Notes under the pieces: model-generated
What the model was told of the DNA's origin: nothing
Databases searched by the model: none
The model's input: the letters and a program-made list of their open reading frames with translations, nothing else
Assembly (NCBI RefSeq): GCF_913774665.1
Contig: NZ_CAJYHN010000008.1
DNA: 64,000 bases
Direction: 5' to 3' (one strand)
DNA from: an uncultured Microbacterium sp.
Lineage (GTDB): Bacteria; Actinomycetota; Actinomycetes; Actinomycetales; Microbacteriaceae
Made by a program: the position numbers and the translations under genes
Shown: piece by piece, positions 1 to 64,000 of the stretch
How the letters are laid out: the number at the start of each line of letters is the position of its first letter
Position numbering within the stretch: position 1 is the first letter of the stretch

Positions 1-797
1 GACTGCTCACCATCACGGGCATCGTGGCCGTCGTCGTGGTCGTATGGACGGCGATCGGCTTCGTCACCTTCACCCGCCGCGCCGTGCGCGACACGTTCGG
101 ACTGCCCTTCGACCTGCGCAACTACGTGCTGCTGAAAGCCCGCGACCTGGTCGCGTCGATCCTGTTCGGCATCGCCCTGCTCGTGGGCGCGCTGCTCGGC
201 TCGATCACCACCGGCGCCGTCGATCTGGTGTTCGGGTTGATCGGGTGGGATCGAGAGACGCTCGGCTGGTCGATCGGCGCACGGATCGTGTCGCTCGTGG
301 TCGCCTTCGGCGTGAACACCGTCGCGCTCGCGTCGCTCTTCCGGTTCCTCACTGGCACGACCCTCACCTGGCGCCGCACCTGGCCGGGGGCCGTCGTGGG
401 GGCGACCGGAATGGTGGTGCTGCAGGTCGCCGCGGGCTTCCTCTTCGTCTACACGCCCTCGAACCCGCTGCTCGCGACCTTCACCGTGCTGATCGGATTC
501 CTGCTGTGGTTCCGCTTCATCGGCATCGTGATCCTCGTCGCGGCGGCCTGGATCGCCGTCGCCGCGGGTGATCGCGACGTGCCGCTTCGTTCTCCCGAGG
601 ACCGACTCGCGATGGAACAGGCCGCCCTCGTCATCGCCGCCCAGGTGGGGGTGCGCGAGGCGCAGAAGAAGCTCGCTCTCTCGCACTGGCCGTGGCGGTG
701 GCGGGCCAAGCGCAGGCTGAACACCGCGGAGAAGCAGCTGGCACGGGCGCGGGCCGACGTGCCGGCACCGCGTCGGGTTTCGCTCATCCCGGACTGA
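1..797 (+). CDS. YihY/BrkB-family integral membrane protein (5' end outside window)
   Basis: The frame is open from the window edge to the stop at 795-797. The multi-TM sequence (LVASILFGIALLVGALLG..., LIGFLLWFRFIGIVILVAAAW) is typical of the C-terminal half of YihY/BrkB proteins. The listed ORF 24..797 is only the first in-window GTG. Confidence 0.7.
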   Translation, partial: LLTITGIVAVVVVVWTAIGFVTFTRRAVRDTFGLPFDLRNYVLLKARDLVASILFGIALLVGALLGSITTGAVDLVFGLIGWDRETLGWSIGARIVSLVVAFGVNTVALASLFRFLTGTTLTWRRTWPGAVVGATGMVVLQVAAGFLFVYTPSNPLLATFTVLIGFLLWFRFIGIVILVAAAWIAVAAGDRDVPLRSPEDRLAMEQAALVIAAQVGVREAQKKLALSHWPWRWRAKRRLNTAEKQLARARADVPAPRRVSLIPD

Positions 798-851
798 TCC
801 GTCGGCTCGCGCCGTCGGCGGGAGCGCTGTCTCGGTGGGCCGGCTCTCATC

Positions 852-975
852 GGGCTCCTCTCGACGAGCCTCTCTCGACGAGCCCCGTCTCGACGCCCTT
901 CTCTCGACGCCCCCCTCTCGACGAGCCCCCTCTCGACGAGCCCCCTCTCGACGGGCCCCCGCTCGACGGGCCCGA
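852..975. repeat. 14-15 bp tandem minisatellite, about 8 copies (core CTCGACG)
   Basis: CTCGACG recurs at 860, 874, 889, 903, 917, 932, 947 and 962. It lies between the yihY-like gene and xthA. Confidence 0.85.
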
Positions 976-1003
976 TGTCGGAGGTCATCGATAGGCTCGT
1001 CGG

Positions 1004-1852
1004 GTGCCTCGTTCCGTGCGTATCGTCTCCGTCAACGTCAATGGCATCCGTGCCGCCGTCCGCAAGGGCATGGTCGAGTGGCTCGACGCCTCGGGCGCCG
1101 ACATCGTCACTCTGCAAGAGGTGCGGGCCACCACCGACCAGCTCGCCGAGGCCCTCCCCGGGTGGGAGATCGTCAACGACGAAGCCCTCGCGAAGGGGCG
1201 CGCGGGCGTGGCCATCATCAGCCGCCTGCCCGGAGTCGAGACCCGCACGCACCTCGGCCCCGAGCCGCTCGACGCGTCGGGCCGCTGGATCGAGACCGAC
1301 TTCGACATCGACGGCGAGACCGTCACCATCGTCAGCGCCTACGTGCACAGCGGCGAGGTCGACACCCCCAAGCAAGACGCGAAGTGGCTGTTCCTCGACG
1401 CGATGGAGCGTCGCCTCGCCGAGCTGAAGGCCGAGCGCGAACTCGCCCTCGTCACCGGCGACCTCAACGTCGGTCACCGTGAGCTCGACATCAAGAACTG
1501 GCGCGGCAACCGCAAGAACGCCGGGTTCCTCCCGCGCGAGCGGGCGTACTTCGACCGCTTCTTCGGCCCCGCGGGCGAGCAGGTCGAGGGCGTTGACGGG
1601 TCCACCGGCACCGGCCTCGGCTGGATCGACGTGGGCCGTCGCGCCATGGGCGAGGTCGACGGACCGTACACGTTCTGGTCGATGCGCGGAAAGGCCTTCG
1701 ACACCGACAGCGGCTGGCGCATCGATTACCACGTCGCCACGCCCGCTCTGGCCGAGCGCGTCACCTCGTACCGCGTCGATCGCGCCGCCTCGTACGACAC
1801 CCGGTGGAGCGACCACTCCCCCGTGATCGTCGACTACACGCTCGGGCGCTGA
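1004..1852 (+). CDS. xthA: Exodeoxyribonuclease III / AP endonuclease (EEP fold)
   Basis: N-terminal IVSVNVNGIRAA and ADIVTLQEV motifs and C-terminal WSDHSPV motif match the ExoIII family. GTG start. Confidence 0.9.
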   Translation: MPRSVRIVSVNVNGIRAAVRKGMVEWLDASGADIVTLQEVRATTDQLAEALPGWEIVNDEALAKGRAGVAIISRLPGVETRTHLGPEPLDASGRWIETDFDIDGETVTIVSAYVHSGEVDTPKQDAKWLFLDAMERRLAELKAERELALVTGDLNVGHRELDIKNWRGNRKNAGFLPRERAYFDRFFGPAGEQVEGVDGSTGTGLGWIDVGRRAMGEVDGPYTFWSMRGKAFDTDSGWRIDYHVATPALAERVTSYRVDRAASYDTRWSDHSPVIVDYTLGR

Positions 1853-1914
1853 CGTCCGGGGGCGATCAGCCCGGTGCGTCCTGTCCGAGGCGCCCGCCGC
1901 GTCTCGCGCGGAAC

Positions 1915-2192
1915 CGCCCGACCCTCGGCACCCGGTCGCCCATGCCGTACGCGGTACGCCGCGCCGATCGTGGAGACGCCCGACCCTCGGCATCCGGTCG
2001 CCCGTGACGTACGCGGTACGCCGCACCGATCGTGGAGACGCCCGGCCCTCGGCACCCGGTCGCCCATGCCGTACGCGGTACGCCGCACCGATCGTGGAGA
2101 CGCCCGACCCTCGGCACCCGGTCGCCCGTGACGTACGCGGTACGCCGCACCGATCGTGGAGACGCCCGACGATCGGCATCCGGTCGCCCCGC
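1915..2192. repeat. 62-bp tandem repeat, about 4.4 copies, with A-B-A-B alternation
   Basis: The anchor ACCCTCGG recurs at 1921, 1983, 2045, 2107 and (degenerate) 2169. Odd units carry CCCATGCCGTACGCG and even units carry CCCGTGACGTACGCG. Confidence 0.9.
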
Positions 2193-2284
2193 GCCGGAGG
2201 CGGTGCACCGGATCTGACGCCGGGTCGGGTGTCGGCATCCGGAAACGATCTCGACGGCGGGATCGCCTCGCGCGCGCGGCCTAG

Positions 2285-3298
<1,014 letters not shown>

Positions 3299-3394
3299 TC
3301 CTCCGGCTGCCCGACGCCCGCGCGCTCCCTCGGGGGTGTGCGGGCGTCGGCGTTGAGCCGCACGTGAGTGGGACACGAGCAGCGTGCGCTGCGG

Positions 3395-3945
3395 GGCTGT
3401 CGCCTGCACAACTCCTGCATATCCGCCCGCCGCGCAGACCCCCACCCGTTGCGGCCCCGAATTGCAGGAGTTCTGCGCATCGAACGGCCCCCGCGCGCAG
3501 GCTCCGCAACGTCGCTCGCGCCACGGCCCACGGCCCGCCGTCGTCCGGGCCCCGGCACAACTCCTGCACATCGGCCCGCCGCGCCGGTTCCACCCGTTCC
3601 GGCCCCTGAATTGCAGGAGTTGTGCGCATCGAACGACCTGCGCGCGCAGGCTCGCGCAACGCTGCTCGCGCACGGCACACGGCGCATGCCCACGGCCCAC
3701 GGCCGTCCGCGCCCCCGCACAACTCCTGCAGATGAGCCCGCCGCGCCGGTTTCCACCCGTTCCGGCCCCCGAATTGCAGGAGTTGTGCGCATCGAACGGC
3801 CCCCGCGCGCGGGCTCGCGCGACGTCGCTCGCGCACGGCCCACGGCCCGCAGTCGTCCGCGCCCCCGCACAACTCCTGCACAGCGGTCCGCCGCGCAGGC
3901 TCCCACCCCTTCCGACCCCGGACTGCAGGAGTCGTGCGGTCAGCG
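3395..3945. repeat. Array of 4 hairpin units (family R1), period about 149-162 bp
   Basis: GCACAACTCCTGCA occurs at 3406, 3555, 3717 and 3867. Each is paired about 42 nt downstream with its reverse complement, TTGCAGGAGTT(G/C)TGCGC, at 3461, 3611, 3773 and 3922. Confidence 0.9.
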
Positions 3946-4106
3946 GGACCTCGCGCACACCCGGCCCGCGGTATCTGCCACCTGCCCGACGCGAAGTCGG
4001 CGGACGCCCGCCCACCTCAGATCCCGCCGACGACGGGTACGTCCCGACCTGACCCCCCGATGCAGGAATCGCGCGGGGAGAGCAGGGCTCTGCGCTCCGC
4101 GCGCGG

Positions 4107-4195
4107 TGTCAGCGCCGGAGCGGCGGCGCGCGCGACGTCAGCGCCGGAGCCCCGGCGCGCGCGGCATCAGCGCCGGAGCCGCGGCTTCAGCCCCG
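4107..4195. repeat. 29-bp tandem repeat x3 (TCAGCGCCGGAGC...)
   Basis: Copies start at 4109, 4138 and 4167. The third copy contains the stop codon of the DUF559-like gene. Confidence 0.75.
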
Positions 4196-4991
4196 CGATC
4201 GCCGCACGAACAGCCTCCGGCTCGTACAGGATCTCCTCCGCGATCAGGCGGAGCGTGACGTATCCCGCCGCTAAGGCGGCGCGATCGCGGCGACGGTCTT
4301 CGCGCTGAGCCTCCCAGGAAGCGTGATGGGCCTTGCTGTCGCACTCGATGATGAGCCACCCCTCCACGACGAAATCGACCCGGCCCACGTGCGCGATCTG
4401 CACCTGCGCTCTCCACCGCAGCCCGAGACCACGCAGCATGAGCCGCACCAGCGTTTCGGGTCCTGATTCCGCCGACGGATCCACGAGTCGCCGCAGGCGC
4501 CGGAAACGGCGCGGGAGCGCAAGAAAGATCTCCCCCAGATCCGCCTCGTCGATGAGTCCACGGTTCCAGGCGCTGTCCAGCGACGCGACCAGGCTCCGCG
4601 GCGGTTGACACGCTGCCGACTGGACGAGAGCCTCGATGATTGGTGCGTGGGTGGCACGAGGAAGCGCGGAGCTCGACCGCCAGTGACTCCGCACGTCACT
4701 CGCCCGCACCGGCAGGCGACTCGCGCCACGATCGAATTGCACGTGGAGGCACCCGACATCGTGCGCGAACACACCGCGTTCGTGAAGCAGGGACAGGCAA
4801 TCCACACGACCCCCGTGCTGCACCGCGCGCAGCACCGGGTCCGACACCCCGGCCGGCAGATACGTGTCCCGTCGGGCGCGCAGCAGACGACCCGATCGGA
4901 CCGCCCGATCGATCTCGCCACGGGTCATCCCCTCGGCACGGAGGTCGCGGTAGGAAGCCGAGGCGGAGGACACGGATCGAGGATCCCCCAC
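4167..4991 (-). CDS. DUF559 / Vsr-like endonuclease-fold domain protein with AbiEi-like N-terminus
   Basis: The C-terminus ESGPETLVRLMLRGLGL...VGRVDFVVEGWLIIECDSKAHH...DRRRDRAALAAGYVTLRL fits the DUF559 pattern. The start is GTG at 4991 or ATG at 4928. The rest of the listed 512-aa ORF is a high-GC artefact. Confidence 0.7.
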   Translation of the reverse strand: MGDPRSVSSASASYRDLRAEGMTRGEIDRAVRSGRLLRARRDTYLPAGVSDPVLRAVQHGGRVDCLSLLHERGVFAHDVGCLHVQFDRGASRLPVRASDVRSHWRSSSALPRATHAPIIEALVQSAACQPPRSLVASLDSAWNRGLIDEADLGEIFLALPRRFRRLRRLVDPSAESGPETLVRLMLRGLGLRWRAQVQIAHVGRVDFVVEGWLIIECDSKAHHASWEAQREDRRRDRAALAAGYVTLRLIAEEILYEPEAVRAAIAGLKPRLRR

Positions 4992-5054
4992 CTGAAGCGG
5001 CCACCGCGGGCTCGCAACGACATCTGGGGATAACTTCCCTCCGCAGCGCGAACG

Positions 5055-5125
5055 GCACACCTCCTGCAGATCCCGCCGACCGGGCCCGCATCCCCCCTCG
5101 CCACACCGAATCGCAGGAGTCGTGC
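5055..5125. repeat. Solo hairpin unit of family R1
   Basis: GCACACCTCCTGCA (5055-5068) pairs with TCGCAGGAGTCGTGC (5111-5125). Confidence 0.75.
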
Positions 5126-5165
5126 ACGTCGACACCACCGCCCGGCGGGCGGGTAGCGTGGCCGG

Positions 5166-5723
5166 ATGCAACCGGAGACCCTGCGCACCACCCGCCTCGA
5201 GCTCTCGGCGCCACACGAGGGAGACGTCGCGGCGATCCACGCGGAGTGCCAGGATGCCGCGATCCAGCGGTTCACGACGGTTCCCTCGCCCTACCTCCCG
5301 GCCGACGCCGAGACCTTCGTCGGGCTGACGCGCGCGTGGTGGGCCGAGGGGTCGGAGGCGACGTGGGCGGTCCGACTCGAGGGGCGACTCGTCGGCATGG
5401 TGGGTCTCGCGAAGCTGCCGACCGGCGGTCCCGAGATCGGTTATTGGATCTCGTCGAGCGTGCGCGGGCAGGGGCTGGCCACCGAGGCCGCCGCAGCGGT
5501 GGTCGACTGGGGCTTCGCGCCCGAGCGACCGGCGGTCCAGCGCATCGAGTGGCGCGCGGTGGTGGGCAACCTCGGGTCGGCGCGCGTGGCACGGGCGCTC
5601 GGCTTCCGCTACGAGGGGCTGCTGCGCCAGGCGGGTGTCAACTCCCTCGGGCGTTCCGACATGTGGGTGGGCGGTTTGCTGCGCGCCGACGCCCGCGACC
5701 CCCACCCTTGGCCCGTGCTGTAG
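5166..5723 (+). CDS. GNAT family N-acetyltransferase (RimJ/RimL-like)
   Basis: TTRLELSAP...GYWISSSVRGQGLATEAAAAVVDWGF...VGNLGSARVARALGFRYEG is the typical acetyl-CoA-binding core. Confidence 0.85.
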   Translation: MQPETLRTTRLELSAPHEGDVAAIHAECQDAAIQRFTTVPSPYLPADAETFVGLTRAWWAEGSEATWAVRLEGRLVGMVGLAKLPTGGPEIGYWISSSVRGQGLATEAAAAVVDWGFAPERPAVQRIEWRAVVGNLGSARVARALGFRYEGLLRQAGVNSLGRSDMWVGGLLRADARDPHPWPVL

Positions 5724-5782
5724 CCGGAGGCAAGGGCGGCACCGATGTCGGGGGTCCGTGGCACCATGGCCGCATGCCGGAG

Positions 5783-6637
5783 ATGCCAGAGGTCGAAGGG
5801 CTCGTCGAGTACCTGCGCGGGCGCGTGACGGGTCTGCGGGTCGACAAGGCCACCGTGTCGGCCATCAACGCGCTCAAGACCTACGACCCGCCGCTGGCGG
5901 CCCTCGTCGGCGCGCGCATCACCGGCATCGAACGCCACGGCAAATTCGTCGACGTGGCCTCCGATGCCGGCATCCACCTCGTGTTCCACCTCGCCAAGGC
6001 GGGGTGGCTGCGCTGGTACGACGCCCTGCCCACGACGATCATCAAGCCCGGAAAGACACCGATAGCGCTGCGCGTGGGCTTCGACGACGGCTCGGGATTC
6101 GACCTCACCGAAGCCGGGACGAAGAAGTCGCTCGCCGTGTACGCCGTGCACTCCCCCGCCGAGGTGCCGGGTATCGCGCGGCTGGGTCCCGATCCGCTGA
6201 GCGAGGGCTTCGACCGAGCGACGTTCGGGTCGCTGCTCGAGGGCCGTCGCACGCAGATCAAGGGCGTGCTGCGCGATCAGTCGATCATCGCGGGGGTCGG
6301 CAACGCCTACTCCGACGAGATCCTGCACGCCGCGAAGATGTCGCCGTACGCCCTGGCGGCGAATCTCACGGATGCCGAGGTCGACCACCTCTACGCCGCG
6401 ATGACGACGACGCTGGCCGAGGCGATCGACGCGGCTCGCGGCAAACCCCCGGCAGAGCTGAAAGATGCCAAGCGCCGCGGCATGCGCGTGCATGGGCGGC
6501 GGGGCGGGGCGTGTCCGGTGTGCGGCGACGAGGTGCGCAGCGTGTTCTTCGCCGACAACTCCCTCGAGTACTGCCCCACCTGTCAGACCGGCGGCAAGAT
6601 GCTCGCCGACCGTCGACTGTCGCGTCTGCTCAAGTGA
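5783..6637 (+). CDS. Fpg/Nei family DNA glycosylase / AP lyase
   Basis: MPEVEG N-terminus (Pro2 nucleophile) and a C-terminal zinc finger CPVCG...CPTCQ. An upstream in-frame ATG at 5774 is possible but would bury the catalytic Pro. Confidence 0.85.
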   Translation: MPEVEGLVEYLRGRVTGLRVDKATVSAINALKTYDPPLAALVGARITGIERHGKFVDVASDAGIHLVFHLAKAGWLRWYDALPTTIIKPGKTPIALRVGFDDGSGFDLTEAGTKKSLAVYAVHSPAEVPGIARLGPDPLSEGFDRATFGSLLEGRRTQIKGVLRDQSIIAGVGNAYSDEILHAAKMSPYALAANLTDAEVDHLYAAMTTTLAEAIDAARGKPPAELKDAKRRGMRVHGRRGGACPVCGDEVRSVFFADNSLEYCPTCQTGGKMLADRRLSRLLK

Positions 6638-6764
6638 CTGCTCCGCGAGACGCTCCGAGCCACACGCAGCGCTACGAGGCCGCAGAGAAATACCACGAAA
6701 CGTCGCTCTATGACCGGGAATGAAACCGCAAGAGGCACGTTGACTAGGATCAGAAGTGCAAAAA

Positions 6765-6909
6765 CGTGCTCCGGGGTCGGTGAGAATCCGAACCGGCGGT
6801 GACAGTCCGCGAACCCCTCCGCTCACGCGGTGGGGCCGATCCGGTGGAATTCCGGGACCGACGGTGATGCGAGGGTCAGCCCCCGCTAGTCCGGATAGGA
6901 GGCAGCACG
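6765..6909 (+). promoter_or_regulatory. FMN riboswitch (RFN element)
   Basis: Conserved cores GGGGTCGGTGAGAATCCGAACCGGCGGTGACAGTCCGCGAACCC and GATCCGGTGGAATTCCGGGACCGACGGT...AGTCCGGATAGGAG. The P1 helix pairs CGTGCTCC with GGAGGCAGCACG. It lies directly upstream of ribD. Confidence 0.9.
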
Positions 6910-6920
6910 GACGGCGCGAC

Positions 6921-6960
6921 GCGCCTTCCCGCTGGCCCTGCCCCGAATCCGCGGGAAGGA
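6921..6960 (+). promoter_or_regulatory. Candidate SD-sequestering hairpin (riboswitch expression platform)
   Basis: CTTCCCGC (6924-6931) is complementary to GCGGGAAG (6951-6958). This overlaps the GGAAGGA Shine-Dalgarno 8 nt before the ribD ATG. Confidence 0.5.
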
Positions 6961-6967
6961 CTGGGAA

Positions 6968-8041
6968 ATGGCATCCGCCGTCGAGATCGACGCCATGCGG
7001 CGAGCGTTGCAGCTCGCCCGGCGCGGCCCGCGCGGGCTCAACCCGCAGGTGGGCGCCGTGATCCTCTCGCCCGCGGGTGAGGTACTCGCCGAGGGCTTCC
7101 ACCGCGGAGCAGGAACCGCGCATGCCGAGGTCGACGCGCTGTCGCAGCTCGCTCCCGGTGCAGCGCGTGGCGCCACCGCCGTGGTCACCCTGGAGCCGTG
7201 CAACCACACCGGTCGCACGGGTCCGTGCGCTGTCGCGCTCATCGAGGCGGGCATCGCGCGCGTGGTCTACGCGCTCGACGACCCCACCGACGCCGCAGCC
7301 GGCGGAGCCGACCGCCTGCGCGCAGCCGGCGTCGACGTCGAAGCGGGGCCCGACGCGGAGTCCGCCGCAGCGCTGGTCGCCGACTGGACGCACCTGCAGC
7401 GCACCGGCCGCCCGCACGTCACGGTCAAGTGGGCGCAGAGCCTCGACGGTCGCGCCGCCGCCGACGACGGCACGAGCCAGTGGATCACCGGCCCCGATGC
7501 CCGCCGCGACGTACACGCGCGCCGCGCCCGCGCCGACGCGATCGTGGCCGGCACCGGCACCGTGCGCTCCGACGACCCCGCGCTGACCGCGCGTGCCGAC
7601 GACGGATCGCTGCTCGAGGGCCAGCCGATGCCCGTCATCATCGGCGAGAGCGAGACGGCTCCGGATGCCGCCGTGCGCCGCCACCCGCGCGCCCCCCTGT
7701 TTTACGCGACGCACGACCTGCATGCGGTGCTCGCCGATCTCGCCGAGCAGGGCGTGCAGCGGGTGTTCGTCGAGGGTGGACCGACCCTCGCGAGCGCGTT
7801 CGTGCGCGAGGGCCTCGCCGACGACCTGCTCGTGTACGTCGCGCCCGTGCTGCTGGGCGGTTCGCGCCTCGCGCTGGGCGACGTCGGCGTGCCGAGCATC
7901 GACGCGGCGAAGCGTCTGTCGGTGGCATCCGTCACCTCCCTCGGCGATGACCTGCTGCTCATCGCCCGCCCGGTCGAGACCACCCCTCGACGCCCCGAGC
8001 CTGTGCCCGCGCTCGCGGGAGAGAACGAAGGAGACGCCTGA
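6968..8041 (+). CDS. ribD: Bifunctional diaminohydroxyphosphoribosylaminopyrimidine deaminase / 5-amino-6-(5-phosphoribosylamino)uracil reductase
   Basis: CMP/dCMP deaminase zinc motif (HAEVDAL...TLEPCNHTGRTGPC) followed by a RibD_C reductase domain. First gene after the FMN riboswitch. Confidence 0.95.
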   Translation: MASAVEIDAMRRALQLARRGPRGLNPQVGAVILSPAGEVLAEGFHRGAGTAHAEVDALSQLAPGAARGATAVVTLEPCNHTGRTGPCAVALIEAGIARVVYALDDPTDAAAGGADRLRAAGVDVEAGPDAESAAALVADWTHLQRTGRPHVTVKWAQSLDGRAAADDGTSQWITGPDARRDVHARRARADAIVAGTGTVRSDDPALTARADDGSLLEGQPMPVIIGESETAPDAAVRRHPRAPLFYATHDLHAVLADLAEQGVQRVFVEGGPTLASAFVREGLADDLLVYVAPVLLGGSRLALGDVGVPSIDAAKRLSVASVTSLGDDLLLIARPVETTPRRPEPVPALAGENEGDA

Positions 8042-8697
8042 TGTTCACCGGAATCGTCGAAGAGATCGGCGCTGTCACGGCCGTCGAGCCCGCGGGCGAC
8101 GGCGTGCGGCTGACGCTGCGCGCCCCGCTGTCGGTATCGGACGCCGGCCATGGCGACTCGATCTCGGTGAGCGGCGTGTGCCTCACCGTCGTCGACCAGG
8201 GCGACGACTGGTTCACCGCCGATGTGATGAAGCAGACCCTCGACATGTCGACGCTCGCCGACGTCGCCCCGGGCCGCCCCGTCAACCTCGAGCGCGCGAC
8301 CGCCGCGCACGGCCGCCTGGGTGGGCACATCGTGCAGGGCCACATCGACGGCACCGGTGTGGTGCGGGAGGTGCGGCCCGGGGCACAGTGGAGCGTCGTG
8401 CGCGTCGGCATCCCGGCCCCCCTCGCGCCGCTCGTGGTCGACAAGGGCTCGATCGCGATCGACGGCGTCTCGCTCACCGTCAGCGCCGTGAGCGAGGCCT
8501 CCGAGCCCGAGCCGTGGCTCGAGGTCTCGCTCATCCCCGAGACCCTCGAGGCCACGACGCTCGGGCGCGCCGAAGCCGGCACGCCCGTGAACCTCGAAAC
8601 CGACATCCTGGCCCGTCATGTCCAGCGCATGCTGGCCTTCCGCACGACAGAGAATCCCGCGGCGACCGCCGCACAGACCGAGAGGGGCTCCGCATGA
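8041..8697 (+). CDS. ribE: Riboflavin synthase alpha chain
   Basis: MFTGIVEEIG N-terminus and duplicated lumazine-binding repeats (SISVSGVCLTV, SIAIDGVSLTV). The start overlaps the ribD stop (TGATG). Confidence 0.95.
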   Translation: MFTGIVEEIGAVTAVEPAGDGVRLTLRAPLSVSDAGHGDSISVSGVCLTVVDQGDDWFTADVMKQTLDMSTLADVAPGRPVNLERATAAHGRLGGHIVQGHIDGTGVVREVRPGAQWSVVRVGIPAPLAPLVVDKGSIAIDGVSLTVSAVSEASEPEPWLEVSLIPETLEATTLGRAEAGTPVNLETDILARHVQRMLAFRTTENPAATAAQTERGSA

Positions 8698-9962
8698 GCC
8701 TGTCCACCATCCCCGAGGCCCTGGAGGCCCTGCGTCAGGGGCGGCCGATCCTGGTCGCCGACGATGAGAACCGCGAGAACGAGGGCGACGTCATCATCTC
8801 GGCGCAGCTCGCGACCCCCGAGTGGCTCGCCTGGACCGTCCGCTGGTCCAGCGGATACGTCTGCGCCCCCATGCCCGCCGAATGGGCCGACCGCCTCGAC
8901 CTGCCGCCCATGGTCGAGGTCAACCAGGACGCCCGCGGCACCGCGTACACGGTCAGCGTCGACGCGGCATCCGGAGTCACCACCGGTATCAGTGCCGCCG
9001 ATCGCGCGCGCACCCTCAACGTGCTGGCCGACCCCGACTCGGTTCCGATCAGCCTCATCCGCCCCGGCCACGTGCTACCGCTGCGCGCCGTCGACGGCGG
9101 GGTCCGCGAGCGCGCGGGCCACACCGAGGCCGCGGTCGACCTCATGCGCCTCGCCGGGCTGGAGCCCGTGGGAGCGATCGCCGAGGTCGTCGCCGAGGAC
9201 GGCAGCATGATGCGTCTGCCGGGACTCTTCGAACTCGGTGAGCGCGACGGCATCCCGGTCATCACGATCGAGCAGCTCATCGGCTACCTCAACGAGACCG
9301 ATCCGCTGCCGGCGACCGCCGCGCCCAAGCGCCGCGTGAGCCTGCGCGCCGAGTCGAACGTGCCCACCTCGCACGGCACCTTCCGCTTCCTGGCCTATAA
9401 GGACCGCGTCACCGGCACGGATCACCTCGCGGTGGTCTCGGGCGACCTCACCGAGACAGCACCTCTCGTGCGCGTGCACTCGGAGTGCCTGACGGGAGAG
9501 GCGTTCGGCTCGCTGAAGTGCGAGTGCGGACCCCAGCTCGAAGCCGCGCTCGACACGATCGACCGCGACGGCGGCATCGTGATCTACATGCGCGGTCACG
9601 AGGGTCGCGGCATCGGCCTCATCAACAAGCTGCGCGCGTACAACCTGCAGGAACGCGGTATGGACACGGTGGATGCCAACCTCGCCCTCGGCCTCCCCGC
9701 CGACGCGCGCGACTACGCGGCCGCCGCCGGCATCCTGACCGACCTCGGTGTCGAGCAGGTGCGTCTGCTCACCAACAACACCGACAAGGTGAACCAGCTG
9801 CGCGGCTTCGGTCTCGACGTCGTCGAACAGGTGCCGCTGCTCGTGGGCGTCGGCCCGAACAACCACCAGTACCTCGAGACGAAGCGCGACCGCATGGGTC
9901 ACATCATCGCCGAGGACGACCTGCGCGACGCCCTCGCGCACATGAAGGAAGAGAGCGCCTGA
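8694..9962 (+). CDS. ribBA: Bifunctional 3,4-dihydroxy-2-butanone-4-phosphate synthase / GTP cyclohydrolase II
   Basis: DDENRENEGDVI (DHBP synthase) and VRVHSECLTGEAFGSLKCECGPQL (GCH II zinc site). ATGA overlap with ribE. Confidence 0.95.
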   Translation: MSLSTIPEALEALRQGRPILVADDENRENEGDVIISAQLATPEWLAWTVRWSSGYVCAPMPAEWADRLDLPPMVEVNQDARGTAYTVSVDAASGVTTGISAADRARTLNVLADPDSVPISLIRPGHVLPLRAVDGGVRERAGHTEAAVDLMRLAGLEPVGAIAEVVAEDGSMMRLPGLFELGERDGIPVITIEQLIGYLNETDPLPATAAPKRRVSLRAESNVPTSHGTFRFLAYKDRVTGTDHLAVVSGDLTETAPLVRVHSECLTGEAFGSLKCECGPQLEAALDTIDRDGGIVIYMRGHEGRGIGLINKLRAYNLQERGMDTVDANLALGLPADARDYAAAAGILTDLGVEQVRLLTNNTDKVNQLRGFGLDVVEQVPLLVGVGPNNHQYLETKRDRMGHIIAEDDLRDALAHMKEESA

Positions 9963-10435
9963 TGGCCGGCAGTGGAGCACCCGAGACCGGCGGTATCGAC
10001 GCCTCCGGACTGAACGTCGTCGTCATCGCCGGCACCTGGCACGAGGTGATCACCGACGGTCTCATCGCCGGGGCGAAGCGCGTGCTCGACGCCACCGGCG
10101 CGACCTCCCGCGTCGTGCGCGTGCCGGGCTCGTTCGAGCTGCCCGTCGCCGCGCGCGCGGCGTTCGAGGGAGGGGCGGATGCCGTGGTCGCGCTGGGCGT
10201 GATCATCCGGGGCGGGACGCCGCACTTCGAGTTCGTCTCGTCGGCGGCCACCGACGGCCTGACCCGCGTGGCCCTCGACGCCGGCAAGCCGGTCGGCTTC
10301 GGCGTGCTCACGCTGGATGACGAGCAGCAGGGCCTCGACCGCGCAGGCCTCGAAGGTTCGAAGGAGGACAAGGGCGGGGAGGCCGCGGATGCCGCGATCC
10401 GCACCGCCCTCGTGCTACGCGAGCTGCGCGGCTGA
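9962..10435 (+). CDS. ribH: 6,7-dimethyl-8-ribityllumazine synthase
   Basis: VVIAGTWHEVITDGL...VPGSFELP...GVIIRGGTPHFEFV motifs. ATGA overlap with ribBA. Confidence 0.95.
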   Translation: MAGSGAPETGGIDASGLNVVVIAGTWHEVITDGLIAGAKRVLDATGATSRVVRVPGSFELPVAARAAFEGGADAVVALGVIIRGGTPHFEFVSSAATDGLTRVALDAGKPVGFGVLTLDDEQQGLDRAGLEGSKEDKGGEAADAAIRTALVLRELRG

Positions 10436-10446
10436 CGCTTCGACTC

Positions 10447-10483
10447 AACGGGCTCGGTGACCTCTGCGGTCGCCGAGCCCGTT
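10447..10483 (+). terminator. Hairpin downstream of the rib operon
   Basis: AACGGGCTCGG (10447-10457) pairs with CCGAGCCCGTT (10473-10483). There is no clear U-tract. Confidence 0.45.
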
Positions 10484-10620
10484 CTCGTCGGCGGGACGGG
10501 CGGAGGTGGGTGAGCCGGTCGAAGCCACCGGTCACACGGGTCCCCAGGGGGGCTCAGGGAAAAGCACGGTGAGGCCCGCCTTGCTGGCGGTCGGCACCCG
10601 GCATCCCTACCCTGACCGGT

Positions 10621-10974
10621 ATGGAGATCCTGCGCAGCGTCGTCGTCCTCGTCCACCTCGTCGGTTTCGCCATCCTCTTCGGCGCGTGGGTCGTCGAGGC
10701 CGTCAGCCGCCGGGCACGCGTCACCTCGTTGATGAACTACGCCCTCCTCATCTCCCTGGTCACGGGTCTGGCGCTCTCGGCGCCGTGGGGCCTCGACCAC
10801 GACCTCAACTACGCCAAGATCGGCATCAAGCTGGTCGTGCTGATCATCATCGGTGCGCTGCTCGGCATCGGTTCGGCCCGGCAGAAGCGCAACGGATCGC
10901 TGTCACCGGCGATCTTCTGGCCGATCGGCATCCTGGCTCTGCTCAACGCCGGTCTCGCAGTGATCTGGCACTGA
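10621..10974 (+). CDS. Small integral membrane protein (4 predicted TM), unknown function
   Basis: 117-aa ORF with four hydrophobic segments and coding-like GC3. No family recognised. Confidence 0.6.
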   Translation: MEILRSVVVLVHLVGFAILFGAWVVEAVSRRARVTSLMNYALLISLVTGLALSAPWGLDHDLNYAKIGIKLVVLIIIGALLGIGSARQKRNGSLSPAIFWPIGILALLNAGLAVIWH

Positions 10975-11153
10975 CGACGCCGCCCGTCGGCATCCACTCA
11001 GCGCGCGCATAGACTGGAGGGTCTAGCGCCCCTCACTCGGGGACGTTTCCGGTGCTCCCTCGCGCACCCGTTCACACACACCCCCGTGATCGCGGCGCGC
11101 CACCGCTGCGCCCCACCCCGGACGCGATTGATCGACCTTCTCGTCAGGCAGTC

Positions 11154-12605
11154 ATGACCACCTCCTCCCCCTCCACCCGATCCGCTGCGGCCCCCGCGAA
11201 CCCCCGTTCGCGCGTCATCACCGCGAGCCTCATCGGCACCACGATCGAGTTCTACGACTTCTACGCGTACGCCACCGCGGCAGTCCTCGTCTTCCCGATC
11301 CTCTTCTTCCCGACCGGCAACGAGACCACCTCGCTGCTGTTGTCGTTCAGCGTCTTCGGCGCTGCGATGGTCGCGCGACCCCTCGGCGCCGTCGTCTTCG
11401 GCCACTTCGGCGACCGCTTCGGGCGCAAAGCGACCCTCGTGGCATCCCTTCTCACGATGGGTGTCGCGACCTTCCTCATCGGCTGCCTCCCGACCTTCAA
11501 CGAGATCGGCGTCTGGGCCGCGGTGCTGCTGCTGATCCTGCGCCTCGCGCAGGGCTTCGCCCTCGGCGGCGAGTGGTCGGGCGCCGCGCTGGTCGCCACC
11601 GAGAACGCTCCGAAGGGCAAGCGCGCCCTGTTCGGCACGTTCCCCCAGCTGGGCGCGCCCATCGGCTTCATCATCGCCAACGGCATCTTCTTGTTCATCA
11701 ACTTCGCGCTGCCGCACCCGGACGGGACGGCGCAGCGCTCGGCGGAGTTCCTCGCCTGGGGCTGGCGCGTGCCGTTCCTGTTCTCGGCCGTGATGGTCAT
11801 CGTGGGCCTGTGGGTGCGCCTCAAGCTCGTCGAGAGCGAGTCGTTCGCGAAGGCCGAGAAGAGCGGCGTGATCCGCAAGTTCCCGCTCGGCGAGGTCATC
11901 CGCCGCAATTGGAAGCAGCTGATCCTCGGCACGTTCATCATGCTGGCGACCTACGTGCTCTTCTACCTCATGACGAGCTTCACGCTCTCGTACGGCGCCA
12001 AGGCCACCCTGGAGGGGGCTCAGGCCGCCGCCGAGAAGGCGGGCACGGCATTCAACGCGGCCGAGTACGTGCCGGGCCTGGGCTACGGCTACACCGACTT
12101 CGTGATCATGCAGATCGTCGGTGTGGTGTTCTTCGGCATCTTCACGATGCTGTCGGGCCCCATCGCCGACCGGATCGGCCGCAAGCGTCTGCTCATCGGC
12201 GTCACCGCCGCGATCATCGTCTTCGGTCTGACGTTCTCGTTCTTCCTGGTGCCGCACGCCGACCCGGGCGTCACGCGCATCCTGGTGCAGTCGTTCCTCA
12301 TCCTCGGGTTCCTGCTCATGGGAGCGACCTTCGGACCGATGGGCGCGGTGCTGCCGGAGCTCTTCCCGACCAACGTGCGCTACACGGGGTCGGCGATCTC
12401 GTACAACGTGTCGTCGATCCTCGGAGCGGCCCTCGCCCCGATCGTCGCGGTCGCGCTGTGGGCGGCCGGTGGCGGCAACCCGTGGCTCGTGGGCGTGTAC
12501 CTCTCGGCGATGGGCGTGCTGACCCTGATCGCGCTCATCCTCTCGCCCGAGACGAAGGACGTCGACTACGACGAGAACATCGCCGCGGGGGCGACCGCGC
12601 CGTAA
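11154..12605 (+). CDS. MFS transporter, metabolite:H+ symporter (MHS) family
   Basis: IGTTIEFYDFYAYATAA, GHFGDRFGRK and LRLAQGFALGGEWSGA motifs match ProP/KgtP/ShiA-type permeases. ATG at 11154 is chosen inside listed ORF 11052..12605. Confidence 0.85.
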   Translation: MTTSSPSTRSAAAPANPRSRVITASLIGTTIEFYDFYAYATAAVLVFPILFFPTGNETTSLLLSFSVFGAAMVARPLGAVVFGHFGDRFGRKATLVASLLTMGVATFLIGCLPTFNEIGVWAAVLLLILRLAQGFALGGEWSGAALVATENAPKGKRALFGTFPQLGAPIGFIIANGIFLFINFALPHPDGTAQRSAEFLAWGWRVPFLFSAVMVIVGLWVRLKLVESESFAKAEKSGVIRKFPLGEVIRRNWKQLILGTFIMLATYVLFYLMTSFTLSYGAKATLEGAQAAAEKAGTAFNAAEYVPGLGYGYTDFVIMQIVGVVFFGIFTMLSGPIADRIGRKRLLIGVTAAIIVFGLTFSFFLVPHADPGVTRILVQSFLILGFLLMGATFGPMGAVLPELFPTNVRYTGSAISYNVSSILGAALAPIVAVALWAAGGGNPWLVGVYLSAMGVLTLIALILSPETKDVDYDENIAAGATAP

Positions 12606-12849
12606 CGCGTCCGTTCTCGAGACCGGATGCCACGGGGCCCAGGCCTCGTGGCATCCGTCGTCCATGCCGAGGGCGATCGAGCGAGCGGGCGGCGATCCGG
12701 AAAATCCGAGCGTTCGGGGCGCCGGAGTCCCGGATCGACAGGCGACGGGGCAATTTCTCCGGAGTTTCGCACGCCGTCGAACGGACCGGCCGGCGGTGTC
12801 GGTGGCCCGGGGTACGGTCGAAGCACCCCATTTTCTTCCCGAGGTGAGC

Positions 12850-14718
12850 ATGTCGTTTCCCGCTCCCGCGCGTGGTCGGCGCGGCCGCCGCGCGCCCGAA
12901 GGCCCGCGCGCGTCGTTCCGTCAGCTGGTCCCCTTCCTGCTCGAGCACAAGCGCACGCTCGCCGTGGTCGCGGTGCTCAGCGTGCTGGGCGCCGCCGCCA
13001 CGCTCGCGCAGCCGCTCCTCGTGGGCGAGGTCATCTCGCGCGTGCAGAACGCGGTCCCCCTCGGCGCCCTGGTCTGGCTGCTCGTCGCCTTCGTCGTGTT
13101 GTCGTCGGTCATCTCCGGCTTCCAGCACTACCTGCTGCAGCGCACGGGCACGGCGGTGGTGTACTCGTCGCGACGCCGCCTGATCGCGCGGATCCTGCGA
13201 TTGCCGGTCAGTGAATTCGACGCGCGGCGCACCGGCGACCTCGTCTCGCGCGTGGGCACCGACACCACGCTGCTCTACGCCGTCCTCACGCAGGGATTCG
13301 CGGATGCCGTCGGCAACGCCCTCATCCTCCTCGGCGCCGTGATCGCGATGGCCTTCATCGACCCCCTTCTGCTGGGGCTGATCGTCGTGGTCGTGGGCGC
13401 CTCCCTCGCGCTCGTCGTCCTGCTCAGCACCCGCATCCGTGCGGCATCCGCCGATCAGCAGGCCAAGGTCGGCGAGCTGTCGTCGGGCGTCGAGCGGGCG
13501 GTGGGTTCGATCCGCACGATCCGCGCCGCGGGCGCGACCGAGCGCGAGATCGCCGCCGTGACCGAGAACGCCACCGCGGCCTACGCCGCCGGGGTCCGCA
13601 TCGCGCGGGTCTCCGCGCTCATCGTCCCGGTCGCGTTCGTGGCCCTGCAGGTGTCCTTGCTCGTGGTGCTGGGCGTCGGCGGATACCGCGTGGCATCCGG
13701 GGCCATCGACGTCGCCTCGCTGGTGACGTTCGTGATCTTCCTCTTCCTGCTCGTCCAACCCCTCGCCTCGGCCATCGGGGCGATCACGTCGGTGAATCAG
13801 GCGCTCGGCGCGCTCGGACGCATCCAGGAAGTACTCGACCTCCCCCTCGAAGACGACGGCGACCGGCCCACAGGGTCGGCGGCGATCCCGGATGCCGCGG
13901 CGATCGTGTTTCAAGATGTGCGCTTCCGCTACCCCGAGCACGTCGTCAAGGCGCGCGAAGCGGCGGCCGCGGAGGCGCGATCGGTGCTCGCCGGGGCGCA
14001 CCTCGATGCGACCGATCCGACGCCCGCCGAGACCGACCACGAGGTGCTGCGCGGAGTGTCGTTCGCCGTGCCGCGCGGTGCGCGGGTCGCCCTCGTCGGA
14101 CCGTCCGGGGCGGGGAAGAGCACGATCCTCTCGCTCGTCGAGCGGTTCTACGACCCGACCGCGGGAGCGATCCTCGTCGACGGCGTCGACGCGCGCGACC
14201 TCTCCCGCGACGACCTGCGCGCGCGCTTCGGCTACGTCGAACAGGACGCTCCCACCCTCGCCGGCACGATCGCCGACAACCTGCGACTGGCCTCGCCCGA
14301 TGCCTCCGACGCCGACTGCGAGCGCGTGCTGCGCGAAGTGAACCTCGGCGACGTGCTCGAGCGCAACCCGCTCGGCGTCGATGCCCCGGTCGGCGAAGAC
14401 GGCGTGATGCTCTCGGGCGGGGAGCGTCAGCGTCTCGCGATCGCGCGGGCGCTGCTGGCCGCGCCTCCCGTGCTGCTGCTCGACGAGTCGACCTCGTCGC
14501 TCGACGGGGTGAACGAACAGCGCATGCGCGAGGCCATCGACGCCGTGGCGACCGGTCGGACGCTCCTCGTCATCGCGCACCGCCTGTCGACCGTCGTCGA
14601 CAGCGACCTGATCGTCGTGCTCGAGAACGGCCGCGTCGTCGGCCAGGGCACGCACAGTGAGCTCGTGGCATCCACCCCGCTCTATCGCGACCTCGCGAAG
14701 CATCAGCTGCTGGTGTAG
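12850..14718 (+). CDS. ABC exporter, fused permease/ATPase (MsbA-like type I exporter)
   Basis: Six-TM N-terminal domain. Walker A GPSGAGKST, signature LSGGERQR and Walker B LLLDEST are present. Confidence 0.9.
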   Translation: MSFPAPARGRRGRRAPEGPRASFRQLVPFLLEHKRTLAVVAVLSVLGAAATLAQPLLVGEVISRVQNAVPLGALVWLLVAFVVLSSVISGFQHYLLQRTGTAVVYSSRRRLIARILRLPVSEFDARRTGDLVSRVGTDTTLLYAVLTQGFADAVGNALILLGAVIAMAFIDPLLLGLIVVVVGASLALVVLLSTRIRAASADQQAKVGELSSGVERAVGSIRTIRAAGATEREIAAVTENATAAYAAGVRIARVSALIVPVAFVALQVSLLVVLGVGGYRVASGAIDVASLVTFVIFLFLLVQPLASAIGAITSVNQALGALGRIQEVLDLPLEDDGDRPTGSAAIPDAAAIVFQDVRFRYPEHVVKAREAAAAEARSVLAGAHLDATDPTPAETDHEVLRGVSFAVPRGARVALVGPSGAGKSTILSLVERFYDPTAGAILVDGVDARDLSRDDLRARFGYVEQDAPTLAGTIADNLRLASPDASDADCERVLREVNLGDVLERNPLGVDAPVGEDGVMLSGGERQRLAIARALLAAPPVLLLDESTSSLDGVNEQRMREAIDAVATGRTLLVIAHRLSTVVDSDLIVVLENGRVVGQGTHSELVASTPLYRDLAKHQLLV

Positions 14719-14974
14719 CTCCGGGCTCGTCGCCTGCCGCGTCCGCGCGCGGCACGCGTCCCGTGCCGACGCCGTGCGCTGCCGGCGCGCGCGCCGCACG
14801 GAACCGCATCCGGCTGAGATCTCGACTGCAGAGCGACGCCGAGTCGGCGGAGGGATCCAGCCTCGCGGTCGCCCTCCCCGGAACGCACCGACGCCCCTCC
14901 CGCGCGCCAAGAACGGGAGTGGCATCGACTCCAGGGCTCGCCCCGCGGCGCGACACGGCGCGGGGGGGCCGGTC

Positions 14975-16888
14975 TCAGGCGCGCTGCAGGCGGTAGCGCA
15001 GCGACGCGAGCTCGGCGCGCAGGGCGGCCGGCAGGTGCGAACCGAAGGTGTCGTAGAACTCCTCCGTGAGGTCGGCCTCGGCGAGCCACGAGTCGCGGTC
15101 GATCGAGAAGAGCTCGTCGAGGTCGGCGGCGGGCAGGTCCAGGCCGGTGAGCTCGAGGTCCTCGACGCGCGGCAGACGCCCGATGGGGCTGTCGACGGCG
15201 TCGACCTGACCGTCGACGCGACGGATGATCCAGTCGATCACGCGGGCGTTGTCGCCGAAACCGGGCCACAGGAAGCGGCCGTCGTCGCCCTTGCGGAACC
15301 AGTTGACCTGGAAGATGCGGGGCGCGCGGTCGAAGCGCAGCTTCTCGCCGACCTTCAGCCAGTGACCGAAGTAGTCGCCCATGTTGTAGCCGCAGAACGG
15401 GAGCATCGCGAAGGGATCGCGACGCAGCTCGCCGACCGTGCCCTCCTGCGCCGCCGTTTTCTCGCTCGACACGGTCGAGCCGAGGAAGACGCCGTGAGAC
15501 CAGTCGGTGGCCTCGACCACGAGCGGGACGTTGGTGGCGCGGCGGCCGCCGAACAGGATGACGTCGAGCGGAACCCCCTCGGGGGCCTCCCAGTCCTCCG
15601 CGATCTGCGGGCACTGCGCGGCGCCGACCGTGAAACGCGAGTTGGGGTGGGCGGCGGGGCGGCCCGACGCGGGCGTCCACGGCTTGCCCTCCCAGTCGAT
15701 GAGGTGCGGGGGCGCCTCGTCGGTCAGCCCTTCCCACCACACGTCGCCGTCGGGGCGGAGCGCGACGTTCGTGAAGATCGTGTTGCCCCACAGCGTCTCG
15801 ATCGCGGTGACGTTGGTCGACTCGCCGGTTCCGGGGGCGACGCCGAAGAAGCCGGCCTCGGGGTTGATCGCCCACAGCCGCCCGTCCTCGCGGGGGCGGA
15901 TCCACGTGATGTCATCGCCGAGGGTCTCGACGCGCCAGCCGGGGATCGTCGGGCGGAGCATCGCCAGGTTGGTCTTGCCGCAGGCCGAGGGGAACGCCGC
16001 GGCGACGTGGTAGGCCTTGCCCTTCGGATCGATCACGCGGATGAGCAGCATGTGCTCGGCGAGCCAGCCCTCGTCACGGCCGATGACCGAGGCGATGCGC
16101 AGCGCGAAGCACTTCTTCGCCAGGATCGCGTTGCCGCCGTAGCCCGAGCCGAACGACCACACCTCGAGGGTGTCGGGGAAGTGCACGATGTACTTCTCGT
16201 CGTTGCACGGCCAGGCGACGTCCTGCTCGCCCGGGGCGAGGGGCGCGCCGACCGAGTGGACCGTCTTGACCCAGGGCGCTCCGTGGGCGATCTGCTGCAT
16301 GACCGAGGTGCCCACGCGGGTCATCACGCCGATGGATGCCACGGCGTAGGCGCTGTCGGTGATCTGCACACCGATGTGGCTCAGGGGCCCGCCGACCGCG
16401 CCCATCGAGAACGGCACGACGTACAGGGTGCGACCGCGCATCGAGCCCGCGAAGACGCCGTTCAGCGTCTCGCGGATCTCGGCCGGAGCGATCCAGTTGT
16501 TCGTCGGTCCCGCGTCCTCCTCGCGCTCGGAGGCGATGTAGGTGCGCGACTCCAGACGGGCGACGTCGCCGGGGTGGGAGCGGGCGAGGTAGGAGCCGGG
16601 ACGCCACTCCGGGTTGAGCTTGATGAGCTTGCCCTCGTCGACCATCTCGCGCAGCAGCGCGTCGTTCTCGGCGACCGAGCCGTCGACCCAGTGGATGCGG
16701 TCGGGCTGCGTGAGGGCGGCGACCTGGTCGACCCAGGCGGTGAGGGCGGCGAGGCCGGGGCCCTCGACGGCCGAACGCACCCCGTAACCCGGGCGGGCGG
16801 GGGCGGCAGCGGCGCGGCCCAGGGGACGGTCGGTGGATGCCGCGGACGCGCGGCCACCGCGGGGGGCGAAGATGTCGGCGAGTGCCAT
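14975..16888 (-). CDS. pckG: Phosphoenolpyruvate carboxykinase (GTP)
   Basis: About 637 aa with GTP-PEPCK hallmarks ([34 protein letters not shown]-like, DWxGxxW). ATG at 16888 (MALADIF). Confidence 0.92.
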
Positions 16889-17006
16889 GTCGTTCTCCTC
16901 GGTTGGGAGCGAATTCGGTCTAGTTCCACCATCTTGGGCGCCCACAACCCCCTCTTTCGACGGAATCTGACTGTAAGAATCGCGAATCTTTCGCTATCGT
17001 CAAGGA

Positions 17007-18446
17007 ATGGCTTCGACGTTCGAACTCGCGACCCTGGGGCATCGCATCCGTCATCACCGTTTGGCGCGTGGTCTGACGCTCGATGAGCTGGGAGCCCTGG
17101 TCGGTGTCGCGGGAAGCCAGTTGAGCCTCATCGAGAACGGCAAGCGAGAGCCCAAACTGTCACTCCTGCAGGAGATCGCGCGGGCGACCGAGACCGAGGT
17201 GACCGAGCTCCTCTCGCGGGAACCCCCGAACCGCCGCGCGGCCTTGGAGATCGAGCTCGAGCGCGCCCAGACCAGTCCGTTCTTCCGCCAGCTCGGCATC
17301 CCGCCGGTGAAGGTGACCAAGGGGACGAGCGACGACACGATCGAGGCCGTCCTGGGGTTGCACCGCGAATTGCAGCGCCGCGAGCGCGAGACGATCGCGA
17401 GTCCCGAAGAGGCCCGGCGCGCCAACACCGAGTTGCGCTTGCGCATGCGCGAGACCGGGAACCACCTCCCCGAGATCGAACGCCTGGCCGAGAAGCAGCT
17501 CAAGGCGGCGGGGCACAGCACCGGGGCCCTCACCCACCGCACGGTCAGCATCATGGCCGAGCAGTTGGGGTTCGAGCTGATCTACGTGAGCGACCTGCCT
17601 CACTCGGCGCGCTCGGTGACCGACCTCGAGAACGGGCGGATCTACCTGCCCCCGGCCTCGATCCCGGGCGGCCACGGACTGCGGTCGATGGCCCTGCAGG
17701 CCATGGCGCACCGCCTGCTCGGTCACCGCCCGCCCACCGATTACGCCGACTTCCTGCAGCAGCGGCTCGAGATCAACTACTACGCCGCGTGCTGCCTCAT
17801 GCCCGAGACGTCGGCGGTGGCCTTCCTGACGCAGGCGAAGAAAGACCGCAACCTCGCGGTCGAGGACTTCCGCGACGCGTTCGGAGTGACCCACGAGGCC
17901 GCGGCCATGCGGATGACGAACCTCATGACGACGCATCTCGGCATCCATCTGCACTTCTTGCGCGTCGACGGCGACGGCGCGATCTCACGCGTCTACGAGA
18001 ACGACGGCCTTCCCCTGCCCACCGACGTGACGGGGAGCGTCGAAGGACAGGTGGTCTGCAAGAAGTTCTCGGCGCGGTCCGCTTTCGCCGAGCACAACCG
18101 CACCACCGAGCACTACCAGTACACCGACACCCCCGCGGGCACATTCTGGTGCTCGACGCAGACCGGCACAACGCGCGAGGGCGACTTCTCGATCACGGTC
18201 GGCGTGCCGTTCGACGACGCGCGCTGGTTCCGTGGGCGCGAGACCTCGAAGCGGGGCATCTCGCACTGCCCCGACGAGTCGTGCTGCCGCCGCCCCGACA
18301 CCGAAGCCGCGCAGCGCTGGCAGGGCAAGGCGTGGCCGAGCGCGCGCGTTCACCGGCACATGTTTTCACCGCTCCCGCGGGGCATGTTCCCGGGTGTCGA
18401 CGACGCCGAGGTTTTCGCCTTCCTCGACCGCCACGCCGGCGACTGA
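17007..18446 (+). CDS. XRE-family HTH regulator with DUF2083/ImmA-like C-terminal region (RamB/PrpR-like)
   Basis: N-terminal HTH LTLDELGALVGVAGSQLSLIENGKREP. The long C-terminal domain with a cysteine cluster (CPDESCCRRP) is typical of short-chain fatty acyl-CoA regulators. Divergent from pckG. Confidence 0.8.
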   Translation: MASTFELATLGHRIRHHRLARGLTLDELGALVGVAGSQLSLIENGKREPKLSLLQEIARATETEVTELLSREPPNRRAALEIELERAQTSPFFRQLGIPPVKVTKGTSDDTIEAVLGLHRELQRRERETIASPEEARRANTELRLRMRETGNHLPEIERLAEKQLKAAGHSTGALTHRTVSIMAEQLGFELIYVSDLPHSARSVTDLENGRIYLPPASIPGGHGLRSMALQAMAHRLLGHRPPTDYADFLQQRLEINYYAACCLMPETSAVAFLTQAKKDRNLAVEDFRDAFGVTHEAAAMRMTNLMTTHLGIHLHFLRVDGDGAISRVYENDGLPLPTDVTGSVEGQVVCKKFSARSAFAEHNRTTEHYQYTDTPAGTFWCSTQTGTTREGDFSITVGVPFDDARWFRGRETSKRGISHCPDESCCRRPDTEAAQRWQGKAWPSARVHRHMFSPLPRGMFPGVDDAEVFAFLDRHAGD

Positions 18447-18809
18447 CCGTCACGCGTCGCTGGGCCCCGTATGCCCGCGCACGAAAAGAGCGGCTCAGGC
18501 GGGTGAATTCTCCACACCCGCCACCCGTTAGACGGAATGCCGCGCATAGCGTGATGCGCGCACATATCGCTAAGAAGCGTCTCATCGGTGTCCCACCGTT
18601 CGGCCGCGTCTTTCGACCTTTCACGCACGTCTCGGCGCGCGAGGGAGAACACGAGAGAGGCGAGTGCATCCGATAGGACCTCGTGTCGTCATCATGCCCG
18701 ACCCGTGAGGGATGCCAGTGCCTCGGCCCCCGTATCGGCAACGGTCGAGCGCCCACGGCCGTCTCTTCGGGAGACCCGATCATCCCCGCCATCACCCGAA
18801 GGACAGCAC

Positions 18810-19448
18810 ATGACGACCCCCACCCTCACCCTGCGCAAGCGCACCGCGCTCGTTGCCGCAGTGGCCCTGCTCGCGATCGGCGCCGGCGGCGTCGCCGTAT
18901 CGGGCGCGTACTTCACGGACCAGAAGTCGATCGAGAGCAACTCCGTGGCAACCAGCACGGTGAAGCTCGGCCCGATCGACGGCTCCGACGGCACGACCAA
19001 GCTCACAGTCACCGATCTTCTTCCTCTCCCCAAAGACGACTCGAAAACCATCGCGGATTCGGCGAAGACGTTCCAGGTCGTCGTCAGTAACACGGGTAAA
19101 GCGACGATCGACTGGGCCGCGGCAATTTTTCTGACCTCTGCCCCCGGAACCAACGACAAGCCCTCCGCGGCCGACGCCCTGTACATCTCGTACAGCACCG
19201 ACGGTAGTACGTGGAGCACCGGCGTCACGCTCGCTTCGCTGCTCTCCTCAAAGCAGAGCGGCCTCTCCGGAACGGACCTGGCGAGTGGCGCGAGCAAGAC
19301 CATCTTCTTTCGCGCGTGGCTCCCGTCGACGACCTCGAACACGTATCAAGGCACCTCGGTCACGTTCACGCTGCGGGTGCGGGCCATTCAGACCGGAACC
19401 GCCGGCGGCATCAACGACGACCTCAACTTCGTGACGCTGGCAAAGTAA
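18810..19448 (+). CDS. TasA/camelysin-like secreted protein with SipW-type signal peptide
   Basis: MTTPTLTLRKRTALVAAVALLAIGAGGVAVSGAYFTDQKSIESNSVATSTVKLG: basic n-region, hydrophobic core, then an AYFTD motif comparable to the AFNDIK of TasA. The rest is a beta-rich Ser/Thr-rich body. SD GAAGGA upstream. Confidence 0.75.
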   Translation: MTTPTLTLRKRTALVAAVALLAIGAGGVAVSGAYFTDQKSIESNSVATSTVKLGPIDGSDGTTKLTVTDLLPLPKDDSKTIADSAKTFQVVVSNTGKATIDWAAAIFLTSAPGTNDKPSAADALYISYSTDGSTWSTGVTLASLLSSKQSGLSGTDLASGASKTIFFRAWLPSTTSNTYQGTSVTFTLRVRAIQTGTAGGINDDLNFVTLAK

Positions 19449-19457
19449 GAGCCCACC

Positions 19458-19500
19458 GATTCCGCCCCCGTTGCTCTTCACACGCGACGGGGGCGGAATC
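19458..19500 (+). terminator. Strong intra-operon hairpin (14-bp stem) between the TasA-like gene and the signal peptidase gene
   Basis: GATTCCGCCCCCGT (19458-19471) pairs with ACGGGGGCGGAATC (19487-19500). 15-nt loop. Confidence 0.6.
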
Positions 19501-19525
19501 TCTGTGCCCCGAGCGAGAATCTCAA

Positions 19526-20188
19526 ATGCCCGAACCTTCCCCTCGAACCCATCGCGTGCTGTCTTCGATCCGGTGGGTGTTGGTGGGGCTACTCCTCGCC
19601 GCGATGCTCGCCCCCGCCGTGTACTCGGCGCTCACGCAGACGCAGTTCGTCTCGATCGAGGGCGCCTCGATGGCACCGACGTACGACATTGGCGATCTCG
19701 TCGTCATGGCCCCGCCGACTCCCTCCGACTTTGCCCCGGGGCACGTCGTCACCGTCCGCTCGTCCGACGGCAGCTTGTACACCCACCGCATCGTCTCGGT
19801 CGACGACCGGCAGGCGACGCTGAAGGGCGATGGGAACACCTCGCCCGACCCACAGCCCATTCCTTTCAACGACGTCGTGGGCGCCGTCGCGGGCCATATC
19901 GGTCAGCCGTGGGCCGCGCCGATGACGCTGCTGCTGCAGTGGCCGGTGCGCATCTTCGTCGCGCTGTTCATCATCGGCCTCGTGGTTCTCCCGCTGGGCA
20001 CCTCTCGCGAGACCGCGCACAACGACGCCTCGCCGCCGGGCGAGATCGATGCCGAACCCGACACTCCCCGCGACCGCATCGATGACGAGGAGGCCCGTTT
20101 CGGCCTCGATGATCTCGAACGGTTCGCTCGCCCGCCCGCCCCAGGTTTTCCCATCAACCCGTCACCCAGCGACCAGGAGCGTTCATGA
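19526..20188 (+). CDS. Signal peptidase I, archaeal/ER type (SipW-like)
   Basis: N-terminal TM, catalytic Ser box SIEGASMAPTYDIGDLVV, His box LYTHRIVSV and LKGDGNTSPD. A second TM is followed by an acidic/Pro-rich tail of about 60 aa. Confidence 0.85.
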   Translation: MPEPSPRTHRVLSSIRWVLVGLLLAAMLAPAVYSALTQTQFVSIEGASMAPTYDIGDLVVMAPPTPSDFAPGHVVTVRSSDGSLYTHRIVSVDDRQATLKGDGNTSPDPQPIPFNDVVGAVAGHIGQPWAAPMTLLLQWPVRIFVALFIIGLVVLPLGTSRETAHNDASPPGEIDAEPDTPRDRIDDEEARFGLDDLERFARPPAPGFPINPSPSDQERS

Positions 20189-21543
20189 TACGCGTGCGCA
20201 TATCGAGCCGACCCCGGCGATCGTGGCGAAGGTTGCCCGTCGCCGCTCTCCTCCTCGCCGTTGCAGTCGCAGCCCCGATGACGCCCGGCGCGATGCCCGC
20301 TGGCGCCTATTTCACCGCACAGAAGACGCTGCCTGACAACACACTGACCACGGCGACCCTGCCAAGAGTGACGAACCTCTCCGTACAGGATCTCGGCAAC
20401 GGCATGACAAAGATCAGTTGGGACAACAGCTTGCGCCAAGCCTGGGCTATCGGCAACGGCGTCTCCGGCGTCACATACAAGGTCTTGGGGTGGGGGTGCA
20501 AAATGATGGCGTCTTTCTATTTCTCTGGCATGGCGGACAGAATGGAGATATCCATGAGGTGTCCGGCCAACTCCGGCTTCACAGTCACGTATAGCTATTC
20601 GAATTGGACGTCCCCGGCCGCCTCCAGCAACGTCATCACCGTCGGCACGCACCCTACCGGCATCGCCATCTCGCCCGACGGCAAGAACGTCTACGTCGCC
20701 AATAATGACAGCGGCTCGGTCTCTGTCATCGATGCCGCCACGCACACCGTAGCAGCCACCATCACAATGCCGAGCGGGATGAACCCCGATCAGATCGCGG
20801 TATCCGCCGACGGGTCGAAGCTGTACGCCGTCTTACCGCAGTACTACGGGCCATGGTCAGGCGCGTTGCTCACGATCGACAGCACATCGCGGGAAGTGAC
20901 CAATCTGCTCCCGATTGGGACACTGTACGGCATCACAGCTTCTCAAGGAGGAAGCCTCTACGCCTCAACCTCCGTCGACGCTCACGCGAGCACCCTCTCC
21001 AAATACAACCCGGATGGAGGTCTGGACTTGACCGAGCCAGTGACGGTCGGGGGCCAGCCGAGGGGAGTTGCGGTGTCGACCGACGGCGCGAGGGTCTATG
21101 TCGCAAACAGCGCCGATGACACCGTATCCGTCGTCGGAAGCGCGTGGCTCAACACCCTGGCTACCGTGACCGTAGGTTCCCAGCCGGTGAGTGTGGCCAC
21201 GTCGAGCGCGTTCGCCTACGTCACCAACAGCGGCGACAACACGGTGTCGATCATCGATACGAGCACCGAGACAGTGACAGGCACGGTCATGGTGGGGTTG
21301 AACCCTCAGGCGATCGCCGTCTCCGCCCAGGGGAAAAGCGTTTACGTCGCCAACGCCGGCAGCAACACCGTCTCGGTCATCGATGCCGCACGCAACACCG
21401 TTGTCAAAACCCTGCCGACCGGAAGAACACCATCCGGCATCGCCATCTCCCCCGACGGGGGCACGATCTACGTCACCAACAAAGACGACAGCACCGTCTC
21501 TATCATCCCCACCGGGCGCGCCGAAACGTCGACCACGGGCTGA
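20185..21543 (+). CDS. Secreted YVTN-family beta-propeller repeat protein, paralogue 1 (SipW-type signal peptide)
   Basis: Signal ...AAPMTPGAMPAGAYFTAQK, an N-terminal module of about 100 aa (KISW...W...TYSYSNW), then repeated G.AISPDGK.VYVAN..S.TVSVID units. ATGA overlap with the peptidase gene. Confidence 0.85.
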   Translation: MIRVRISSRPRRSWRRLPVAALLLAVAVAAPMTPGAMPAGAYFTAQKTLPDNTLTTATLPRVTNLSVQDLGNGMTKISWDNSLRQAWAIGNGVSGVTYKVLGWGCKMMASFYFSGMADRMEISMRCPANSGFTVTYSYSNWTSPAASSNVITVGTHPTGIAISPDGKNVYVANNDSGSVSVIDAATHTVAATITMPSGMNPDQIAVSADGSKLYAVLPQYYGPWSGALLTIDSTSREVTNLLPIGTLYGITASQGGSLYASTSVDAHASTLSKYNPDGGLDLTEPVTVGGQPRGVAVSTDGARVYVANSADDTVSVVGSAWLNTLATVTVGSQPVSVATSSAFAYVTNSGDNTVSIIDTSTETVTGTVMVGLNPQAIAVSAQGKSVYVANAGSNTVSVIDAARNTVVKTLPTGRTPSGIAISPDGGTIYVTNKDDSTVSIIPTGRAETSTTG

Positions 21544-21593
21544 GCCGCTGCGGCATCGCCACGAACAGCCACTGAGACCGATGAGAGACACTG

Positions 21594-22952
21594 ATGACCG
21601 CCACCCCAACACGCGCCATTGCCCGCCTCACACGGCGCCTGGCGTTGATCGCCACACTCGCCCTTACCGTTTCTGTCACGCCCGGAGTCACGCCCGCCAG
21701 CGCGTATATGACCGCCGAGAATCTTCAACCTGACAATACTTTTGCTACCGCAGATCTCACCATCGACGACCTCACCGCCACCCGCGACAAGACCGGCATC
21801 ACCACGATCAGCTGGAAGGACGCGACCACACAGCAGTGGGCGAAAGCCAACGGCGTCAGCGGCATCCGTTACACCGCAACGAGCAAGACCGCCGGCGGAT
21901 GCAACGTGACCAACACGACAGAGACCAGCATCACCGGCCAATGGCCCGCCGGCGCCGACTGCACCATCACCTACACCTATGCCGGCTGGACGGCCACCGC
22001 CACCGTCACCGTTCCTTTTCCGACCGTCGACGTCGGAAGCAAGCCCCTAGGCATCGCTATCGCTCCTGACGGCAAGAGCGTCTATGTCGCCAACAGCGCA
22101 AGTGCCTACATCTCCACCATTGCTACGACGAAGCTCGACGTCGGCCAGATCAGCACCCCCGCTGCCACTGGACTGTACGGCGTCGCCGTCACCCCCGACG
22201 GCTCACGATTGTGCTTCACCAGCACGAGTACCACTGTTAACGCAGGCTGGGGCTACAAAGCCACCATCGATCTCGCGAACTCCTCATACCCCGAAACCGA
22301 AGTACGCAGCAGCATGCGCCCATACGGCGTCGCATACTCAGCGCGGTACGACGCGTGCTCCGTTGTGGCAGCATCCACCGATGGTCCGGGCAGCTTTGGA
22401 GCATTAAATCCATTCATCTCTGACCAACCGAGAATACAGCTCGAGAACAATCCGCGAGGATTGACTTTCTCTTCTGATGGCTCCGCCGGATACGTTGCCA
22501 ATTGGGGAAGCGATAGCGTAAGTCGCCTGAACCTGCAAAAAGCGACTGTCGATCGGACGATATACAAACCGGGTTCGAGGCCGACCGGTGTCGCGATAGC
22601 GAAGAGTTTCCTATACGTCACCAACAGCGGCGACGATACCGTCTCCGCGATCGATTCGAGAACGATCTCGCAGGCAAGCCCGACAGTCACCACCATCGAC
22701 GTCGGAAAGAAGCCGGGCGGGATCGCCGTCTCCGCCCAAGGCAAGAGCGTCTACATCGCCAACGCCGGCAGCAACACCGTCTCGGTCATCGACGCCGCAA
22801 GCAACACCGTCGTCAAGACCCTGCCGACAGGGAGAACACCCTCCGGCATCGCCGTCTCCCCCGACGGCGGCACCATCTACGTCACCAACAGAGACGACGA
22901 CACGGTCTCGATCATCCCCACCGGACGCGCCGAAACGTCGACCACGGGCTGA
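21594..22952 (+). CDS. Secreted YVTN-family beta-propeller repeat protein, paralogue 2 (SipW-type signal peptide)
   Basis: Signal ...VTPGVTPASAYMTAEN and the same domain order as paralogue 1. The last 232 nt are nearly identical to those of paralogue 1. Confidence 0.85.
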   Translation: MTATPTRAIARLTRRLALIATLALTVSVTPGVTPASAYMTAENLQPDNTFATADLTIDDLTATRDKTGITTISWKDATTQQWAKANGVSGIRYTATSKTAGGCNVTNTTETSITGQWPAGADCTITYTYAGWTATATVTVPFPTVDVGSKPLGIAIAPDGKSVYVANSASAYISTIATTKLDVGQISTPAATGLYGVAVTPDGSRLCFTSTSTTVNAGWGYKATIDLANSSYPETEVRSSMRPYGVAYSARYDACSVVAASTDGPGSFGALNPFISDQPRIQLENNPRGLTFSSDGSAGYVANWGSDSVSRLNLQKATVDRTIYKPGSRPTGVAIAKSFLYVTNSGDDTVSAIDSRTISQASPTVTTIDVGKKPGGIAVSAQGKSVYIANAGSNTVSVIDAASNTVVKTLPTGRTPSGIAVSPDGGTIYVTNRDDDTVSIIPTGRAETSTTG

Positions 22953-22962
22953 TCCGCCACCC

Positions 22963-23008
22963 GGATGCCACGGCCTGGGCCCTCCACGGCGCCTGGCCCG
23001 TGGCATCC
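22963..23008 (+). terminator. Hairpin downstream of YVTN paralogue 2
   Basis: GGATGCCACGG (22963-22973) pairs with CCGTGGCATCC (22998-23008). Confidence 0.45.
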
Positions 23009-23113
23009 GCTCGCCCGCACGGACCACGAAACGAAACCGACACAGGACGAGACTCTTCACGAAAGTAAAACATTTACATTGGCGGGACACTCACCGACAC
23101 GGAGGCTCCCGAC

Positions 23114-23302
23114 ATGTCACACCTTCGCACCGTCCTGTTCCCCGCCCGCTCGACCGCCGCAACGCCGGCCGTCCCGACCCCCGCAACGCGCCGCGGCCGC
23201 CGGCGCACCGCCGCCGCAGCCGCCGGCGTGCTCACCCTCGCCCTCGCCGTCTCGGGGTGCGCCGCCCCCGCCGCCTCGTCGAGCGACTCCTCCTACGCAT
23301 AG
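23114..23302 (+). CDS. Possible mini-lipoprotein or truncated lipoprotein (62 aa)
   Basis: GGAGG SD 8 nt upstream and an AT-rich promoter-like stretch at 23063-23085. RRGRRRTAAAAAGVLTLALAVSGC has a basic n-region plus lipobox, with only 13 residues after the Cys. Confidence 0.3.
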   Translation: MSHLRTVLFPARSTAATPAVPTPATRRGRRRTAAAAAGVLTLALAVSGCAAPAASSSDSSYA

Positions 23303-23397
23303 GGCACTGTAGGAGGCTTGCTCAGATCCACCGTGGGGTTTCGCCCGACGAACCAGGCAGGCACCCGGGCGCAGCACTACCTCATGACCCGAAGAAC

Positions 23398-23856
23398 GTG
23401 AGCACCGGTAAATACTTCACACTTCCGACGACGCGTTGACGTTTCGCGCACCCACGCAGCCGCCGCAACCCTCATCATCGCTATGGCCCTCGCCTCGACG
23501 ATCGCGCCGAGCACGGCAGCCACCGGCGCCTACATGACCGACGAAAAAGATGCGACAGGCAACACCATCACCGTCGGCTATGGGCTCGCCACGCCCAGCG
23601 AGATCGGCATTTCTGCGTGGAACAGTTCGAGCTATCTCGTCCAATGGACGCAGCCGACCACAACGATCTGGGGGCACCCGCCGGAACGATCTGGGCAAGC
23701 ATAAGCGGTGACGGCTGCTCGGGGAGCTACTACGGCGACCCGAAGTACCGAAGCATGATTGTCAACGGTCCCGCGGGACGGAACTGTCAGCTGTCGTTGT
23801 ATTCGAGCAGTGGATGGAGATCCGCGACCGTCGACTTCACAATCCCGCAGTCATGA
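23398..23856 (+). pseudogene. Decayed third paralogue: signal peptide plus N-terminal module only, at least 2 frame disruptions
   Basis: Three frames read VSTGKYFTLPTTR*, then ...AAAATLIIAMALASTIAPSTAATGAYMTDEKD...VQWTQPTTTIWG, then ...TIWASISGDGCSGSYYGD...SSSGWRSATVDFTIPQS*. The frame switch sits between two copies of AACGATCTGGG (23663 and 23686). Confidence 0.6.
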
Positions 23857-24005
23857 AGAGGCGTGCCCGGTTCCGACGGCCGAATCGGCCCAGGAGCACA
23901 CGCCGGAGTCTGTCTCGCTATCCATCCCGCTATACACCGGCCCAGCCACGGCCCCACATTCCGGATAGCGCTGCGCCCGCGGTATCCGGTGTGGCGAGGC
24001 CGCCG

Positions 24006-25478
24006 TCAGGCGTACGGGTTCGCCGTGAGGGTGTACTTCGTCTGCAGGTACTCGTGGATGCCCTCGTCGCCGCCCTCGCGACCCAGGCCCGACTGCTTCC
24101 AGCCACCGAAGGGGGCGGCGGCGTTGGAGACGACGCCGACGTTGAGGCCCATCATCCCGGTCTCGAGCTTGTCGATCATGCGCTGGCCGCGCGCGAGCGA
24201 CTCGGTGAAGACGTACGAGACGAGGCCGTACTCGGTGTCGTTCGCGAGGCGCACGGCGTCGTCCTCGTCGTCGAAGGGGATGATCGCCAGCACGGGTCCG
24301 AAGATCTCCTCACGAAGGATGTCGCTGCCCGGCTGCACGTCCGACACCACGGTCGGCTCGAAGAACGTTCCGGGGCCGTCGATGGGCGATCCGCCGGTCG
24401 TGACGGTCGCGCCGCGCTCGACGGCATCCCTCACCAGGGTCTTGGCCTTGTCGACCGCGCGGTCGTCGATGAGGGGTCCGATCTGCACGCCGTCCTCGGT
24501 GCCGCGGCCGATCTTCATGCCCTGCACGCGCTCGGTGACGCGGGCGGTGAACTCCTCGACGACGCTGCGCTGCACGATGAAGCGGTTGGCGGCGGTGCAG
24601 GCCTGGCCGATGTTGCGGAACTTCGCGAGCATCGCCCCCTCGACCGCCTTATCGAGGTCGGCGTCGTCGAACACGACGAAGGGGGCGTTGCCGCCGAGCT
24701 CCATCGAGGTGCGCAGCACTCCCGGCGCGGCCTGCTGCAGAAGCTTCACGCCCACCGGGGTGGAGCCGGTGAACGAGAGCTTGCGCAGGCGGGGGTCGGA
24801 GATGATGCGCTCCGAGACCGGGCCGGTGTTCGTCGTGGTCACGACGTTGACGACGCCGGCGGGAAGACCCGCGTCCTGAAGGATCTGCGCGAAGAACAGC
24901 GTCGTCAGCGGCGTGAGCGTGGCCGGCTTGATGACGACCGTGCACCCCGCGGCGAGCGCGGGAGCGATCTTGCGGGTCGCCATCGCGAGGGGGAAGTTCC
25001 AGGGGGTGATGAGGTAGCAGGGCCCCACGGGGTGCTGCGAGACGATCATGCGGCCGGTGCCCTCGGGGTTGGCGCCGTAGCGGCCCTGGGTGTGGGCGGT
25101 CACCTCGCTGAACCAGCGGAGGAACTCCCCGCCGTAGCCGACCTCTCCGCGCGCCTCGGCGAGGGGCTTGCCCATCTCGAGCGTCATCAGCAGCGCGATG
25201 TCTTCTTTGCGCTCCTGCAGCAGGTCGAACGCGCGGCGCAGGATCTCGGCGCGCTCGCGCGACGGGGTCGCGGCCCACGACGGGAACGCGTCGGCGGCGG
25301 CATCCATCGCGGCGACGCCGTCGTCGATCGAGGCGTCGGCGATCTCGAGCAGCACGTCACCGGTGGCGGGATCGTTCACGGCGACGGTCTTGCCGGCCTC
25401 GGCGCGGCGCCACTCCCCGTTGATCAGCAGGCCGGTGGGTACGGATGCCAGCAGCTCGCTCTCGCGCGAATCGGTCAT
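24006..25478 (-). CDS. gabD: NAD(P)-dependent succinate-semialdehyde dehydrogenase
   Basis: ALDH family with MELGGNAPFVVFDDADLD and catalytic-Cys region FRNIGQACTAANRF. Its context with hpaI is consistent, because that enzyme produces succinate semialdehyde. Confidence 0.85.
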   Translation of the reverse strand: MTDSRESELLASVPTGLLINGEWRRAEAGKTVAVNDPATGDVLLEIADASIDDGVAAMDAAADAFPSWAATPSRERAEILRRAFDLLQERKEDIALLMTLEMGKPLAEARGEVGYGGEFLRWFSEVTAHTQGRYGANPEGTGRMIVSQHPVGPCYLITPWNFPLAMATRKIAPALAAGCTVVIKPATLTPLTTLFFAQILQDAGLPAGVVNVVTTTNTGPVSERIISDPRLRKLSFTGSTPVGVKLLQQAAPGVLRTSMELGGNAPFVVFDDADLDKAVEGAMLAKFRNIGQACTAANRFIVQRSVVEEFTARVTERVQGMKIGRGTEDGVQIGPLIDDRAVDKAKTLVRDAVERGATVTTGGSPIDGPGTFFEPTVVSDVQPGSDILREEIFGPVLAIIPFDDEDDAVRLANDTEYGLVSYVFTESLARGQRMIDKLETGMMGLNVGVVSNAAAPFGGWKQSGLGREGGDEGIHEYLQTKYTLTANPYA

Positions 25479-25678
25479 GAATCCTCCTGGATCGGTGCGG
25501 GGGTGTCCCGCCCATTCTCGTCAGCGCACGGGGGTGCGCCGATAGACGTTGTGTATAAAGCGGATGCCGGGATCGCCACCGTGGATGACGAGGGCGGCGT
25601 CGCATGGGGGTGACGTCCGGCGTCGCGTGGTTGTGGGAAGACGCCGTGTGGACGCGAGGCGACGTCGCATGGTCGCGA

Positions 25679-25727
25679 CGCCCCGCCGCGCCCGCCCGAC
25701 GCCCCGCCGCGCCCGCCCGACGCCCCG
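25679..25727. repeat. 21-bp direct repeat, about 2.4 copies (CGCCCCGCCGCGCCCGCCCGA)
   Basis: Units at 25679-25699 and 25700-25720, with a partial third copy. Confidence 0.8.
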
Positions 25728-25794
25728 CGATAAACGCCATTCCTCGCCGGAAACGCCGCGACGCAGCGTGTCTGGCGAGGATCGGCGTTTATCG
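25728..25794. repeat. Hairpin element, family R2
   Basis: CGATAAACGCC (25728-25738) pairs with GGCGTTTATCG (25784-25794). The inner arms CCTCGCCGG and CTGGCGAGG are also complementary. Confidence 0.85.
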
Positions 25795-25825
25795 GGAGCG
25801 CCCGGGCAAAGTGGCGACGCCCGCG

Positions 25826-27670
25826 TCAGCCCGCTGCGGGCACCGCGGGCATCGCCATCACCCCGGCGAAGAAGCGCTCGAGCCCGGCGGGGTCGGTCAG
25901 CGGGAGCACGTGCGCGACATACTGATCGGGACGCACCACCACGACGGCTCCGTCGGCGGCGATCTCGCGCTCGGCGAAGATGTCGCTGTTCGTCCAGGCC
26001 GAGGGGGCGGCGGCGAACACCTTCTCGAGGTCGGTCAGGCCGAGCGGCCCCGAGCGCGGACGGAAGAGGGCAGGCACGTCGACGACGTCTTCCCACCGCC
26101 CCGGGAAGATCGCCTTGACGTCGAACACCGCGTCGAGGTCGGCGCCCTCGGGCGTGAAGCGCTCCACGATGCTCCGCACGACCCCCGCCCACTCGCGCAG
26201 CGCCGAGCCGTCGGCATCCGCGAAGGCGTAGATCCGCCACCGCCCGTCGGCCTTCGCGTGATGACCGAGGTGCACGGCGTTGCCGTCGCACACGCGCACC
26301 ACCTCGACGCTCTGGAAGCGCTTGCCGACGGGGAATCCGGATGCCAGCTCCTGCGCCGCGTCGCCCGCGACGATCCGCGAGGGGGCGTAGTGCGTGCCGA
26401 ACCCGGAGGGGAACTCGGCGGTGGCGAGGTAATAGGTGGCGAGTTCGTCGGGGTCGGTGATCTCGCCGGGTTTGCGGGCCATGAGCGAGGACCACTCGCG
26501 GTCGAAGTCGATGAGCTGCTGAGCGACCGGGCGGCGCTCGGCGTCGTACGACCGCAACAGCTCGGCGGGAGCCAGGCCGGTGAGCACGTGCCCGAGCTTC
26601 CAGCCGAGGTTGAACCCGTCCTGCATCGAGACGTTCATGCCCTGCCCGGCCTTCGCGCTGTGGGTGTGGCACGCGTCCCCGGTGAGGAAGACACGGGGGC
26701 TCTCGAGGTCGTCAACGAACTGGTCGGTCACCCGGTGCCCCACCTCGTAGACGCTGTGCCAGGCGACCTGCTTCACGTCGATCGAGTACGGGTGCAGGAT
26801 CTCGTTCGCGCGGCGGATGACCTCCTCGATCGGGGTCTGCCGCACGCGGTGGTCGTCGTCGGCGGCCACCTCGCCCAGGTCGATGTACATGCGGCTGAGG
26901 TAGCCACCCTCGCGCGGGATGTGCAGGATGTTGCCCGCGGCCGCGTTGATCGCGCACTTGATGCGCCAGTCGGGGAAGTCGGTCTCGACCAGCACGTCCA
27001 TCACGCCCCACGCGTGGCGCGCGGCGGCGCCGACGTGCGTGCGGCCGATGGCCTGGCGCACGCCGCTGCGGGCCCCGTCGCAGCCCACGACGTACTGCGC
27101 GCGGATGGTCCGCTCTCCGGTGGCGGTGCCCACGCGCACCTCGACGTGGTCGTCGCGCACCTCGAGACCGAGGAACTCGACGCCGTAGTCGGGCGTGATG
27201 CGGGCGGGCCCGTGCGCCGCGGCCTCGGCGAAGTAGTCGAGCACGCGCGCCTGGTTGACGATGAGGTGCGGGAACTCGCTGATCTTGTAGCCGTAGTCCT
27301 CGGTGCGGCTGGTGCGGACGATGCGGTCGGGGTTCTCGGGGTCGGGCGCCCAGAAGTTCATCCACCCGATGTTGTATGCCTCGGCGGTGATGCGGTCGGC
27401 GAAGCCGAACGCCTGGAACGTCTCGACGCTGCGGGGTTGGATGCCGTCGGCCTGCCCGAGCGCGAGACGCCCGTCGCGCTTCTCGATGAGGCGCGTCGTG
27501 AGCTGCGGGAACTGCGACATCTGGGCGGCGAGCAGCATGCCCGCAGGTCCCGAACCGACGATGAGCACGTCGACCTCGTCGGGCAGTTCGGCGGGCCGAT
27601 CCAGACCCGTGCCCGTGGCGTTCTGCACGCGCGGGTCGCCCGAGACGTAGCCGTGGTGGTGGAACTGCAT
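25826..27670 (-). CDS. FAD-dependent aromatic-ring monooxygenase, phenol 2-monooxygenase family with C-terminal thioredoxin-like domain
   Basis: GxGxxG (VLIVGSGPAGM), a DG motif (LGQADGIQPRSVE), FLTGDACHTHSAKAGQGMN and a C-terminal extension of about 200 aa. Total length 614 aa. Confidence 0.85.
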   Translation of the reverse strand: MQFHHHGYVSGDPRVQNATGTGLDRPAELPDEVDVLIVGSGPAGMLLAAQMSQFPQLTTRLIEKRDGRLALGQADGIQPRSVETFQAFGFADRITAEAYNIGWMNFWAPDPENPDRIVRTSRTEDYGYKISEFPHLIVNQARVLDYFAEAAAHGPARITPDYGVEFLGLEVRDDHVEVRVGTATGERTIRAQYVVGCDGARSGVRQAIGRTHVGAAARHAWGVMDVLVETDFPDWRIKCAINAAAGNILHIPREGGYLSRMYIDLGEVAADDDHRVRQTPIEEVIRRANEILHPYSIDVKQVAWHSVYEVGHRVTDQFVDDLESPRVFLTGDACHTHSAKAGQGMNVSMQDGFNLGWKLGHVLTGLAPAELLRSYDAERRPVAQQLIDFDREWSSLMARKPGEITDPDELATYYLATAEFPSGFGTHYAPSRIVAGDAAQELASGFPVGKRFQSVEVVRVCDGNAVHLGHHAKADGRWRIYAFADADGSALREWAGVVRSIVERFTPEGADLDAVFDVKAIFPGRWEDVVDVPALFRPRSGPLGLTDLEKVFAAAPSAWTNSDIFAEREIAADGAVVVVRPDQYVAHVLPLTDPAGLERFFAGVMAMPAVPAAG

Positions 27671-27725
27671 CGTTTCTCCTGACGTCGATGTCGGGTTGTG
27701 CCGCCGCCCGCACTGTTCTATATTC

Positions 27726-27738
27726 GAACGCGACGTTC
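27726..27738. promoter_or_regulatory. Candidate IclR operator (palindrome GAACG-CGA-CGTTC)
   Basis: It lies in the 96-bp divergent region between the monooxygenase and IclR genes. TCGAACG also recurs at 27724 and 27744. Confidence 0.35.
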
Positions 27739-27766
27739 ACCTATCGAACGAGAGGTTAGCCGAGCC

Positions 27767-28471
27767 ATGTCGTCACGGCAAGACGCCGCCCCGGCCTCGC
27801 AGACCCTCAGTCGCGGCATCCGCCTTCTCGAAGAGCTCGCCGATGCCCGCTCACCGCTCTCGATCGACGACCTCGCGGCCCGCGTCGAGCTGCACCGCTC
27901 GGTGGCCTACCGCCTGCTGCGCACGCTCGAGGACCACGGGCTGGTGACGAGGGATGCCGCGGGCGCCGTGCGACTGGGAACGGGACTCGCCGCCCTGGCC
28001 GCGGGAGTGGCCGCCGACCTGCAGGCCGAGGCTCTGCCCGAGCTCACCGCCGCGGCGAACGAGCTGGGCATGACCTGCTTCCTCGTCGTGCTCGACCACG
28101 ACGAATGCGTGACCCTCACCAGCGTCGAGCCCCGGCACTCCGTCACCGCTGTGGCGCAGCGGCCGGGGGCGCGGCATCCTGTCACCCGGGGAGCACCGGG
28201 ACGGGCGATCCTGGCGCAGTTGCCCCCGCGCCGGTGGCCCGACGCCGTCGACGCCCGCCTCGCGGCCGAGGTGGCCGAGGCCGCCGAGCGCGGGTGGGCG
28301 ACCAGCCACGACGAGGTGGTGCCGTCGCTGCGTGCGGTGGCCGTGCCGCTGCCGGTGCAGGGCCGCGAGCCCGCCGCGGTCGCCGCCGTGCACGTGGCCA
28401 CCGACCTCGACGACGCCGCGATCGCGGCGCGCCTGACCGCCGCAGCCGCGGCGATCCGCGGGGCGCTGTAG
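27767..28471 (+). CDS. IclR family transcriptional regulator
   Basis: N-terminal wHTH (LSRGIRLLEELADARSPLSIDDLAARVELHRSVAYRLLRTLEDHGLV) plus an IclR effector domain. ATG at 27767. Confidence 0.85.
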   Translation: MSSRQDAAPASQTLSRGIRLLEELADARSPLSIDDLAARVELHRSVAYRLLRTLEDHGLVTRDAAGAVRLGTGLAALAAGVAADLQAEALPELTAAANELGMTCFLVVLDHDECVTLTSVEPRHSVTAVAQRPGARHPVTRGAPGRAILAQLPPRRWPDAVDARLAAEVAEAAERGWATSHDEVVPSLRAVAVPLPVQGREPAAVAAVHVATDLDDAAIAARLTAAAAAIRGAL

Positions 28472-28516
28472 GCGCGGCGAGAAGCCCCTCGAGACACCCC
28501 TGAGGGGCACCCGATG

Positions 28517-29158
28517 TCAGCCGACCAGGCCCGTTCCGCACGACGAGCAGAAGCGCGCACCGGCGGGGTTCTCCGATCCGCACCCGCCGCACGTCGTGAC
28601 CACCGCGAGGGGTGAGCCGCACTCGCCGCAGAACTTCCCCCCGTGCGACTGCGCGCCGCACGCGCCGCACCGGGGGCGCGCCGGGGCTTTCAGATCGGTC
28701 CCGGCGACCAGGTCCACCGTCTCGAGTCGCTCCTGCACCTGCCGGCGTCGCGCCTCGGCCTGCAACTGTGCCAGCTCCTCCGTCGCGTTCGGAGAGCAAC
28801 GGACGCATTGGCCGACTCCGTCGTTCCAGCACCCGTCTCCGCAGACCCAGTCGCTGCACCCTCGACACTGGTGGAACCGCGGCGCGATCTCGGCGGTCGC
28901 CGCGCGGAGGGCTTCATCTTTCGCGGCAGAGTTCGTCCCGCGATCGAGGAAGCGGTCAGCCATCGACGCGAACTGCGAGACCGATCCCCCGAAGAGGCTG
29001 CCGATGCCGCGGGCGAGCTTCTGCCCGGCCGCGCGCGGATCAGGGCGGAACGCCGAGCGGTACCCGTTGCCGCAGCGCTCGCAGCGGAACTCGAACTGGA
29101 ATCCGTCCATGTTGGACAGATCGGTGAAGTTGTCGGTGAACGGGACGAGGTCGCTCAT
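28517..29158 (-). CDS. Zinc-ribbon domain protein (multiple CxxC pairs, C-terminal double zinc ribbon)
   Basis: Cysteine motifs FRCERCG, CRGCSDWVCGDGC, CVRC, CGACG...CGECG and CGGCG...CSSCG. Only the last 213 codons of listed ORF 28517..31108 look real. Confidence 0.7.
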   Translation of the reverse strand: MSDLVPFTDNFTDLSNMDGFQFEFRCERCGNGYRSAFRPDPRAAGQKLARGIGSLFGGSVSQFASMADRFLDRGTNSAAKDEALRAATAEIAPRFHQCRGCSDWVCGDGCWNDGVGQCVRCSPNATEELAQLQAEARRRQVQERLETVDLVAGTDLKAPARPRCGACGAQSHGGKFCGECGSPLAVVTTCGGCGSENPAGARFCSSCGTGLVG

Positions 29159-29159
29159 G

Positions 29160-29747
29160 TCACTCCTGATCGAGGCGAGGGGCGCCGGTGGCGCCACGGA
29201 AGGATTCGGGCGGTGGCCCGAAGACGAGGTCGACGAGGGGGCCGAAGTCGTAGTCGTCGGCGTAGCGAGGCGCTTCCATGAGGAGCAGGTTGTTGATGAG
29301 CATCCCGCGCCCCATGAACGCCCACAGTTCGTGGTCGGACCCACCGGCGTCGCGAAGGGTGCGATACACCTCGTCGAACTGCCGACGCGACTCCGCACCG
29401 ATCGTCGGCTCCGCCGTGGCAGCTGAGAAGGCGTGCGCCCACACCAGCACGTCCGCCGGATGAGACAGCACCAGCAAACGGTAGGCCGCTCCGAGGCGCT
29501 GGGCGTCGAAGCCACCCCCGGAGGCCTCGCGGAACGTCCGCGTGATCGCCCCCGCGGCGTGAGCGTGCGTGCGGACGAACAGCTCGAGCTTCGACCCGAA
29601 GGTGCGGATGACGTACGGCTGAGAGACTCCCATCTCCGCGGCGACTCGAGCCGTGGACGTCCCGAAGTAACCGCGGGCCGCGAAGGCACGGACGGATGCC
29701 GAGAGCAACTCGTCATCGCGTGCGGGACGGCGCCGGGGGTGCGGCAT
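29160..29747 (-). CDS. TetR/AcrR family transcriptional regulator
   Basis: N-terminal HTH (FAARGYFGTSTARVAAEMGVSQPYVIRTFGSK). The stop is 1 nt upstream of the zinc-ribbon gene start. Confidence 0.85.
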   Translation of the reverse strand: MPHPRRRPARDDELLSASVRAFAARGYFGTSTARVAAEMGVSQPYVIRTFGSKLELFVRTHAHAAGAITRTFREASGGGFDAQRLGAAYRLLVLSHPADVLVWAHAFSAATAEPTIGAESRRQFDEVYRTLRDAGGSDHELWAFMGRGMLINNLLLMEAPRYADDYDFGPLVDLVFGPPPESFRGATGAPRLDQE

Positions 29748-29765
29748 CCACTCTTCCTCTCCGGG

Positions 29766-29785
29766 GTGTTATTGCACGATAACAC
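29766..29785. promoter_or_regulatory. Candidate TetR operator: perfect palindrome GTGTTAT-N6-ATAACAC
   Basis: An AT-rich 20-bp inverted repeat 19 nt upstream of the tetR start, in the divergent region with the TPP-enzyme gene. Confidence 0.5.
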
Positions 29786-29959
29786 TATGGTCGGCGGCCT
29801 GCGCGTCGGGATGCGCGCGGCGAAAAGCGCGATCGCATAGGATCGCACCGTCAGGCGCACGAGGTCGTGCGTCGCTGCTCGAAAAAGGGGCACGTAGCGC
29901 GAGACCCGCGCGAGACACACACGGCTCATTCCCGTTCCTGTTTCGCGAAAGGCTTCCGC

Positions 29960-31612
29960 ATGCCCATCGTCTCCGCGCACGTCGCCCACACCCTCGGCCG
30001 CCACCTCGACCACGTCTTCGGCGTGATGGGCAACGGCAACGCGTACTTCCTCGATGCCCTGCACCGTCACACCGACGCCGTCTTCACCGCGATGCGGCAC
30101 GAGGCCGGCGGGGTCGTCGCCGCCGATGCGCACTATCGCGCGTCGGGCCGCGTCGCCGCCGCGACCGCCACCTATGGCGCCGGCTTCACCAACACGCTCA
30201 CCGCGCTCGCGGAGTCGGCGCAGGCGCGCATCCCCCTGCTCCTCGTGGTCGGCGATGAGCCCACGTCGGGACCGCGCCCGTGGGGCGTCGACCAGGTCGC
30301 CCTCGCCTCGGCCGTGGGCGTGCGCACCTACACCGTCGGCGATCGCGACGCCTCGGCCACCGTGCTGATCGCGCTCGAGCACGCGCTGACCTATCGCGTG
30401 CCGGTGGTCCTGGCGATCCCGTACGACGTGGTCACGCGCGAGGCCGGAGAGCTGACGGATGCCGGGACCGTCACGATCCCCTCCCCTCTGGCCCCTCAGG
30501 GTCCGGCGGCGAGCGCGACGCTCGACCGCATCGCCGACGCCCTCGCCACCGCCGAGCGCCCCTTCCTGCTCGCCGGTCGCGGAGCCTGGCTCGCCGACGC
30601 CGGTCCCGCGCTCGGGCGTTTGGCCGAGGCGACAGGGGCGATCACGGCATCCACCGCCCTCGGCCGGGGAATCTTCCCCGACACCGCCCACGACCTGGGC
30701 GTCACGGGCGGCTTCGGCGCAGCGGGCGCGATGGAGCTCGTTCGCGAGGCCGATGTCGCCGTCGTCTTCGGCGCGGGTCTCAACCAGTTCACGATGCGCT
30801 TCGGCGACCTCTTCGCCCCGGGCACGCAGGTCTTCCAGGTCGACGTGGCGACCACCGCGACCCACGCCCACGTGGGGGGATTCGTGCGGGCGGATGCCGC
30901 GGTGGCGGCCGACGAGATCGCGGAACGCCTGCGCTCTCGCGGGGCGGTGTCGTCGGGCTGGCGCGACCGCGTCGACGTCGCGCCGCTGCGCGAGCAGGAG
31001 GCCGGGGAGGGTCGCGCTCCGGATGGCCGTCTCGACCCCCGCTCCGCCGCCGCACGCATCGGCGAGCTGCTGCCCGAGGACCGGATCGTGGTGTCGGACG
31101 GCGGCCACTTCCTCGGCTGGTCGAACATGTACTGGCCCGTCGCCTCGCCCGACCGCGTGATGATGGTCGGCACCGCGTACCAGTCGATCGGCCTCGGCTT
31201 CCCCTCCGTCGCCGGAGCGATCGCCGCACGCCCCGACGCCACGGTCGTGCTCACCACCGGCGACGGCGGCGGGCTCATGGCGATCGCCGACCTCGAGAGC
31301 GCGGTGCGAACGGCCGGCGGCCGCGGCATCGCGGTGGTGTGGAACGACGCCGCCTACGGCGCCGAGATCAACCTGTACGGCCTGAAGGGCCTCGCCCGCG
31401 AGCCGATGCTCATCCCCGAGGTCGACTTCGCCGCCGTCGCGCGCGGTTTCGGCGCCGAGGGAGTGGTGGTGCGCCAGGTCGCGGACCTCGAGGCGCTCGC
31501 CGAGTGGACCCGCCTCGACCCCTCCGAGCGGCCCTTCCTGCTGCTCGACCTGCGCATCAGCGGCACCGTCATCGCGCCGTACCAGCGCGAGATCATCAAG
31601 GTGAACTCGTAA
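29960..31612 (+). CDS. Thiamine-diphosphate-dependent enzyme (acetolactate synthase large-subunit-like fold)
   Basis: N-terminal Pyr domain (VFGVMGNGNAYFLDAL...RHEAGGV...TYGAGFTNTLTALAES) and C-terminal PP domain with GDGGGLM...NDAAYG. Confidence 0.8.
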   Translation: MPIVSAHVAHTLGRHLDHVFGVMGNGNAYFLDALHRHTDAVFTAMRHEAGGVVAADAHYRASGRVAAATATYGAGFTNTLTALAESAQARIPLLLVVGDEPTSGPRPWGVDQVALASAVGVRTYTVGDRDASATVLIALEHALTYRVPVVLAIPYDVVTREAGELTDAGTVTIPSPLAPQGPAASATLDRIADALATAERPFLLAGRGAWLADAGPALGRLAEATGAITASTALGRGIFPDTAHDLGVTGGFGAAGAMELVREADVAVVFGAGLNQFTMRFGDLFAPGTQVFQVDVATTATHAHVGGFVRADAAVAADEIAERLRSRGAVSSGWRDRVDVAPLREQEAGEGRAPDGRLDPRSAAARIGELLPEDRIVVSDGGHFLGWSNMYWPVASPDRVMMVGTAYQSIGLGFPSVAGAIAARPDATVVLTTGDGGGLMAIADLESAVRTAGGRGIAVVWNDAAYGAEINLYGLKGLAREPMLIPEVDFAAVARGFGAEGVVVRQVADLEALAEWTRLDPSERPFLLLDLRISGTVIAPYQREIIKVNS

Positions 31613-31852
31613 GCGAGCCCGAGGCGGGGCGGGCGCGGTGGTCGTCCCTCGCTTCGATTGCCGCAGATGGTCGCTTCCGCGTCCACCATGCGGCCATATG
31701 GGGCAATTGAAGCCAGACCCTGCGCCGCCCGCCCGACCATCTGAGGCTCAGGAACCGGCGACAGCGCCGCCACAGCCGAAGAAACCGCGCGGTTGTCCAC
31801 AGATTGCGGATGCCGTGCCGATGCGCCACGCGAGCTGTGCGATGTTTCGGGG

Positions 31853-32821
31853 GTGAGAGCCGTCCCCCTGCCCGCCGAGCTGCCCGAGGCCTTTTCGGTC
31901 GAGGCGGCGAAGAAGCTCGGAGTATCGCGGCGACGACTTCGAGCGGCCGACCTTTCCTCTCCCTACTACGGAGTACGGACGCGCTCAGATCCGCCGGATG
32001 ACACGCTCGAGGCGTCCGTCCGGCGCCGATCGACCCACTTCGCCGCCCGCATGCGGAAGTGCGAGTTCTTCTGTCTGGTCGCCGCGGCGGTGGCGTGGGG
32101 CGCGCCGTTGCCGTCGTCGGTGTTCCACGTCCGCGACGCATCGAACCGGTCCATCGAACGTCCACTCGATGTGGGGGTGCTCCTGCCCTCACGCGCGAGC
32201 AGAGCCCGAGGAGTGCGGGGCATCTCTTTGACGGAGGGACTGGGCAGTGTGCGCACCGAACCCGCCAGCGGGCTGCGGGTGACGAGCCCCGCGACGACCT
32301 GGGCGATGATGGGGGCTCTGCTGCGCAGAGACGACCTGGTCGCTCTCGGCGACGCATTCGTACGCGAGCCGATGCGCGCGGATGACCCGCCGGCGCTCGC
32401 GACGATCACCGAACTCAGGGCGGCGCTCGAGGCGGGTCGCCGGCGGGGTGCTGCCGCGCTGCGCGAAGCGCTCCCCCTGGTGCGCACACGCTCGCGGTCC
32501 AGGAAAGAATCCGAGACGAGGCTGATCCTGCTCGCCGCGGGGCTGCCCGAACCGCTCTTGAACTGGCCGGTCGCGATTCGGGGAGAGATTGTGGCGCTGA
32601 TCGACCTCGCCTACCCGGAGCGCAAGGTGGGCATCGAGTACGAGGGCGAGCAGCACCTCACCGACCCGCGTCAGTGGGCGCGCGACATCCGCCGCTACGA
32701 GATGCTCGCCGACCTCGGCTGGCGGATCGTGCGTGTCACGGCATCCGACCTCGCCCGGCATCGGGAACAGCTCGCGACGAGGGTGCGCGCGGCGCTCTCC
32801 GGCGGAGTCGGCACCGGTTGA
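31853..32821 (+). CDS. DUF559 / Vsr-like endonuclease-fold domain protein (second copy)
   Basis: SRKESETRLILLAAGLPEPLLNWPV...IDLAYPERKVGIEYEGEQH...RDIRRYEMLADLGWRIVRVT. GTG at 31853 (VRAVPLPAEL) is preferred over the listed TTG at 31793. Confidence 0.7.
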   Translation: MRAVPLPAELPEAFSVEAAKKLGVSRRRLRAADLSSPYYGVRTRSDPPDDTLEASVRRRSTHFAARMRKCEFFCLVAAAVAWGAPLPSSVFHVRDASNRSIERPLDVGVLLPSRASRARGVRGISLTEGLGSVRTEPASGLRVTSPATTWAMMGALLRRDDLVALGDAFVREPMRADDPPALATITELRAALEAGRRRGAAALREALPLVRTRSRSRKESETRLILLAAGLPEPLLNWPVAIRGEIVALIDLAYPERKVGIEYEGEQHLTDPRQWARDIRRYEMLADLGWRIVRVTASDLARHREQLATRVRAALSGGVGTG

Positions 32822-32859
32822 TCGGCATCGGCCGCCTCCGCGTTCGCTTGCCGCGCATA

Positions 32860-33026
32860 GCCGCCCACCCCACACAGCACCGGCCATCCCCGGCAAACCA
32901 ACCGACACCCCCGGCGCTCACTTGCCACAGATGGCCGCCCACCCCACGCAATACCGACCATCTTCGGCAAACCAACCGAAGACCCCCCCACCCCGTACAG
33001 CACCGACCATCTCCGGCAAACAAGCC
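32860..33026. repeat. C-rich degenerate tandem repeat, about 3 copies
   Basis: CCACCCCAC(A/G)CA(G/A)(C/T)ACCG(G/A)CCATC(C/T)(C/T)CGGCAAACCAACCGA recurs at about 32866, 32938 and (truncated) 32988. Confidence 0.7.
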
Positions 33027-33062
33027 TCGCCGCGCGCCGAAACGCGCAGCAGCACACGCCAC

Positions 33063-33090
33063 CGGCCCCGTCGCGCACGCGACGGGGCCG
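33063..33090. terminator. Bidirectional hairpin between convergent genes
   Basis: CGGCCCCGTCGCG (33063-33075) pairs with CGCGACGGGGCCG (33078-33090). Confidence 0.55.
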
Positions 33091-33103
33091 GGACGCGAAC
33101 GTC

Positions 33104-34486
33104 TCAGACCTTCGACAACCCGCGGACGGGGCTGACCTCCTGCTCGGCCTCGTGGTCGGGGCCGAGGGGGATGCCGCTGCGATCGCGCAGCAGCAGCGTC
33201 GCGACGAGACCGAGCACGGCCATGATCGCGAGGTACACCGTCACCGACACGGTCGTTCCCGTCGCGTCGACGAGCGCGGTCGCGATGGTCGGGGCGAAAG
33301 CGCCGCCGAGGATGGCACCGAGCGCGTAGGCGATCGAGACCCCCGAGAAGCGGATGGATGCCGGGAACAGCTCGGCGTACAGCGCGGCCTGGGGGCCGTA
33401 GGTCAGGCCGAGGCCGACCGTGAGCAGCATGAGGGCGATCGTCAGCAGCACGATGCTGCCGGAGTTCACGAGGGGGAACAGCGCGACGATGGCCACGAGC
33501 ATCGAGATCCAGCCGACGATGTAGGTGTTGCGGCGGCCGATCTTGTCGCCGAGCCACCCGCCGAGCCACGTGAAGATCAGCCAGGTGACGGCCGAGAGGG
33601 TCACGGCTCCGAGCACGTCGGCCGTGGGCAGACCGAGCGCGCCCTTCGGGTCGGTCGCGTAGCGCTGGATGTACCCGCCCGTGGTCATGTATCCCACGGC
33701 GTTGTTGCCGGCGAACACGAACGCGGCGATGATCACGAGCACCGCGTGCTTGCGGAACAGCTGCACGATCGGCATCCGGGTCTGCTCTTTGCGCTCGGCG
33801 AGCTCGACGAACACCGGGCTCTCCTCGACCTTCCGCCGCACGTAGAAGCCGACGAGGATCAGCACGAACGACAGCAGGAACGGCACGCGCCATCCCCACG
33901 CGAAGAACGCATCCCCGGGGGCGATGACGGCCATCAGACCGAGCATGCCGCTCGCCAGCAGCAGGCCGAGCGGAACGCCCAGCTGCGGCGACGCGCCGAA
34001 GAGGCTGCGCTTGGCCTTGGGCGCGTGCTCGACGGCCATGAGCACCGCTCCACCCCACTCGCCGCCGGCCGAGATGCCCTGCAGCACGCGCAGCAGGATC
34101 AGCAGCACGGGAGCCGCGACGCCGATGACGTCGTAGGTCGGCAGCACGCCGATGAGCGTGGTCGAGGCGCCCATCATGATGAGCGTCAGCATCAGCACGA
34201 CGCGGCGGCCGTACTTGTCGCCCAGGTGCCCGGCGAGGAAGGCGCCGAGCGGGCGGAAGAGGAAGCTCAGCCCCACCGTGAGGAACGACAGGATCTGCGC
34301 GATGCCGGGGCCGGCGGGCGCGAAGAACAGCTGCCCGAACACGAGACCGGCGGCCGAGGCGTAGAGGAAGAAGTCGTACCACTCGACGGTGGTGCCGACG
34401 ACGGTGGCGAAGACCACGCGGCGGCGGTCCTTCGGGGTGGAGATGGTGCCGGTGGGCGTGAAGCCCTGCGGCTGAGAGCGGGACAT
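33104..34486 (-). CDS. MFS transporter, MHS family (candidate aromatic-acid permease)
   Basis: VGTTVEWYDFFLYASAAG, GHLGDKYGRR and LRVLQGISAGGEWGGA motifs. ATG at 34486 (MSRSQPQ). Divergent from the hpa genes. Confidence 0.85.
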   Translation of the reverse strand: MSRSQPQGFTPTGTISTPKDRRRVVFATVVGTTVEWYDFFLYASAAGLVFGQLFFAPAGPGIAQILSFLTVGLSFLFRPLGAFLAGHLGDKYGRRVVLMLTLIMMGASTTLIGVLPTYDVIGVAAPVLLILLRVLQGISAGGEWGGAVLMAVEHAPKAKRSLFGASPQLGVPLGLLLASGMLGLMAVIAPGDAFFAWGWRVPFLLSFVLILVGFYVRRKVEESPVFVELAERKEQTRMPIVQLFRKHAVLVIIAAFVFAGNNAVGYMTTGGYIQRYATDPKGALGLPTADVLGAVTLSAVTWLIFTWLGGWLGDKIGRRNTYIVGWISMLVAIVALFPLVNSGSIVLLTIALMLLTVGLGLTYGPQAALYAELFPASIRFSGVSIAYALGAILGGAFAPTIATALVDATGTTVSVTVYLAIMAVLGLVATLLLRDRSGIPLGPDHEAEQEVSPVRGLSKV

Positions 34487-34569
34487 GGGGAACTCCTTCG
34501 AGACGTCATCGTCAGGCCCCGGGACGTCGTCGTCGGCGACGAGGCGTGGTGTTGCTGGGGCGTTGGTCA

Positions 34570-34591
34570 TCGTATACGATTTCGAATACGA
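34570..34591. promoter_or_regulatory. Candidate GntR/FadR-type operators (TCGTATACGA and TCGAATACGA)
   Basis: A self-complementary 10-mer at 34570-34579 and a near copy at 34582-34591. Both lie 15-36 nt upstream of the FAH-RraA gene in the divergent promoter region. Confidence 0.45.
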
Positions 34592-34605
34592 CGCAAGGGA
34601 GCTCC

Positions 34606-36171
34606 ATGAACGACACCACCGACCCCCGGTTCACCGTCCTCGGTGCGCGCCCGGGCAAGATCGTGGCCGTCCACCTGTCGTACGGCTCGCGCGCCGACCA
34701 GCGAGGTCGCCGGCCGGCCGCCCCGTCGTACTTCTTCAAGCCGTCGAGTTCGCTCGCGGCATCCGGCTCCGAGATCTCGCGCCCCGCGGGCACCGAGCTC
34801 CTCGCGTTCGAGGGCGAGATCGCGCTCGTCATCGGCGAGCCCGCGCGGTGGGTGACCCCGGATGCCGCGTGGTCGCACGTGGCATCCGTCACCGCCGCGA
34901 ACGACTTCGGTCTCTACGACCTCCGCGCGAACGACAAGGGCTCGAACGTCCGCTCCAAGGGCGGCGACGGATACACGCCCCTGGGACCCGCGCTCCTCGA
35001 CGCCCGCGAGGTCGACCCCGCCGCCCTGCGCCTGCGCACGTGGGTGAACGGCGACCTCGTGCAGGACGACTCCACCGCGGGCCTCATCTTCTCGCTCGCC
35101 CAGATCGTCGCCGACCTGTCGCAGCACTTCACCCTCGAGACCGACGACGTCATCCTCACCGGCACCCCCGCCGGGTCCTCGGTGGTCGTCCCCGGTGACG
35201 TGGTGGAGGTGCAGGTGGATGCCGGCACCCTCTCGACCGGCCGTCTCCGAACGACCGTGACCCAGGGCGTGCAGTCCTTCGATCCCGCGATCGGCTCGCT
35301 CCCCGCCGTCGACGACACCCAGCGCACCGAGGCGTGGGGCTCGGCGGAAGCGGCGGCCGCGGCCACGAGAACAGGACACGTCATCGGAGCAGGAGGACAT
35401 CTGGTGACGGATGCCGCCGCGCCCCGCACCGGCGACGACGCTGAGACCGAGCGGAGAGCGAACGAAGCCGCGCCCCCCGCTCTCTCCCCTGCCCTCCGCG
35501 CCAAGCTCGAGCGCGTCCCCGTCGCCGCCCTCAGCGGGCAGCTGCGCAAGCGCGGCCTCAACGACGTCACGATCGACGGCGTGCACGCGCTCACCCCGGG
35601 CAGCCGCTTCGTCGGCACCGCGCGCACGCTGCGCTTCGTCCCCCACCGCGAAGACCTCTTCGCCGCGCGCGGCGGCGGGCAGAACGCCCAGAAGCGCGCG
35701 TTCGACGCGGTCGGCGAGGGCGAGGTCATCGTCATCGAGGCCCGGGGCGAAACCGGCTCCGGCACCCTCGGCGATATCCTCGCCATCCGCGCGCACGCCC
35801 GGGGGGCGGCGGCCATCGTCACCGACGGCGGGGTCCGCGACGCCGAGGCCGTGGCCGCGGTCGGCATCCCCGTGTTCACCGCCGGTGCGCACCCGGCCGT
35901 CCTCGGGCGCCGTCACGTGCCATGGGAGACCGACGTGGCCGTCGGCTGCGGCGGCACCACGGTCGAGCCCGGCGACATCCTCGTCGGCGACGGCGACGGC
36001 GTGATCGTCCTTCCTCCCGGGATCGCCGAAGAGGTGGTCGACGCCGCCCTCGCCCAGGAGGCCGAAGACGCCTGGATCGCCGAGCAGGTGGCATCCGGTC
36101 ATCCGATCGAGGGACTGTTCCCGATGAACGCGGCCTGGCGGGCGCGGTACGAGAGCGAGAGGCAGGGCTGA
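34606..36171 (+). CDS. Fusion protein: fumarylacetoacetate hydrolase (FAH/HpaG-like) domain plus RraA-like domain
   Basis: N-terminal residues about 1-250 show the FAH fold (FEGEIALVIG..., NDFGLYDLR, GDGYTPLGP, ILTGTPAG). An Ala/Pro-rich linker follows. C-terminal residues about 300-521 are RraA-like (GSGTLGDILAIRAHARGAAAIVTDGGVRD...PGDILVGDGDGVIV). Confidence 0.85.
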   Translation: MNDTTDPRFTVLGARPGKIVAVHLSYGSRADQRGRRPAAPSYFFKPSSSLAASGSEISRPAGTELLAFEGEIALVIGEPARWVTPDAAWSHVASVTAANDFGLYDLRANDKGSNVRSKGGDGYTPLGPALLDAREVDPAALRLRTWVNGDLVQDDSTAGLIFSLAQIVADLSQHFTLETDDVILTGTPAGSSVVVPGDVVEVQVDAGTLSTGRLRTTVTQGVQSFDPAIGSLPAVDDTQRTEAWGSAEAAAAATRTGHVIGAGGHLVTDAAAPRTGDDAETERRANEAAPPALSPALRAKLERVPVAALSGQLRKRGLNDVTIDGVHALTPGSRFVGTARTLRFVPHREDLFAARGGGQNAQKRAFDAVGEGEVIVIEARGETGSGTLGDILAIRAHARGAAAIVTDGGVRDAEAVAAVGIPVFTAGAHPAVLGRRHVPWETDVAVGCGGTTVEPGDILVGDGDGVIVLPPGIAEEVVDAALAQEAEDAWIAEQVASGHPIEGLFPMNAAWRARYESERQG

Positions 36172-36929
36172 TGGATGCCACGACCCCGGCGACCACGCCC
36201 CGACCACGCGCGGCAGCGCCCGGGCAGGGCGCCGCGCAATCCGCCGACGCGCCCGCGCAATCCCGGAGCAAGTCGCAGCAGGCGTACCACTGGATCAAGC
36301 AGCGCATCGCCTCGCAGGACTTCACCCCCGGCTACCGCCTGGTGCTCGGCTCGATCGCCGGGGAGCTCGACATGAGCGTCGTGCCGGTGCGCGAGGCGAT
36401 CCGGCAGCTCGAGGCCGAGGGCCTGGTGATGTTCGAGCGCAACGTCGGCGCGCGCGTGTCGATGGTCGACGACACCGCCTACCGCTTCAGCATGCAGGCG
36501 CTGAGCCTGCTCGAGGGGGCCGCGACCGCCCTGTCGGCCCGCTCGCTCACCGGCGATGATGTGCGCCGCGCCCGCCAGGTCAACGAGCTGATGGTCGAGA
36601 CGCTCGAGCACTTCGACCCGCGCGCCTTCACCGCACTGAACCAGGAGTTCCACGCGATCCTCTTCGAGAAGTGCGCCAACCCGCGCATGCTCGAGCTCGT
36701 GCAGGCCGAGTGGGCGCGCCTCGGCCACCTGCGCGACTCGACCTTCAGCTTCGTGCCGGGGCGAGCCGCGGAGTCGGTGCGCGAGCACGAGAACATCCTC
36801 GTCCTCATCGAGAACGGCGCCCCGCTCGGCGAGATCGAGAAGGTCTCCCGGCGGCATCGCTCGGCCACCCTCGACGCCTACATGATCCACGAGCACCCCG
36901 ACGAGGTGCTCGGCCTGCCCGCTTTCTGA
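36171..36929 (+). CDS. GntR family transcriptional regulator (FadR subfamily)
   Basis: wHTH (AYHWIKQRIASQDFTPGYRLVLGSIAGELDMSVVPVREAIRQLEAEGLV) plus an FCD domain. TGATG overlap with the upstream gene. Confidence 0.85.
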   Translation: MDATTPATTPRPRAAAPGQGAAQSADAPAQSRSKSQQAYHWIKQRIASQDFTPGYRLVLGSIAGELDMSVVPVREAIRQLEAEGLVMFERNVGARVSMVDDTAYRFSMQALSLLEGAATALSARSLTGDDVRRARQVNELMVETLEHFDPRAFTALNQEFHAILFEKCANPRMLELVQAEWARLGHLRDSTFSFVPGRAAESVREHENILVLIENGAPLGEIEKVSRRHRSATLDAYMIHEHPDEVLGLPAF

Positions 36930-37024
36930 TGATCCCGGATGCCGACACCCCGCGCCCTGACGACATCGCCGTCGCGGATCGCCTTGCACCCGGCATCCAC
37001 CCCCTCTTCACCGAAGGAGCACCC

Positions 37025-38545
37025 ATGACCACCCCGCTCACCACCGCCCGCCGAATCCCGGCCGACCTGCCCGAGCGCATCCAGCACTACATCGGTGGTC
37101 GCTTCGTCGACTCGGTCGACGGCGACACCTTCGACGTGCTCGACCCGGTGACCAACGAGACGTACGTCGCGGCCGCCGCCGGCAAGAAGGCCGACATCGA
37201 CCTCGCCGTCGCCGCCGCGCGCAGGGCCTTCACCGAGGGACCGTGGCCGCGCATGCTCCCCCGCGAGCGCTCGCGCGTGCTGCATCGCATCGCCGACCTC
37301 GTCGAGTCGCGCGACGAGCGTCTCGCCGAGCTCGAGTCCTTCGACTCGGGCCTTCCGATCACGCAGGCGCTGGGCCAGGCGCGTCGGGCGGCCGAGAACT
37401 TCCGCTTCTTCGCCGACCTGATCGTCGCCCAGACCGACGACGCCTTCAAGGTGCCGGGTCGTCAGCTCAACTACGTCAACCGCAAGCCGATCGGGGTCGC
37501 CGGCCTCATCACGCCGTGGAACACGCCCTTCATGCTCGAGTCGTGGAAGCTGGGGCCCGCGCTCGCCACCGGAAACACCGTCGTGCTCAAGCCCGCGGAG
37601 TTCACTCCACTGTCGGCATCCCTGTGGGCCGGGATCTTCGAGGAGGCGGGCCTGCCCGAGGGCGTGTTCAACCTCGTCAACGGCCTCGGTGAAGACGCCG
37701 GTGACGCGCTCGTGAAGCACCCCGACGTCCCGCTCATCTCGTTCACCGGCGAGAGCAGCACCGGGTCGCTGATCTTCGCGAACGCCGCGCCGTTCCTGAA
37801 GGGGCTGTCGATGGAGCTGGGCGGCAAGAGCCCCGCGATCGTGTTCGCGGATGCCGACCTCGACGCCGCGATCGACGCGACCATCTTCGGGGTGTTCTCG
37901 CTCAACGGCGAACGCTGCACCGCGGGCAGCCGCATCCTCGTTCAGCGCGACGTGTACGACGACTTCGTCGAGCGCTACGCCGCCCAAGCCGATCGCGTGA
38001 AGGTGGGCTTCCCCGACGACCCCGCGACCGAGGTCGGCGCCCTCGTGCACCCCGAGCACTACGCGAAGGTCATGTCGTACGTCGAGCTCGGCAAGACCGA
38101 GGGGCGTCTGGTCGCCGGCGGCGGCCGGCCCGAGGAGTTTCCCGAGGGCAACTTCGTGCGGCCCACGGTGTTCGCCGACGTCGCCCCCGACGCGCGCATC
38201 TTCCAGGAGGAGATCTTCGGACCCGTCGTCGCCATCACGCCCTTCGACACCGACGAAGAGGCGCTCGCCCTCGCGAACAACACGAAGTACGGCCTCGCCG
38301 CCTACGTCTGGACGAACGACCTCAAGCGCGCGCACCTGTTCGCGCAGAACGTCGAGGCGGGCATGGTGTGGCTGAACTCCAACAACGTCCGCGACCTGCG
38401 CACCCCGTTCGGCGGGGTGAAGGCCTCGGGCCTGGGTCACGAGGGCGGCTACCGCTCGATCGACTTCTACACCGACCAGCAGGCCGTGCACATCACGCTC
38501 GGCCCCGCCCACAACCCCACCTTCGGCAAGGCGCAGGCGCACTGA
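37025..38545 (+). CDS. hpaE: 5-carboxymethyl-2-hydroxymuconate semialdehyde dehydrogenase
   Basis: ALDH family with MELGGKSPAIVFADADLD and SLNGERCTAGSR, set in an hpa gene context. Confidence 0.85.
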   Translation: MTTPLTTARRIPADLPERIQHYIGGRFVDSVDGDTFDVLDPVTNETYVAAAAGKKADIDLAVAAARRAFTEGPWPRMLPRERSRVLHRIADLVESRDERLAELESFDSGLPITQALGQARRAAENFRFFADLIVAQTDDAFKVPGRQLNYVNRKPIGVAGLITPWNTPFMLESWKLGPALATGNTVVLKPAEFTPLSASLWAGIFEEAGLPEGVFNLVNGLGEDAGDALVKHPDVPLISFTGESSTGSLIFANAAPFLKGLSMELGGKSPAIVFADADLDAAIDATIFGVFSLNGERCTAGSRILVQRDVYDDFVERYAAQADRVKVGFPDDPATEVGALVHPEHYAKVMSYVELGKTEGRLVAGGGRPEEFPEGNFVRPTVFADVAPDARIFQEEIFGPVVAITPFDTDEEALALANNTKYGLAAYVWTNDLKRAHLFAQNVEAGMVWLNSNNVRDLRTPFGGVKASGLGHEGGYRSIDFYTDQQAVHITLGPAHNPTFGKAQAH

Positions 38546-38587
38546 TCCGCGCGGCGCGGCGGGGCGCGTCGGCGCCCCGCCCCCGCC

Positions 38588-38666
38588 CGAGATCACACGT
38601 TCGGCTCGAGCGCACACGCCCCGCGCCGCGCAGAACAGGTGCTCTCGAGACGATCGTGTGATCTCG
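38588..38666 (+). other. Long imperfect hairpin between hpaE and hpaD
   Basis: CGAGATCACACG (38588-38599) is the perfect complement of CGTGTGATCTCG (38655-38666). An inner CTCGAG-containing pairing is also present. Confidence 0.6.
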
Positions 38667-38707
38667 CACCGCCCCTCCCCCACCGACTCCCCACGCAAGG
38701 ACGCGAA

Positions 38708-39886
38708 ATGGCAAAGCACACCGAAGAACAGAAGACCTCCTCCGGGTTCTGGGTGACCCAGGAGGCCCCGATCCACTCGAACAACCCCATCCCCACGCCC
38801 ACCTCTCCCGCACCCGACATCCTGCGCTGCGCCTACATGGAGCTCGTGGTGACCGACCTCGCGGCATCCCGTGTCTTCTACGTCGACATCCTGGGCCTGC
38901 ACATCACCGAAGAGGACGACGAAACGATCTACCTCCGCTCGACCGAGGAGTTCATCCACCACAACCTGGTGCTGCGGAAGGGCCCCGTCGCGGCCGTCGC
39001 CGCCTTCTCGTACCGCGTGCGCAGTGCGGACGACCTCGACAAGGCCGTCGCGTTCTACGAAGAGCTCGGCTGCGACGTGCGTCGCGCCCCGAACGGCTTC
39101 ACGAAGGGCATCGGCGACTCCGTTCGCGTGGTGGATCCCCTCGGCTTCCCGTACGAGTTCTTCTTCGACACCGAGCACCAGGAGCGCCTGTCGTGGCGCT
39201 ACGACCTGCACTCCCCCGGCGAGCTCGTCCGCCTCGATCACTTCAACCAGATCACCCCCGACGTGCCGCGCGCGGTGAACTTCATGCAGTCGCTCGGCTT
39301 CCGCGTGACCGAGGACATCCAGGACGAAGAGGGCGTCGTCTACGCCGCCTGGATGCGCCGCAAGCCCACCGTGCACGACACCGCCATGACCGGCGGCGAC
39401 GGGCCCCGCATGCACCACGTGTGCTTCGCGACGCACGAGAAGCACAACATCCTCGCCATCTGCGACAAGCTCGGCGCCCTCCGCCGATCGGATGCCATCG
39501 AGCGCGGCCCCGGACGCCACGGCGTCTCGAACGCGTTCTACCTGTACCTCCGCGACCCCGACGGCCACCGCGTCGAGATCTACACGCAGGACTACTACAC
39601 CGGCGACCCCGACAACCCCGTCATCACGTGGGACGTGCACGATAACCAGCGCCGCGACTGGTGGGGCAACCCCGTCGTCCCGTCCTGGTACACCGAGGGC
39701 TCGCTCGTGCTGGATCTCGACGGCGACCCGCAGCCGGTCCGCGCCCGCGAGGACTCCAGCGAGATGGCGGTGACGATCGGCGCCGACGGCTTCAGCTACA
39801 CGCGCGCCCCCGAGGAGGTCGGCGCCGGGACCGCGGCATCCGGCTCCTCCTCCGCCGGCGAGTTCAAGCTCGGCAACCAGCTCTGA
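38708..39886 (+). CDS. hpaD: 3,4-dihydroxyphenylacetate (homoprotocatechuate) 2,3-dioxygenase, type I extradiol
   Basis: From memory, near-collinear with Brevibacterium/Arthrobacter HPCD/MndD: APDILRCAYMELVVTDL, FIHHNLVL, LDHFNQITPDVPR, GPRMHHVCF, GPGRHGVSNAFYLYLRDPDGHRVEIYTQDYYTGDPDNP, FKLGNQL. Confidence 0.93.
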   Translation: MAKHTEEQKTSSGFWVTQEAPIHSNNPIPTPTSPAPDILRCAYMELVVTDLAASRVFYVDILGLHITEEDDETIYLRSTEEFIHHNLVLRKGPVAAVAAFSYRVRSADDLDKAVAFYEELGCDVRRAPNGFTKGIGDSVRVVDPLGFPYEFFFDTEHQERLSWRYDLHSPGELVRLDHFNQITPDVPRAVNFMQSLGFRVTEDIQDEEGVVYAAWMRRKPTVHDTAMTGGDGPRMHHVCFATHEKHNILAICDKLGALRRSDAIERGPGRHGVSNAFYLYLRDPDGHRVEIYTQDYYTGDPDNPVITWDVHDNQRRDWWGNPVVPSWYTEGSLVLDLDGDPQPVRAREDSSEMAVTIGADGFSYTRAPEEVGAGTAASGSSSAGEFKLGNQL

Positions 39887-40112
39887 CCGACTGCTCCCCT
39901 CCTCACGAACCCCTCCCTCCCACGTCCACCGACCGTGTCCCACTTATGGCGGGTTGAGCGCGTCCCCACTGACCACAATCGGGACATGGACCGATAGAAG
40001 TGGGACGCGGACGCCGTCCAGACCCACCCATGACCCGCCGCTCGCGACCTGGACCCCGCCGAACGGGGACGCTCCCCGCAGGAGGGGGCGCGAGACCGAT
40101 CAAGGAGAACCC

Positions 40113-40898
40113 ATGCTCACCGACGCACAGATCGACGCCATCGCGGCCGAGCTCGCCGAGGCCGACCGCGCGCACGCGGTGATCCCGCGGATCACGGCGA
40201 GGTATCCGGATGCCGTTGTCGAAGACTCCTATGCGGTCCAGGGCCGCTGGCGCGATACGCAGATCGCCGCCGGGCGCACCCTCGTCGGGCGCAAGATCGG
40301 CCTGACGTCGAAAGCGATGCAGCAGGCGACGGGCATCACCGAGCCCGACTACGGCGTGATGTTCGACGACACGGTCTACCGCTCGGGCGACGAGATCCCC
40401 GTCGCGCTGTTCTCGAACGTGCGCATCGAGGTCGAGCTGGCATTCGTGCTGAAGACCCCGCTCGAGGGCCCCGACTGCACGCTCGACGACGCCCTCGCCG
40501 CGATCGACTACGCCGTGCCCGCTCTCGAGGTGCTCAACTCGCACATCGAGCTCGAGGGCCGCACGATCGTCGACACGATCAGCGACAACGCCGCCTACGG
40601 GGCGATGGTGCTCGGCGAGGTGCGCAAGCGCCCCGACGAGATCGACCTGCGCTGGGTTCCGGGCGTGCTGAGCCGCAACGGCGAGATCGAAGAGACCGGC
40701 GTGGCCGCGGGTGTGCTCGGCCACCCGGCGACGGGCGTGGCGTGGCTGGCGAACAAGTTCCATCAGCACGGCGCGCGCCTGGAGGCGGGCGAGATCATCC
40801 TGGCAGGATCGTTCACGCGCCCGATGTGGGTGTCGCAGGGCGACGATGTGCTGTGCGACTACGGACCGATGGGAACGATCTCGTGCCGCTTCGTCTGA
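40113..40898 (+). CDS. hpaH: 2-oxo-hept-3-ene-1,7-dioate hydratase
   Basis: MhpD/HpaH hydratase-decarboxylase family ([32 protein letters not shown]). AAGGAGAA SD upstream. Confidence 0.85.
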
Positions 40899-41683
40899 GC
40901 CCGACCTTCCGAGCCGCCCTCGCGGCATCCGACCGCCCTCTCGCGGGCATGTGGGTGTGCTCGGGCAACGCCACGATCACCGAGGTCGCCGCCGGCTCGG
41001 GCCTCGACTGGCTGCTGCTCGACATGGAGCACTCCGCGACCTCGCTCGAGTCGGTGCTGACCCAGCTGCAGGTGACCGCGGCCTACCCGATCACGCCGGT
41101 CGTGCGCGTGCCGTGGAACGATCCCGTGACCATCAAGCGCGTGCTCGACCTCGGCGCGCAGAACCTCATCGTGCCGATGATCTCGACCGCCGACGAGGCG
41201 CGGGCCGCGGTCGCCGCCACCCGATATCCGCCGCAGGGTGTGCGCGGAGTCGGCAGCGCTCTCGCGCGCAGCGCCCGCTGGAACCGCGTCGACGGGTACC
41301 TCGCCGAGGCCGGCGAACACGTATCGCTCACGGTCCAGATCGAGACCACCGCCGGAGTCGAGAACGCCTCCGCCATCGCCGCGATCGAGGGGGTGGATGC
41401 CGTCTTCGTCGGTCCCAGCGACCTCTCGGCATCCATGGGCCTGCTGGGGCAGCAGTCGCACCCCGACGTGGTCGCGGCGGTGCACGCTGTGTTCGCCGCA
41501 GCGAGGGATGCCGGCACCCCGGTCGGCGTGAACGCGTTCGATCCCGCGGTGGCCGAGGCCTACCTCGACGCCGGGGCGGATTTCGTCGCGGTCGGTGCCG
41601 ACGTGGCGCTGCTCGCCCGCGCGTCGGAGGCGCTGGCGGCGCGGTTCGTCACCGGGCGCGGACAGCCCCGTGACAGTTACTGA
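40883..41683 (+). CDS. hpaI: 2,4-dihydroxyhept-2-ene-1,7-dioate aldolase
   Basis: HpcH/HpaI class II aldolase motifs (DWLLLDMEHS, VRVPWNDP, LDLGAQNLIVPMI, RYPPQGVRGVG, IETTAGVEN, VFVGPSDLS). GTG start, overlapping hpaH by 16 nt. Confidence 0.85.
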   Translation: MPLRLSPTFRAALAASDRPLAGMWVCSGNATITEVAAGSGLDWLLLDMEHSATSLESVLTQLQVTAAYPITPVVRVPWNDPVTIKRVLDLGAQNLIVPMISTADEARAAVAATRYPPQGVRGVGSALARSARWNRVDGYLAEAGEHVSLTVQIETTAGVENASAIAAIEGVDAVFVGPSDLSASMGLLGQQSHPDVVAAVHAVFAAARDAGTPVGVNAFDPAVAEAYLDAGADFVAVGADVALLARASEALAARFVTGRGQPRDSY

Positions 41684-41705
41684 GCGAGCGGTCTAGCGTG
41701 GGACG

Positions 41706-42446
41706 GTGACGACTTTTCCGACCCTCCGGGCTCTCGCCGATCGCGCGTCGTTCTTCACCGCCCTTCGTCAGGACGCCCTGGGGCAGGCCGCCGAGGACCT
41801 CGGCGACCACCGGTGGGACCTCGACCTCGGGACCGGAACCTTCGCGTTCTCGTCGACCGTCGACCCGACCCGCCGTTTCGTCTGCGGTGCGCACCTCATC
41901 GCATCGATCGCGCCCGGACCCCGTTCGGTGCTGTGGGGGTGGGCGCACCCCGCAGGAGGCGGCGACCAGGGAGTCGCCGCGCAGCTCCGCGCCTATGGCC
42001 AGGCCCACGGGGTCGCAGAGCTCACCTCTCCCGAGGTGCCGTTCCCCGCGGACGCACCCGGCGACGCCGACTGGATCGCGCAGGTCTCGCACGAGATCGC
42101 CGGAGCAGCCGTCGACATCACCGGGCGCTCCGCGTACTACTCCGCCCCCGCGGGTGACTCCGGTACGCGCGCGGTGCTGCTCCTCGATGCCCCGATGCCC
42201 GCACTGACCGTCGCCGAGGCGATGATCCGGATGCCGCGCATCATGTCGTCCACGGCGCCGGCCGACCCGCGCGGCGCCGTGTGGAACCTCGCACGCCTGG
42301 CCGGGTGGGCCATGACGTGGACCGACGACGCCTTCTCGGGCCTCGTCGTCACCGATTCGTCCGGCACGGTCACCTTCGAGTTCGACGAGCAGGCGCGGGT
42401 CACGTCGATGAAGGCCTCCCTCGGCGGCGGCGGCACCGCCGCCTGA
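41706..42446 (+). CDS. Hypothetical protein (246 aa)
   Basis: Coding-like GC3 and a GTG start. No family confidently recognised. Confidence 0.55.
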   Translation: MTTFPTLRALADRASFFTALRQDALGQAAEDLGDHRWDLDLGTGTFAFSSTVDPTRRFVCGAHLIASIAPGPRSVLWGWAHPAGGGDQGVAAQLRAYGQAHGVAELTSPEVPFPADAPGDADWIAQVSHEIAGAAVDITGRSAYYSAPAGDSGTRAVLLLDAPMPALTVAEAMIRMPRIMSSTAPADPRGAVWNLARLAGWAMTWTDDAFSGLVVTDSSGTVTFEFDEQARVTSMKASLGGGGTAA

Positions 42447-42450
42447 GAAC

Positions 42451-42485
42451 GCGAAAGGGCCGCGCCGGTGCGGCGCGGCCCTTTC
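42451..42485. terminator. Bidirectional terminator hairpin
   Basis: CGAAAGGGCCGCGCC (42451-42465) pairs with GGCGCGGCCCTTTCG (42471-42485). It lies between convergent genes. Confidence 0.7.
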
Positions 42486-42494
42486 GACGGGGAG

Positions 42495-42980
42495 TCAGTC
42501 CTCGTCTTCGTCGTCCTCTTCGTCGTCGTCACCGATGATCTCGATGTCCTCGACCTCGAGCTCGGGCGTGAGCTGCACGTGCACGAGAGCGTCGGGGAAC
42601 GAGGTCTGGCCGGCGAAGACCACGATGATCGCGTCGGCGAAAACGCCCACGCCGATCGCCTCGAGGTCGGTGCGCAGGTCGACGTCGGCATCGAGCTCGT
42701 CGTCGTCGAGGGCGTCCTCGATGTCGCTCGAGATCTCCTCGACGATGGCGCGCCAGCGCTCCTCGCCGACCGAGAGCACGTCCTTGAGGTTGCTCATGAT
42801 CGCGTCGAGGTCGGGCGCCTCGTCTTCGTCGATCTCGGGGTCGAGGTCGACCTCCACCTCGACGCCGGCGGCATCCAGGTGTCCGGAACCGATGACGCTG
42901 TCTTCGTCGATCTGGGCGTCTTCGAGCAGGCCGCTCTCGGTGACGCGGCGGAGGAGGTCGTTCAGCACGGACTCAGTCAT
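42495..42980 (-). CDS. Hyper-acidic hypothetical protein (161 aa, poly-D/E tail)
   Basis: MTESVLNDLL...; the sequence is very rich in D and E and ends GDDDEEDDEDED. Confidence 0.6.
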   Translation of the reverse strand: MTESVLNDLLRRVTESGLLEDAQIDEDSVIGSGHLDAAGVEVEVDLDPEIDEDEAPDLDAIMSNLKDVLSVGEERWRAIVEEISSDIEDALDDDELDADVDLRTDLEAIGVGVFADAIIVVFAGQTSFPDALVHVQLTPELEVEDIEIIGDDDEEDDEDED

Positions 42981-43070
42981 GAGAAAACCTTGCCACGTCG
43001 CACGCGCTCGCGCCTCCCCATTGCGTGCGACGCTCCGTCTGTTCAACCGGCGGCACGCCGTGGTTCACCG

Positions 43071-43955
43071 TCAGGGGGTGGTGGCGCGCTCCGCCGCCTC
43101 GACGACGTTGGTCATCAGCAGGGCCACGGTCATCGGCCCGACCCCACCGGGGTTGGGCGAGACGAGACCGGCGACCTCGGCCACGTCCGGGTGCACGTCG
43201 CCGTACACGCGCGACTTCCCGGTCTCGGGGTCGGTCTCGCGCGTGACGCCCACGTCGAGGACGGCGGCGCCCGGCTTGACGTCGGCCGCTCGCACGATGT
43301 GCTTCACTCCCGCGGCGGCGACGATCACGTCGGCCTCGCGCAGGTGCTTCGCCAGGTCGGCAGTGCCGGTGTGGGTGAGGGTGACGGTGGCGTTGATCTC
43401 GCGACGCGTCAGCAGCAGGCCGATCGATCGCCCGATGGTGACGCCGCGGCCGACGACGACGACCTCCTTGCCCCTCAGGTCGTAGTCATTGCGCAGCAGC
43501 AGCTCGATGACGCCGCGCGGCGTGCACGGCAGGGGCGTGTGGATCGGCGCGTTGACGTTGAGCACGAGACGGCCGAGGTTCGTGGGGTGCAGGCCGTCGG
43601 CATCCTTCGCCGGATCGATGCGCTCGAGCACGCGATCGGTGTCGATGTGCTTCGGCAGCGGCAGCTGCACGATGTAGCCGTGGCAGGCGGGGTCGGCGTT
43701 GAGGCGGTCGATGACGGCCTCGACCTCTTCCTGCGTGGCCTCGGCCGGCAGCTCGACCTGGATCGAGTTCATGCCGATCGCCTCGGACTGCCTGTGCTTC
43801 ATGCCGACGTACAGCTGCGAGGCGGGGTCGGCGCCCACGAGCACGGTCGCAATCCCCGGGACCACGCCCTTCGCGCGCAGGGCCGCGACGCGCTCGGTGA
43901 GCTCCGCCTTGATCGCCGCCGACGCGGCCTTACCGTCGAGAATCGTCGCCGTCAT
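43071..43955 (-). CDS. folD: Bifunctional methylenetetrahydrofolate dehydrogenase (NADP+) / methenyltetrahydrofolate cyclohydrolase
   Basis: ILDGKA...[18 protein letters not shown]...GYIVQLPLP...CTPRGV...[13 protein letters not shown]...[10 protein letters not shown] motifs. Confidence 0.95.
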
Positions 43956-44057
43956 GGCATCCCTCGTTCCGTGTCTGTTCTGTCGTGTCGTGTCATGTCG
44001 CCGGCCCCGGTCGCCGTCGGCGTCGCCGCTGCCGTCGCCGCCGCTCGCCGCTCCCCG

Positions 44058-44124
44058 CGATAAACGCTCCGGCGAGTGAGGAACGACGCGGGACGTCGTG
44101 TCTGACTCGCCAGGGCGTTTATCG
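44058..44124. repeat. Hairpin element, family R2 (second copy)
   Basis: CGATAAACGC (44058-44067) pairs with GCGTTTATCG (44115-44124). Inner arms CCGGCGAGTGAG and CTGACTCGCCAGG. It lies between glyA and folD. Confidence 0.85.
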
Positions 44125-44267
44125 ATAACCGGACGCCGGGCACCCGGTCGCCGCGGCTGTGGCCGCACGGGGGCTGCGCCGAGGGCTGGGCCGGGGGCTC
44201 GCGCGGCGGCGAGCGGGGACCGGATGCCGGGACGGGACCGCCGCAAGCGACCCCGCCCCGGCGGGGC

Positions 44268-45542
44268 TCACTGCTGCAGGTCGGGGTAGAGCGGGAACGC
44301 GTCGGCCAGGGTCGCAACGCGCGCGCGCAGGGCCTCGACGTCTGCGCCGGGGATCAGCGCGAGCGCGATGATGTCGGCCACCTCGGTGAACTCGGCGTCG
44401 CCGAAGCCGCGGGTCGCCAGCGCCGGGGTACCGATGCGCAGGCCCGAGGTCACCATCGGCGGGCGCGGGTCGTTCGGCACCGCGTTGCGGTTGACGGTGA
44501 TGTGGATGTCGTGGAGGAGGTCTTCGGCCTGCTTGCCGTCGATCTCGGCCTCGCGCAGGTCGACGAGCACGAGGTGCACGTCGGTGCCGCCCGAGCGCAC
44601 GGCGATGCCGGCGTTCTTGACGTCGTCCTGGGTGAGGCGGTCGGCGAGGATCGCCGCTCCGCGGAGGGTGCGCTCCTGACGTTCCGTGAATTCGGGCGTC
44701 ATCGCGAGCTTGAACGCGGTCGCCTTCGCGGCGATCACGTGCATGAGAGGGCCGCCCTGCTGGCCCGGGAAGACCGCGGTGTTGATCTTCTTGGCGATGT
44801 CGGCGTCGTTGGTGAGGATGAGGCCCGAGCGGGGGCCGCCGATCGTCTTGTGCACCGTGGTCGAGACGACGTGCGCGTGCGGGATGGGCGAGGGGTGCAC
44901 CCCCGCGGCGACGAGACCGGCGAAGTGCGCCATGTCGACCCACAACAGGGCGCCGACCTCGTCGGCGATCGCGCGGAAGGCGGCGAAGTCGAGCTGGCGG
45001 GGGTACGCCGACCAGCCGGCGATGATGACCTTCGGCTTGTGCTCGACGGCGAGGCGGCGCACCTCGTCCATGTCGATGATCGAGGTCTCGGGGTCGACGC
45101 CGTAGGCGACGATGTCATACAGACGGCCCGAGAAGTTGATCTTCATGCCGTGGGTCAGGTGACCGCCCTGGTCGAGGGCGAGACCGAGCAGCGTGTCGCC
45201 GGGGCGGGCGATCGCGTGCAGCACCGCGGCGTTGGCCGAGGCGCCGGAGTGCGGCTGGACGTTGGCGAACTCGGCGCCGAAGAGCTGCTTGGCGCGCTCG
45301 ATGGCGAGCGACTCGGCGACGTCGACCTCTTCGCAGCCGCCGTAGTAGCGACGACCGGGGTAGCCCTCGGCGTACTTGTTCGTCAGCACCGAGCCCTGCG
45401 ACTGCAGCACCGAGACGGGGACGAAGTTCTCGGACGCGATCATCTCGAGGAAGCCGCGCTGGCGGTTGAGCTCGCGCTCGAGCACCTCGGCGATCTCGGG
45501 GTCGACCTCGGAGAGGGGGGCGTTGAAGTACGGATCGGTCAT
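44268..45542 (-). CDS. glyA: Serine hydroxymethyltransferase
   Basis: [26 protein letters not shown] and [15 protein letters not shown] (PLP Lys) motifs. ATG at 45542. Confidence 0.95.
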
Positions 45543-45571
45543 GCGATCTCCTTGACGATGGTTCCGGATGC

Positions 45572-45592
45572 CGCGGGCTCGGCGAGCCCGCG
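45572..45592 (-). promoter_or_regulatory. Hairpin between the ZTP aptamer and the glyA start (candidate expression-platform or terminator stem)
   Basis: On the minus strand, CGCGGGCTC-GCC-GAGCCCGCG lies immediately 3' of the aptamer. Confidence 0.45.
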
Positions 45593-45603
45593 TAGATACC
45601 GCA

Positions 45604-45690
45604 TCGACCCAGGCGTGCGGTCGAATACCGTCAAGCGGTCGCTCCCCGGTGGTTCCCCACCTCAACGCCAGTCGCGACGGTGCCACTTTA
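45604..45690 (-). promoter_or_regulatory. ZTP (ZMP/ZTP, pfl-motif) riboswitch
   Basis: The minus strand reads CCGTCGCGACTGGCGTTGAGGTGGGGAACCACCGGGGAGCGACC...linker...CCGCACGCCTGGGTCG. This matches both conserved sub-domains (GACUGGCG / CCACCGGGGAGC and CGCCUGGG). It lies upstream of glyA-folD. Confidence 0.85.
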
Positions 45691-45855
45691 GCGGGTAAAC
45701 CCCTCCCGGCCCCGCGCGTCGTGGCATCCACCGCTCCTCCACAGGTTCCGCCCACCGGGGTACGGTCCCTCCCGCGGAGTCGCGGTCGCGCCGCCGTCGG
45801 CTCGACGCCGAAGGATCGCGGATGCCGCGGGCCGAGGCCCGCGTAAAATGGCGGG

Positions 45856-46242
45856 GTGACCGACTCCCGCAACGTCCGCGCCCAGGCGCCCCTCGCTCCC
45901 GGCATGCGCCCCCGGCCGTCGGCGTGGGAGATCGGCAGCGTCGTCTGCGGCCTGTTCGCCTTCGTGACCCTCGCGGTCTGGGGTTTCCTGGCCTGGCCGT
46001 TCCCCTGGAACATCGTGGCCGGCATCGGGGCTCCGGCCCTGGCGATCCTCGTGTGGGCGCTCTTCGTCTCGCCGCGCGCCGTCCTCGCCGTGCACCCGTT
46101 CGTGCGCGCCCTCGTCGAACTGTTCGTCTACGCCGCCGCCACGGTGGCCTGGTGGAGCATGGGGCAGGCCTGGATCGGCCTCGTCTTCACGATCGTCGCC
46201 GTCGTCCTGGGCGCTTTGAACGGCCGACGGCGCCTGGCATGA
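45856..46242 (+). CDS. Small membrane protein (YrdB/DUF2568-like)
   Basis: 128 aa with four TM segments ([23 protein letters not shown]..., [15 protein letters not shown]). GTG start. Confidence 0.65.
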
Positions 46243-47654
46243 CGCCTGACGGGACGGCGGATTCCGCGCCGTCCGCGCGCTCCCGGGATGCGGCTGACCG
46301 CACACTCGCGCTTCTCCGGGCCGCGCTCGGCGAGCGCGTCGACACCTCGCCCGCGGCCCTCGACGCCGCGCGCGCCGACAAGTCAGGCCACGCCGCCGAG
46401 GGCCTGCCGCTCGCGGTGGTGCACGCGGCATCCGTCGCGGACGTCCAAGCGGTCATGCGCGTCGCCACGGCCACCCGCACCCCGGTGGTCCCGCGCGGAG
46501 CCGGCACCGGCCTCGCCGGAGGCGCGAACACCGGCGGCGGCGAGATCAGCCTGTCGCTGCGCGGCATGGACCGCGTGCTCGAGGTGCGCCCCGACGACCT
46601 GCTGGCCGTCGTCGAACCCGGCATCCTGAACGCCGATCTCAACGCACAGCTCGAACCGCACGGGGTGTGGTGGGCGCCGGATCCCGCGAGCCGGGCCATC
46701 TCGACCGTCGGCGGCAACATCGCCACCGGCGCGGGCGGCCTGCTGTGCGCGAAGTACGGCGTGGTGCGCGACGCCGTGCTCGGTCTCGACCTCGTGCTCG
46801 CCGACGGGCGCCTCCTGCACCTCGGTCACCGCAGTGTGAAGGGCGTGACAGGTCTCGACCTGACCTCTTTGGTCATCGGATCGGAGGGCACTCTCGGTGT
46901 CGTCGTCGGCGCGACCCTCAAGCTGCGTCGCCTCGTCGAGGGCGAGCGCGTGACCCTGACCGCCCTGTTCGAGGGCGTGCGGGCCGCCGCCGTCGCGTCG
47001 GCCGCGGTCACGGCATCCGGAATCCAACCCGCGATCATGGAGCTGATGGATGCCACGAGCCTCGCGGCCGTGCACCGTCTGCTGTCGCTGCCGGCCCCCG
47101 TCGCCGGCGCCGCGCAGCTGACCGTGCAGACCGATGGTCCCGTCGCCGTCGACGAGGCCCGCGCGGTCGCCGAGGTGCTGCGCGCCGCCGGAGGCACCGT
47201 GACCGTCGCCGCCGATGCGGCCGAGGGCGAGGCACTGCTGGCCGTGCGCCGCGCGATGCATCCCGCGATGGAGACCCTCGGCACGACCCTCATCGAAGAC
47301 GTGTCGTTGCCGCGCAGCGCCCTGCCCGACATGTTCGATGAGATCGCGCGGATCGAGCGGGAGTTCGGCCTGGTCATCCCCGCGGTCGCCCACGCGGGCG
47401 ACGGCAACCTGCACCCCAATTTCGTGTTCGAGGGACCCGAGGTGCCGCCGATCGTGTGGGAGGCGGCGGAGGAACTCTTCCGCGCGGCACTGGCACTGGG
47501 CGGGACCCTCACCGGAGAGCACGGGATCGGCGTGCTGAAGCGGCGCTGGCTCGCCGATGAGCTCGGCGACGACCAGTGGGCTCTGCAGCGCGATATCGCG
47601 CGGGTCTTCGACCCGCTCGGCATCCTGAATCCGGGCAAGGTCTTCGCCCCCTGA
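46239..47654 (+). CDS. FAD-linked oxidase (GlcD / D-lactate dehydrogenase-like)
   Basis: FAD_binding_4 motifs (VVPRGAGTGLAGGA, EPGILNADLN, PDPASRAISTVGGNIATGAGG) and C-terminal GTLTGEHGIG. ATGA overlap with the previous gene. Confidence 0.85.
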   Translation: MTPDGTADSAPSARSRDAADRTLALLRAALGERVDTSPAALDAARADKSGHAAEGLPLAVVHAASVADVQAVMRVATATRTPVVPRGAGTGLAGGANTGGGEISLSLRGMDRVLEVRPDDLLAVVEPGILNADLNAQLEPHGVWWAPDPASRAISTVGGNIATGAGGLLCAKYGVVRDAVLGLDLVLADGRLLHLGHRSVKGVTGLDLTSLVIGSEGTLGVVVGATLKLRRLVEGERVTLTALFEGVRAAAVASAAVTASGIQPAIMELMDATSLAAVHRLLSLPAPVAGAAQLTVQTDGPVAVDEARAVAEVLRAAGGTVTVAADAAEGEALLAVRRAMHPAMETLGTTLIEDVSLPRSALPDMFDEIARIEREFGLVIPAVAHAGDGNLHPNFVFEGPEVPPIVWEAAEELFRAALALGGTLTGEHGIGVLKRRWLADELGDDQWALQRDIARVFDPLGILNPGKVFAP

Positions 47655-47781
47655 GCGGTGCGTTGCGTGGCCGCTCCGGCCGCGTCGCGTCATCGACGTG
47701 ATCAGACCGTGATATTGCTCACGGTGTACGCGCAACATCCGCTCGTAGCATAGGAAGACTGACTATCGGGGGGTTTGACTT

Positions 47782-49182
47782 ATGACCGACGGCGCACCTG
47801 GCACCGACGGCGCGGCCTACGCCTGGGCACCGCCCGAGCCGACGAAGCGCAAGAACCGTTCCGGCCTCTGGATCGGCATCCCCGCCGGCGCGACGGCCGT
47901 GGCTCTCATCGCCGCCTCCCTCGTGCTGATCGCACCGGGCGCCTCGGTCGCGGGCGTGCAGATCGGCGGTCTCACCGCCGGTGCCGCCGCCCAGGCGATC
48001 TCGAACCGCCTGGCCGAGACCGCGATCACCGTCGACTCCCCCGCCGGCGCTGTCACCGTCACGGGAGCCGACCTCGGCGCGACCGTCGACGCCGCCGCCC
48101 TCGCCGACAAGGCCTTCGCCGACAACCCCATGTGGAAGCCCGCTTCGTGGTTCCCCGAGGGCACCGGCGTTCAGGTGCAGGTGAACGCCGACGAGGCCGC
48201 CACCGCGCTGAAGAACCGCGCCCCCGGCACCTACCGTGCGCCGGTCGACGCCTCCATCGCGTACGACGCGGGCTCGCAGGCGTACGTCGCCACCCCCGCC
48301 GAAGCCGGCGAGGGCATCGACGTCGCCGCCGTGACCTCCGCCCTCCAGTCCGCGTTCGACGCGGGTCAGAGCACCGCGACCGTCAACGCCGGCCTCGTGC
48401 CCGTCGACGCCCCCGTCTCGACCGATGAGGCCGGCGCCGCTGTCGCCACGCTGAACGGCATCCTGGATTCTGTCGGCTTCTACGTCGGCGAGGAGCGCAC
48501 CGTCGCCGTCGACCGCGCGACCGCCGCTTCGTGGCTCACCGTCACCCCCGACGGCAAGGGCGACTTCGCCATCTCGGCCGATCAGGCCGCGATCCAGTCC
48601 TCCGTCGCGGGCCTCGCGGGTGCGGTCGACCGCGCCGCCGTCAACGCCGACGTGATCGTCGACACCGGCGGAGAGGTCATCAAGGCTCTCACCGAGGGCC
48701 AGACGGGCCGCGCGCTCGGCGACACAAGTGGTGTGGCCGCAGCCTTCGCGAAGCAGCTCGCCGAGGGCAATGGCCGCTACGCCCTGCCCGTGACCGAGAC
48801 GCCGTTCGACACCACCAAGACGGAGCGCCGCATCGACGTCAACCTCAGCACGCAGACCACCACGCTGTGGCAGAACGGCGAGGTGTACCGCACGTACACG
48901 ATCTCGTCGGGCGCGGGCGACCACGCCACCCACACCGGCAACTTCCGCATCGGCTGGAAGACCGCGATGCAGGACATGGGCTGCGTCCCCGGCTACGACT
49001 ACTGCACCAAGGACGTCCCCTGGGTCGCGTACTTCAACGGCGACGAGGGCTTCCACGGCACCTACTGGCACAACAACTTCGGCACGCCGATGAGCCACGG
49101 TTGCATTAACATGACCATCCCGCAGGCCAAGGAGCTGTACGACTGGGCCTACCGCGGTACCGAGGTCTCGGTCCACTACTGA
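47782..49182 (+). CDS. L,D-transpeptidase (YkuD domain) with N-terminal TM anchor and long Ala-rich stalk
   Basis: C-terminal catalytic region FHGTYWHNNFGTPMSHGCINM (the His/Cys motif of the YkuD fold). Confidence 0.85.
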   Translation: MTDGAPGTDGAAYAWAPPEPTKRKNRSGLWIGIPAGATAVALIAASLVLIAPGASVAGVQIGGLTAGAAAQAISNRLAETAITVDSPAGAVTVTGADLGATVDAAALADKAFADNPMWKPASWFPEGTGVQVQVNADEAATALKNRAPGTYRAPVDASIAYDAGSQAYVATPAEAGEGIDVAAVTSALQSAFDAGQSTATVNAGLVPVDAPVSTDEAGAAVATLNGILDSVGFYVGEERTVAVDRATAASWLTVTPDGKGDFAISADQAAIQSSVAGLAGAVDRAAVNADVIVDTGGEVIKALTEGQTGRALGDTSGVAAAFAKQLAEGNGRYALPVTETPFDTTKTERRIDVNLSTQTTTLWQNGEVYRTYTISSGAGDHATHTGNFRIGWKTAMQDMGCVPGYDYCTKDVPWVAYFNGDEGFHGTYWHNNFGTPMSHGCINMTIPQAKELYDWAYRGTEVSVHY

Positions 49183-49196
49183 GCCCGGATCCCGGT

Positions 49197-49228
49197 GGAG
49201 GGGCGGATGCTTCGGCATCCGCCCCTCC
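49197..49228 (+). terminator. Rho-independent-like terminator after the L,D-transpeptidase gene
   Basis: GGAGGGGCGGATGC-TTCG-GCATCCGCCCCTCC followed by TTCCGTTTCC. Confidence 0.75.
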
Positions 49229-49285
49229 TTCCGTTTCCGCCCGGGCGTGCGCGCTATCCGCGCCGCCGCCCCGGCCCGGCCACGG

Positions 49286-49638
49286 GCACAACTCCTGCAT
49301 TCCGGCGCCGCACCCGGCCGCGGCACCCCGGGCCCACAGGACCGGCACGACTCCTGTAATCCGGCCCCGCCGGGCCTCCACCGGTCCGAAAACCCCACAT
49401 CTGCAGGAGTTGTGCGCGCCGGCCCGGGCCCTGGCCGACTCCCCGCCGGCCTCGTGGCGACTCCACGCACGACGTCCACTCTGCAGCCGCACCAGCATCC
49501 CCGACCCACCGACCGGCACAACTCCTGCACTCCGGCGCCGCAGCCGCCCCCAGCCCACCGGACCGGCACAACTCCTGCAATCCGGCCCCACCCGACGCCC
49601 ACCGCCCCGAAAACCCCAGATCTGCAGGAGTCATGCGC
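49286..49638. repeat. Family R1 repeats, 2 compound units of about 230 bp (two direct arms plus one inverted arm each)
   Basis: GCAC(A/G)ACTCCTG(C/T)A occurs at 49286, 49345, 49516 and 49565. The inverted partner CTGCAGGAGT(T/C)(G/A)TGCGC occurs at 49400 and 49621. Confidence 0.85.
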
Positions 49639-49695
49639 GCCGGCCGGGGCCGACCGGGCACGAACGGCGCGGGCGAAGCGGTCCGACAACAGAAG

Positions 49696-49725
49696 AGGGG
49701 CGGATGCCGTGTGGCATCCGCCCCT
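49696..49725 (-). terminator. Terminator hairpin downstream of icd
   Basis: AGGGGCGGATGCC-GTGT-GGCATCCGCCCCT. On the minus strand it is followed by a T-rich tail (CTTCTGTTGTC). Confidence 0.7.
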
Positions 49726-49740
49726 TTCGGGATCAGGCGA

Positions 49741-51960
<2,220 letters not shown>

Positions 51961-52073
51961 GTCAGATCTCTCCGTAGAGGCGGCCAGGGTTGCGATTCAG
52001 CCTATCGCACCCGGGCAAAGTCTCTTGATGTCGAGATAGTTCTCGGCATCCGCGCGCTGTTTGGTGCGGAGTC

Positions 52074-52652
52074 TCAGCCCCGGATGCCGTGTTCTCGCGC
52101 GGTCCGCGGGTGCCCCAGGCTCTCGCGGGGAACGTCAACCGCGCGCGCCCAGCCCGGTCCCTCGACGACGACGCCGCGAGCGACGAGGCCGTCGATGGCG
52201 GCATCCATCTCTCGGGCGATCTCGGGTGCGACCTCTCCCCCGACCACCATCGACACGATGACGCGGCTGAGATCGTTCACCGTGCGCGTCGTGAGGACGA
52301 CGACCGCCTGCATCGAGAGGGGTCCGACACGGGTGGTCAGCAGGGAGAGACCGGTCCCGTTGAAGAACGTGTCGGCGAGGAAGCTGCCCCGTGAGTAAAC
52401 GCGGAGCGTCTCCCCCGTCGCACCCGGGTTCGCACGCGCCTCTCGCGCCGGCGCAGCACGCAGATGTGCGCGCTGCAGAGCTTCATCGAACGCGTGCAGA
52501 GCGGCATCCTCGACGTCGTGCGGGACGTGCACCGTGCAGGAAAGGGGGATTCGGTGACGCCCCGCCCTCGTCTCGGGTGCGCGCGGGGGCCGGTCAGCAT
52601 CGGGCACCCGCCCAGCGTATGCACCGGTGACGGGAACCGCATGCGTTGACAT
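52074..52652 (-). CDS. Hypothetical protein (start uncertain)
   Basis: The C-terminal 120 aa or so (LRVYSRGSFLADTFFNGTGLSLLTTRVGPLSMQAVVVLTTRTVNDLSRVIVSMVVGG...) look like a folded domain. The upstream part of listed ORF 52074..53030 overlaps the GNAT gene and is rejected. Confidence 0.4.
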   Translation of the reverse strand: MSTHAVPVTGAYAGRVPDADRPPRAPETRAGRHRIPLSCTVHVPHDVEDAALHAFDEALQRAHLRAAPAREARANPGATGETLRVYSRGSFLADTFFNGTGLSLLTTRVGPLSMQAVVVLTTRTVNDLSRVIVSMVVGGEVAPEIAREMDAAIDGLVARGVVVEGPGWARAVDVPRESLGHPRTAREHGIRG

Positions 52653-52694
52653 GCGATCTTGGGGGCGGGGTGGGGGTGCCGCTAGCCTGGGCCC

Positions 52695-53147
52695 ATGGCT
52701 GACCTGCGTCTCGTCGAACTGTCCGCCGCCACGATCGTGGCCGTGAACACCCTGTCGCTCAAGCCCGGGCAGGAGCAGTTCCTCGCGCCGGTCAGTTACG
52801 GCATCGCGGCGACCGTCAGCAACCCGCAGACGTCGTGGCAGCGCGTCGTGCTCGACGGCGACGAGGTCGTCGGCTTCGTCAGCGCGAACTTCGACCCGGA
52901 CGCGCACGAGGAGCACTTCCGCTCGGTGCTGTGGCGCATCAACGTCGACGCCGACGAGCAGGGCCGCGGTGTCGGCAGCTACGCGATCGCCGCCGTCCTC
53001 GAAGAGGCCCGGGGCCGCGGTATGGACCATGTCGACGTCATCTACGAGCCCGGTGTCGGCGGACCCGAGGCGTTCTTCACGCGCGTGGGCTTCGAGCCCG
53101 TCGCCGAGACGGAGTACGGCGAGATCGTCGCCCGCGCGCGGGTGTAA
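52695..53147 (+). CDS. GNAT family N-acetyltransferase
   Basis: RINVDADEQGRGVGSYAIAAVLEEARGRG...FFTRVGFEP is an acetyl-CoA-binding motif. Confidence 0.8.
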   Translation: MADLRLVELSAATIVAVNTLSLKPGQEQFLAPVSYGIAATVSNPQTSWQRVVLDGDEVVGFVSANFDPDAHEEHFRSVLWRINVDADEQGRGVGSYAIAAVLEEARGRGMDHVDVIYEPGVGGPEAFFTRVGFEPVAETEYGEIVARARV

Positions 53148-53321
53148 GACCCGGCGCGGCGGCGCCCGCGGCCGGCCGGATCGCCCCGGTGCACGCGAGC
53201 AGATCCGGACCGAAGCGACAGATTCGAATTAGAACCGGGACTGCATCCGAATCCGCTGCGCTCGCCCGAATTCGTGAGCGATGCGGACAGCGGCGCGGCG
53301 CCGGGTGGGCCCGCAGGAACA

Positions 53322-53356
53322 CGGATGCCACGCCCTCCCAGGGAGCGTGGCATCCG
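53322..53356. terminator. Hairpin between convergent GNAT and ABC genes
   Basis: CGGATGCCACG (53322-53332) pairs with CGTGGCATCCG (53346-53356). Confidence 0.5.
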
Positions 53357-53370
53357 GTGTGCACTGCCGG

Positions 53371-55188
53371 TCAGACGAGGGACTCTCTCCAGGCAGCGTG
53401 CAGCTGAGCGAACTTGCCCGTGCCGGCGATGAGCGCGGCGGGGGTGTCGTCTTCGATGATGCGGCCGTGCTCCATCACCAGCACGCGGTCGGCGATCGCG
53501 ACCGTCGACAGACGGTGCGCGATGATGATCGCCGTACGGTCGGCGAGCAGCGTCTGCAGGGCGTCCTGGATCTGCCGCTCGCTGGGGATGTCGAGCGAGG
53601 CCGTCGCCTCGTCGAGGATGAGCACCGCCGGGTCGGCGAGGAACGCGCGCGCGAACGAGATCAGCTGACGCTGACCCGCCGAGACACGGCCACCGCGCTT
53701 GTTGACGTCGGTGTCGTAGCCGTCGGGCAGCTTCGAAATGAACGCGTCGGCGCCCACGGCTCGAGCCGCCGCGCGGATCTCATCCATCGTGGCATCCGGC
53801 TTTCCGAGCGCGATGTTGTCGGCCACGGTCCCGCTGAACAGGTAGGCCTCCTGCGTGACCATGACGATCGCGCGGCGCAGGTCCTTCGGGTGCAGGCGCC
53901 GCAGGTCGACATCGTCGAGGGTCACGGCCCCCTTCGTCGGGTCGTAGAAGCGCGAGACCAGCTTGGCCAACGTCGACTTGCCGGCGCCGGTGGTGCCGAC
54001 GAGGGCGATCGTCTGCCCGGCGGGGATGTCGAGCGAGAAGTGCGGAAGGATGACGCGGTCGTCGGAGTACCCGAAGGTGACGTCGTCGAAGCTCACGTGT
54101 CCGCGCGCGGTCCACAGGTCGATCGGGTCGGTCGGGTCGGGGACCGTCGGCTGCTCCTCGAGGACGCCCGACACCTTCTCGAGCGCCGCCGTCGCGGACT
54201 GGTAGGAGTTCAGGAAGAACGCGACCTCCTGCAGCGGAGAGAAGAAGTTGCGCACGTACAGCACCGCGGCCGTGAGCACACCGATCTCGAGCGGCCCCGC
54301 GATCACGCGGCCCCCACCCCACAGCAGCACGACGGCGACCGACACGGCGGCGACGCCCATGATGCCCGGCTCGAACGTTCCGAACAGCTTGATCGAGCGC
54401 ATGTTGACGTCGCGGTAGTCGCCGGCGAGCTTGCCGAACTCGGCGTCGTTGCGCGGTTCCTTGCGGAACGCCTTGACCGCCCGGATACCTGTCATCGACT
54501 CGACGAACTTCACGATCACCTGAGCACTGATCACGCGCGACTCACGGTAGATGACCTGCGAGCGCGAATAGAACCAGCGCATGAGGAAGTACATGGGGAT
54601 GCCCATGGCGGTGAGGATCACCCCCGACTGCCAGTCGATGAGGAACAGCGCACCGAGAGTGAACAGGCCGTAGAGCACACCCGACACCAGCTCATTGAGT
54701 CCGCCGTCGAGCAGCTCGCGGATCGTGTCGAGATCGCTCGTCTGGCGCGAGATGATGCGTCCCGAGGTGTACGACTCGTGGAACTCGAGACTCAACCGCT
54801 GCGTGTGCAGGAAGATGCGCTTGCGCAGGTCGAGCATGATCGCCTGCGTGAGCCGTGCGGCCACGACCACGTACCAGCCGATGAGCACGGCCCCGCCGAC
54901 GCCTGCCAGCAAGTAGACGGCGACGACGCCGTACGTCGGCATCCAGTCGCTGCGCTCGATCACCGCGGGGAGGGCGTTGTCGATGCCGTACGCGATCAAG
55001 GCGGGACCGGCGACCCGCAGGGCCGTCGAGATCACGAGCACGGCCGCGGCGAGCACGAGCTGCCAGCGCAGCGGCGAGACCAGCGAACCCAGCAGGCGCA
55101 GCGAGCGCTGTCGAATCGCGCGGCTCTCGGCGCGGGTGTAGTCGGAGCGATCTTCGCCGCTCGTCCCGGTGACGGTGGAGGTGCTCAT
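53371..55188 (-). CDS. ABC exporter, fused permease/ATPase (second half of a heterodimeric pair)
   Basis: TM domain, Walker [10 protein letters not shown], signature VSAGQRQ and Walker [11 protein letters not shown] at 55188 (MSTSTVTG). ATGA overlap with the upstream partner. Confidence 0.9.
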
Positions 55189-57047
55189 CGGGTCGCCTCC
55201 TTCTCGGTGAGGACGTCGTCGTCGGAGCGGATCACGTCGATCGCTCCCGTGCGGGCTTCGCGCTCGGCCTCTTCGAGGCTCGAGATGACGTAGCGGTAGT
55301 GGTCGCTCTCGCGCAGCAGGTCGGAGTGCGTGCCGACGGCGGTGATACGACCGTTCTCGAGCAGGGCTACCCGGTCGGCGAGAGTCACCGTCGAGGGCCG
55401 GTGGGCCACGACGAGCGCGGTCGTCTCGCTGAGCACCTCGCGCAGAGCGTCTTCGACCAGAGCCTCGGTGTCGACGTCGAGCGCCGACAGCGGGTCGTCG
55501 AGCACGAGCACGGCCGGGCGGGCCGCGACCGCCCGCGCGAGCGCCAGACGCTGACGCTGACCGCCCGAGAGGCTCAACCCCTCTTCGCCGATGACCGTGT
55601 CGAGGCCGTCGGGCAGGTCGTACACGAAGTGCGCTTGGGCGACCTGCAGCGCTTCGCGCAGGATCTCCTCGGCCTCGGGCGAGCCCGGGGCGAGGTCTTC
55701 CCGACCGAGCAGCACGTTGTCGCGCACGGTCTGGGAGAACAGCGTCGCGTCTTCGAAGGCCATGCCGACGTGACGCCGGAGCTCGGCGAGCGTCAGGTCG
55801 CGCACATCGACGCCGTCGATCAGCACCCGGCCACCGGTCACGTCGTACAGGCGACCGGGCAGCGTGGTCAGGGTGGTCTTGCCCGAGCCGGTGAGGCCGA
55901 CGAGGGCCATCGTCTCGCCCGGACGCAGCACGAGGTCGATGCCGTTCAGCAGGTCGGGCTCGGTGCTCGCGGAGTCCTGGTAGCGGAAATGCGCGCCCTC
56001 GAAAGTGAGCTCGCCCCGGGGCTCCACGATCGTGCGGGGGTTCTCCGGATCGACGATGGTGTTCTGCTCGTCGAAGACCTCGAAGATGCGGTCGGTCGCG
56101 GTGCGCGCGTCGAGCAGGAACGAGAAAAGGAACCCGATCGATTCCATCGGCCACCGCAGCACGGTCGCCATCGCGAAGAACGCGACCAGCTCGGCCACCT
56201 GCAGCTGTCCGAGCTGGGTCAGCACGATGCCCGCGCCGAGGCACACGGCGAACGCGATGTCGGGCAGCAGTACGAGCCAGAACCAGATCCACCCGACCGC
56301 GCGGGCCTTGTCGATCTCGGTCTCGCGGAGCGATTCGGCCTGGCGGGTGAACTTCTGGAGGGCGTGCTTGCCGCGGCCGAAGGCCTTGAGTACCCGGATG
56401 CCGTGCACGCTCTCTTCGACGCTGGTGGCCAGATCGCCGGCTTGGTCCTGACTCTGGCGCGTCAGGGCACCGTAGCGCTTCTCGAAGCGGAAGCCCACGT
56501 AGATGACGGGGGCGGAGGTGACGAGGAACAGCGCACCGAGCAACCAGTGCCACCGGAACAGCAGCACGGCGCCGATGACGATGGTGAGCAGATTGACCAC
56601 GAGCAGGATGACGCCGAAGGCCAGCCACCGGCGCAGCATGCTGATGTCCTGCATCATGCGCGAGAGCAGCTGCCCGGACTGCCACCGGTCGTGGAACGCG
56701 ACGGGCAGGCGCTGGAGGCGCGAGTAGAACGACTGACGAAGGTCGTACTCGACCTTGGTGGCGGGCGAGAGCACGAACCAGCGGCGAAGCCACACCATCG
56801 CGGCCTCGGCGAGGCCGAGGCCGAGCACGGCGAGCGAGCCCCACACGAGGGCTCCGGCGTCGAGGGAGGCGATGGGACCGGCGACGATCTGCTCGAGCAC
56901 GAGCGGGATCGCCAGGGCCAGCAGGCTCGCGATGAGGGCGGTGACGGCACCGGCGATGAGGCGCGGCAGGACCGGCCGAGCGATCGGCAGAAGGCGCGCG
57001 AGGGCGCGCGGAGTGGAGAGGCGTTTCGGAGGCGTTGAGGTGGTCAT
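55185..57047 (-). CDS. ABC exporter, fused permease/ATPase (first half of a heterodimeric pair)
   Basis: TM domain, Walker [10 protein letters not shown], signature LSGGQRQR and Walker B LVLDDPLS. Confidence 0.9.
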
Positions 57048-57161
57048 GATCCTCGTGGGGTCGGAGCGGGCGCCGGGATCGGGCGCGGAAGGGGAGCCGT
57101 GAGGCGCGACGAAGATCGTCGGTCGGGGCGAAGCGGTCGCGCGTGAGCGCGGCGCGAGGCC

Positions 57162-57236
57162 CTAGGAGCGTCGGCCGGGGCGCGCAGCGACGGAGGACGC
57201 GGCGGCCGGGGCGACGGGGGCGTCGATCTGGTCCAT
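57162..57236 (-). CDS. Candidate 24-codon small ORF or leader peptide upstream of the ABC exporter pair
   Basis: ATG preceded by TGAGGAGGATGCC (strong SD). It encodes [24 protein letters not shown] and ends 114 nt before the ABC start. Confidence 0.3.
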
Positions 57237-57400
57237 GGCATCCTCCTCAGTTGGTGAAGCTTCCGCCGGGGGGACGGTAGCCCTCCAGGATATCCCTGAG
57301 AGATTGCTGAGGGCAAGGGTTTCTTGCGCCGGCCGAAGGAACCGGGACGGAGAACGCTGTCCCCGGCCCCTGAGCCCGTCGAAGGGACCGGGACCCACGT

Positions 57401-57477
57401 GCCCCGGCGTCCTCGACACGCTCAGCCACCCGGCACCCGCGAGAGTCGCCCCGACGGCTTCGATACGCTTAGCCACC
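57401..57477. repeat. 30-nt direct repeat x2, 47-nt period
   Basis: GCCCCGGCGTCCTCGACACGCTCAGCCACC (57401-57430) versus GCCCCGACGGCTTCGATACGCTTAGCCACC (57448-57477). 25 of 30 positions are identical by manual alignment. Confidence 0.7.
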
Positions 57478-57489
57478 TGCCCCACCCGG

Positions 57490-57987
57490 TCAGGCCGTTG
57501 CCTCGCGCGCCAGAAGGCTCTGCTTCACCTCCGTGCCCCACGCGAACCCGCCGAGCGTGCCGTCGCCGCGGAGCACGCGGTGGCACGGGACGAACAGCGC
57601 AACGGCGTTGCGCGCGCAGATCGAGGCGGCGGCGCGCACGGCAGCCGGCGAGCCGAGGGCGGCTGCGAAGCCGGTGTACGTGAGGGGCGAGCCGGGGGCG
57701 ATGGACCGCAGCGCCTGCCACCCCGTGCGCTGCAAGGGCGTGCCGATCTGCGCGACGGCGACGGCGTCGATGGCTGCGAGGTCGCCGTCGTAGTACGCCC
57801 TCACGGCGGCTGCGGCCCCCGTGCCGCCGCTCACGACGCGTTCGGGGCGTCGCTCAGGCCGCAACCGCGCGAGGACAGCGTCGGTGTCGGAGGTCCACCC
57901 CGAGACGATGACGCGGTCGGCCTCGTCGGCGAGGATCGCGAAGGGACCGTCGGGGGTGTCGACGAATTCGAGGATCGCGGTGGTCAT
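57490..57987 (-). CDS. ogt: Methylated-DNA--protein-cysteine methyltransferase
   Basis: Active-site motif VPCHRV and C-terminal DNA-binding domain. ATGA overlap with the upstream ada/alkA gene. Confidence 0.9.
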
Positions 57988-59603
57988 TCGTGGGTCTCGC
58001 TTCCGGTTGCGGGGCGGGTGAGGGAGGGGGTGCGCTCGACGGCGGATGCCGCGACGTCGGCGGCTCGACGGGTGCGCGCACCAGGGCGTCGGGCCGCGAC
58101 GGCGGCGGCGGTCTCTGCGGGCGACCTCCACGCCTGGGTGACGGGGGCTGCGTACCAGTAGTGCGCCATGGCGTAGCTGCGCCAGGGCGACAGGCGCTCA
58201 GACCACGCGGTGAAGCCCGCGGGGTCGGAGGGCAGCCCGAGCGCTGCGGCACCGGCGCGCGCCGCGACGTCGCCGGGCAGGAGCACGTCGGGATCGCCGA
58301 GCACGCGCATGCGCACGTAGTCGGCGGTCCACGGCCCGATCCCCCGCCGCGCCAGCAGGCGCTCACGTTGGTCGGCACCGTCATCACCGAAGCCCAGGGT
58401 CAGGCTGCCGTCCGCCAGCGCTTCAGCCGCCTCGACGATCGCGCGCATGCGCGCCGCCGGCCCCCGGAGGACCTCGAGCCCGCGTTCTGCGATCGCGGCG
58501 GGCGTCGGGAACAGCGTCATCGCCTCGGGGCCGACGCCGACCTGCTCCCCCAGCGCAGCGGTGAGTCGGCCCTGCATGGTGCGGGCGGACGCCACGCTGA
58601 TCTGCTGGCCGATCATCGCGCGCAGCAGCATCTCGTCGGCGTCGATCGCGCCGGGCACCCGCACGCCGGGGATGGCGGCGACGGCGGGCGCCAGCTGCGG
58701 ATGCCCGGCGAGAGCCTCGTCGATCGCGAGCGGGTCGGCGTCGAGGTCGAACAGGCGCCGCACGCGAGAGATGAGGGTGCCGAGGTCGGCGAGCGCCGAC
58801 AGCCGCGCCCGCAGGCGCAGGCGCCCGTCGTCGGCGAGGCGCACCTCGAACCACGCCGGCCCGCCCGGGAGGCGCACGACGCGCGCGAAAGAGGCGTCGC
58901 CGCCGACCTCGACCCCGGGGACCGCATGGGCGCGCATCCACCCGAAGAGCCCGAGGGTGTCGATCGGCCCGCGCACGGGCAGCGCGAGGTCGATCTCGCC
59001 CGCGGCCTCGACGCCCGAAGAGTGCGGCCGGCGGGCGCGCAGCTCGCGCGGGGGCATGCCGAAGACCTCGCCGATCGTGTCGGTGAACTGCCGCACGCTC
59101 GAGAAGCCCGCCGAGAACGCCACGTCGGCCGACGAGAGGTCGGTGCCCACCAGCAGGGCGCGGGCGGTGTGCGCGCGATGCGCCCGGGCCAGCGCGAGGG
59201 GGCCGGCGCCCAGTTCGGCCTGGAGCAGGCGAGTGAGGTGACGCGAGGAGTAGCCCAACCGCTGGGCGAGGCCCGGCACGCCCTCGCGGTCCACCACCCC
59301 GTCGGCGATCAAGCGCATCGCCCGAGCGACCACGTCGCCCCGCACATCCCACAGCGGCGACCCCGGTGCCGCCTCGGGCAGGCACCTCTTGCACGCCCGA
59401 TAACCGGCCTCGTGCGCGGCCGCGGACGTCGCGTAGAACGTGACGTTCTGCTCTTTCGGGGTGCGCGCCGGGCAGCTCGGGCGACAGTAGATGCCGGTCG
59501 ATCGCACGGCCGTGACGAACTGGCCGTCGAAGCGACGATCGCGCGACTGGATGACGCGGTAGCGCTCGGCGAAGCCGGGAAGGGCGGCGACGGTGGTGGT
59601 CAT
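57984..59603 (-). CDS. alkA: Ada regulatory domain / AraC HTH / DNA-3-methyladenine glycosylase II (AlkA) fusion
   Basis: N-terminal Ada zinc site ([23 protein letters not shown]...YRACKRC), then an AraC-type HTH, then AlkA_N plus an HhH-GPD domain. ATG at 59603. Confidence 0.88.
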
Positions 59604-60178
59604 GGCATCCACCCTGCCATCGACCTCCGACATCGGCTGGCGGAAATCGGACACGGCCGTGACACCGCCGACGGGCACCCCTCGGGACCGCCGCGACCCC
59701 ACCGCCTCGACCCCACGGCGCGCCAACAGCGCGCGGCAACAGCGCGCGGCAACGCCGCGAGCGTCGCCGCCCCGCACGAGGCGCGAGATCCGGGGCCGGA
59801 TGATCAGTCCGTCGAGGGTCAGCTCGCCGCGCTGCACCTTCACGTCGGCGAGAGAGCCCTTGCCCGCAGCGGGCGCCGTCAGCGCTCACGGCAGCAGAGC
59901 CCCCGGTGCGGGCGAGATGGCCTGTTCGAGTCCGGTGATCTTCAGGGCGCCGCCGCCTCGCCGGGTCGACGGCGAGATCTCACCCGGCTCGATCCATACG
60001 ACCGGCACGATCCATCGTCCGGGGTCGCAGACTCCGATGTCCCAGGAAGCGCTCTGACGCGCGCCCAGCGTGAGGGCGTCACCCGACCAGCTCGACTCCC
60101 CCGTCCAGGACGACTCGGGCTCCCGCGCGCTGAGCGCAACCCCCGCGCGATGTCGGAACCCCTGAGTAGCGTGGCGGC

Positions 60179-61606
60179 ATGAGCGAACGCGAATACGACC
60201 TCATCGTCATCGGCGCCGGCCCTGTCGGCGAGAACGTCGCCGACCTCGCCGTGCGGGGTGGCCTCACCGCCGTCATCGTCGAGTCCGAACTCGTCGGTGG
60301 CGAGTGCTCGTACTGGGCATGCATGCCGTCGAAGGCCCTTCTGCGCAGCGCCGCGGCCCTACGGGCGGCGCGCGACGTCGACGGGGCCAAGCAGGCGGTC
60401 ACGGGCGAGCTCGATGTCGCGGCTGTGCTTCGCCGCCGCGACACCATGACCAGCAACTACGACGACTCCGGCCAGGTGCAGTGGCTCCAGGGCGCGGGCA
60501 TCGGCCTCGTGCGCGGCCACGGCACCCTCACGGGCGAGAAGACCGTGCGCGTCACCGCCGACGACGGAACGACCACCGACCTCGTCGCGCGCCACGCGGT
60601 CGCGGTCTGCACCGGCTCGGCGGCGCTGCTCCCCGACATCCCGGGACTGGCCGACATCTCGCCGTGGACGAGCCGCGAGGCCACCGCGGTCGAGCAGATC
60701 CCCTCCTCCCTCGCGATCATCGGCGGCGGCGTCGTCGGCGCCGAGATGGCCACCGCGTTCCAGAGCCTCGGCAGCGAGGTCACGATCATCGCCCGCTCGG
60801 GGCTGCTCGGCGGCAACGAGCCGTTCGCAGGCGAGCTCGTCGCCGACTCCCTGCGCGAGCGCGGCGTCACCGTGAAGATCGGTGCCGACACGACCTCGGC
60901 CCGCCGCGACGACGACGGCCGCGCCACGCTCGAACTCTCCGATGGCACGACCGTCACCGCCGACGAGGTACTCGTCGCGATCGGACGCACGCCCCGAACG
61001 CAGGATCTGGGGCTGGATGCCGTGGGGCTCACGCCCGGAGAGTGGCTCGACGTCGATGACACCCTGCTCGTCCGCGGCTTCGACTGGCTGTACGCCGTGG
61101 GCGACGTCAACCACCGCGCGCTGTTGACCCACCAGGGCAAGTACCAGGCCCGCGCAGCCGGCGACGTCATCGCCGCCCGCGCCAAGGGCGACGAGGTCGA
61201 CGACGCTCCGTGGGGCGCGCACGTGGCGACCGCCGATCACGACGCGGTGCCGCAGGTGACGTTCACCGATCCCGAGGTGGCATCCGTCGGCCTCACCGCG
61301 AAGAAGGCCGAGGAGAAGGGCCTGAACGTCACGGTGCTCGACTACGACCTCGCGAGCGTCGCCGGTTCGAGCGAACAGTCCGACTCCTACGTCGGAAAGG
61401 CTCGCGCGATCGTCGACCTCGACCGCGGCGTTCTGGTCGGCGCGACCTTCGTCGGCCCCGATATCGCCGAACTGCTGCACTCAGCGACCATTGCGATCGT
61501 CGGCGAGGTGCCCGTGAAGCGCCTGTGGCACGCGGTGCCGTCGTACCCGACGGTCAGCGAGGTGTGGCTGCGCCTGCTCGAGACCCTGGGGCGCGATTCG
61601 GCCTGA
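60179..61606 (+). CDS. Pyridine nucleotide-disulfide oxidoreductase (dihydrolipoyl dehydrogenase-like flavoprotein)
   Basis: GAGPVG FAD site, redox-active CSYWAC(M)PSK disulfide and a C-terminal dimerisation domain (HSATIAIVGEVP...HAVPSYPTVSE). Confidence 0.85.
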   Translation: MSEREYDLIVIGAGPVGENVADLAVRGGLTAVIVESELVGGECSYWACMPSKALLRSAAALRAARDVDGAKQAVTGELDVAAVLRRRDTMTSNYDDSGQVQWLQGAGIGLVRGHGTLTGEKTVRVTADDGTTTDLVARHAVAVCTGSAALLPDIPGLADISPWTSREATAVEQIPSSLAIIGGGVVGAEMATAFQSLGSEVTIIARSGLLGGNEPFAGELVADSLRERGVTVKIGADTTSARRDDDGRATLELSDGTTVTADEVLVAIGRTPRTQDLGLDAVGLTPGEWLDVDDTLLVRGFDWLYAVGDVNHRALLTHQGKYQARAAGDVIAARAKGDEVDDAPWGAHVATADHDAVPQVTFTDPEVASVGLTAKKAEEKGLNVTVLDYDLASVAGSSEQSDSYVGKARAIVDLDRGVLVGATFVGPDIAELLHSATIAIVGEVPVKRLWHAVPSYPTVSEVWLRLLETLGRDSA

Positions 61607-61831
61607 GTCGGGGCGGCGGGATTCCTTGCCGCCGCTCGGCTCGGCGGGTGCGCCTCCTTGCCGTGGCCTCCGGTGACCCCGCCCGAGCGGCCCGTCCGGT
61701 GCGCTCCCTGCCGTCGCCTCAGGCGGCCCTGCCGGCCTGGCGTTCGCAGGCCGCCTCCCGTCGCCGACCGACCGGCCCCCACGGGCGCACCGAGCCTCTG
61801 GGGCCGAGCCCCGCGAGGGTAGGGTCGCCTC

Positions 61832-62350
61832 ATGTCACGCTCCATCGCCCTCATCCGTGGAGTCGGTGGGCCCACGGCGATGAAGATGCCCGCGCTGCGC
61901 GAGGTCTTGGCATCCGCCGGTCTGGGTGAGGTCGAGACGCTGCAGGTTGCGGGCAACCTCGTGCTCGATCCGGGGCGGCGCAGCTCCGCCACCGTCGCGA
62001 AGACGGTGCGCGCTGCGGTGCGGGAAGGTTTCGGCTTCGACCTGCCCGTGATCGTCCGCACCCACGCCGAGCTCGTCGACGCGCGAGCGCGCAATCCGTT
62101 CGCCTCTGACGCCGAGGGCCGCTGGGTGCAGACCGTCTTCCTCGACCAGCCCGCAGCCAGGACGGCGCTCGAGCTTCCCGCCGGCGCGCCCGAAGAAGCC
62201 GTGGTCGACGGGCTCGAAGTCTTCGTGCGCTACCCCGAGGGCATCGGACGGTCGAAGGTGCAGGCGAGCTACATCGAGAAACACCTCGGTGTCGTCGGCA
62301 CGGCGCGCAACGCCAACACCGTCGCCAAGCTCATCGAGATGAGCGCGTGA
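61832..62350 (+). CDS. DUF1697 domain protein
   Basis: IALIRGVGG...KMPALREVL...VETLQVAGNLVL is typical of the DUF1697 N-terminus. Confidence 0.75.
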   Translation: MSRSIALIRGVGGPTAMKMPALREVLASAGLGEVETLQVAGNLVLDPGRRSSATVAKTVRAAVREGFGFDLPVIVRTHAELVDARARNPFASDAEGRWVQTVFLDQPAARTALELPAGAPEEAVVDGLEVFVRYPEGIGRSKVQASYIEKHLGVVGTARNANTVAKLIEMSA

Positions 62351-63272
62351 GCACGGCGGCATCCGCCGTGTCGACAGGTGCGGCCGCCGAGCGCTGACGG
62401 ATCGTCACGGCGATCGCCGCGCACGCGATGACCGCGAGTCCGCCCGCGACGGTTCCGAGCGTGAGCGGCTCTCCGAGCACGAGAGCGGCCCAGACCAATG
62501 ACAGCACCGGCTGGGCGAGCTGCAGCTGGCTGACGCGGGCCATGGGGCCGATCGCGAGTCCGCGGTACCAGGCGACGAAACCGAGGAACATGCTCACGAC
62601 GGCGAGGTACGCGAACGAGCCCCACGCGGCGGGGTCGGCGCTGATGGGCGTGCGGATCGCGCAGAAGAGGGTGACGCCGACCATCACGGGACTCGAGAGA
62701 ACGAGGGCCCACGAGATCGTCTGCCAGGCGCCGAGTTCGCGCGAGAGCACCCCGCCCTCGGCGTAGCCGACGGCTGCGGACGCGACCGCGCCGAGCAGCA
62801 GCAGGTCGCTGACCTGCAGTCCTCCGCCGCTCGATCCGCCCACCGCGAAGGCCACCGCGACGACGGCCCCGACCGCGGCCGCGACCCAGAACCCGCGGCC
62901 GGGTCGCTCGCGTGTGCGCAGCACCGCGGCCACGGCGGTGGCGGCGGGCAGCACGGCGATCACGACCGCTCCGTGACTCGCGGGCGCCGAGGTCAGGGCG
63001 AAGGAGGTCAGCAGCGGAAAGCCCAACACCACTCCCCCACCGACGACCGCGAGCCGCGCGGCCTGCCGGGCCGACGGCATCCGCGACCGCGTCACCGCGA
63101 GTGCGACCCCCGCGATCGCCGCGGCCACGCCGGCGCGCCCCGCCCCGACGAACAGCGGGTCGAGCTGCGCGACGGCGATGCGCGTGAAGACCACGGTGAA
63201 CGAGAAGGCGAGCACGCCGAGGCCGCCCCACACGAGGCCGCGCGTCGAGACGTATCCGGATGCCGACCGCAT
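62331..63272 (-). CDS. EamA/DMT family transporter
   Basis: Ten hydrophobic segments with a duplicated EamA architecture. ATG at 63272. The 3' end overlaps the convergent DUF1697 gene by 20 nt. Confidence 0.8.
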   Translation of the reverse strand: MRSASGYVSTRGLVWGGLGVLAFSFTVVFTRIAVAQLDPLFVGAGRAGVAAAIAGVALAVTRSRMPSARQAARLAVVGGGVVLGFPLLTSFALTSAPASHGAVVIAVLPAATAVAAVLRTRERPGRGFWVAAAVGAVVAVAFAVGGSSGGGLQVSDLLLLGAVASAAVGYAEGGVLSRELGAWQTISWALVLSSPVMVGVTLFCAIRTPISADPAAWGSFAYLAVVSMFLGFVAWYRGLAIGPMARVSQLQLAQPVLSLVWAALVLGEPLTLGTVAGGLAVIACAAIAVTIRQRSAAAPVDTADAAVLTRSSR

Positions 63273-63579
63273 CCCTCCACACTGCGAGATGGCGCGCCGC
63301 GCCCGCGCGGTCCACTGACCCCCGCGTGGCCTGCGCGCAGCATCCCTCACCCCGGTTCGGGGCGCATTCCGTGATTCGGGGCGGACATCTCCCGCCCCGG
63401 ACGACGAAACGCGCCCCAAACCCCACCCCCGCAGCGCCCCGCCCCACCCCTGCAACACCCCGCCCCCGCAGCGCCCCACCCCCGCCCGCAAACCCCGCCC
63501 ACCCCGCCCGCAAACGCCACGCCGCCCCCGCGACCGAGGCCACGAGGGCGGTCGGGAGGGCGGCGCGAAGCGCGACGGC

Positions 63580-64000
63580 TCAGTGGAAGAAGTGACGCTC
63601 TCCCGTGAAGAACATCGTGACGCCGGCGGCGCGCGCGGCGTCGACGACCTCGGCATCCCGAACCGATCCGCCGGGCTGGATGATCGCGGTGATCCCGGCG
63701 TCGATCAGCACCTGCGGGCCGTCGGCGAAGGGGAAGAAAGCGTCGGATGCCGCGATGGAGCCGGCGGCGCGGTCACCGGCGCGCTCGACCGCGAGGCGGC
63801 AGGAGTCGACGCGGTTGACCTGGCCCATGCCGATGCCGACCGTGGCCGAGCCCTTCGCGAGCACGATCGCGTTCGACTTCACCGCGCGGCACGACTTCCA
63901 CGCGAAGATGAGGCTCTCCATGTCCTCGTCGGCGGGACGCTCACCCGAGACGAGCTCCCAGTTCTTGGCGACCGACTCGATGTCGTCGGGGAAGCGGTCG
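63580..64000 (-). CDS. purH: Bifunctional AICAR transformylase / IMP cyclohydrolase, C-terminal part (5' end outside window)
   Basis: [16 protein letters not shown]...[10 protein letters not shown]...[11 protein letters not shown]...IQPGGSVRD...[11 protein letters not shown] is the conserved PurH C-terminus. Confidence 0.92.

Follow-up and report, generated by a model that had tools for sequence, protein, structure and literature searches.

The window, a 64-kb stretch of DNA from a metagenome-assembled genome of an uncultured Microbacterium, carries four intact genes and one decayed gene at 18810–23856, all on the + strand (Table 1). The same-strand reading frames described in the first-pass annotation of this DNA are thus present, as is the block of lower GC content in which they were said to lie (0.61–0.66 over 18.5–24 kb, against 0.69–0.74 in the flanks). 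Intergenic spacing from g1 to g4 is 77, −4 and 50 nt, the negative value reflecting an ATGA overlap shared by the g2 stop and the g3 start (TTCATGATACGC), also as first reported. A consensus scan gave no promoter or terminator signal exceeding chance, so the regulatory role given in Table 1 to the region 5′ of g1 is presumptive. A truncated 62-aa Tat/lipobox ORF occupies 23114–23302.

Table 1. Features of the Microbacterium locus, in window coordinates.
Feature	Coordinates	Strand	Length	Description
Intergenic region 5′ of g1	18447–18809		363 nt	Presumed promoter/regulatory region of a g1–g4 operon
g1	18810–19448	+	212 aa	Divergent subunit, putatively of the TasA/camelysin superfamily
g2	19526–20188	+	220 aa	Archaeal/ER-type (SipW-type) signal peptidase I, by sequence
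g3	20185–21543	+	452 aa	Signal peptide, arm, small beta-sandwich and 7-bladed YVTN propeller
g4	21594–22952	+	452 aa	g3 paralogue sharing its domain layout
g5	23402–23856	+		Pseudogene: arm and small beta-sandwich, without propeller

The sequence of g2 identifies it as an archaeal/ER (SipW)-type signal peptidase I, the type first proposed for it. It scored 68.5 bits against TIGR02228 (sigpep_I_arch, cut-off 51.85), compared with 23 bits against the LepB-type model TIGR02227 (cut-off 47) and 34.9 bits against the Bacillus SipW equivalog (cut-off 190). The sequences IEGASMAPTY and SLYTHRIV hold the Ser box (GASMAPT, S48) and His box (YTHRIV, H87), there is a GDGN box, and S48, H87, D102 and D108 are invariant in alignment A4. 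Hydropathy places two hydrophobic segments (residues ~10–37 and ~131–162) either side of the catalytic domain, and the C-terminal tail is acidic and Pro-rich.

The product of g1 comprises a signal peptide (residues 1–33, predicted cleavage VSGA↓YFTDQK), a putative donor strand (residues 34 to ~54, YFTDQKSIESNSVATSTVKLG) and a jelly-roll-like beta-sandwich. Its description as TasA-like stands by an indirect route and not by direct matching: no Pfam model matched it, PF12389 (camelysin/TasA) included, and it fell below the thresholds of PF12389, the TasA model NF046066 and TIGR04088 (13.1 bits, cut-off 19). A g1-family profile built from 6 sequences found 330 proteins among 1.84 billion; 53/87 sampled matches to it carried PF12389, 36/87 TIGR04088 and 24/87 the TasA model, and the profile also reached members of BsaA. 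TasA (5of1_B) had the highest TM-score among the best 50 Foldseek matches, ranked by E-value, to the AF2 model of g1 (pLDDT 65; TM 0.41/0.45, prob 0.99, E 0.015), while hhalign placed g1 A33-Y-F-T-D on TasA A27-A28-F-N-D, a weak alignment (E 0.02) against a single TasA sequence. Transitive evidence of this kind supports g1 as a distant relative of TasA, with a model that resembles TasA weakly. Conserved jelly-roll motifs of the g1 family are P72, N94-x-G96 and the Q180/Q194 region.

All four N-termini combine a basic n-region with a hydrophobic core and share a motif, in the versions VSGAYFTDQK (g1), PAGAYFTAQK (g3), PASAYMTAEN (g4) and ATGAYMTDEK (g5). This feature, already remarked upon, is sharply localised: in a six-frame translation of the entire window, A[YW][FM]T occurred exactly four times, each time at one of these N-termini, whereas 200 shuffles averaged 0.39 occurrences and never exceeded 3. 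The g1-family profile also matched g3 (E 8e-8), g5 (E 7.8e-7) and g4 (E 3e-4), presumably via the N-terminal segment, since this is all that the three have in common with g1; in a counterpart protein from a related locus (L023) the match mapped to profile positions 11–56. The first-pass annotation read the motif as an A-x-F-x-D-like signal for the peptidase. Such a motif is indeed present, at the position of the TasA cleavage site, but conservation runs on for ~20 residues beyond the predicted cut (consensus Y-[FM]-T-[DA]-x-K-x4-N-x-h-x-[ST]-[AG]-T-h) and the resulting arm aligns with TasA A27↓A28-F-N-D, that is, with cleavage site and donor strand, so that the motif reads as more than a peptidase recognition tag. 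Both the cleavage site and the donor strand of TasA (residues 28–38) are known experimentally (PMC9674648), and the TasA sequence used in the alignments was checked against 8AUR. Among the best 120 YVTN homologues, the only arm carriers were g3 and g4, and the arm is, as judged from sequence comparison, specific to proteins of the fibre loci and common to these only.

In g3, predicted cleavage (PAGA↓YFTAQK) is followed by the arm (residues 42 to ~63), a small two-Cys beta-sandwich (~64–140) and a seven-bladed YVTN propeller (~149–442). The two propellers first proposed were borne out by the YVTN repeat model TIGR02276 (180.6 bits for g3, 115.8 bits for g4) and by the AlphaFold model of g3, in which 28 strands make up seven blades; confidence in that model is high over the propeller (pLDDT >90), low over the N-domain (50–67), and the arm is disordered. 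The paralogue g4 (cleavage PASA↓YMTAEN), named 'YncE family protein' by NCBI (P0162), is 45% identical to g3 over its full length, rising to 91% over the final 237 nt. Neither N-domain (~80 residues) matched Pfam, or the g1 profile outside the arm, and the g1-family jelly-roll motifs are absent from both. Lactonase, YncE and SGL propeller models match g3 and g4; nevertheless, the lactonase-like role once suggested is not favoured, the closest structure to the g3 propeller by Foldseek being the non-enzymatic archaeal S-layer YVTN propeller 1L0Q (1.7 Å rmsd over 272 alignment columns, 40% identity).

The last gene, g5, had been noted as decayed and is so: it is split over two frames (23483–23704 and 23617–23856) by a 23-nt insertion at 23663–23685, and has no start codon 5′ of its basic RRR n-region. 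Deletion of ACGATCTGGGGGCACCCGCCGGA gives back a single frame, ...QWTQPTTTIWASISGDGCSG...TIPQS. The gene is a defunct copy encoding a minimal subunit of arm and sandwich.

Conservation of the gene neighbourhood, on which the original proposal depended, was found in Microbacterium sp. 1154, M. testaceum, Nesterenkonia ebinurensis and metagenomic relatives. Loci of M. testaceum (L009, L017), Microbacterium sp. 1154 (L016) and Nesterenkonia (L018) each have TasA-like genes and the peptidase, the third part being a protein in which an RCC1 propeller accompanies arm and small sandwich; L016 adds a ricin-type lectin domain. Elsewhere (P0026, P0031, P0036, P0039, P0041 and locus L023), signal, arm, TasA-like jelly roll and RCC1 propeller are fused in one protein, most with a small beta-sandwich joining jelly roll to propeller, and the fusion genes adjoin genes for the peptidase and for an arm-only propeller protein. 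Such fusions indicate a physical link between propellers and fibre subunit. Related loci also encode a paralogue with TM helix and jelly roll, like the terminator/anchor TafF of haloarchaeal fimbriae, which suggests a polarity of tip, then core, then anchor (PMC11821415, PMC12337348). No such paralogue was seen among the window's cluster genes and, given also the pseudogene, the locus may be a reduced version.

With moderate confidence, we propose that the locus specifies an extracellular fibre that belongs to the TasA superfamily and is built without a sortase, in which g1 polymerises by strand donation and g3 and g4 act as arm-only initiators or tips. By homology and synteny, g1, g3 and g4 would be exported and cut by g2 after a small-x-small sequence, directly before Y-F/M-T, and cleavage would uncover the conserved arm. 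The arm of g1 would then insert into the next subunit, giving a head-to-tail polymer as in TasA, a capacity suggested by the presence in g1 of both arm and jelly roll. Having an arm but no jelly-roll acceptor, g3 and g4 would donate a strand and probably could not receive one, and would thus take the first position in the fibre, nucleating it and exposing the propeller at one terminus as a binding module. Strand donation by these two proteins is what we infer from the shared linking strand, and would probably put the propellers at the fibre's beginning or at its cap. Points against the proposal are Ala instead of Asp at arm position 4 of g3 and g4, the lack of consistent within-locus co-variation between tip-subunit and major-subunit arms, the weak match of g1 to TasA and its mediocre model, the low-confidence g3 N-domain, the missing anchor-like paralogue together with the pseudogene, and the origin of the sequence in a metagenome-assembled genome. 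Arm-donating initiators have been proposed in B. subtilis (TapA) and haloarchaea (TafC) (PMC10151520, PMC9674648, PMC11821415), and TasA-superfamily loci that encode a TIGR02228-type peptidase are described as having variable tip proteins (bioRxiv 10.64898/2026.01.04.697558). Earlier proposals of such a role in related fibres involve neither propellers nor this bacterial group.

It is unlikely, in our estimate, that the genes serve for private secretion and processing and nothing more, the motif being a recognition element for the peptidase and g3 and g4 being free or wall-associated binding proteins or enzymes, without connection to a g1 fibre. In favour, TIGR04088 is by definition a 'SipW-dependent-type signal peptide' carried by proteins of varied kinds, and g3 and g4 match the lactonase, YncE and SGL models. 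Processing alone sits poorly, however, with conservation that extends into the TasA donor-strand segment (PMC9674648), with the jelly-roll–propeller fusions, with the recurrence of unrelated YVTN and RCC1 propellers at the same locus position behind the same arm and adaptor domain, and with the non-enzymatic S-layer propeller as nearest structure to g3. More doubtful still is a studded fibre, with g3 and g4 interspersed as chain members whose small N-domain accepts the next subunit's strand. This matches the 'decorated fibre' of the first-pass annotation, relatives encode polymerisable fusions, and the poorly modelled g3 sandwich, of uncertain completeness, could possess an acceptor groove; against it, the N-domain is only ~80 residues long, matches the g1 profile in the arm alone and is without the g1-family motifs, and the arm-only protein beside fusion subunits in L023 suggests distinct roles. 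That the locus is what remains of an island acquired horizontally, decaying and without function in this organism, is very improbable: lower GC, the g5 pseudogene, the truncated ORF (23114–23302) and the missing anchor-like paralogue are weighed against intact, closely spaced g1–g4 with g2/g3 translationally coupled, and the same arrangement, its genes intact, in independent assemblies and a relative with 75% identical g1.

The proposed initiator-and-fibre arrangement resembles tapA-sipW-tasA of B. subtilis in its jelly-roll subunit with a donor strand starting at the cleavage site (TasA A↓AFNDIK, g1 A↓YFTDQK), its dedicated ER/archaeal-type Ser-His peptidase within the operon, and an accessory with a subunit-like donor-strand N-terminus followed by an unrelated fold (TapA; g3/g4). 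It differs in that g1 is too divergent for PF12389, NF046066 and TIGR04088, g2 is not a SipW equivalog, and g3 and g4 are unrelated to TapA, with their two-Cys sandwich and propeller; the order is subunit, peptidase, accessory, and the host is an actinobacterium. The earlier statement that no TapA-like gene is present is true by homology and probably false by function, as g3, g4 and g5 share the TapA/TafC architecture, in which a domain other than a jelly roll comes after the donor arm.

The haloarchaeal Tat-fimbriae (tafi) consist of core TafA/E, tip TafC, peptidase TafD and anchor TafF (PMC11821415, PMC12337348). Shared with the Microbacterium locus are the donor-strand core subunit and dedicated peptidase, a tip/initiator of N-terminal donor strand, beta-sandwich and variable distal binding domain and, in its relatives, the TM and jelly-roll anchor/terminator. 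Unlike the Microbacterium locus, tafi is archaeal and Tat-dependent, with a laminin-G-like distal domain and the DUF5305 accessory TafG; Tat-signal models had no match at E≤0.1 among the window's proteins, and no DUF5305 gene was seen among its cluster genes. Loci of the AbpX/AbpA/TasA superfamily likewise pair a TIGR02228 peptidase with predicted tip or minor subunits, and their tip components vary in fold from lineage to lineage (bioRxiv 10.64898/2026.01.04.697558; PMC9245690). With ten TM helices, the AbpX-associated peptidase differs from g2, which has two hydrophobic segments, and neither propeller tips nor Micrococcales loci are described in these papers; a literature search found no paper connecting TasA-type loci to RCC1 or other propeller proteins. 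As for the propeller itself, the seven YVTN-repeat blades of g3 are like those of the Methanosarcina mazei surface-layer protein (1L0Q), although neither that protein nor E. coli YncE has a TasA-type arm or an adjoining dedicated signal peptidase, as g3 does.

When the whole window was translated in six frames, the motif A[YW][FM]T appeared at four sites (mean 0.39 in shuffled sequence). These sites fell at the N-termini of g1, g3, g4 and g5, just past a basic n-region and hydrophobic core, which bears out the shared N-terminal motif reported in the first-pass annotation. [quoted passage not shown] Cleavage of TasA falls between A27 and A28, and residues 28–38 of the protein form the donor strand that enters the next subunit (PMC9674648, PMC10151520). 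By analogy, cleavage would occur at VSGA/YF in g1, PAGA/YF in g3, PASA/YM in g4 and ATGA/YM in g5, all of which satisfy the small-residue rule at −3 and −1. Past these sites, conservation covered ~20 residues of mature sequence (Y-[FM]-T-[DA]-x-K-x4-N-x-h-x-x-[AG]-T-h), a segment referred to here as the arm. Given the TasA alignment and these ~20 conserved mature residues, the shared motif is best read as a signal peptide plus donor strand, suggesting that the ‘SipW-cognate signal peptide’ motif doubles as donor strand. Against the model, arm position 4 is Asp in g1 and g5 but Ala in g3 and g4, and within-locus co-variation between tip and major-subunit arms gave no consistent signal. A profile of the g1 family (A1, six aligned sequences) matched g3 (E 8e-8), g5 (E 8e-7; 7.8e-7) and g4 (E 3e-4), presumably through the N-terminal arm, the only part they share with g1.

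Features of the window and of related loci. Coordinates are those of each locus.
Locus	Feature	Coordinates	Strand	Product
Window	XRE/M78-like regulator	17007-18446		
Window	g1, putative TasA-like subunit	18810-19448	+	212 aa
Window	g2, putative signal peptidase	19526-20188	+	220 aa
Window	g3, YVTN propeller protein	20185-21543	+	452 aa
Window	g4, YVTN propeller protein	21594-22952	+	452 aa
Window	short ORF	23114-23302	+	62 aa
Window	g5, pseudogene	23483-23704 and 23617-23856, two frames	+	decayed
L009	RCC1 protein, split sandwich	3975-5648	-	
L016	RCC1 protein, split sandwich	2224-4212	+	
L018	RCC1 protein, split sandwich	8451-9905	+	
L009	anchor-like TasA-like paralogue	6570-7262	-	
L016	anchor-like TasA-like paralogue	6240-6962	-	
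L017	anchor-like TasA-like paralogue	6973-7665	-	
L018	anchor-like TasA-like paralogue	7001-7660	+	
L016	second S24/S26-type peptidase ORF	4337-5695	-	
L023	TasA-like, peptidase and RCC1-propeller genes	1-14279		

Direct comparisons did not assign g1 to a family: it matched no Pfam family at E<=0.1 (PF12389, camelysin/TasA, included) and did not match the TasA model (NF046066), and PDB sequence searches with g1 and with its family profile returned only chance-level matches. The SipW-cognate signal peptide model TIGR04088, proposed in the first-pass annotation as a check, likewise failed to recognise these proteins, g1 scoring 13.1 bits (E 0.083) against a cut-off of 19, and g3, g4 and g5 having no match at E<=0.1. 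Close relatives of g1 recovered by word-index protein search formed only six clusters. When the alignment of these clusters was used as the A1 profile in an exhaustive HMMER search of 1.84 billion representatives, 330 proteins were recovered at E<=1e-3, and 53/87 of those sampled matched PF12389 (best 4.6e-19), 36/87 TIGR04088, 24/87 the TasA model, 15/87 BsaA and 8/87 TIGR04089. Individual intermediates were significant both ways, for example the database protein P0046 (A1 profile E 1.3e-10; PF12389 33.7 bits over positions 3–194 of 196), linking g1 to the superfamily through intermediate sequences. A pattern search of GTDB genomes with the six-sequence family alignment gave 74 pattern matches, 0 of which were confirmed by tblastn. 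The AF2 model of g1 was a beta-sandwich of mediocre confidence (pLDDT 65, pTM 0.64); TasA (5of1_B) had the highest TM-score (0.41/0.45) and highest probability (0.99) in the Foldseek top 50 with a weak E-value (0.015), by which CUB and PliG sandwiches outranked it. We therefore place g1 in the TasA superfamily as a divergent member, one of a Micrococcales subfamily that existing models score below threshold; its original description as TasA-like holds through intermediates, but not by a direct pass of PF12389, NF046066 or TIGR04088.

An archaeal/ER-type peptidase with Ser and His boxes had been claimed for g2, which indeed scored 68.5 bits on the archaeal-type signal peptidase I model TIGR02228 (cut-off 51.85), whereas TIGR02227, the model for bacterial LepB-type enzymes, gave no more than 23 bits (cut-off 47). 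On the SipW equivalog model NF046067 it reached 34.9 bits against a cut-off of 190: g2 and B. subtilis SipW are the same enzyme type but different orthologues. Its boxes GASMAPT (S48), YTHRIV (H87) and KGDGNTSPD were invariant in a three-sequence peptidase alignment, and the catalytic domain is flanked by two hydrophobic segments. The residues of these boxes are taken to be catalytic from established knowledge of SipW and Sec11. A peptidase of this type was syntenic with arm-bearing pre-protein genes in six or more loci, and this synteny suggests that g2 may cleave the neighbouring pre-proteins.

The YVTN beta-propellers proposed from the sequence were borne out by scores of 180.6 bits (g3) and 115.8 bits (g4) on the repeat model TIGR02276 (cut-off 27.85), and by an AlphaFold model of g3 in which 28 strands make up 7 blades, with pLDDT above 90 for the propeller. 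The best Foldseek match to g3 was 1L0Q (E 6e-20, 40% identity, rmsd 1.7 A), a YVTN propeller from an archaeal S-layer protein. Since this nearest structure is a structural propeller, a lactonase or other enzyme role, which the first-pass annotation had entertained, is not favoured. Between arm and propeller lies a small domain of ~80 residues, also present in g5, marked by a conserved pair of Cys and, C-terminally, by T-[VI]-T-Y-x-Y-x-x-W-T, and modelled in g3 as a beta-sandwich at low confidence. A Pfam scan of these domains from g3, g4, g5 and relatives (E<=10) returned nothing significant, the lone hint being fn3 (E 0.02) in a Nesterenkonia protein, and the domain is therefore called an unclassified beta-sandwich. 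The jelly-roll motifs of the g1 family were absent from g3, g4 and g5, and the N-domain and propeller of g3 are unrelated to g1. Full-length g3 is present in the protein database at 99% identity (P0156). The g3 and g4 proteins share 45% identity overall, while the last 237 nt of their genes (21312-21548 and 22721-22957) are 91% identical, which points to recent partial gene conversion between them.

The fourth motif gene, g5, had been described as decayed, and it is indeed a pseudogene: the reading frame is shifted by 23 inserted nucleotides at 23663-23685 (ACGATCTGGGGGCACCCGCCGGA, a repeat of the adjacent ACGATCTGGG), and no start codon was found upstream of its RRR n-region. Removal of the insertion restores a single 140-codon frame, and the intact gene would have encoded the arm and small sandwich only. 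The split ORFs are also called in the NCBI assembly copy of the locus (L002). Tat export of the propeller proteins would be speculative: their n-regions carry RR (TRRLAL in g4), but 0 Tat-signal models matched at E<=0.1. The C-termini (NFVTLAK in g1, IIPTGRAETSTTG in g3 and g4) have neither an LPXTG-type signal nor a TM segment and no sortase gene lies within 17–25.5 kb, in agreement with the earlier reading of no sortase signal; the features of a sortase-dependent pilus were thus absent.

A locus search with the peptidase alignment recovered relatives of the cluster, and the neighbourhood conservation that had been put forward as a check was seen in L009, L013, L016, L017, L018 and L023, which carry TasA-like, peptidase and propeller genes. 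L013, with a g1 that is 75% identical, retained the order g1, peptidase, propeller. A metagenomic locus (L009), Microbacterium sp. 1154 (L016), M. testaceum NBRC 12675 (L017) and Nesterenkonia ebinurensis (L018) each encoded one to four TasA-like paralogues, the same peptidase type, and a protein with the same arm and small domain into which an RCC1 propeller was inserted; that of L016 had an extra ricin-type lectin tail. In the RCC1 versions from L009, L016 and L018, and in the database protein P0026, the two-Cys sandwich is split, its first half preceding the propeller and its last strands (C...C...Y-x-Y-R-V-S-Y...W-T-S) lying at the C-terminus, whereas in the window’s YVTN proteins it is contiguous. 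With sandwich halves on either side of it, the RCC1 propeller is an insertion into the adaptor domain. Among the best 120 YVTN homologues of g3, the arm was found in g3 and g4 only. The same arm and adaptor thus occur with YVTN or RCC1, and the arm is absent from the other YVTN proteins among these 120: propeller type is interchangeable, and it is the arm and adaptor that belong to the system.

Natural fusions joined the parts within single proteins. Five from the search of representatives (P0026, P0031, P0036, P0039 and P0041) comprised signal, arm, TasA-like jelly roll and RCC1 propeller, most with the small sandwich between parts. In the genome encoding P0026 (GCA_003097495.1, L023), an uninterrupted run of five RCC1-propeller genes comes after two TasA-like genes and the gene of a 459-aa peptidase. 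Of the five, four have a full TasA-like jelly roll and one is arm-only; the S10 ribosomal protein operon lies directly downstream of this array. A second peptidase ORF of L016, of S24/S26 type, stays in frame through SGWFTAATARPVDSL and a region resembling a small beta-sandwich. It represents either the fusion of a peptidase with an arm-type substrate or a pair of genes that mechanical ORF calling has joined. A further TasA-like paralogue in L009, L016, L017 and L018 has at its N-terminus LAATG, LAITG or LPDTG, a TM helix and an Arg-rich stretch, giving the look of a misplaced sortase signal; these are followed by another hydrophobic segment and then by the jelly roll. The N-terminal LPXTG-like motif is conserved in all four loci.

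Published fibres offer a scheme in which these parts may be placed. [quoted passage not shown] The tafi of haloarchaea begin at the tip with TafC, which consists of a donor strand, a beta-sandwich and a distal laminin-G domain. Their core is made of TafA and TafE, the fibre is terminated and anchored by TafF (jelly roll and membrane segment), and TafD serves as dedicated peptidase (PMC11821415, PMC12337348). With the parts identified, their arms aligned, and synteny and fusions observed, the genes of the window can by analogy be mapped onto this scheme: g1 would be the core subunit, polymerising by donor-strand complementation; g2 would be the dedicated peptidase of the fibre pre-proteins; and g3 and g4 would be arm-only initiators or tips that donate a strand and expose the propeller as a head. 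The first-pass annotation saw no TapA-like gene, which stands as regards homology, g3, g4 and g5 matching neither TapA/YqxM nor any related family in NCBIfam or Pfam, but not as regards layout, for, like TapA and TafC, all three have a donor-strand-like N-terminal segment followed by a domain unlike the subunit’s jelly roll. Against this mapping, the N-domain of g3 and g4 might still hide an acceptor groove. The anchor-like paralogue may be a membrane anchor of the TafF kind; its absence from the window, together with the pseudogene, counts against the fibre model, as do the direct family scores below threshold and the mediocre model of g1 (pLDDT 65).

TasA-type donor-strand fibres are a matrix and pilus system common to bacteria and archaea. 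To our knowledge, characterised examples are limited to Bacillus TasA/TapA and a few archaeal systems, actinobacterial members being database hits only. Loci of the TasA superfamily that combine a TIGR02228 peptidase with varying tip or minor components have already been described, and Actinomycetota noted among TasA homologues (bioRxiv 10.64898/2026.01.04.697558; PMC9245690). A full-text literature search recovered no paper joining SipW/TasA with RCC1 or other propeller proteins, and literature naming Actinobacteria with SipW and TasA consisted, to judge from titles and abstracts, of reviews or unrelated studies. On computational grounds, the window appears to hold an actinobacterial TasA-type fibre locus with beta-propeller proteins in a TapA/TafC-like position, extending existing models rather than introducing a new principle. 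We put forward tentatively, at somewhat under even chances, the wider proposal that Micrococcales (Microbacterium, Nesterenkonia and relatives) make undescribed, sortase-independent TasA-type fibres whose initiator or tip, and sometimes repeating, subunits carry 7-bladed YVTN/RCC1 propellers (sometimes with a lectin domain), joined through the two-Cys beta-sandwich adaptor (interrupted by the propeller in the RCC1 forms), forming propeller-tipped or propeller-studded adhesive fibres served by a private ER-type signal peptidase. The data suggest that Actinobacteria build TasA-type fibres from a subfamily missed by current Pfam/TIGRFAM thresholds, and that the initiator/tip position is a modular slot for large beta-propellers, YVTN here and RCC1 elsewhere, which at the tip are probably ligand-binding heads. 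If so, tip adhesins of TasA-like fibres could be found by a simple rule, an arm without jelly roll beside an ER-type peptidase, and M. testaceum NBRC 12675 would be a culturable test system.

The surroundings of the cluster differed from locus to locus. GC content was 0.61–0.66 in the cluster block against 0.69–0.74 in both flanks (5–10 points lower across 18500-24000), a lower-GC block as first annotated, and gaps between g1 and g4 were 77, −4 and 50 nt, the second being the ATGA overlap by which the peptidase gene had been said, rightly, to be coupled to the first propeller gene. One flank carries a GTP-dependent PEPCK and the XRE/M78-like regulator, the other an aldehyde dehydrogenase. ADC and HTH_17 genes adjoin the cluster in L009, L016 and L017, and a LuxR gene in L018. 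The lower GC and the differing contexts of related loci suggest that the cluster moves horizontally among Micrococcales. The XRE/M78-like regulator was set aside as a part of the system, because it stays paired with the PEPCK gene and because different regulators (HTH_17, response regulator, LuxR) accompany the related loci. Consensus scans for promoters and terminators gave signals at chance level only. Gene order was identical in GCA_913775875.1 contigs and several Logan assemblies, and a 100% identical match to the g1 protein is a hypothetical protein of ‘uncultured Microbacterium sp.’. The short ORF between g4 and g5, which stops soon after a lipobox (LAVSGC) preceded by a Tat-like RRGRRR and a hydrophobic core, is probably the remnant of a lipoprotein gene.
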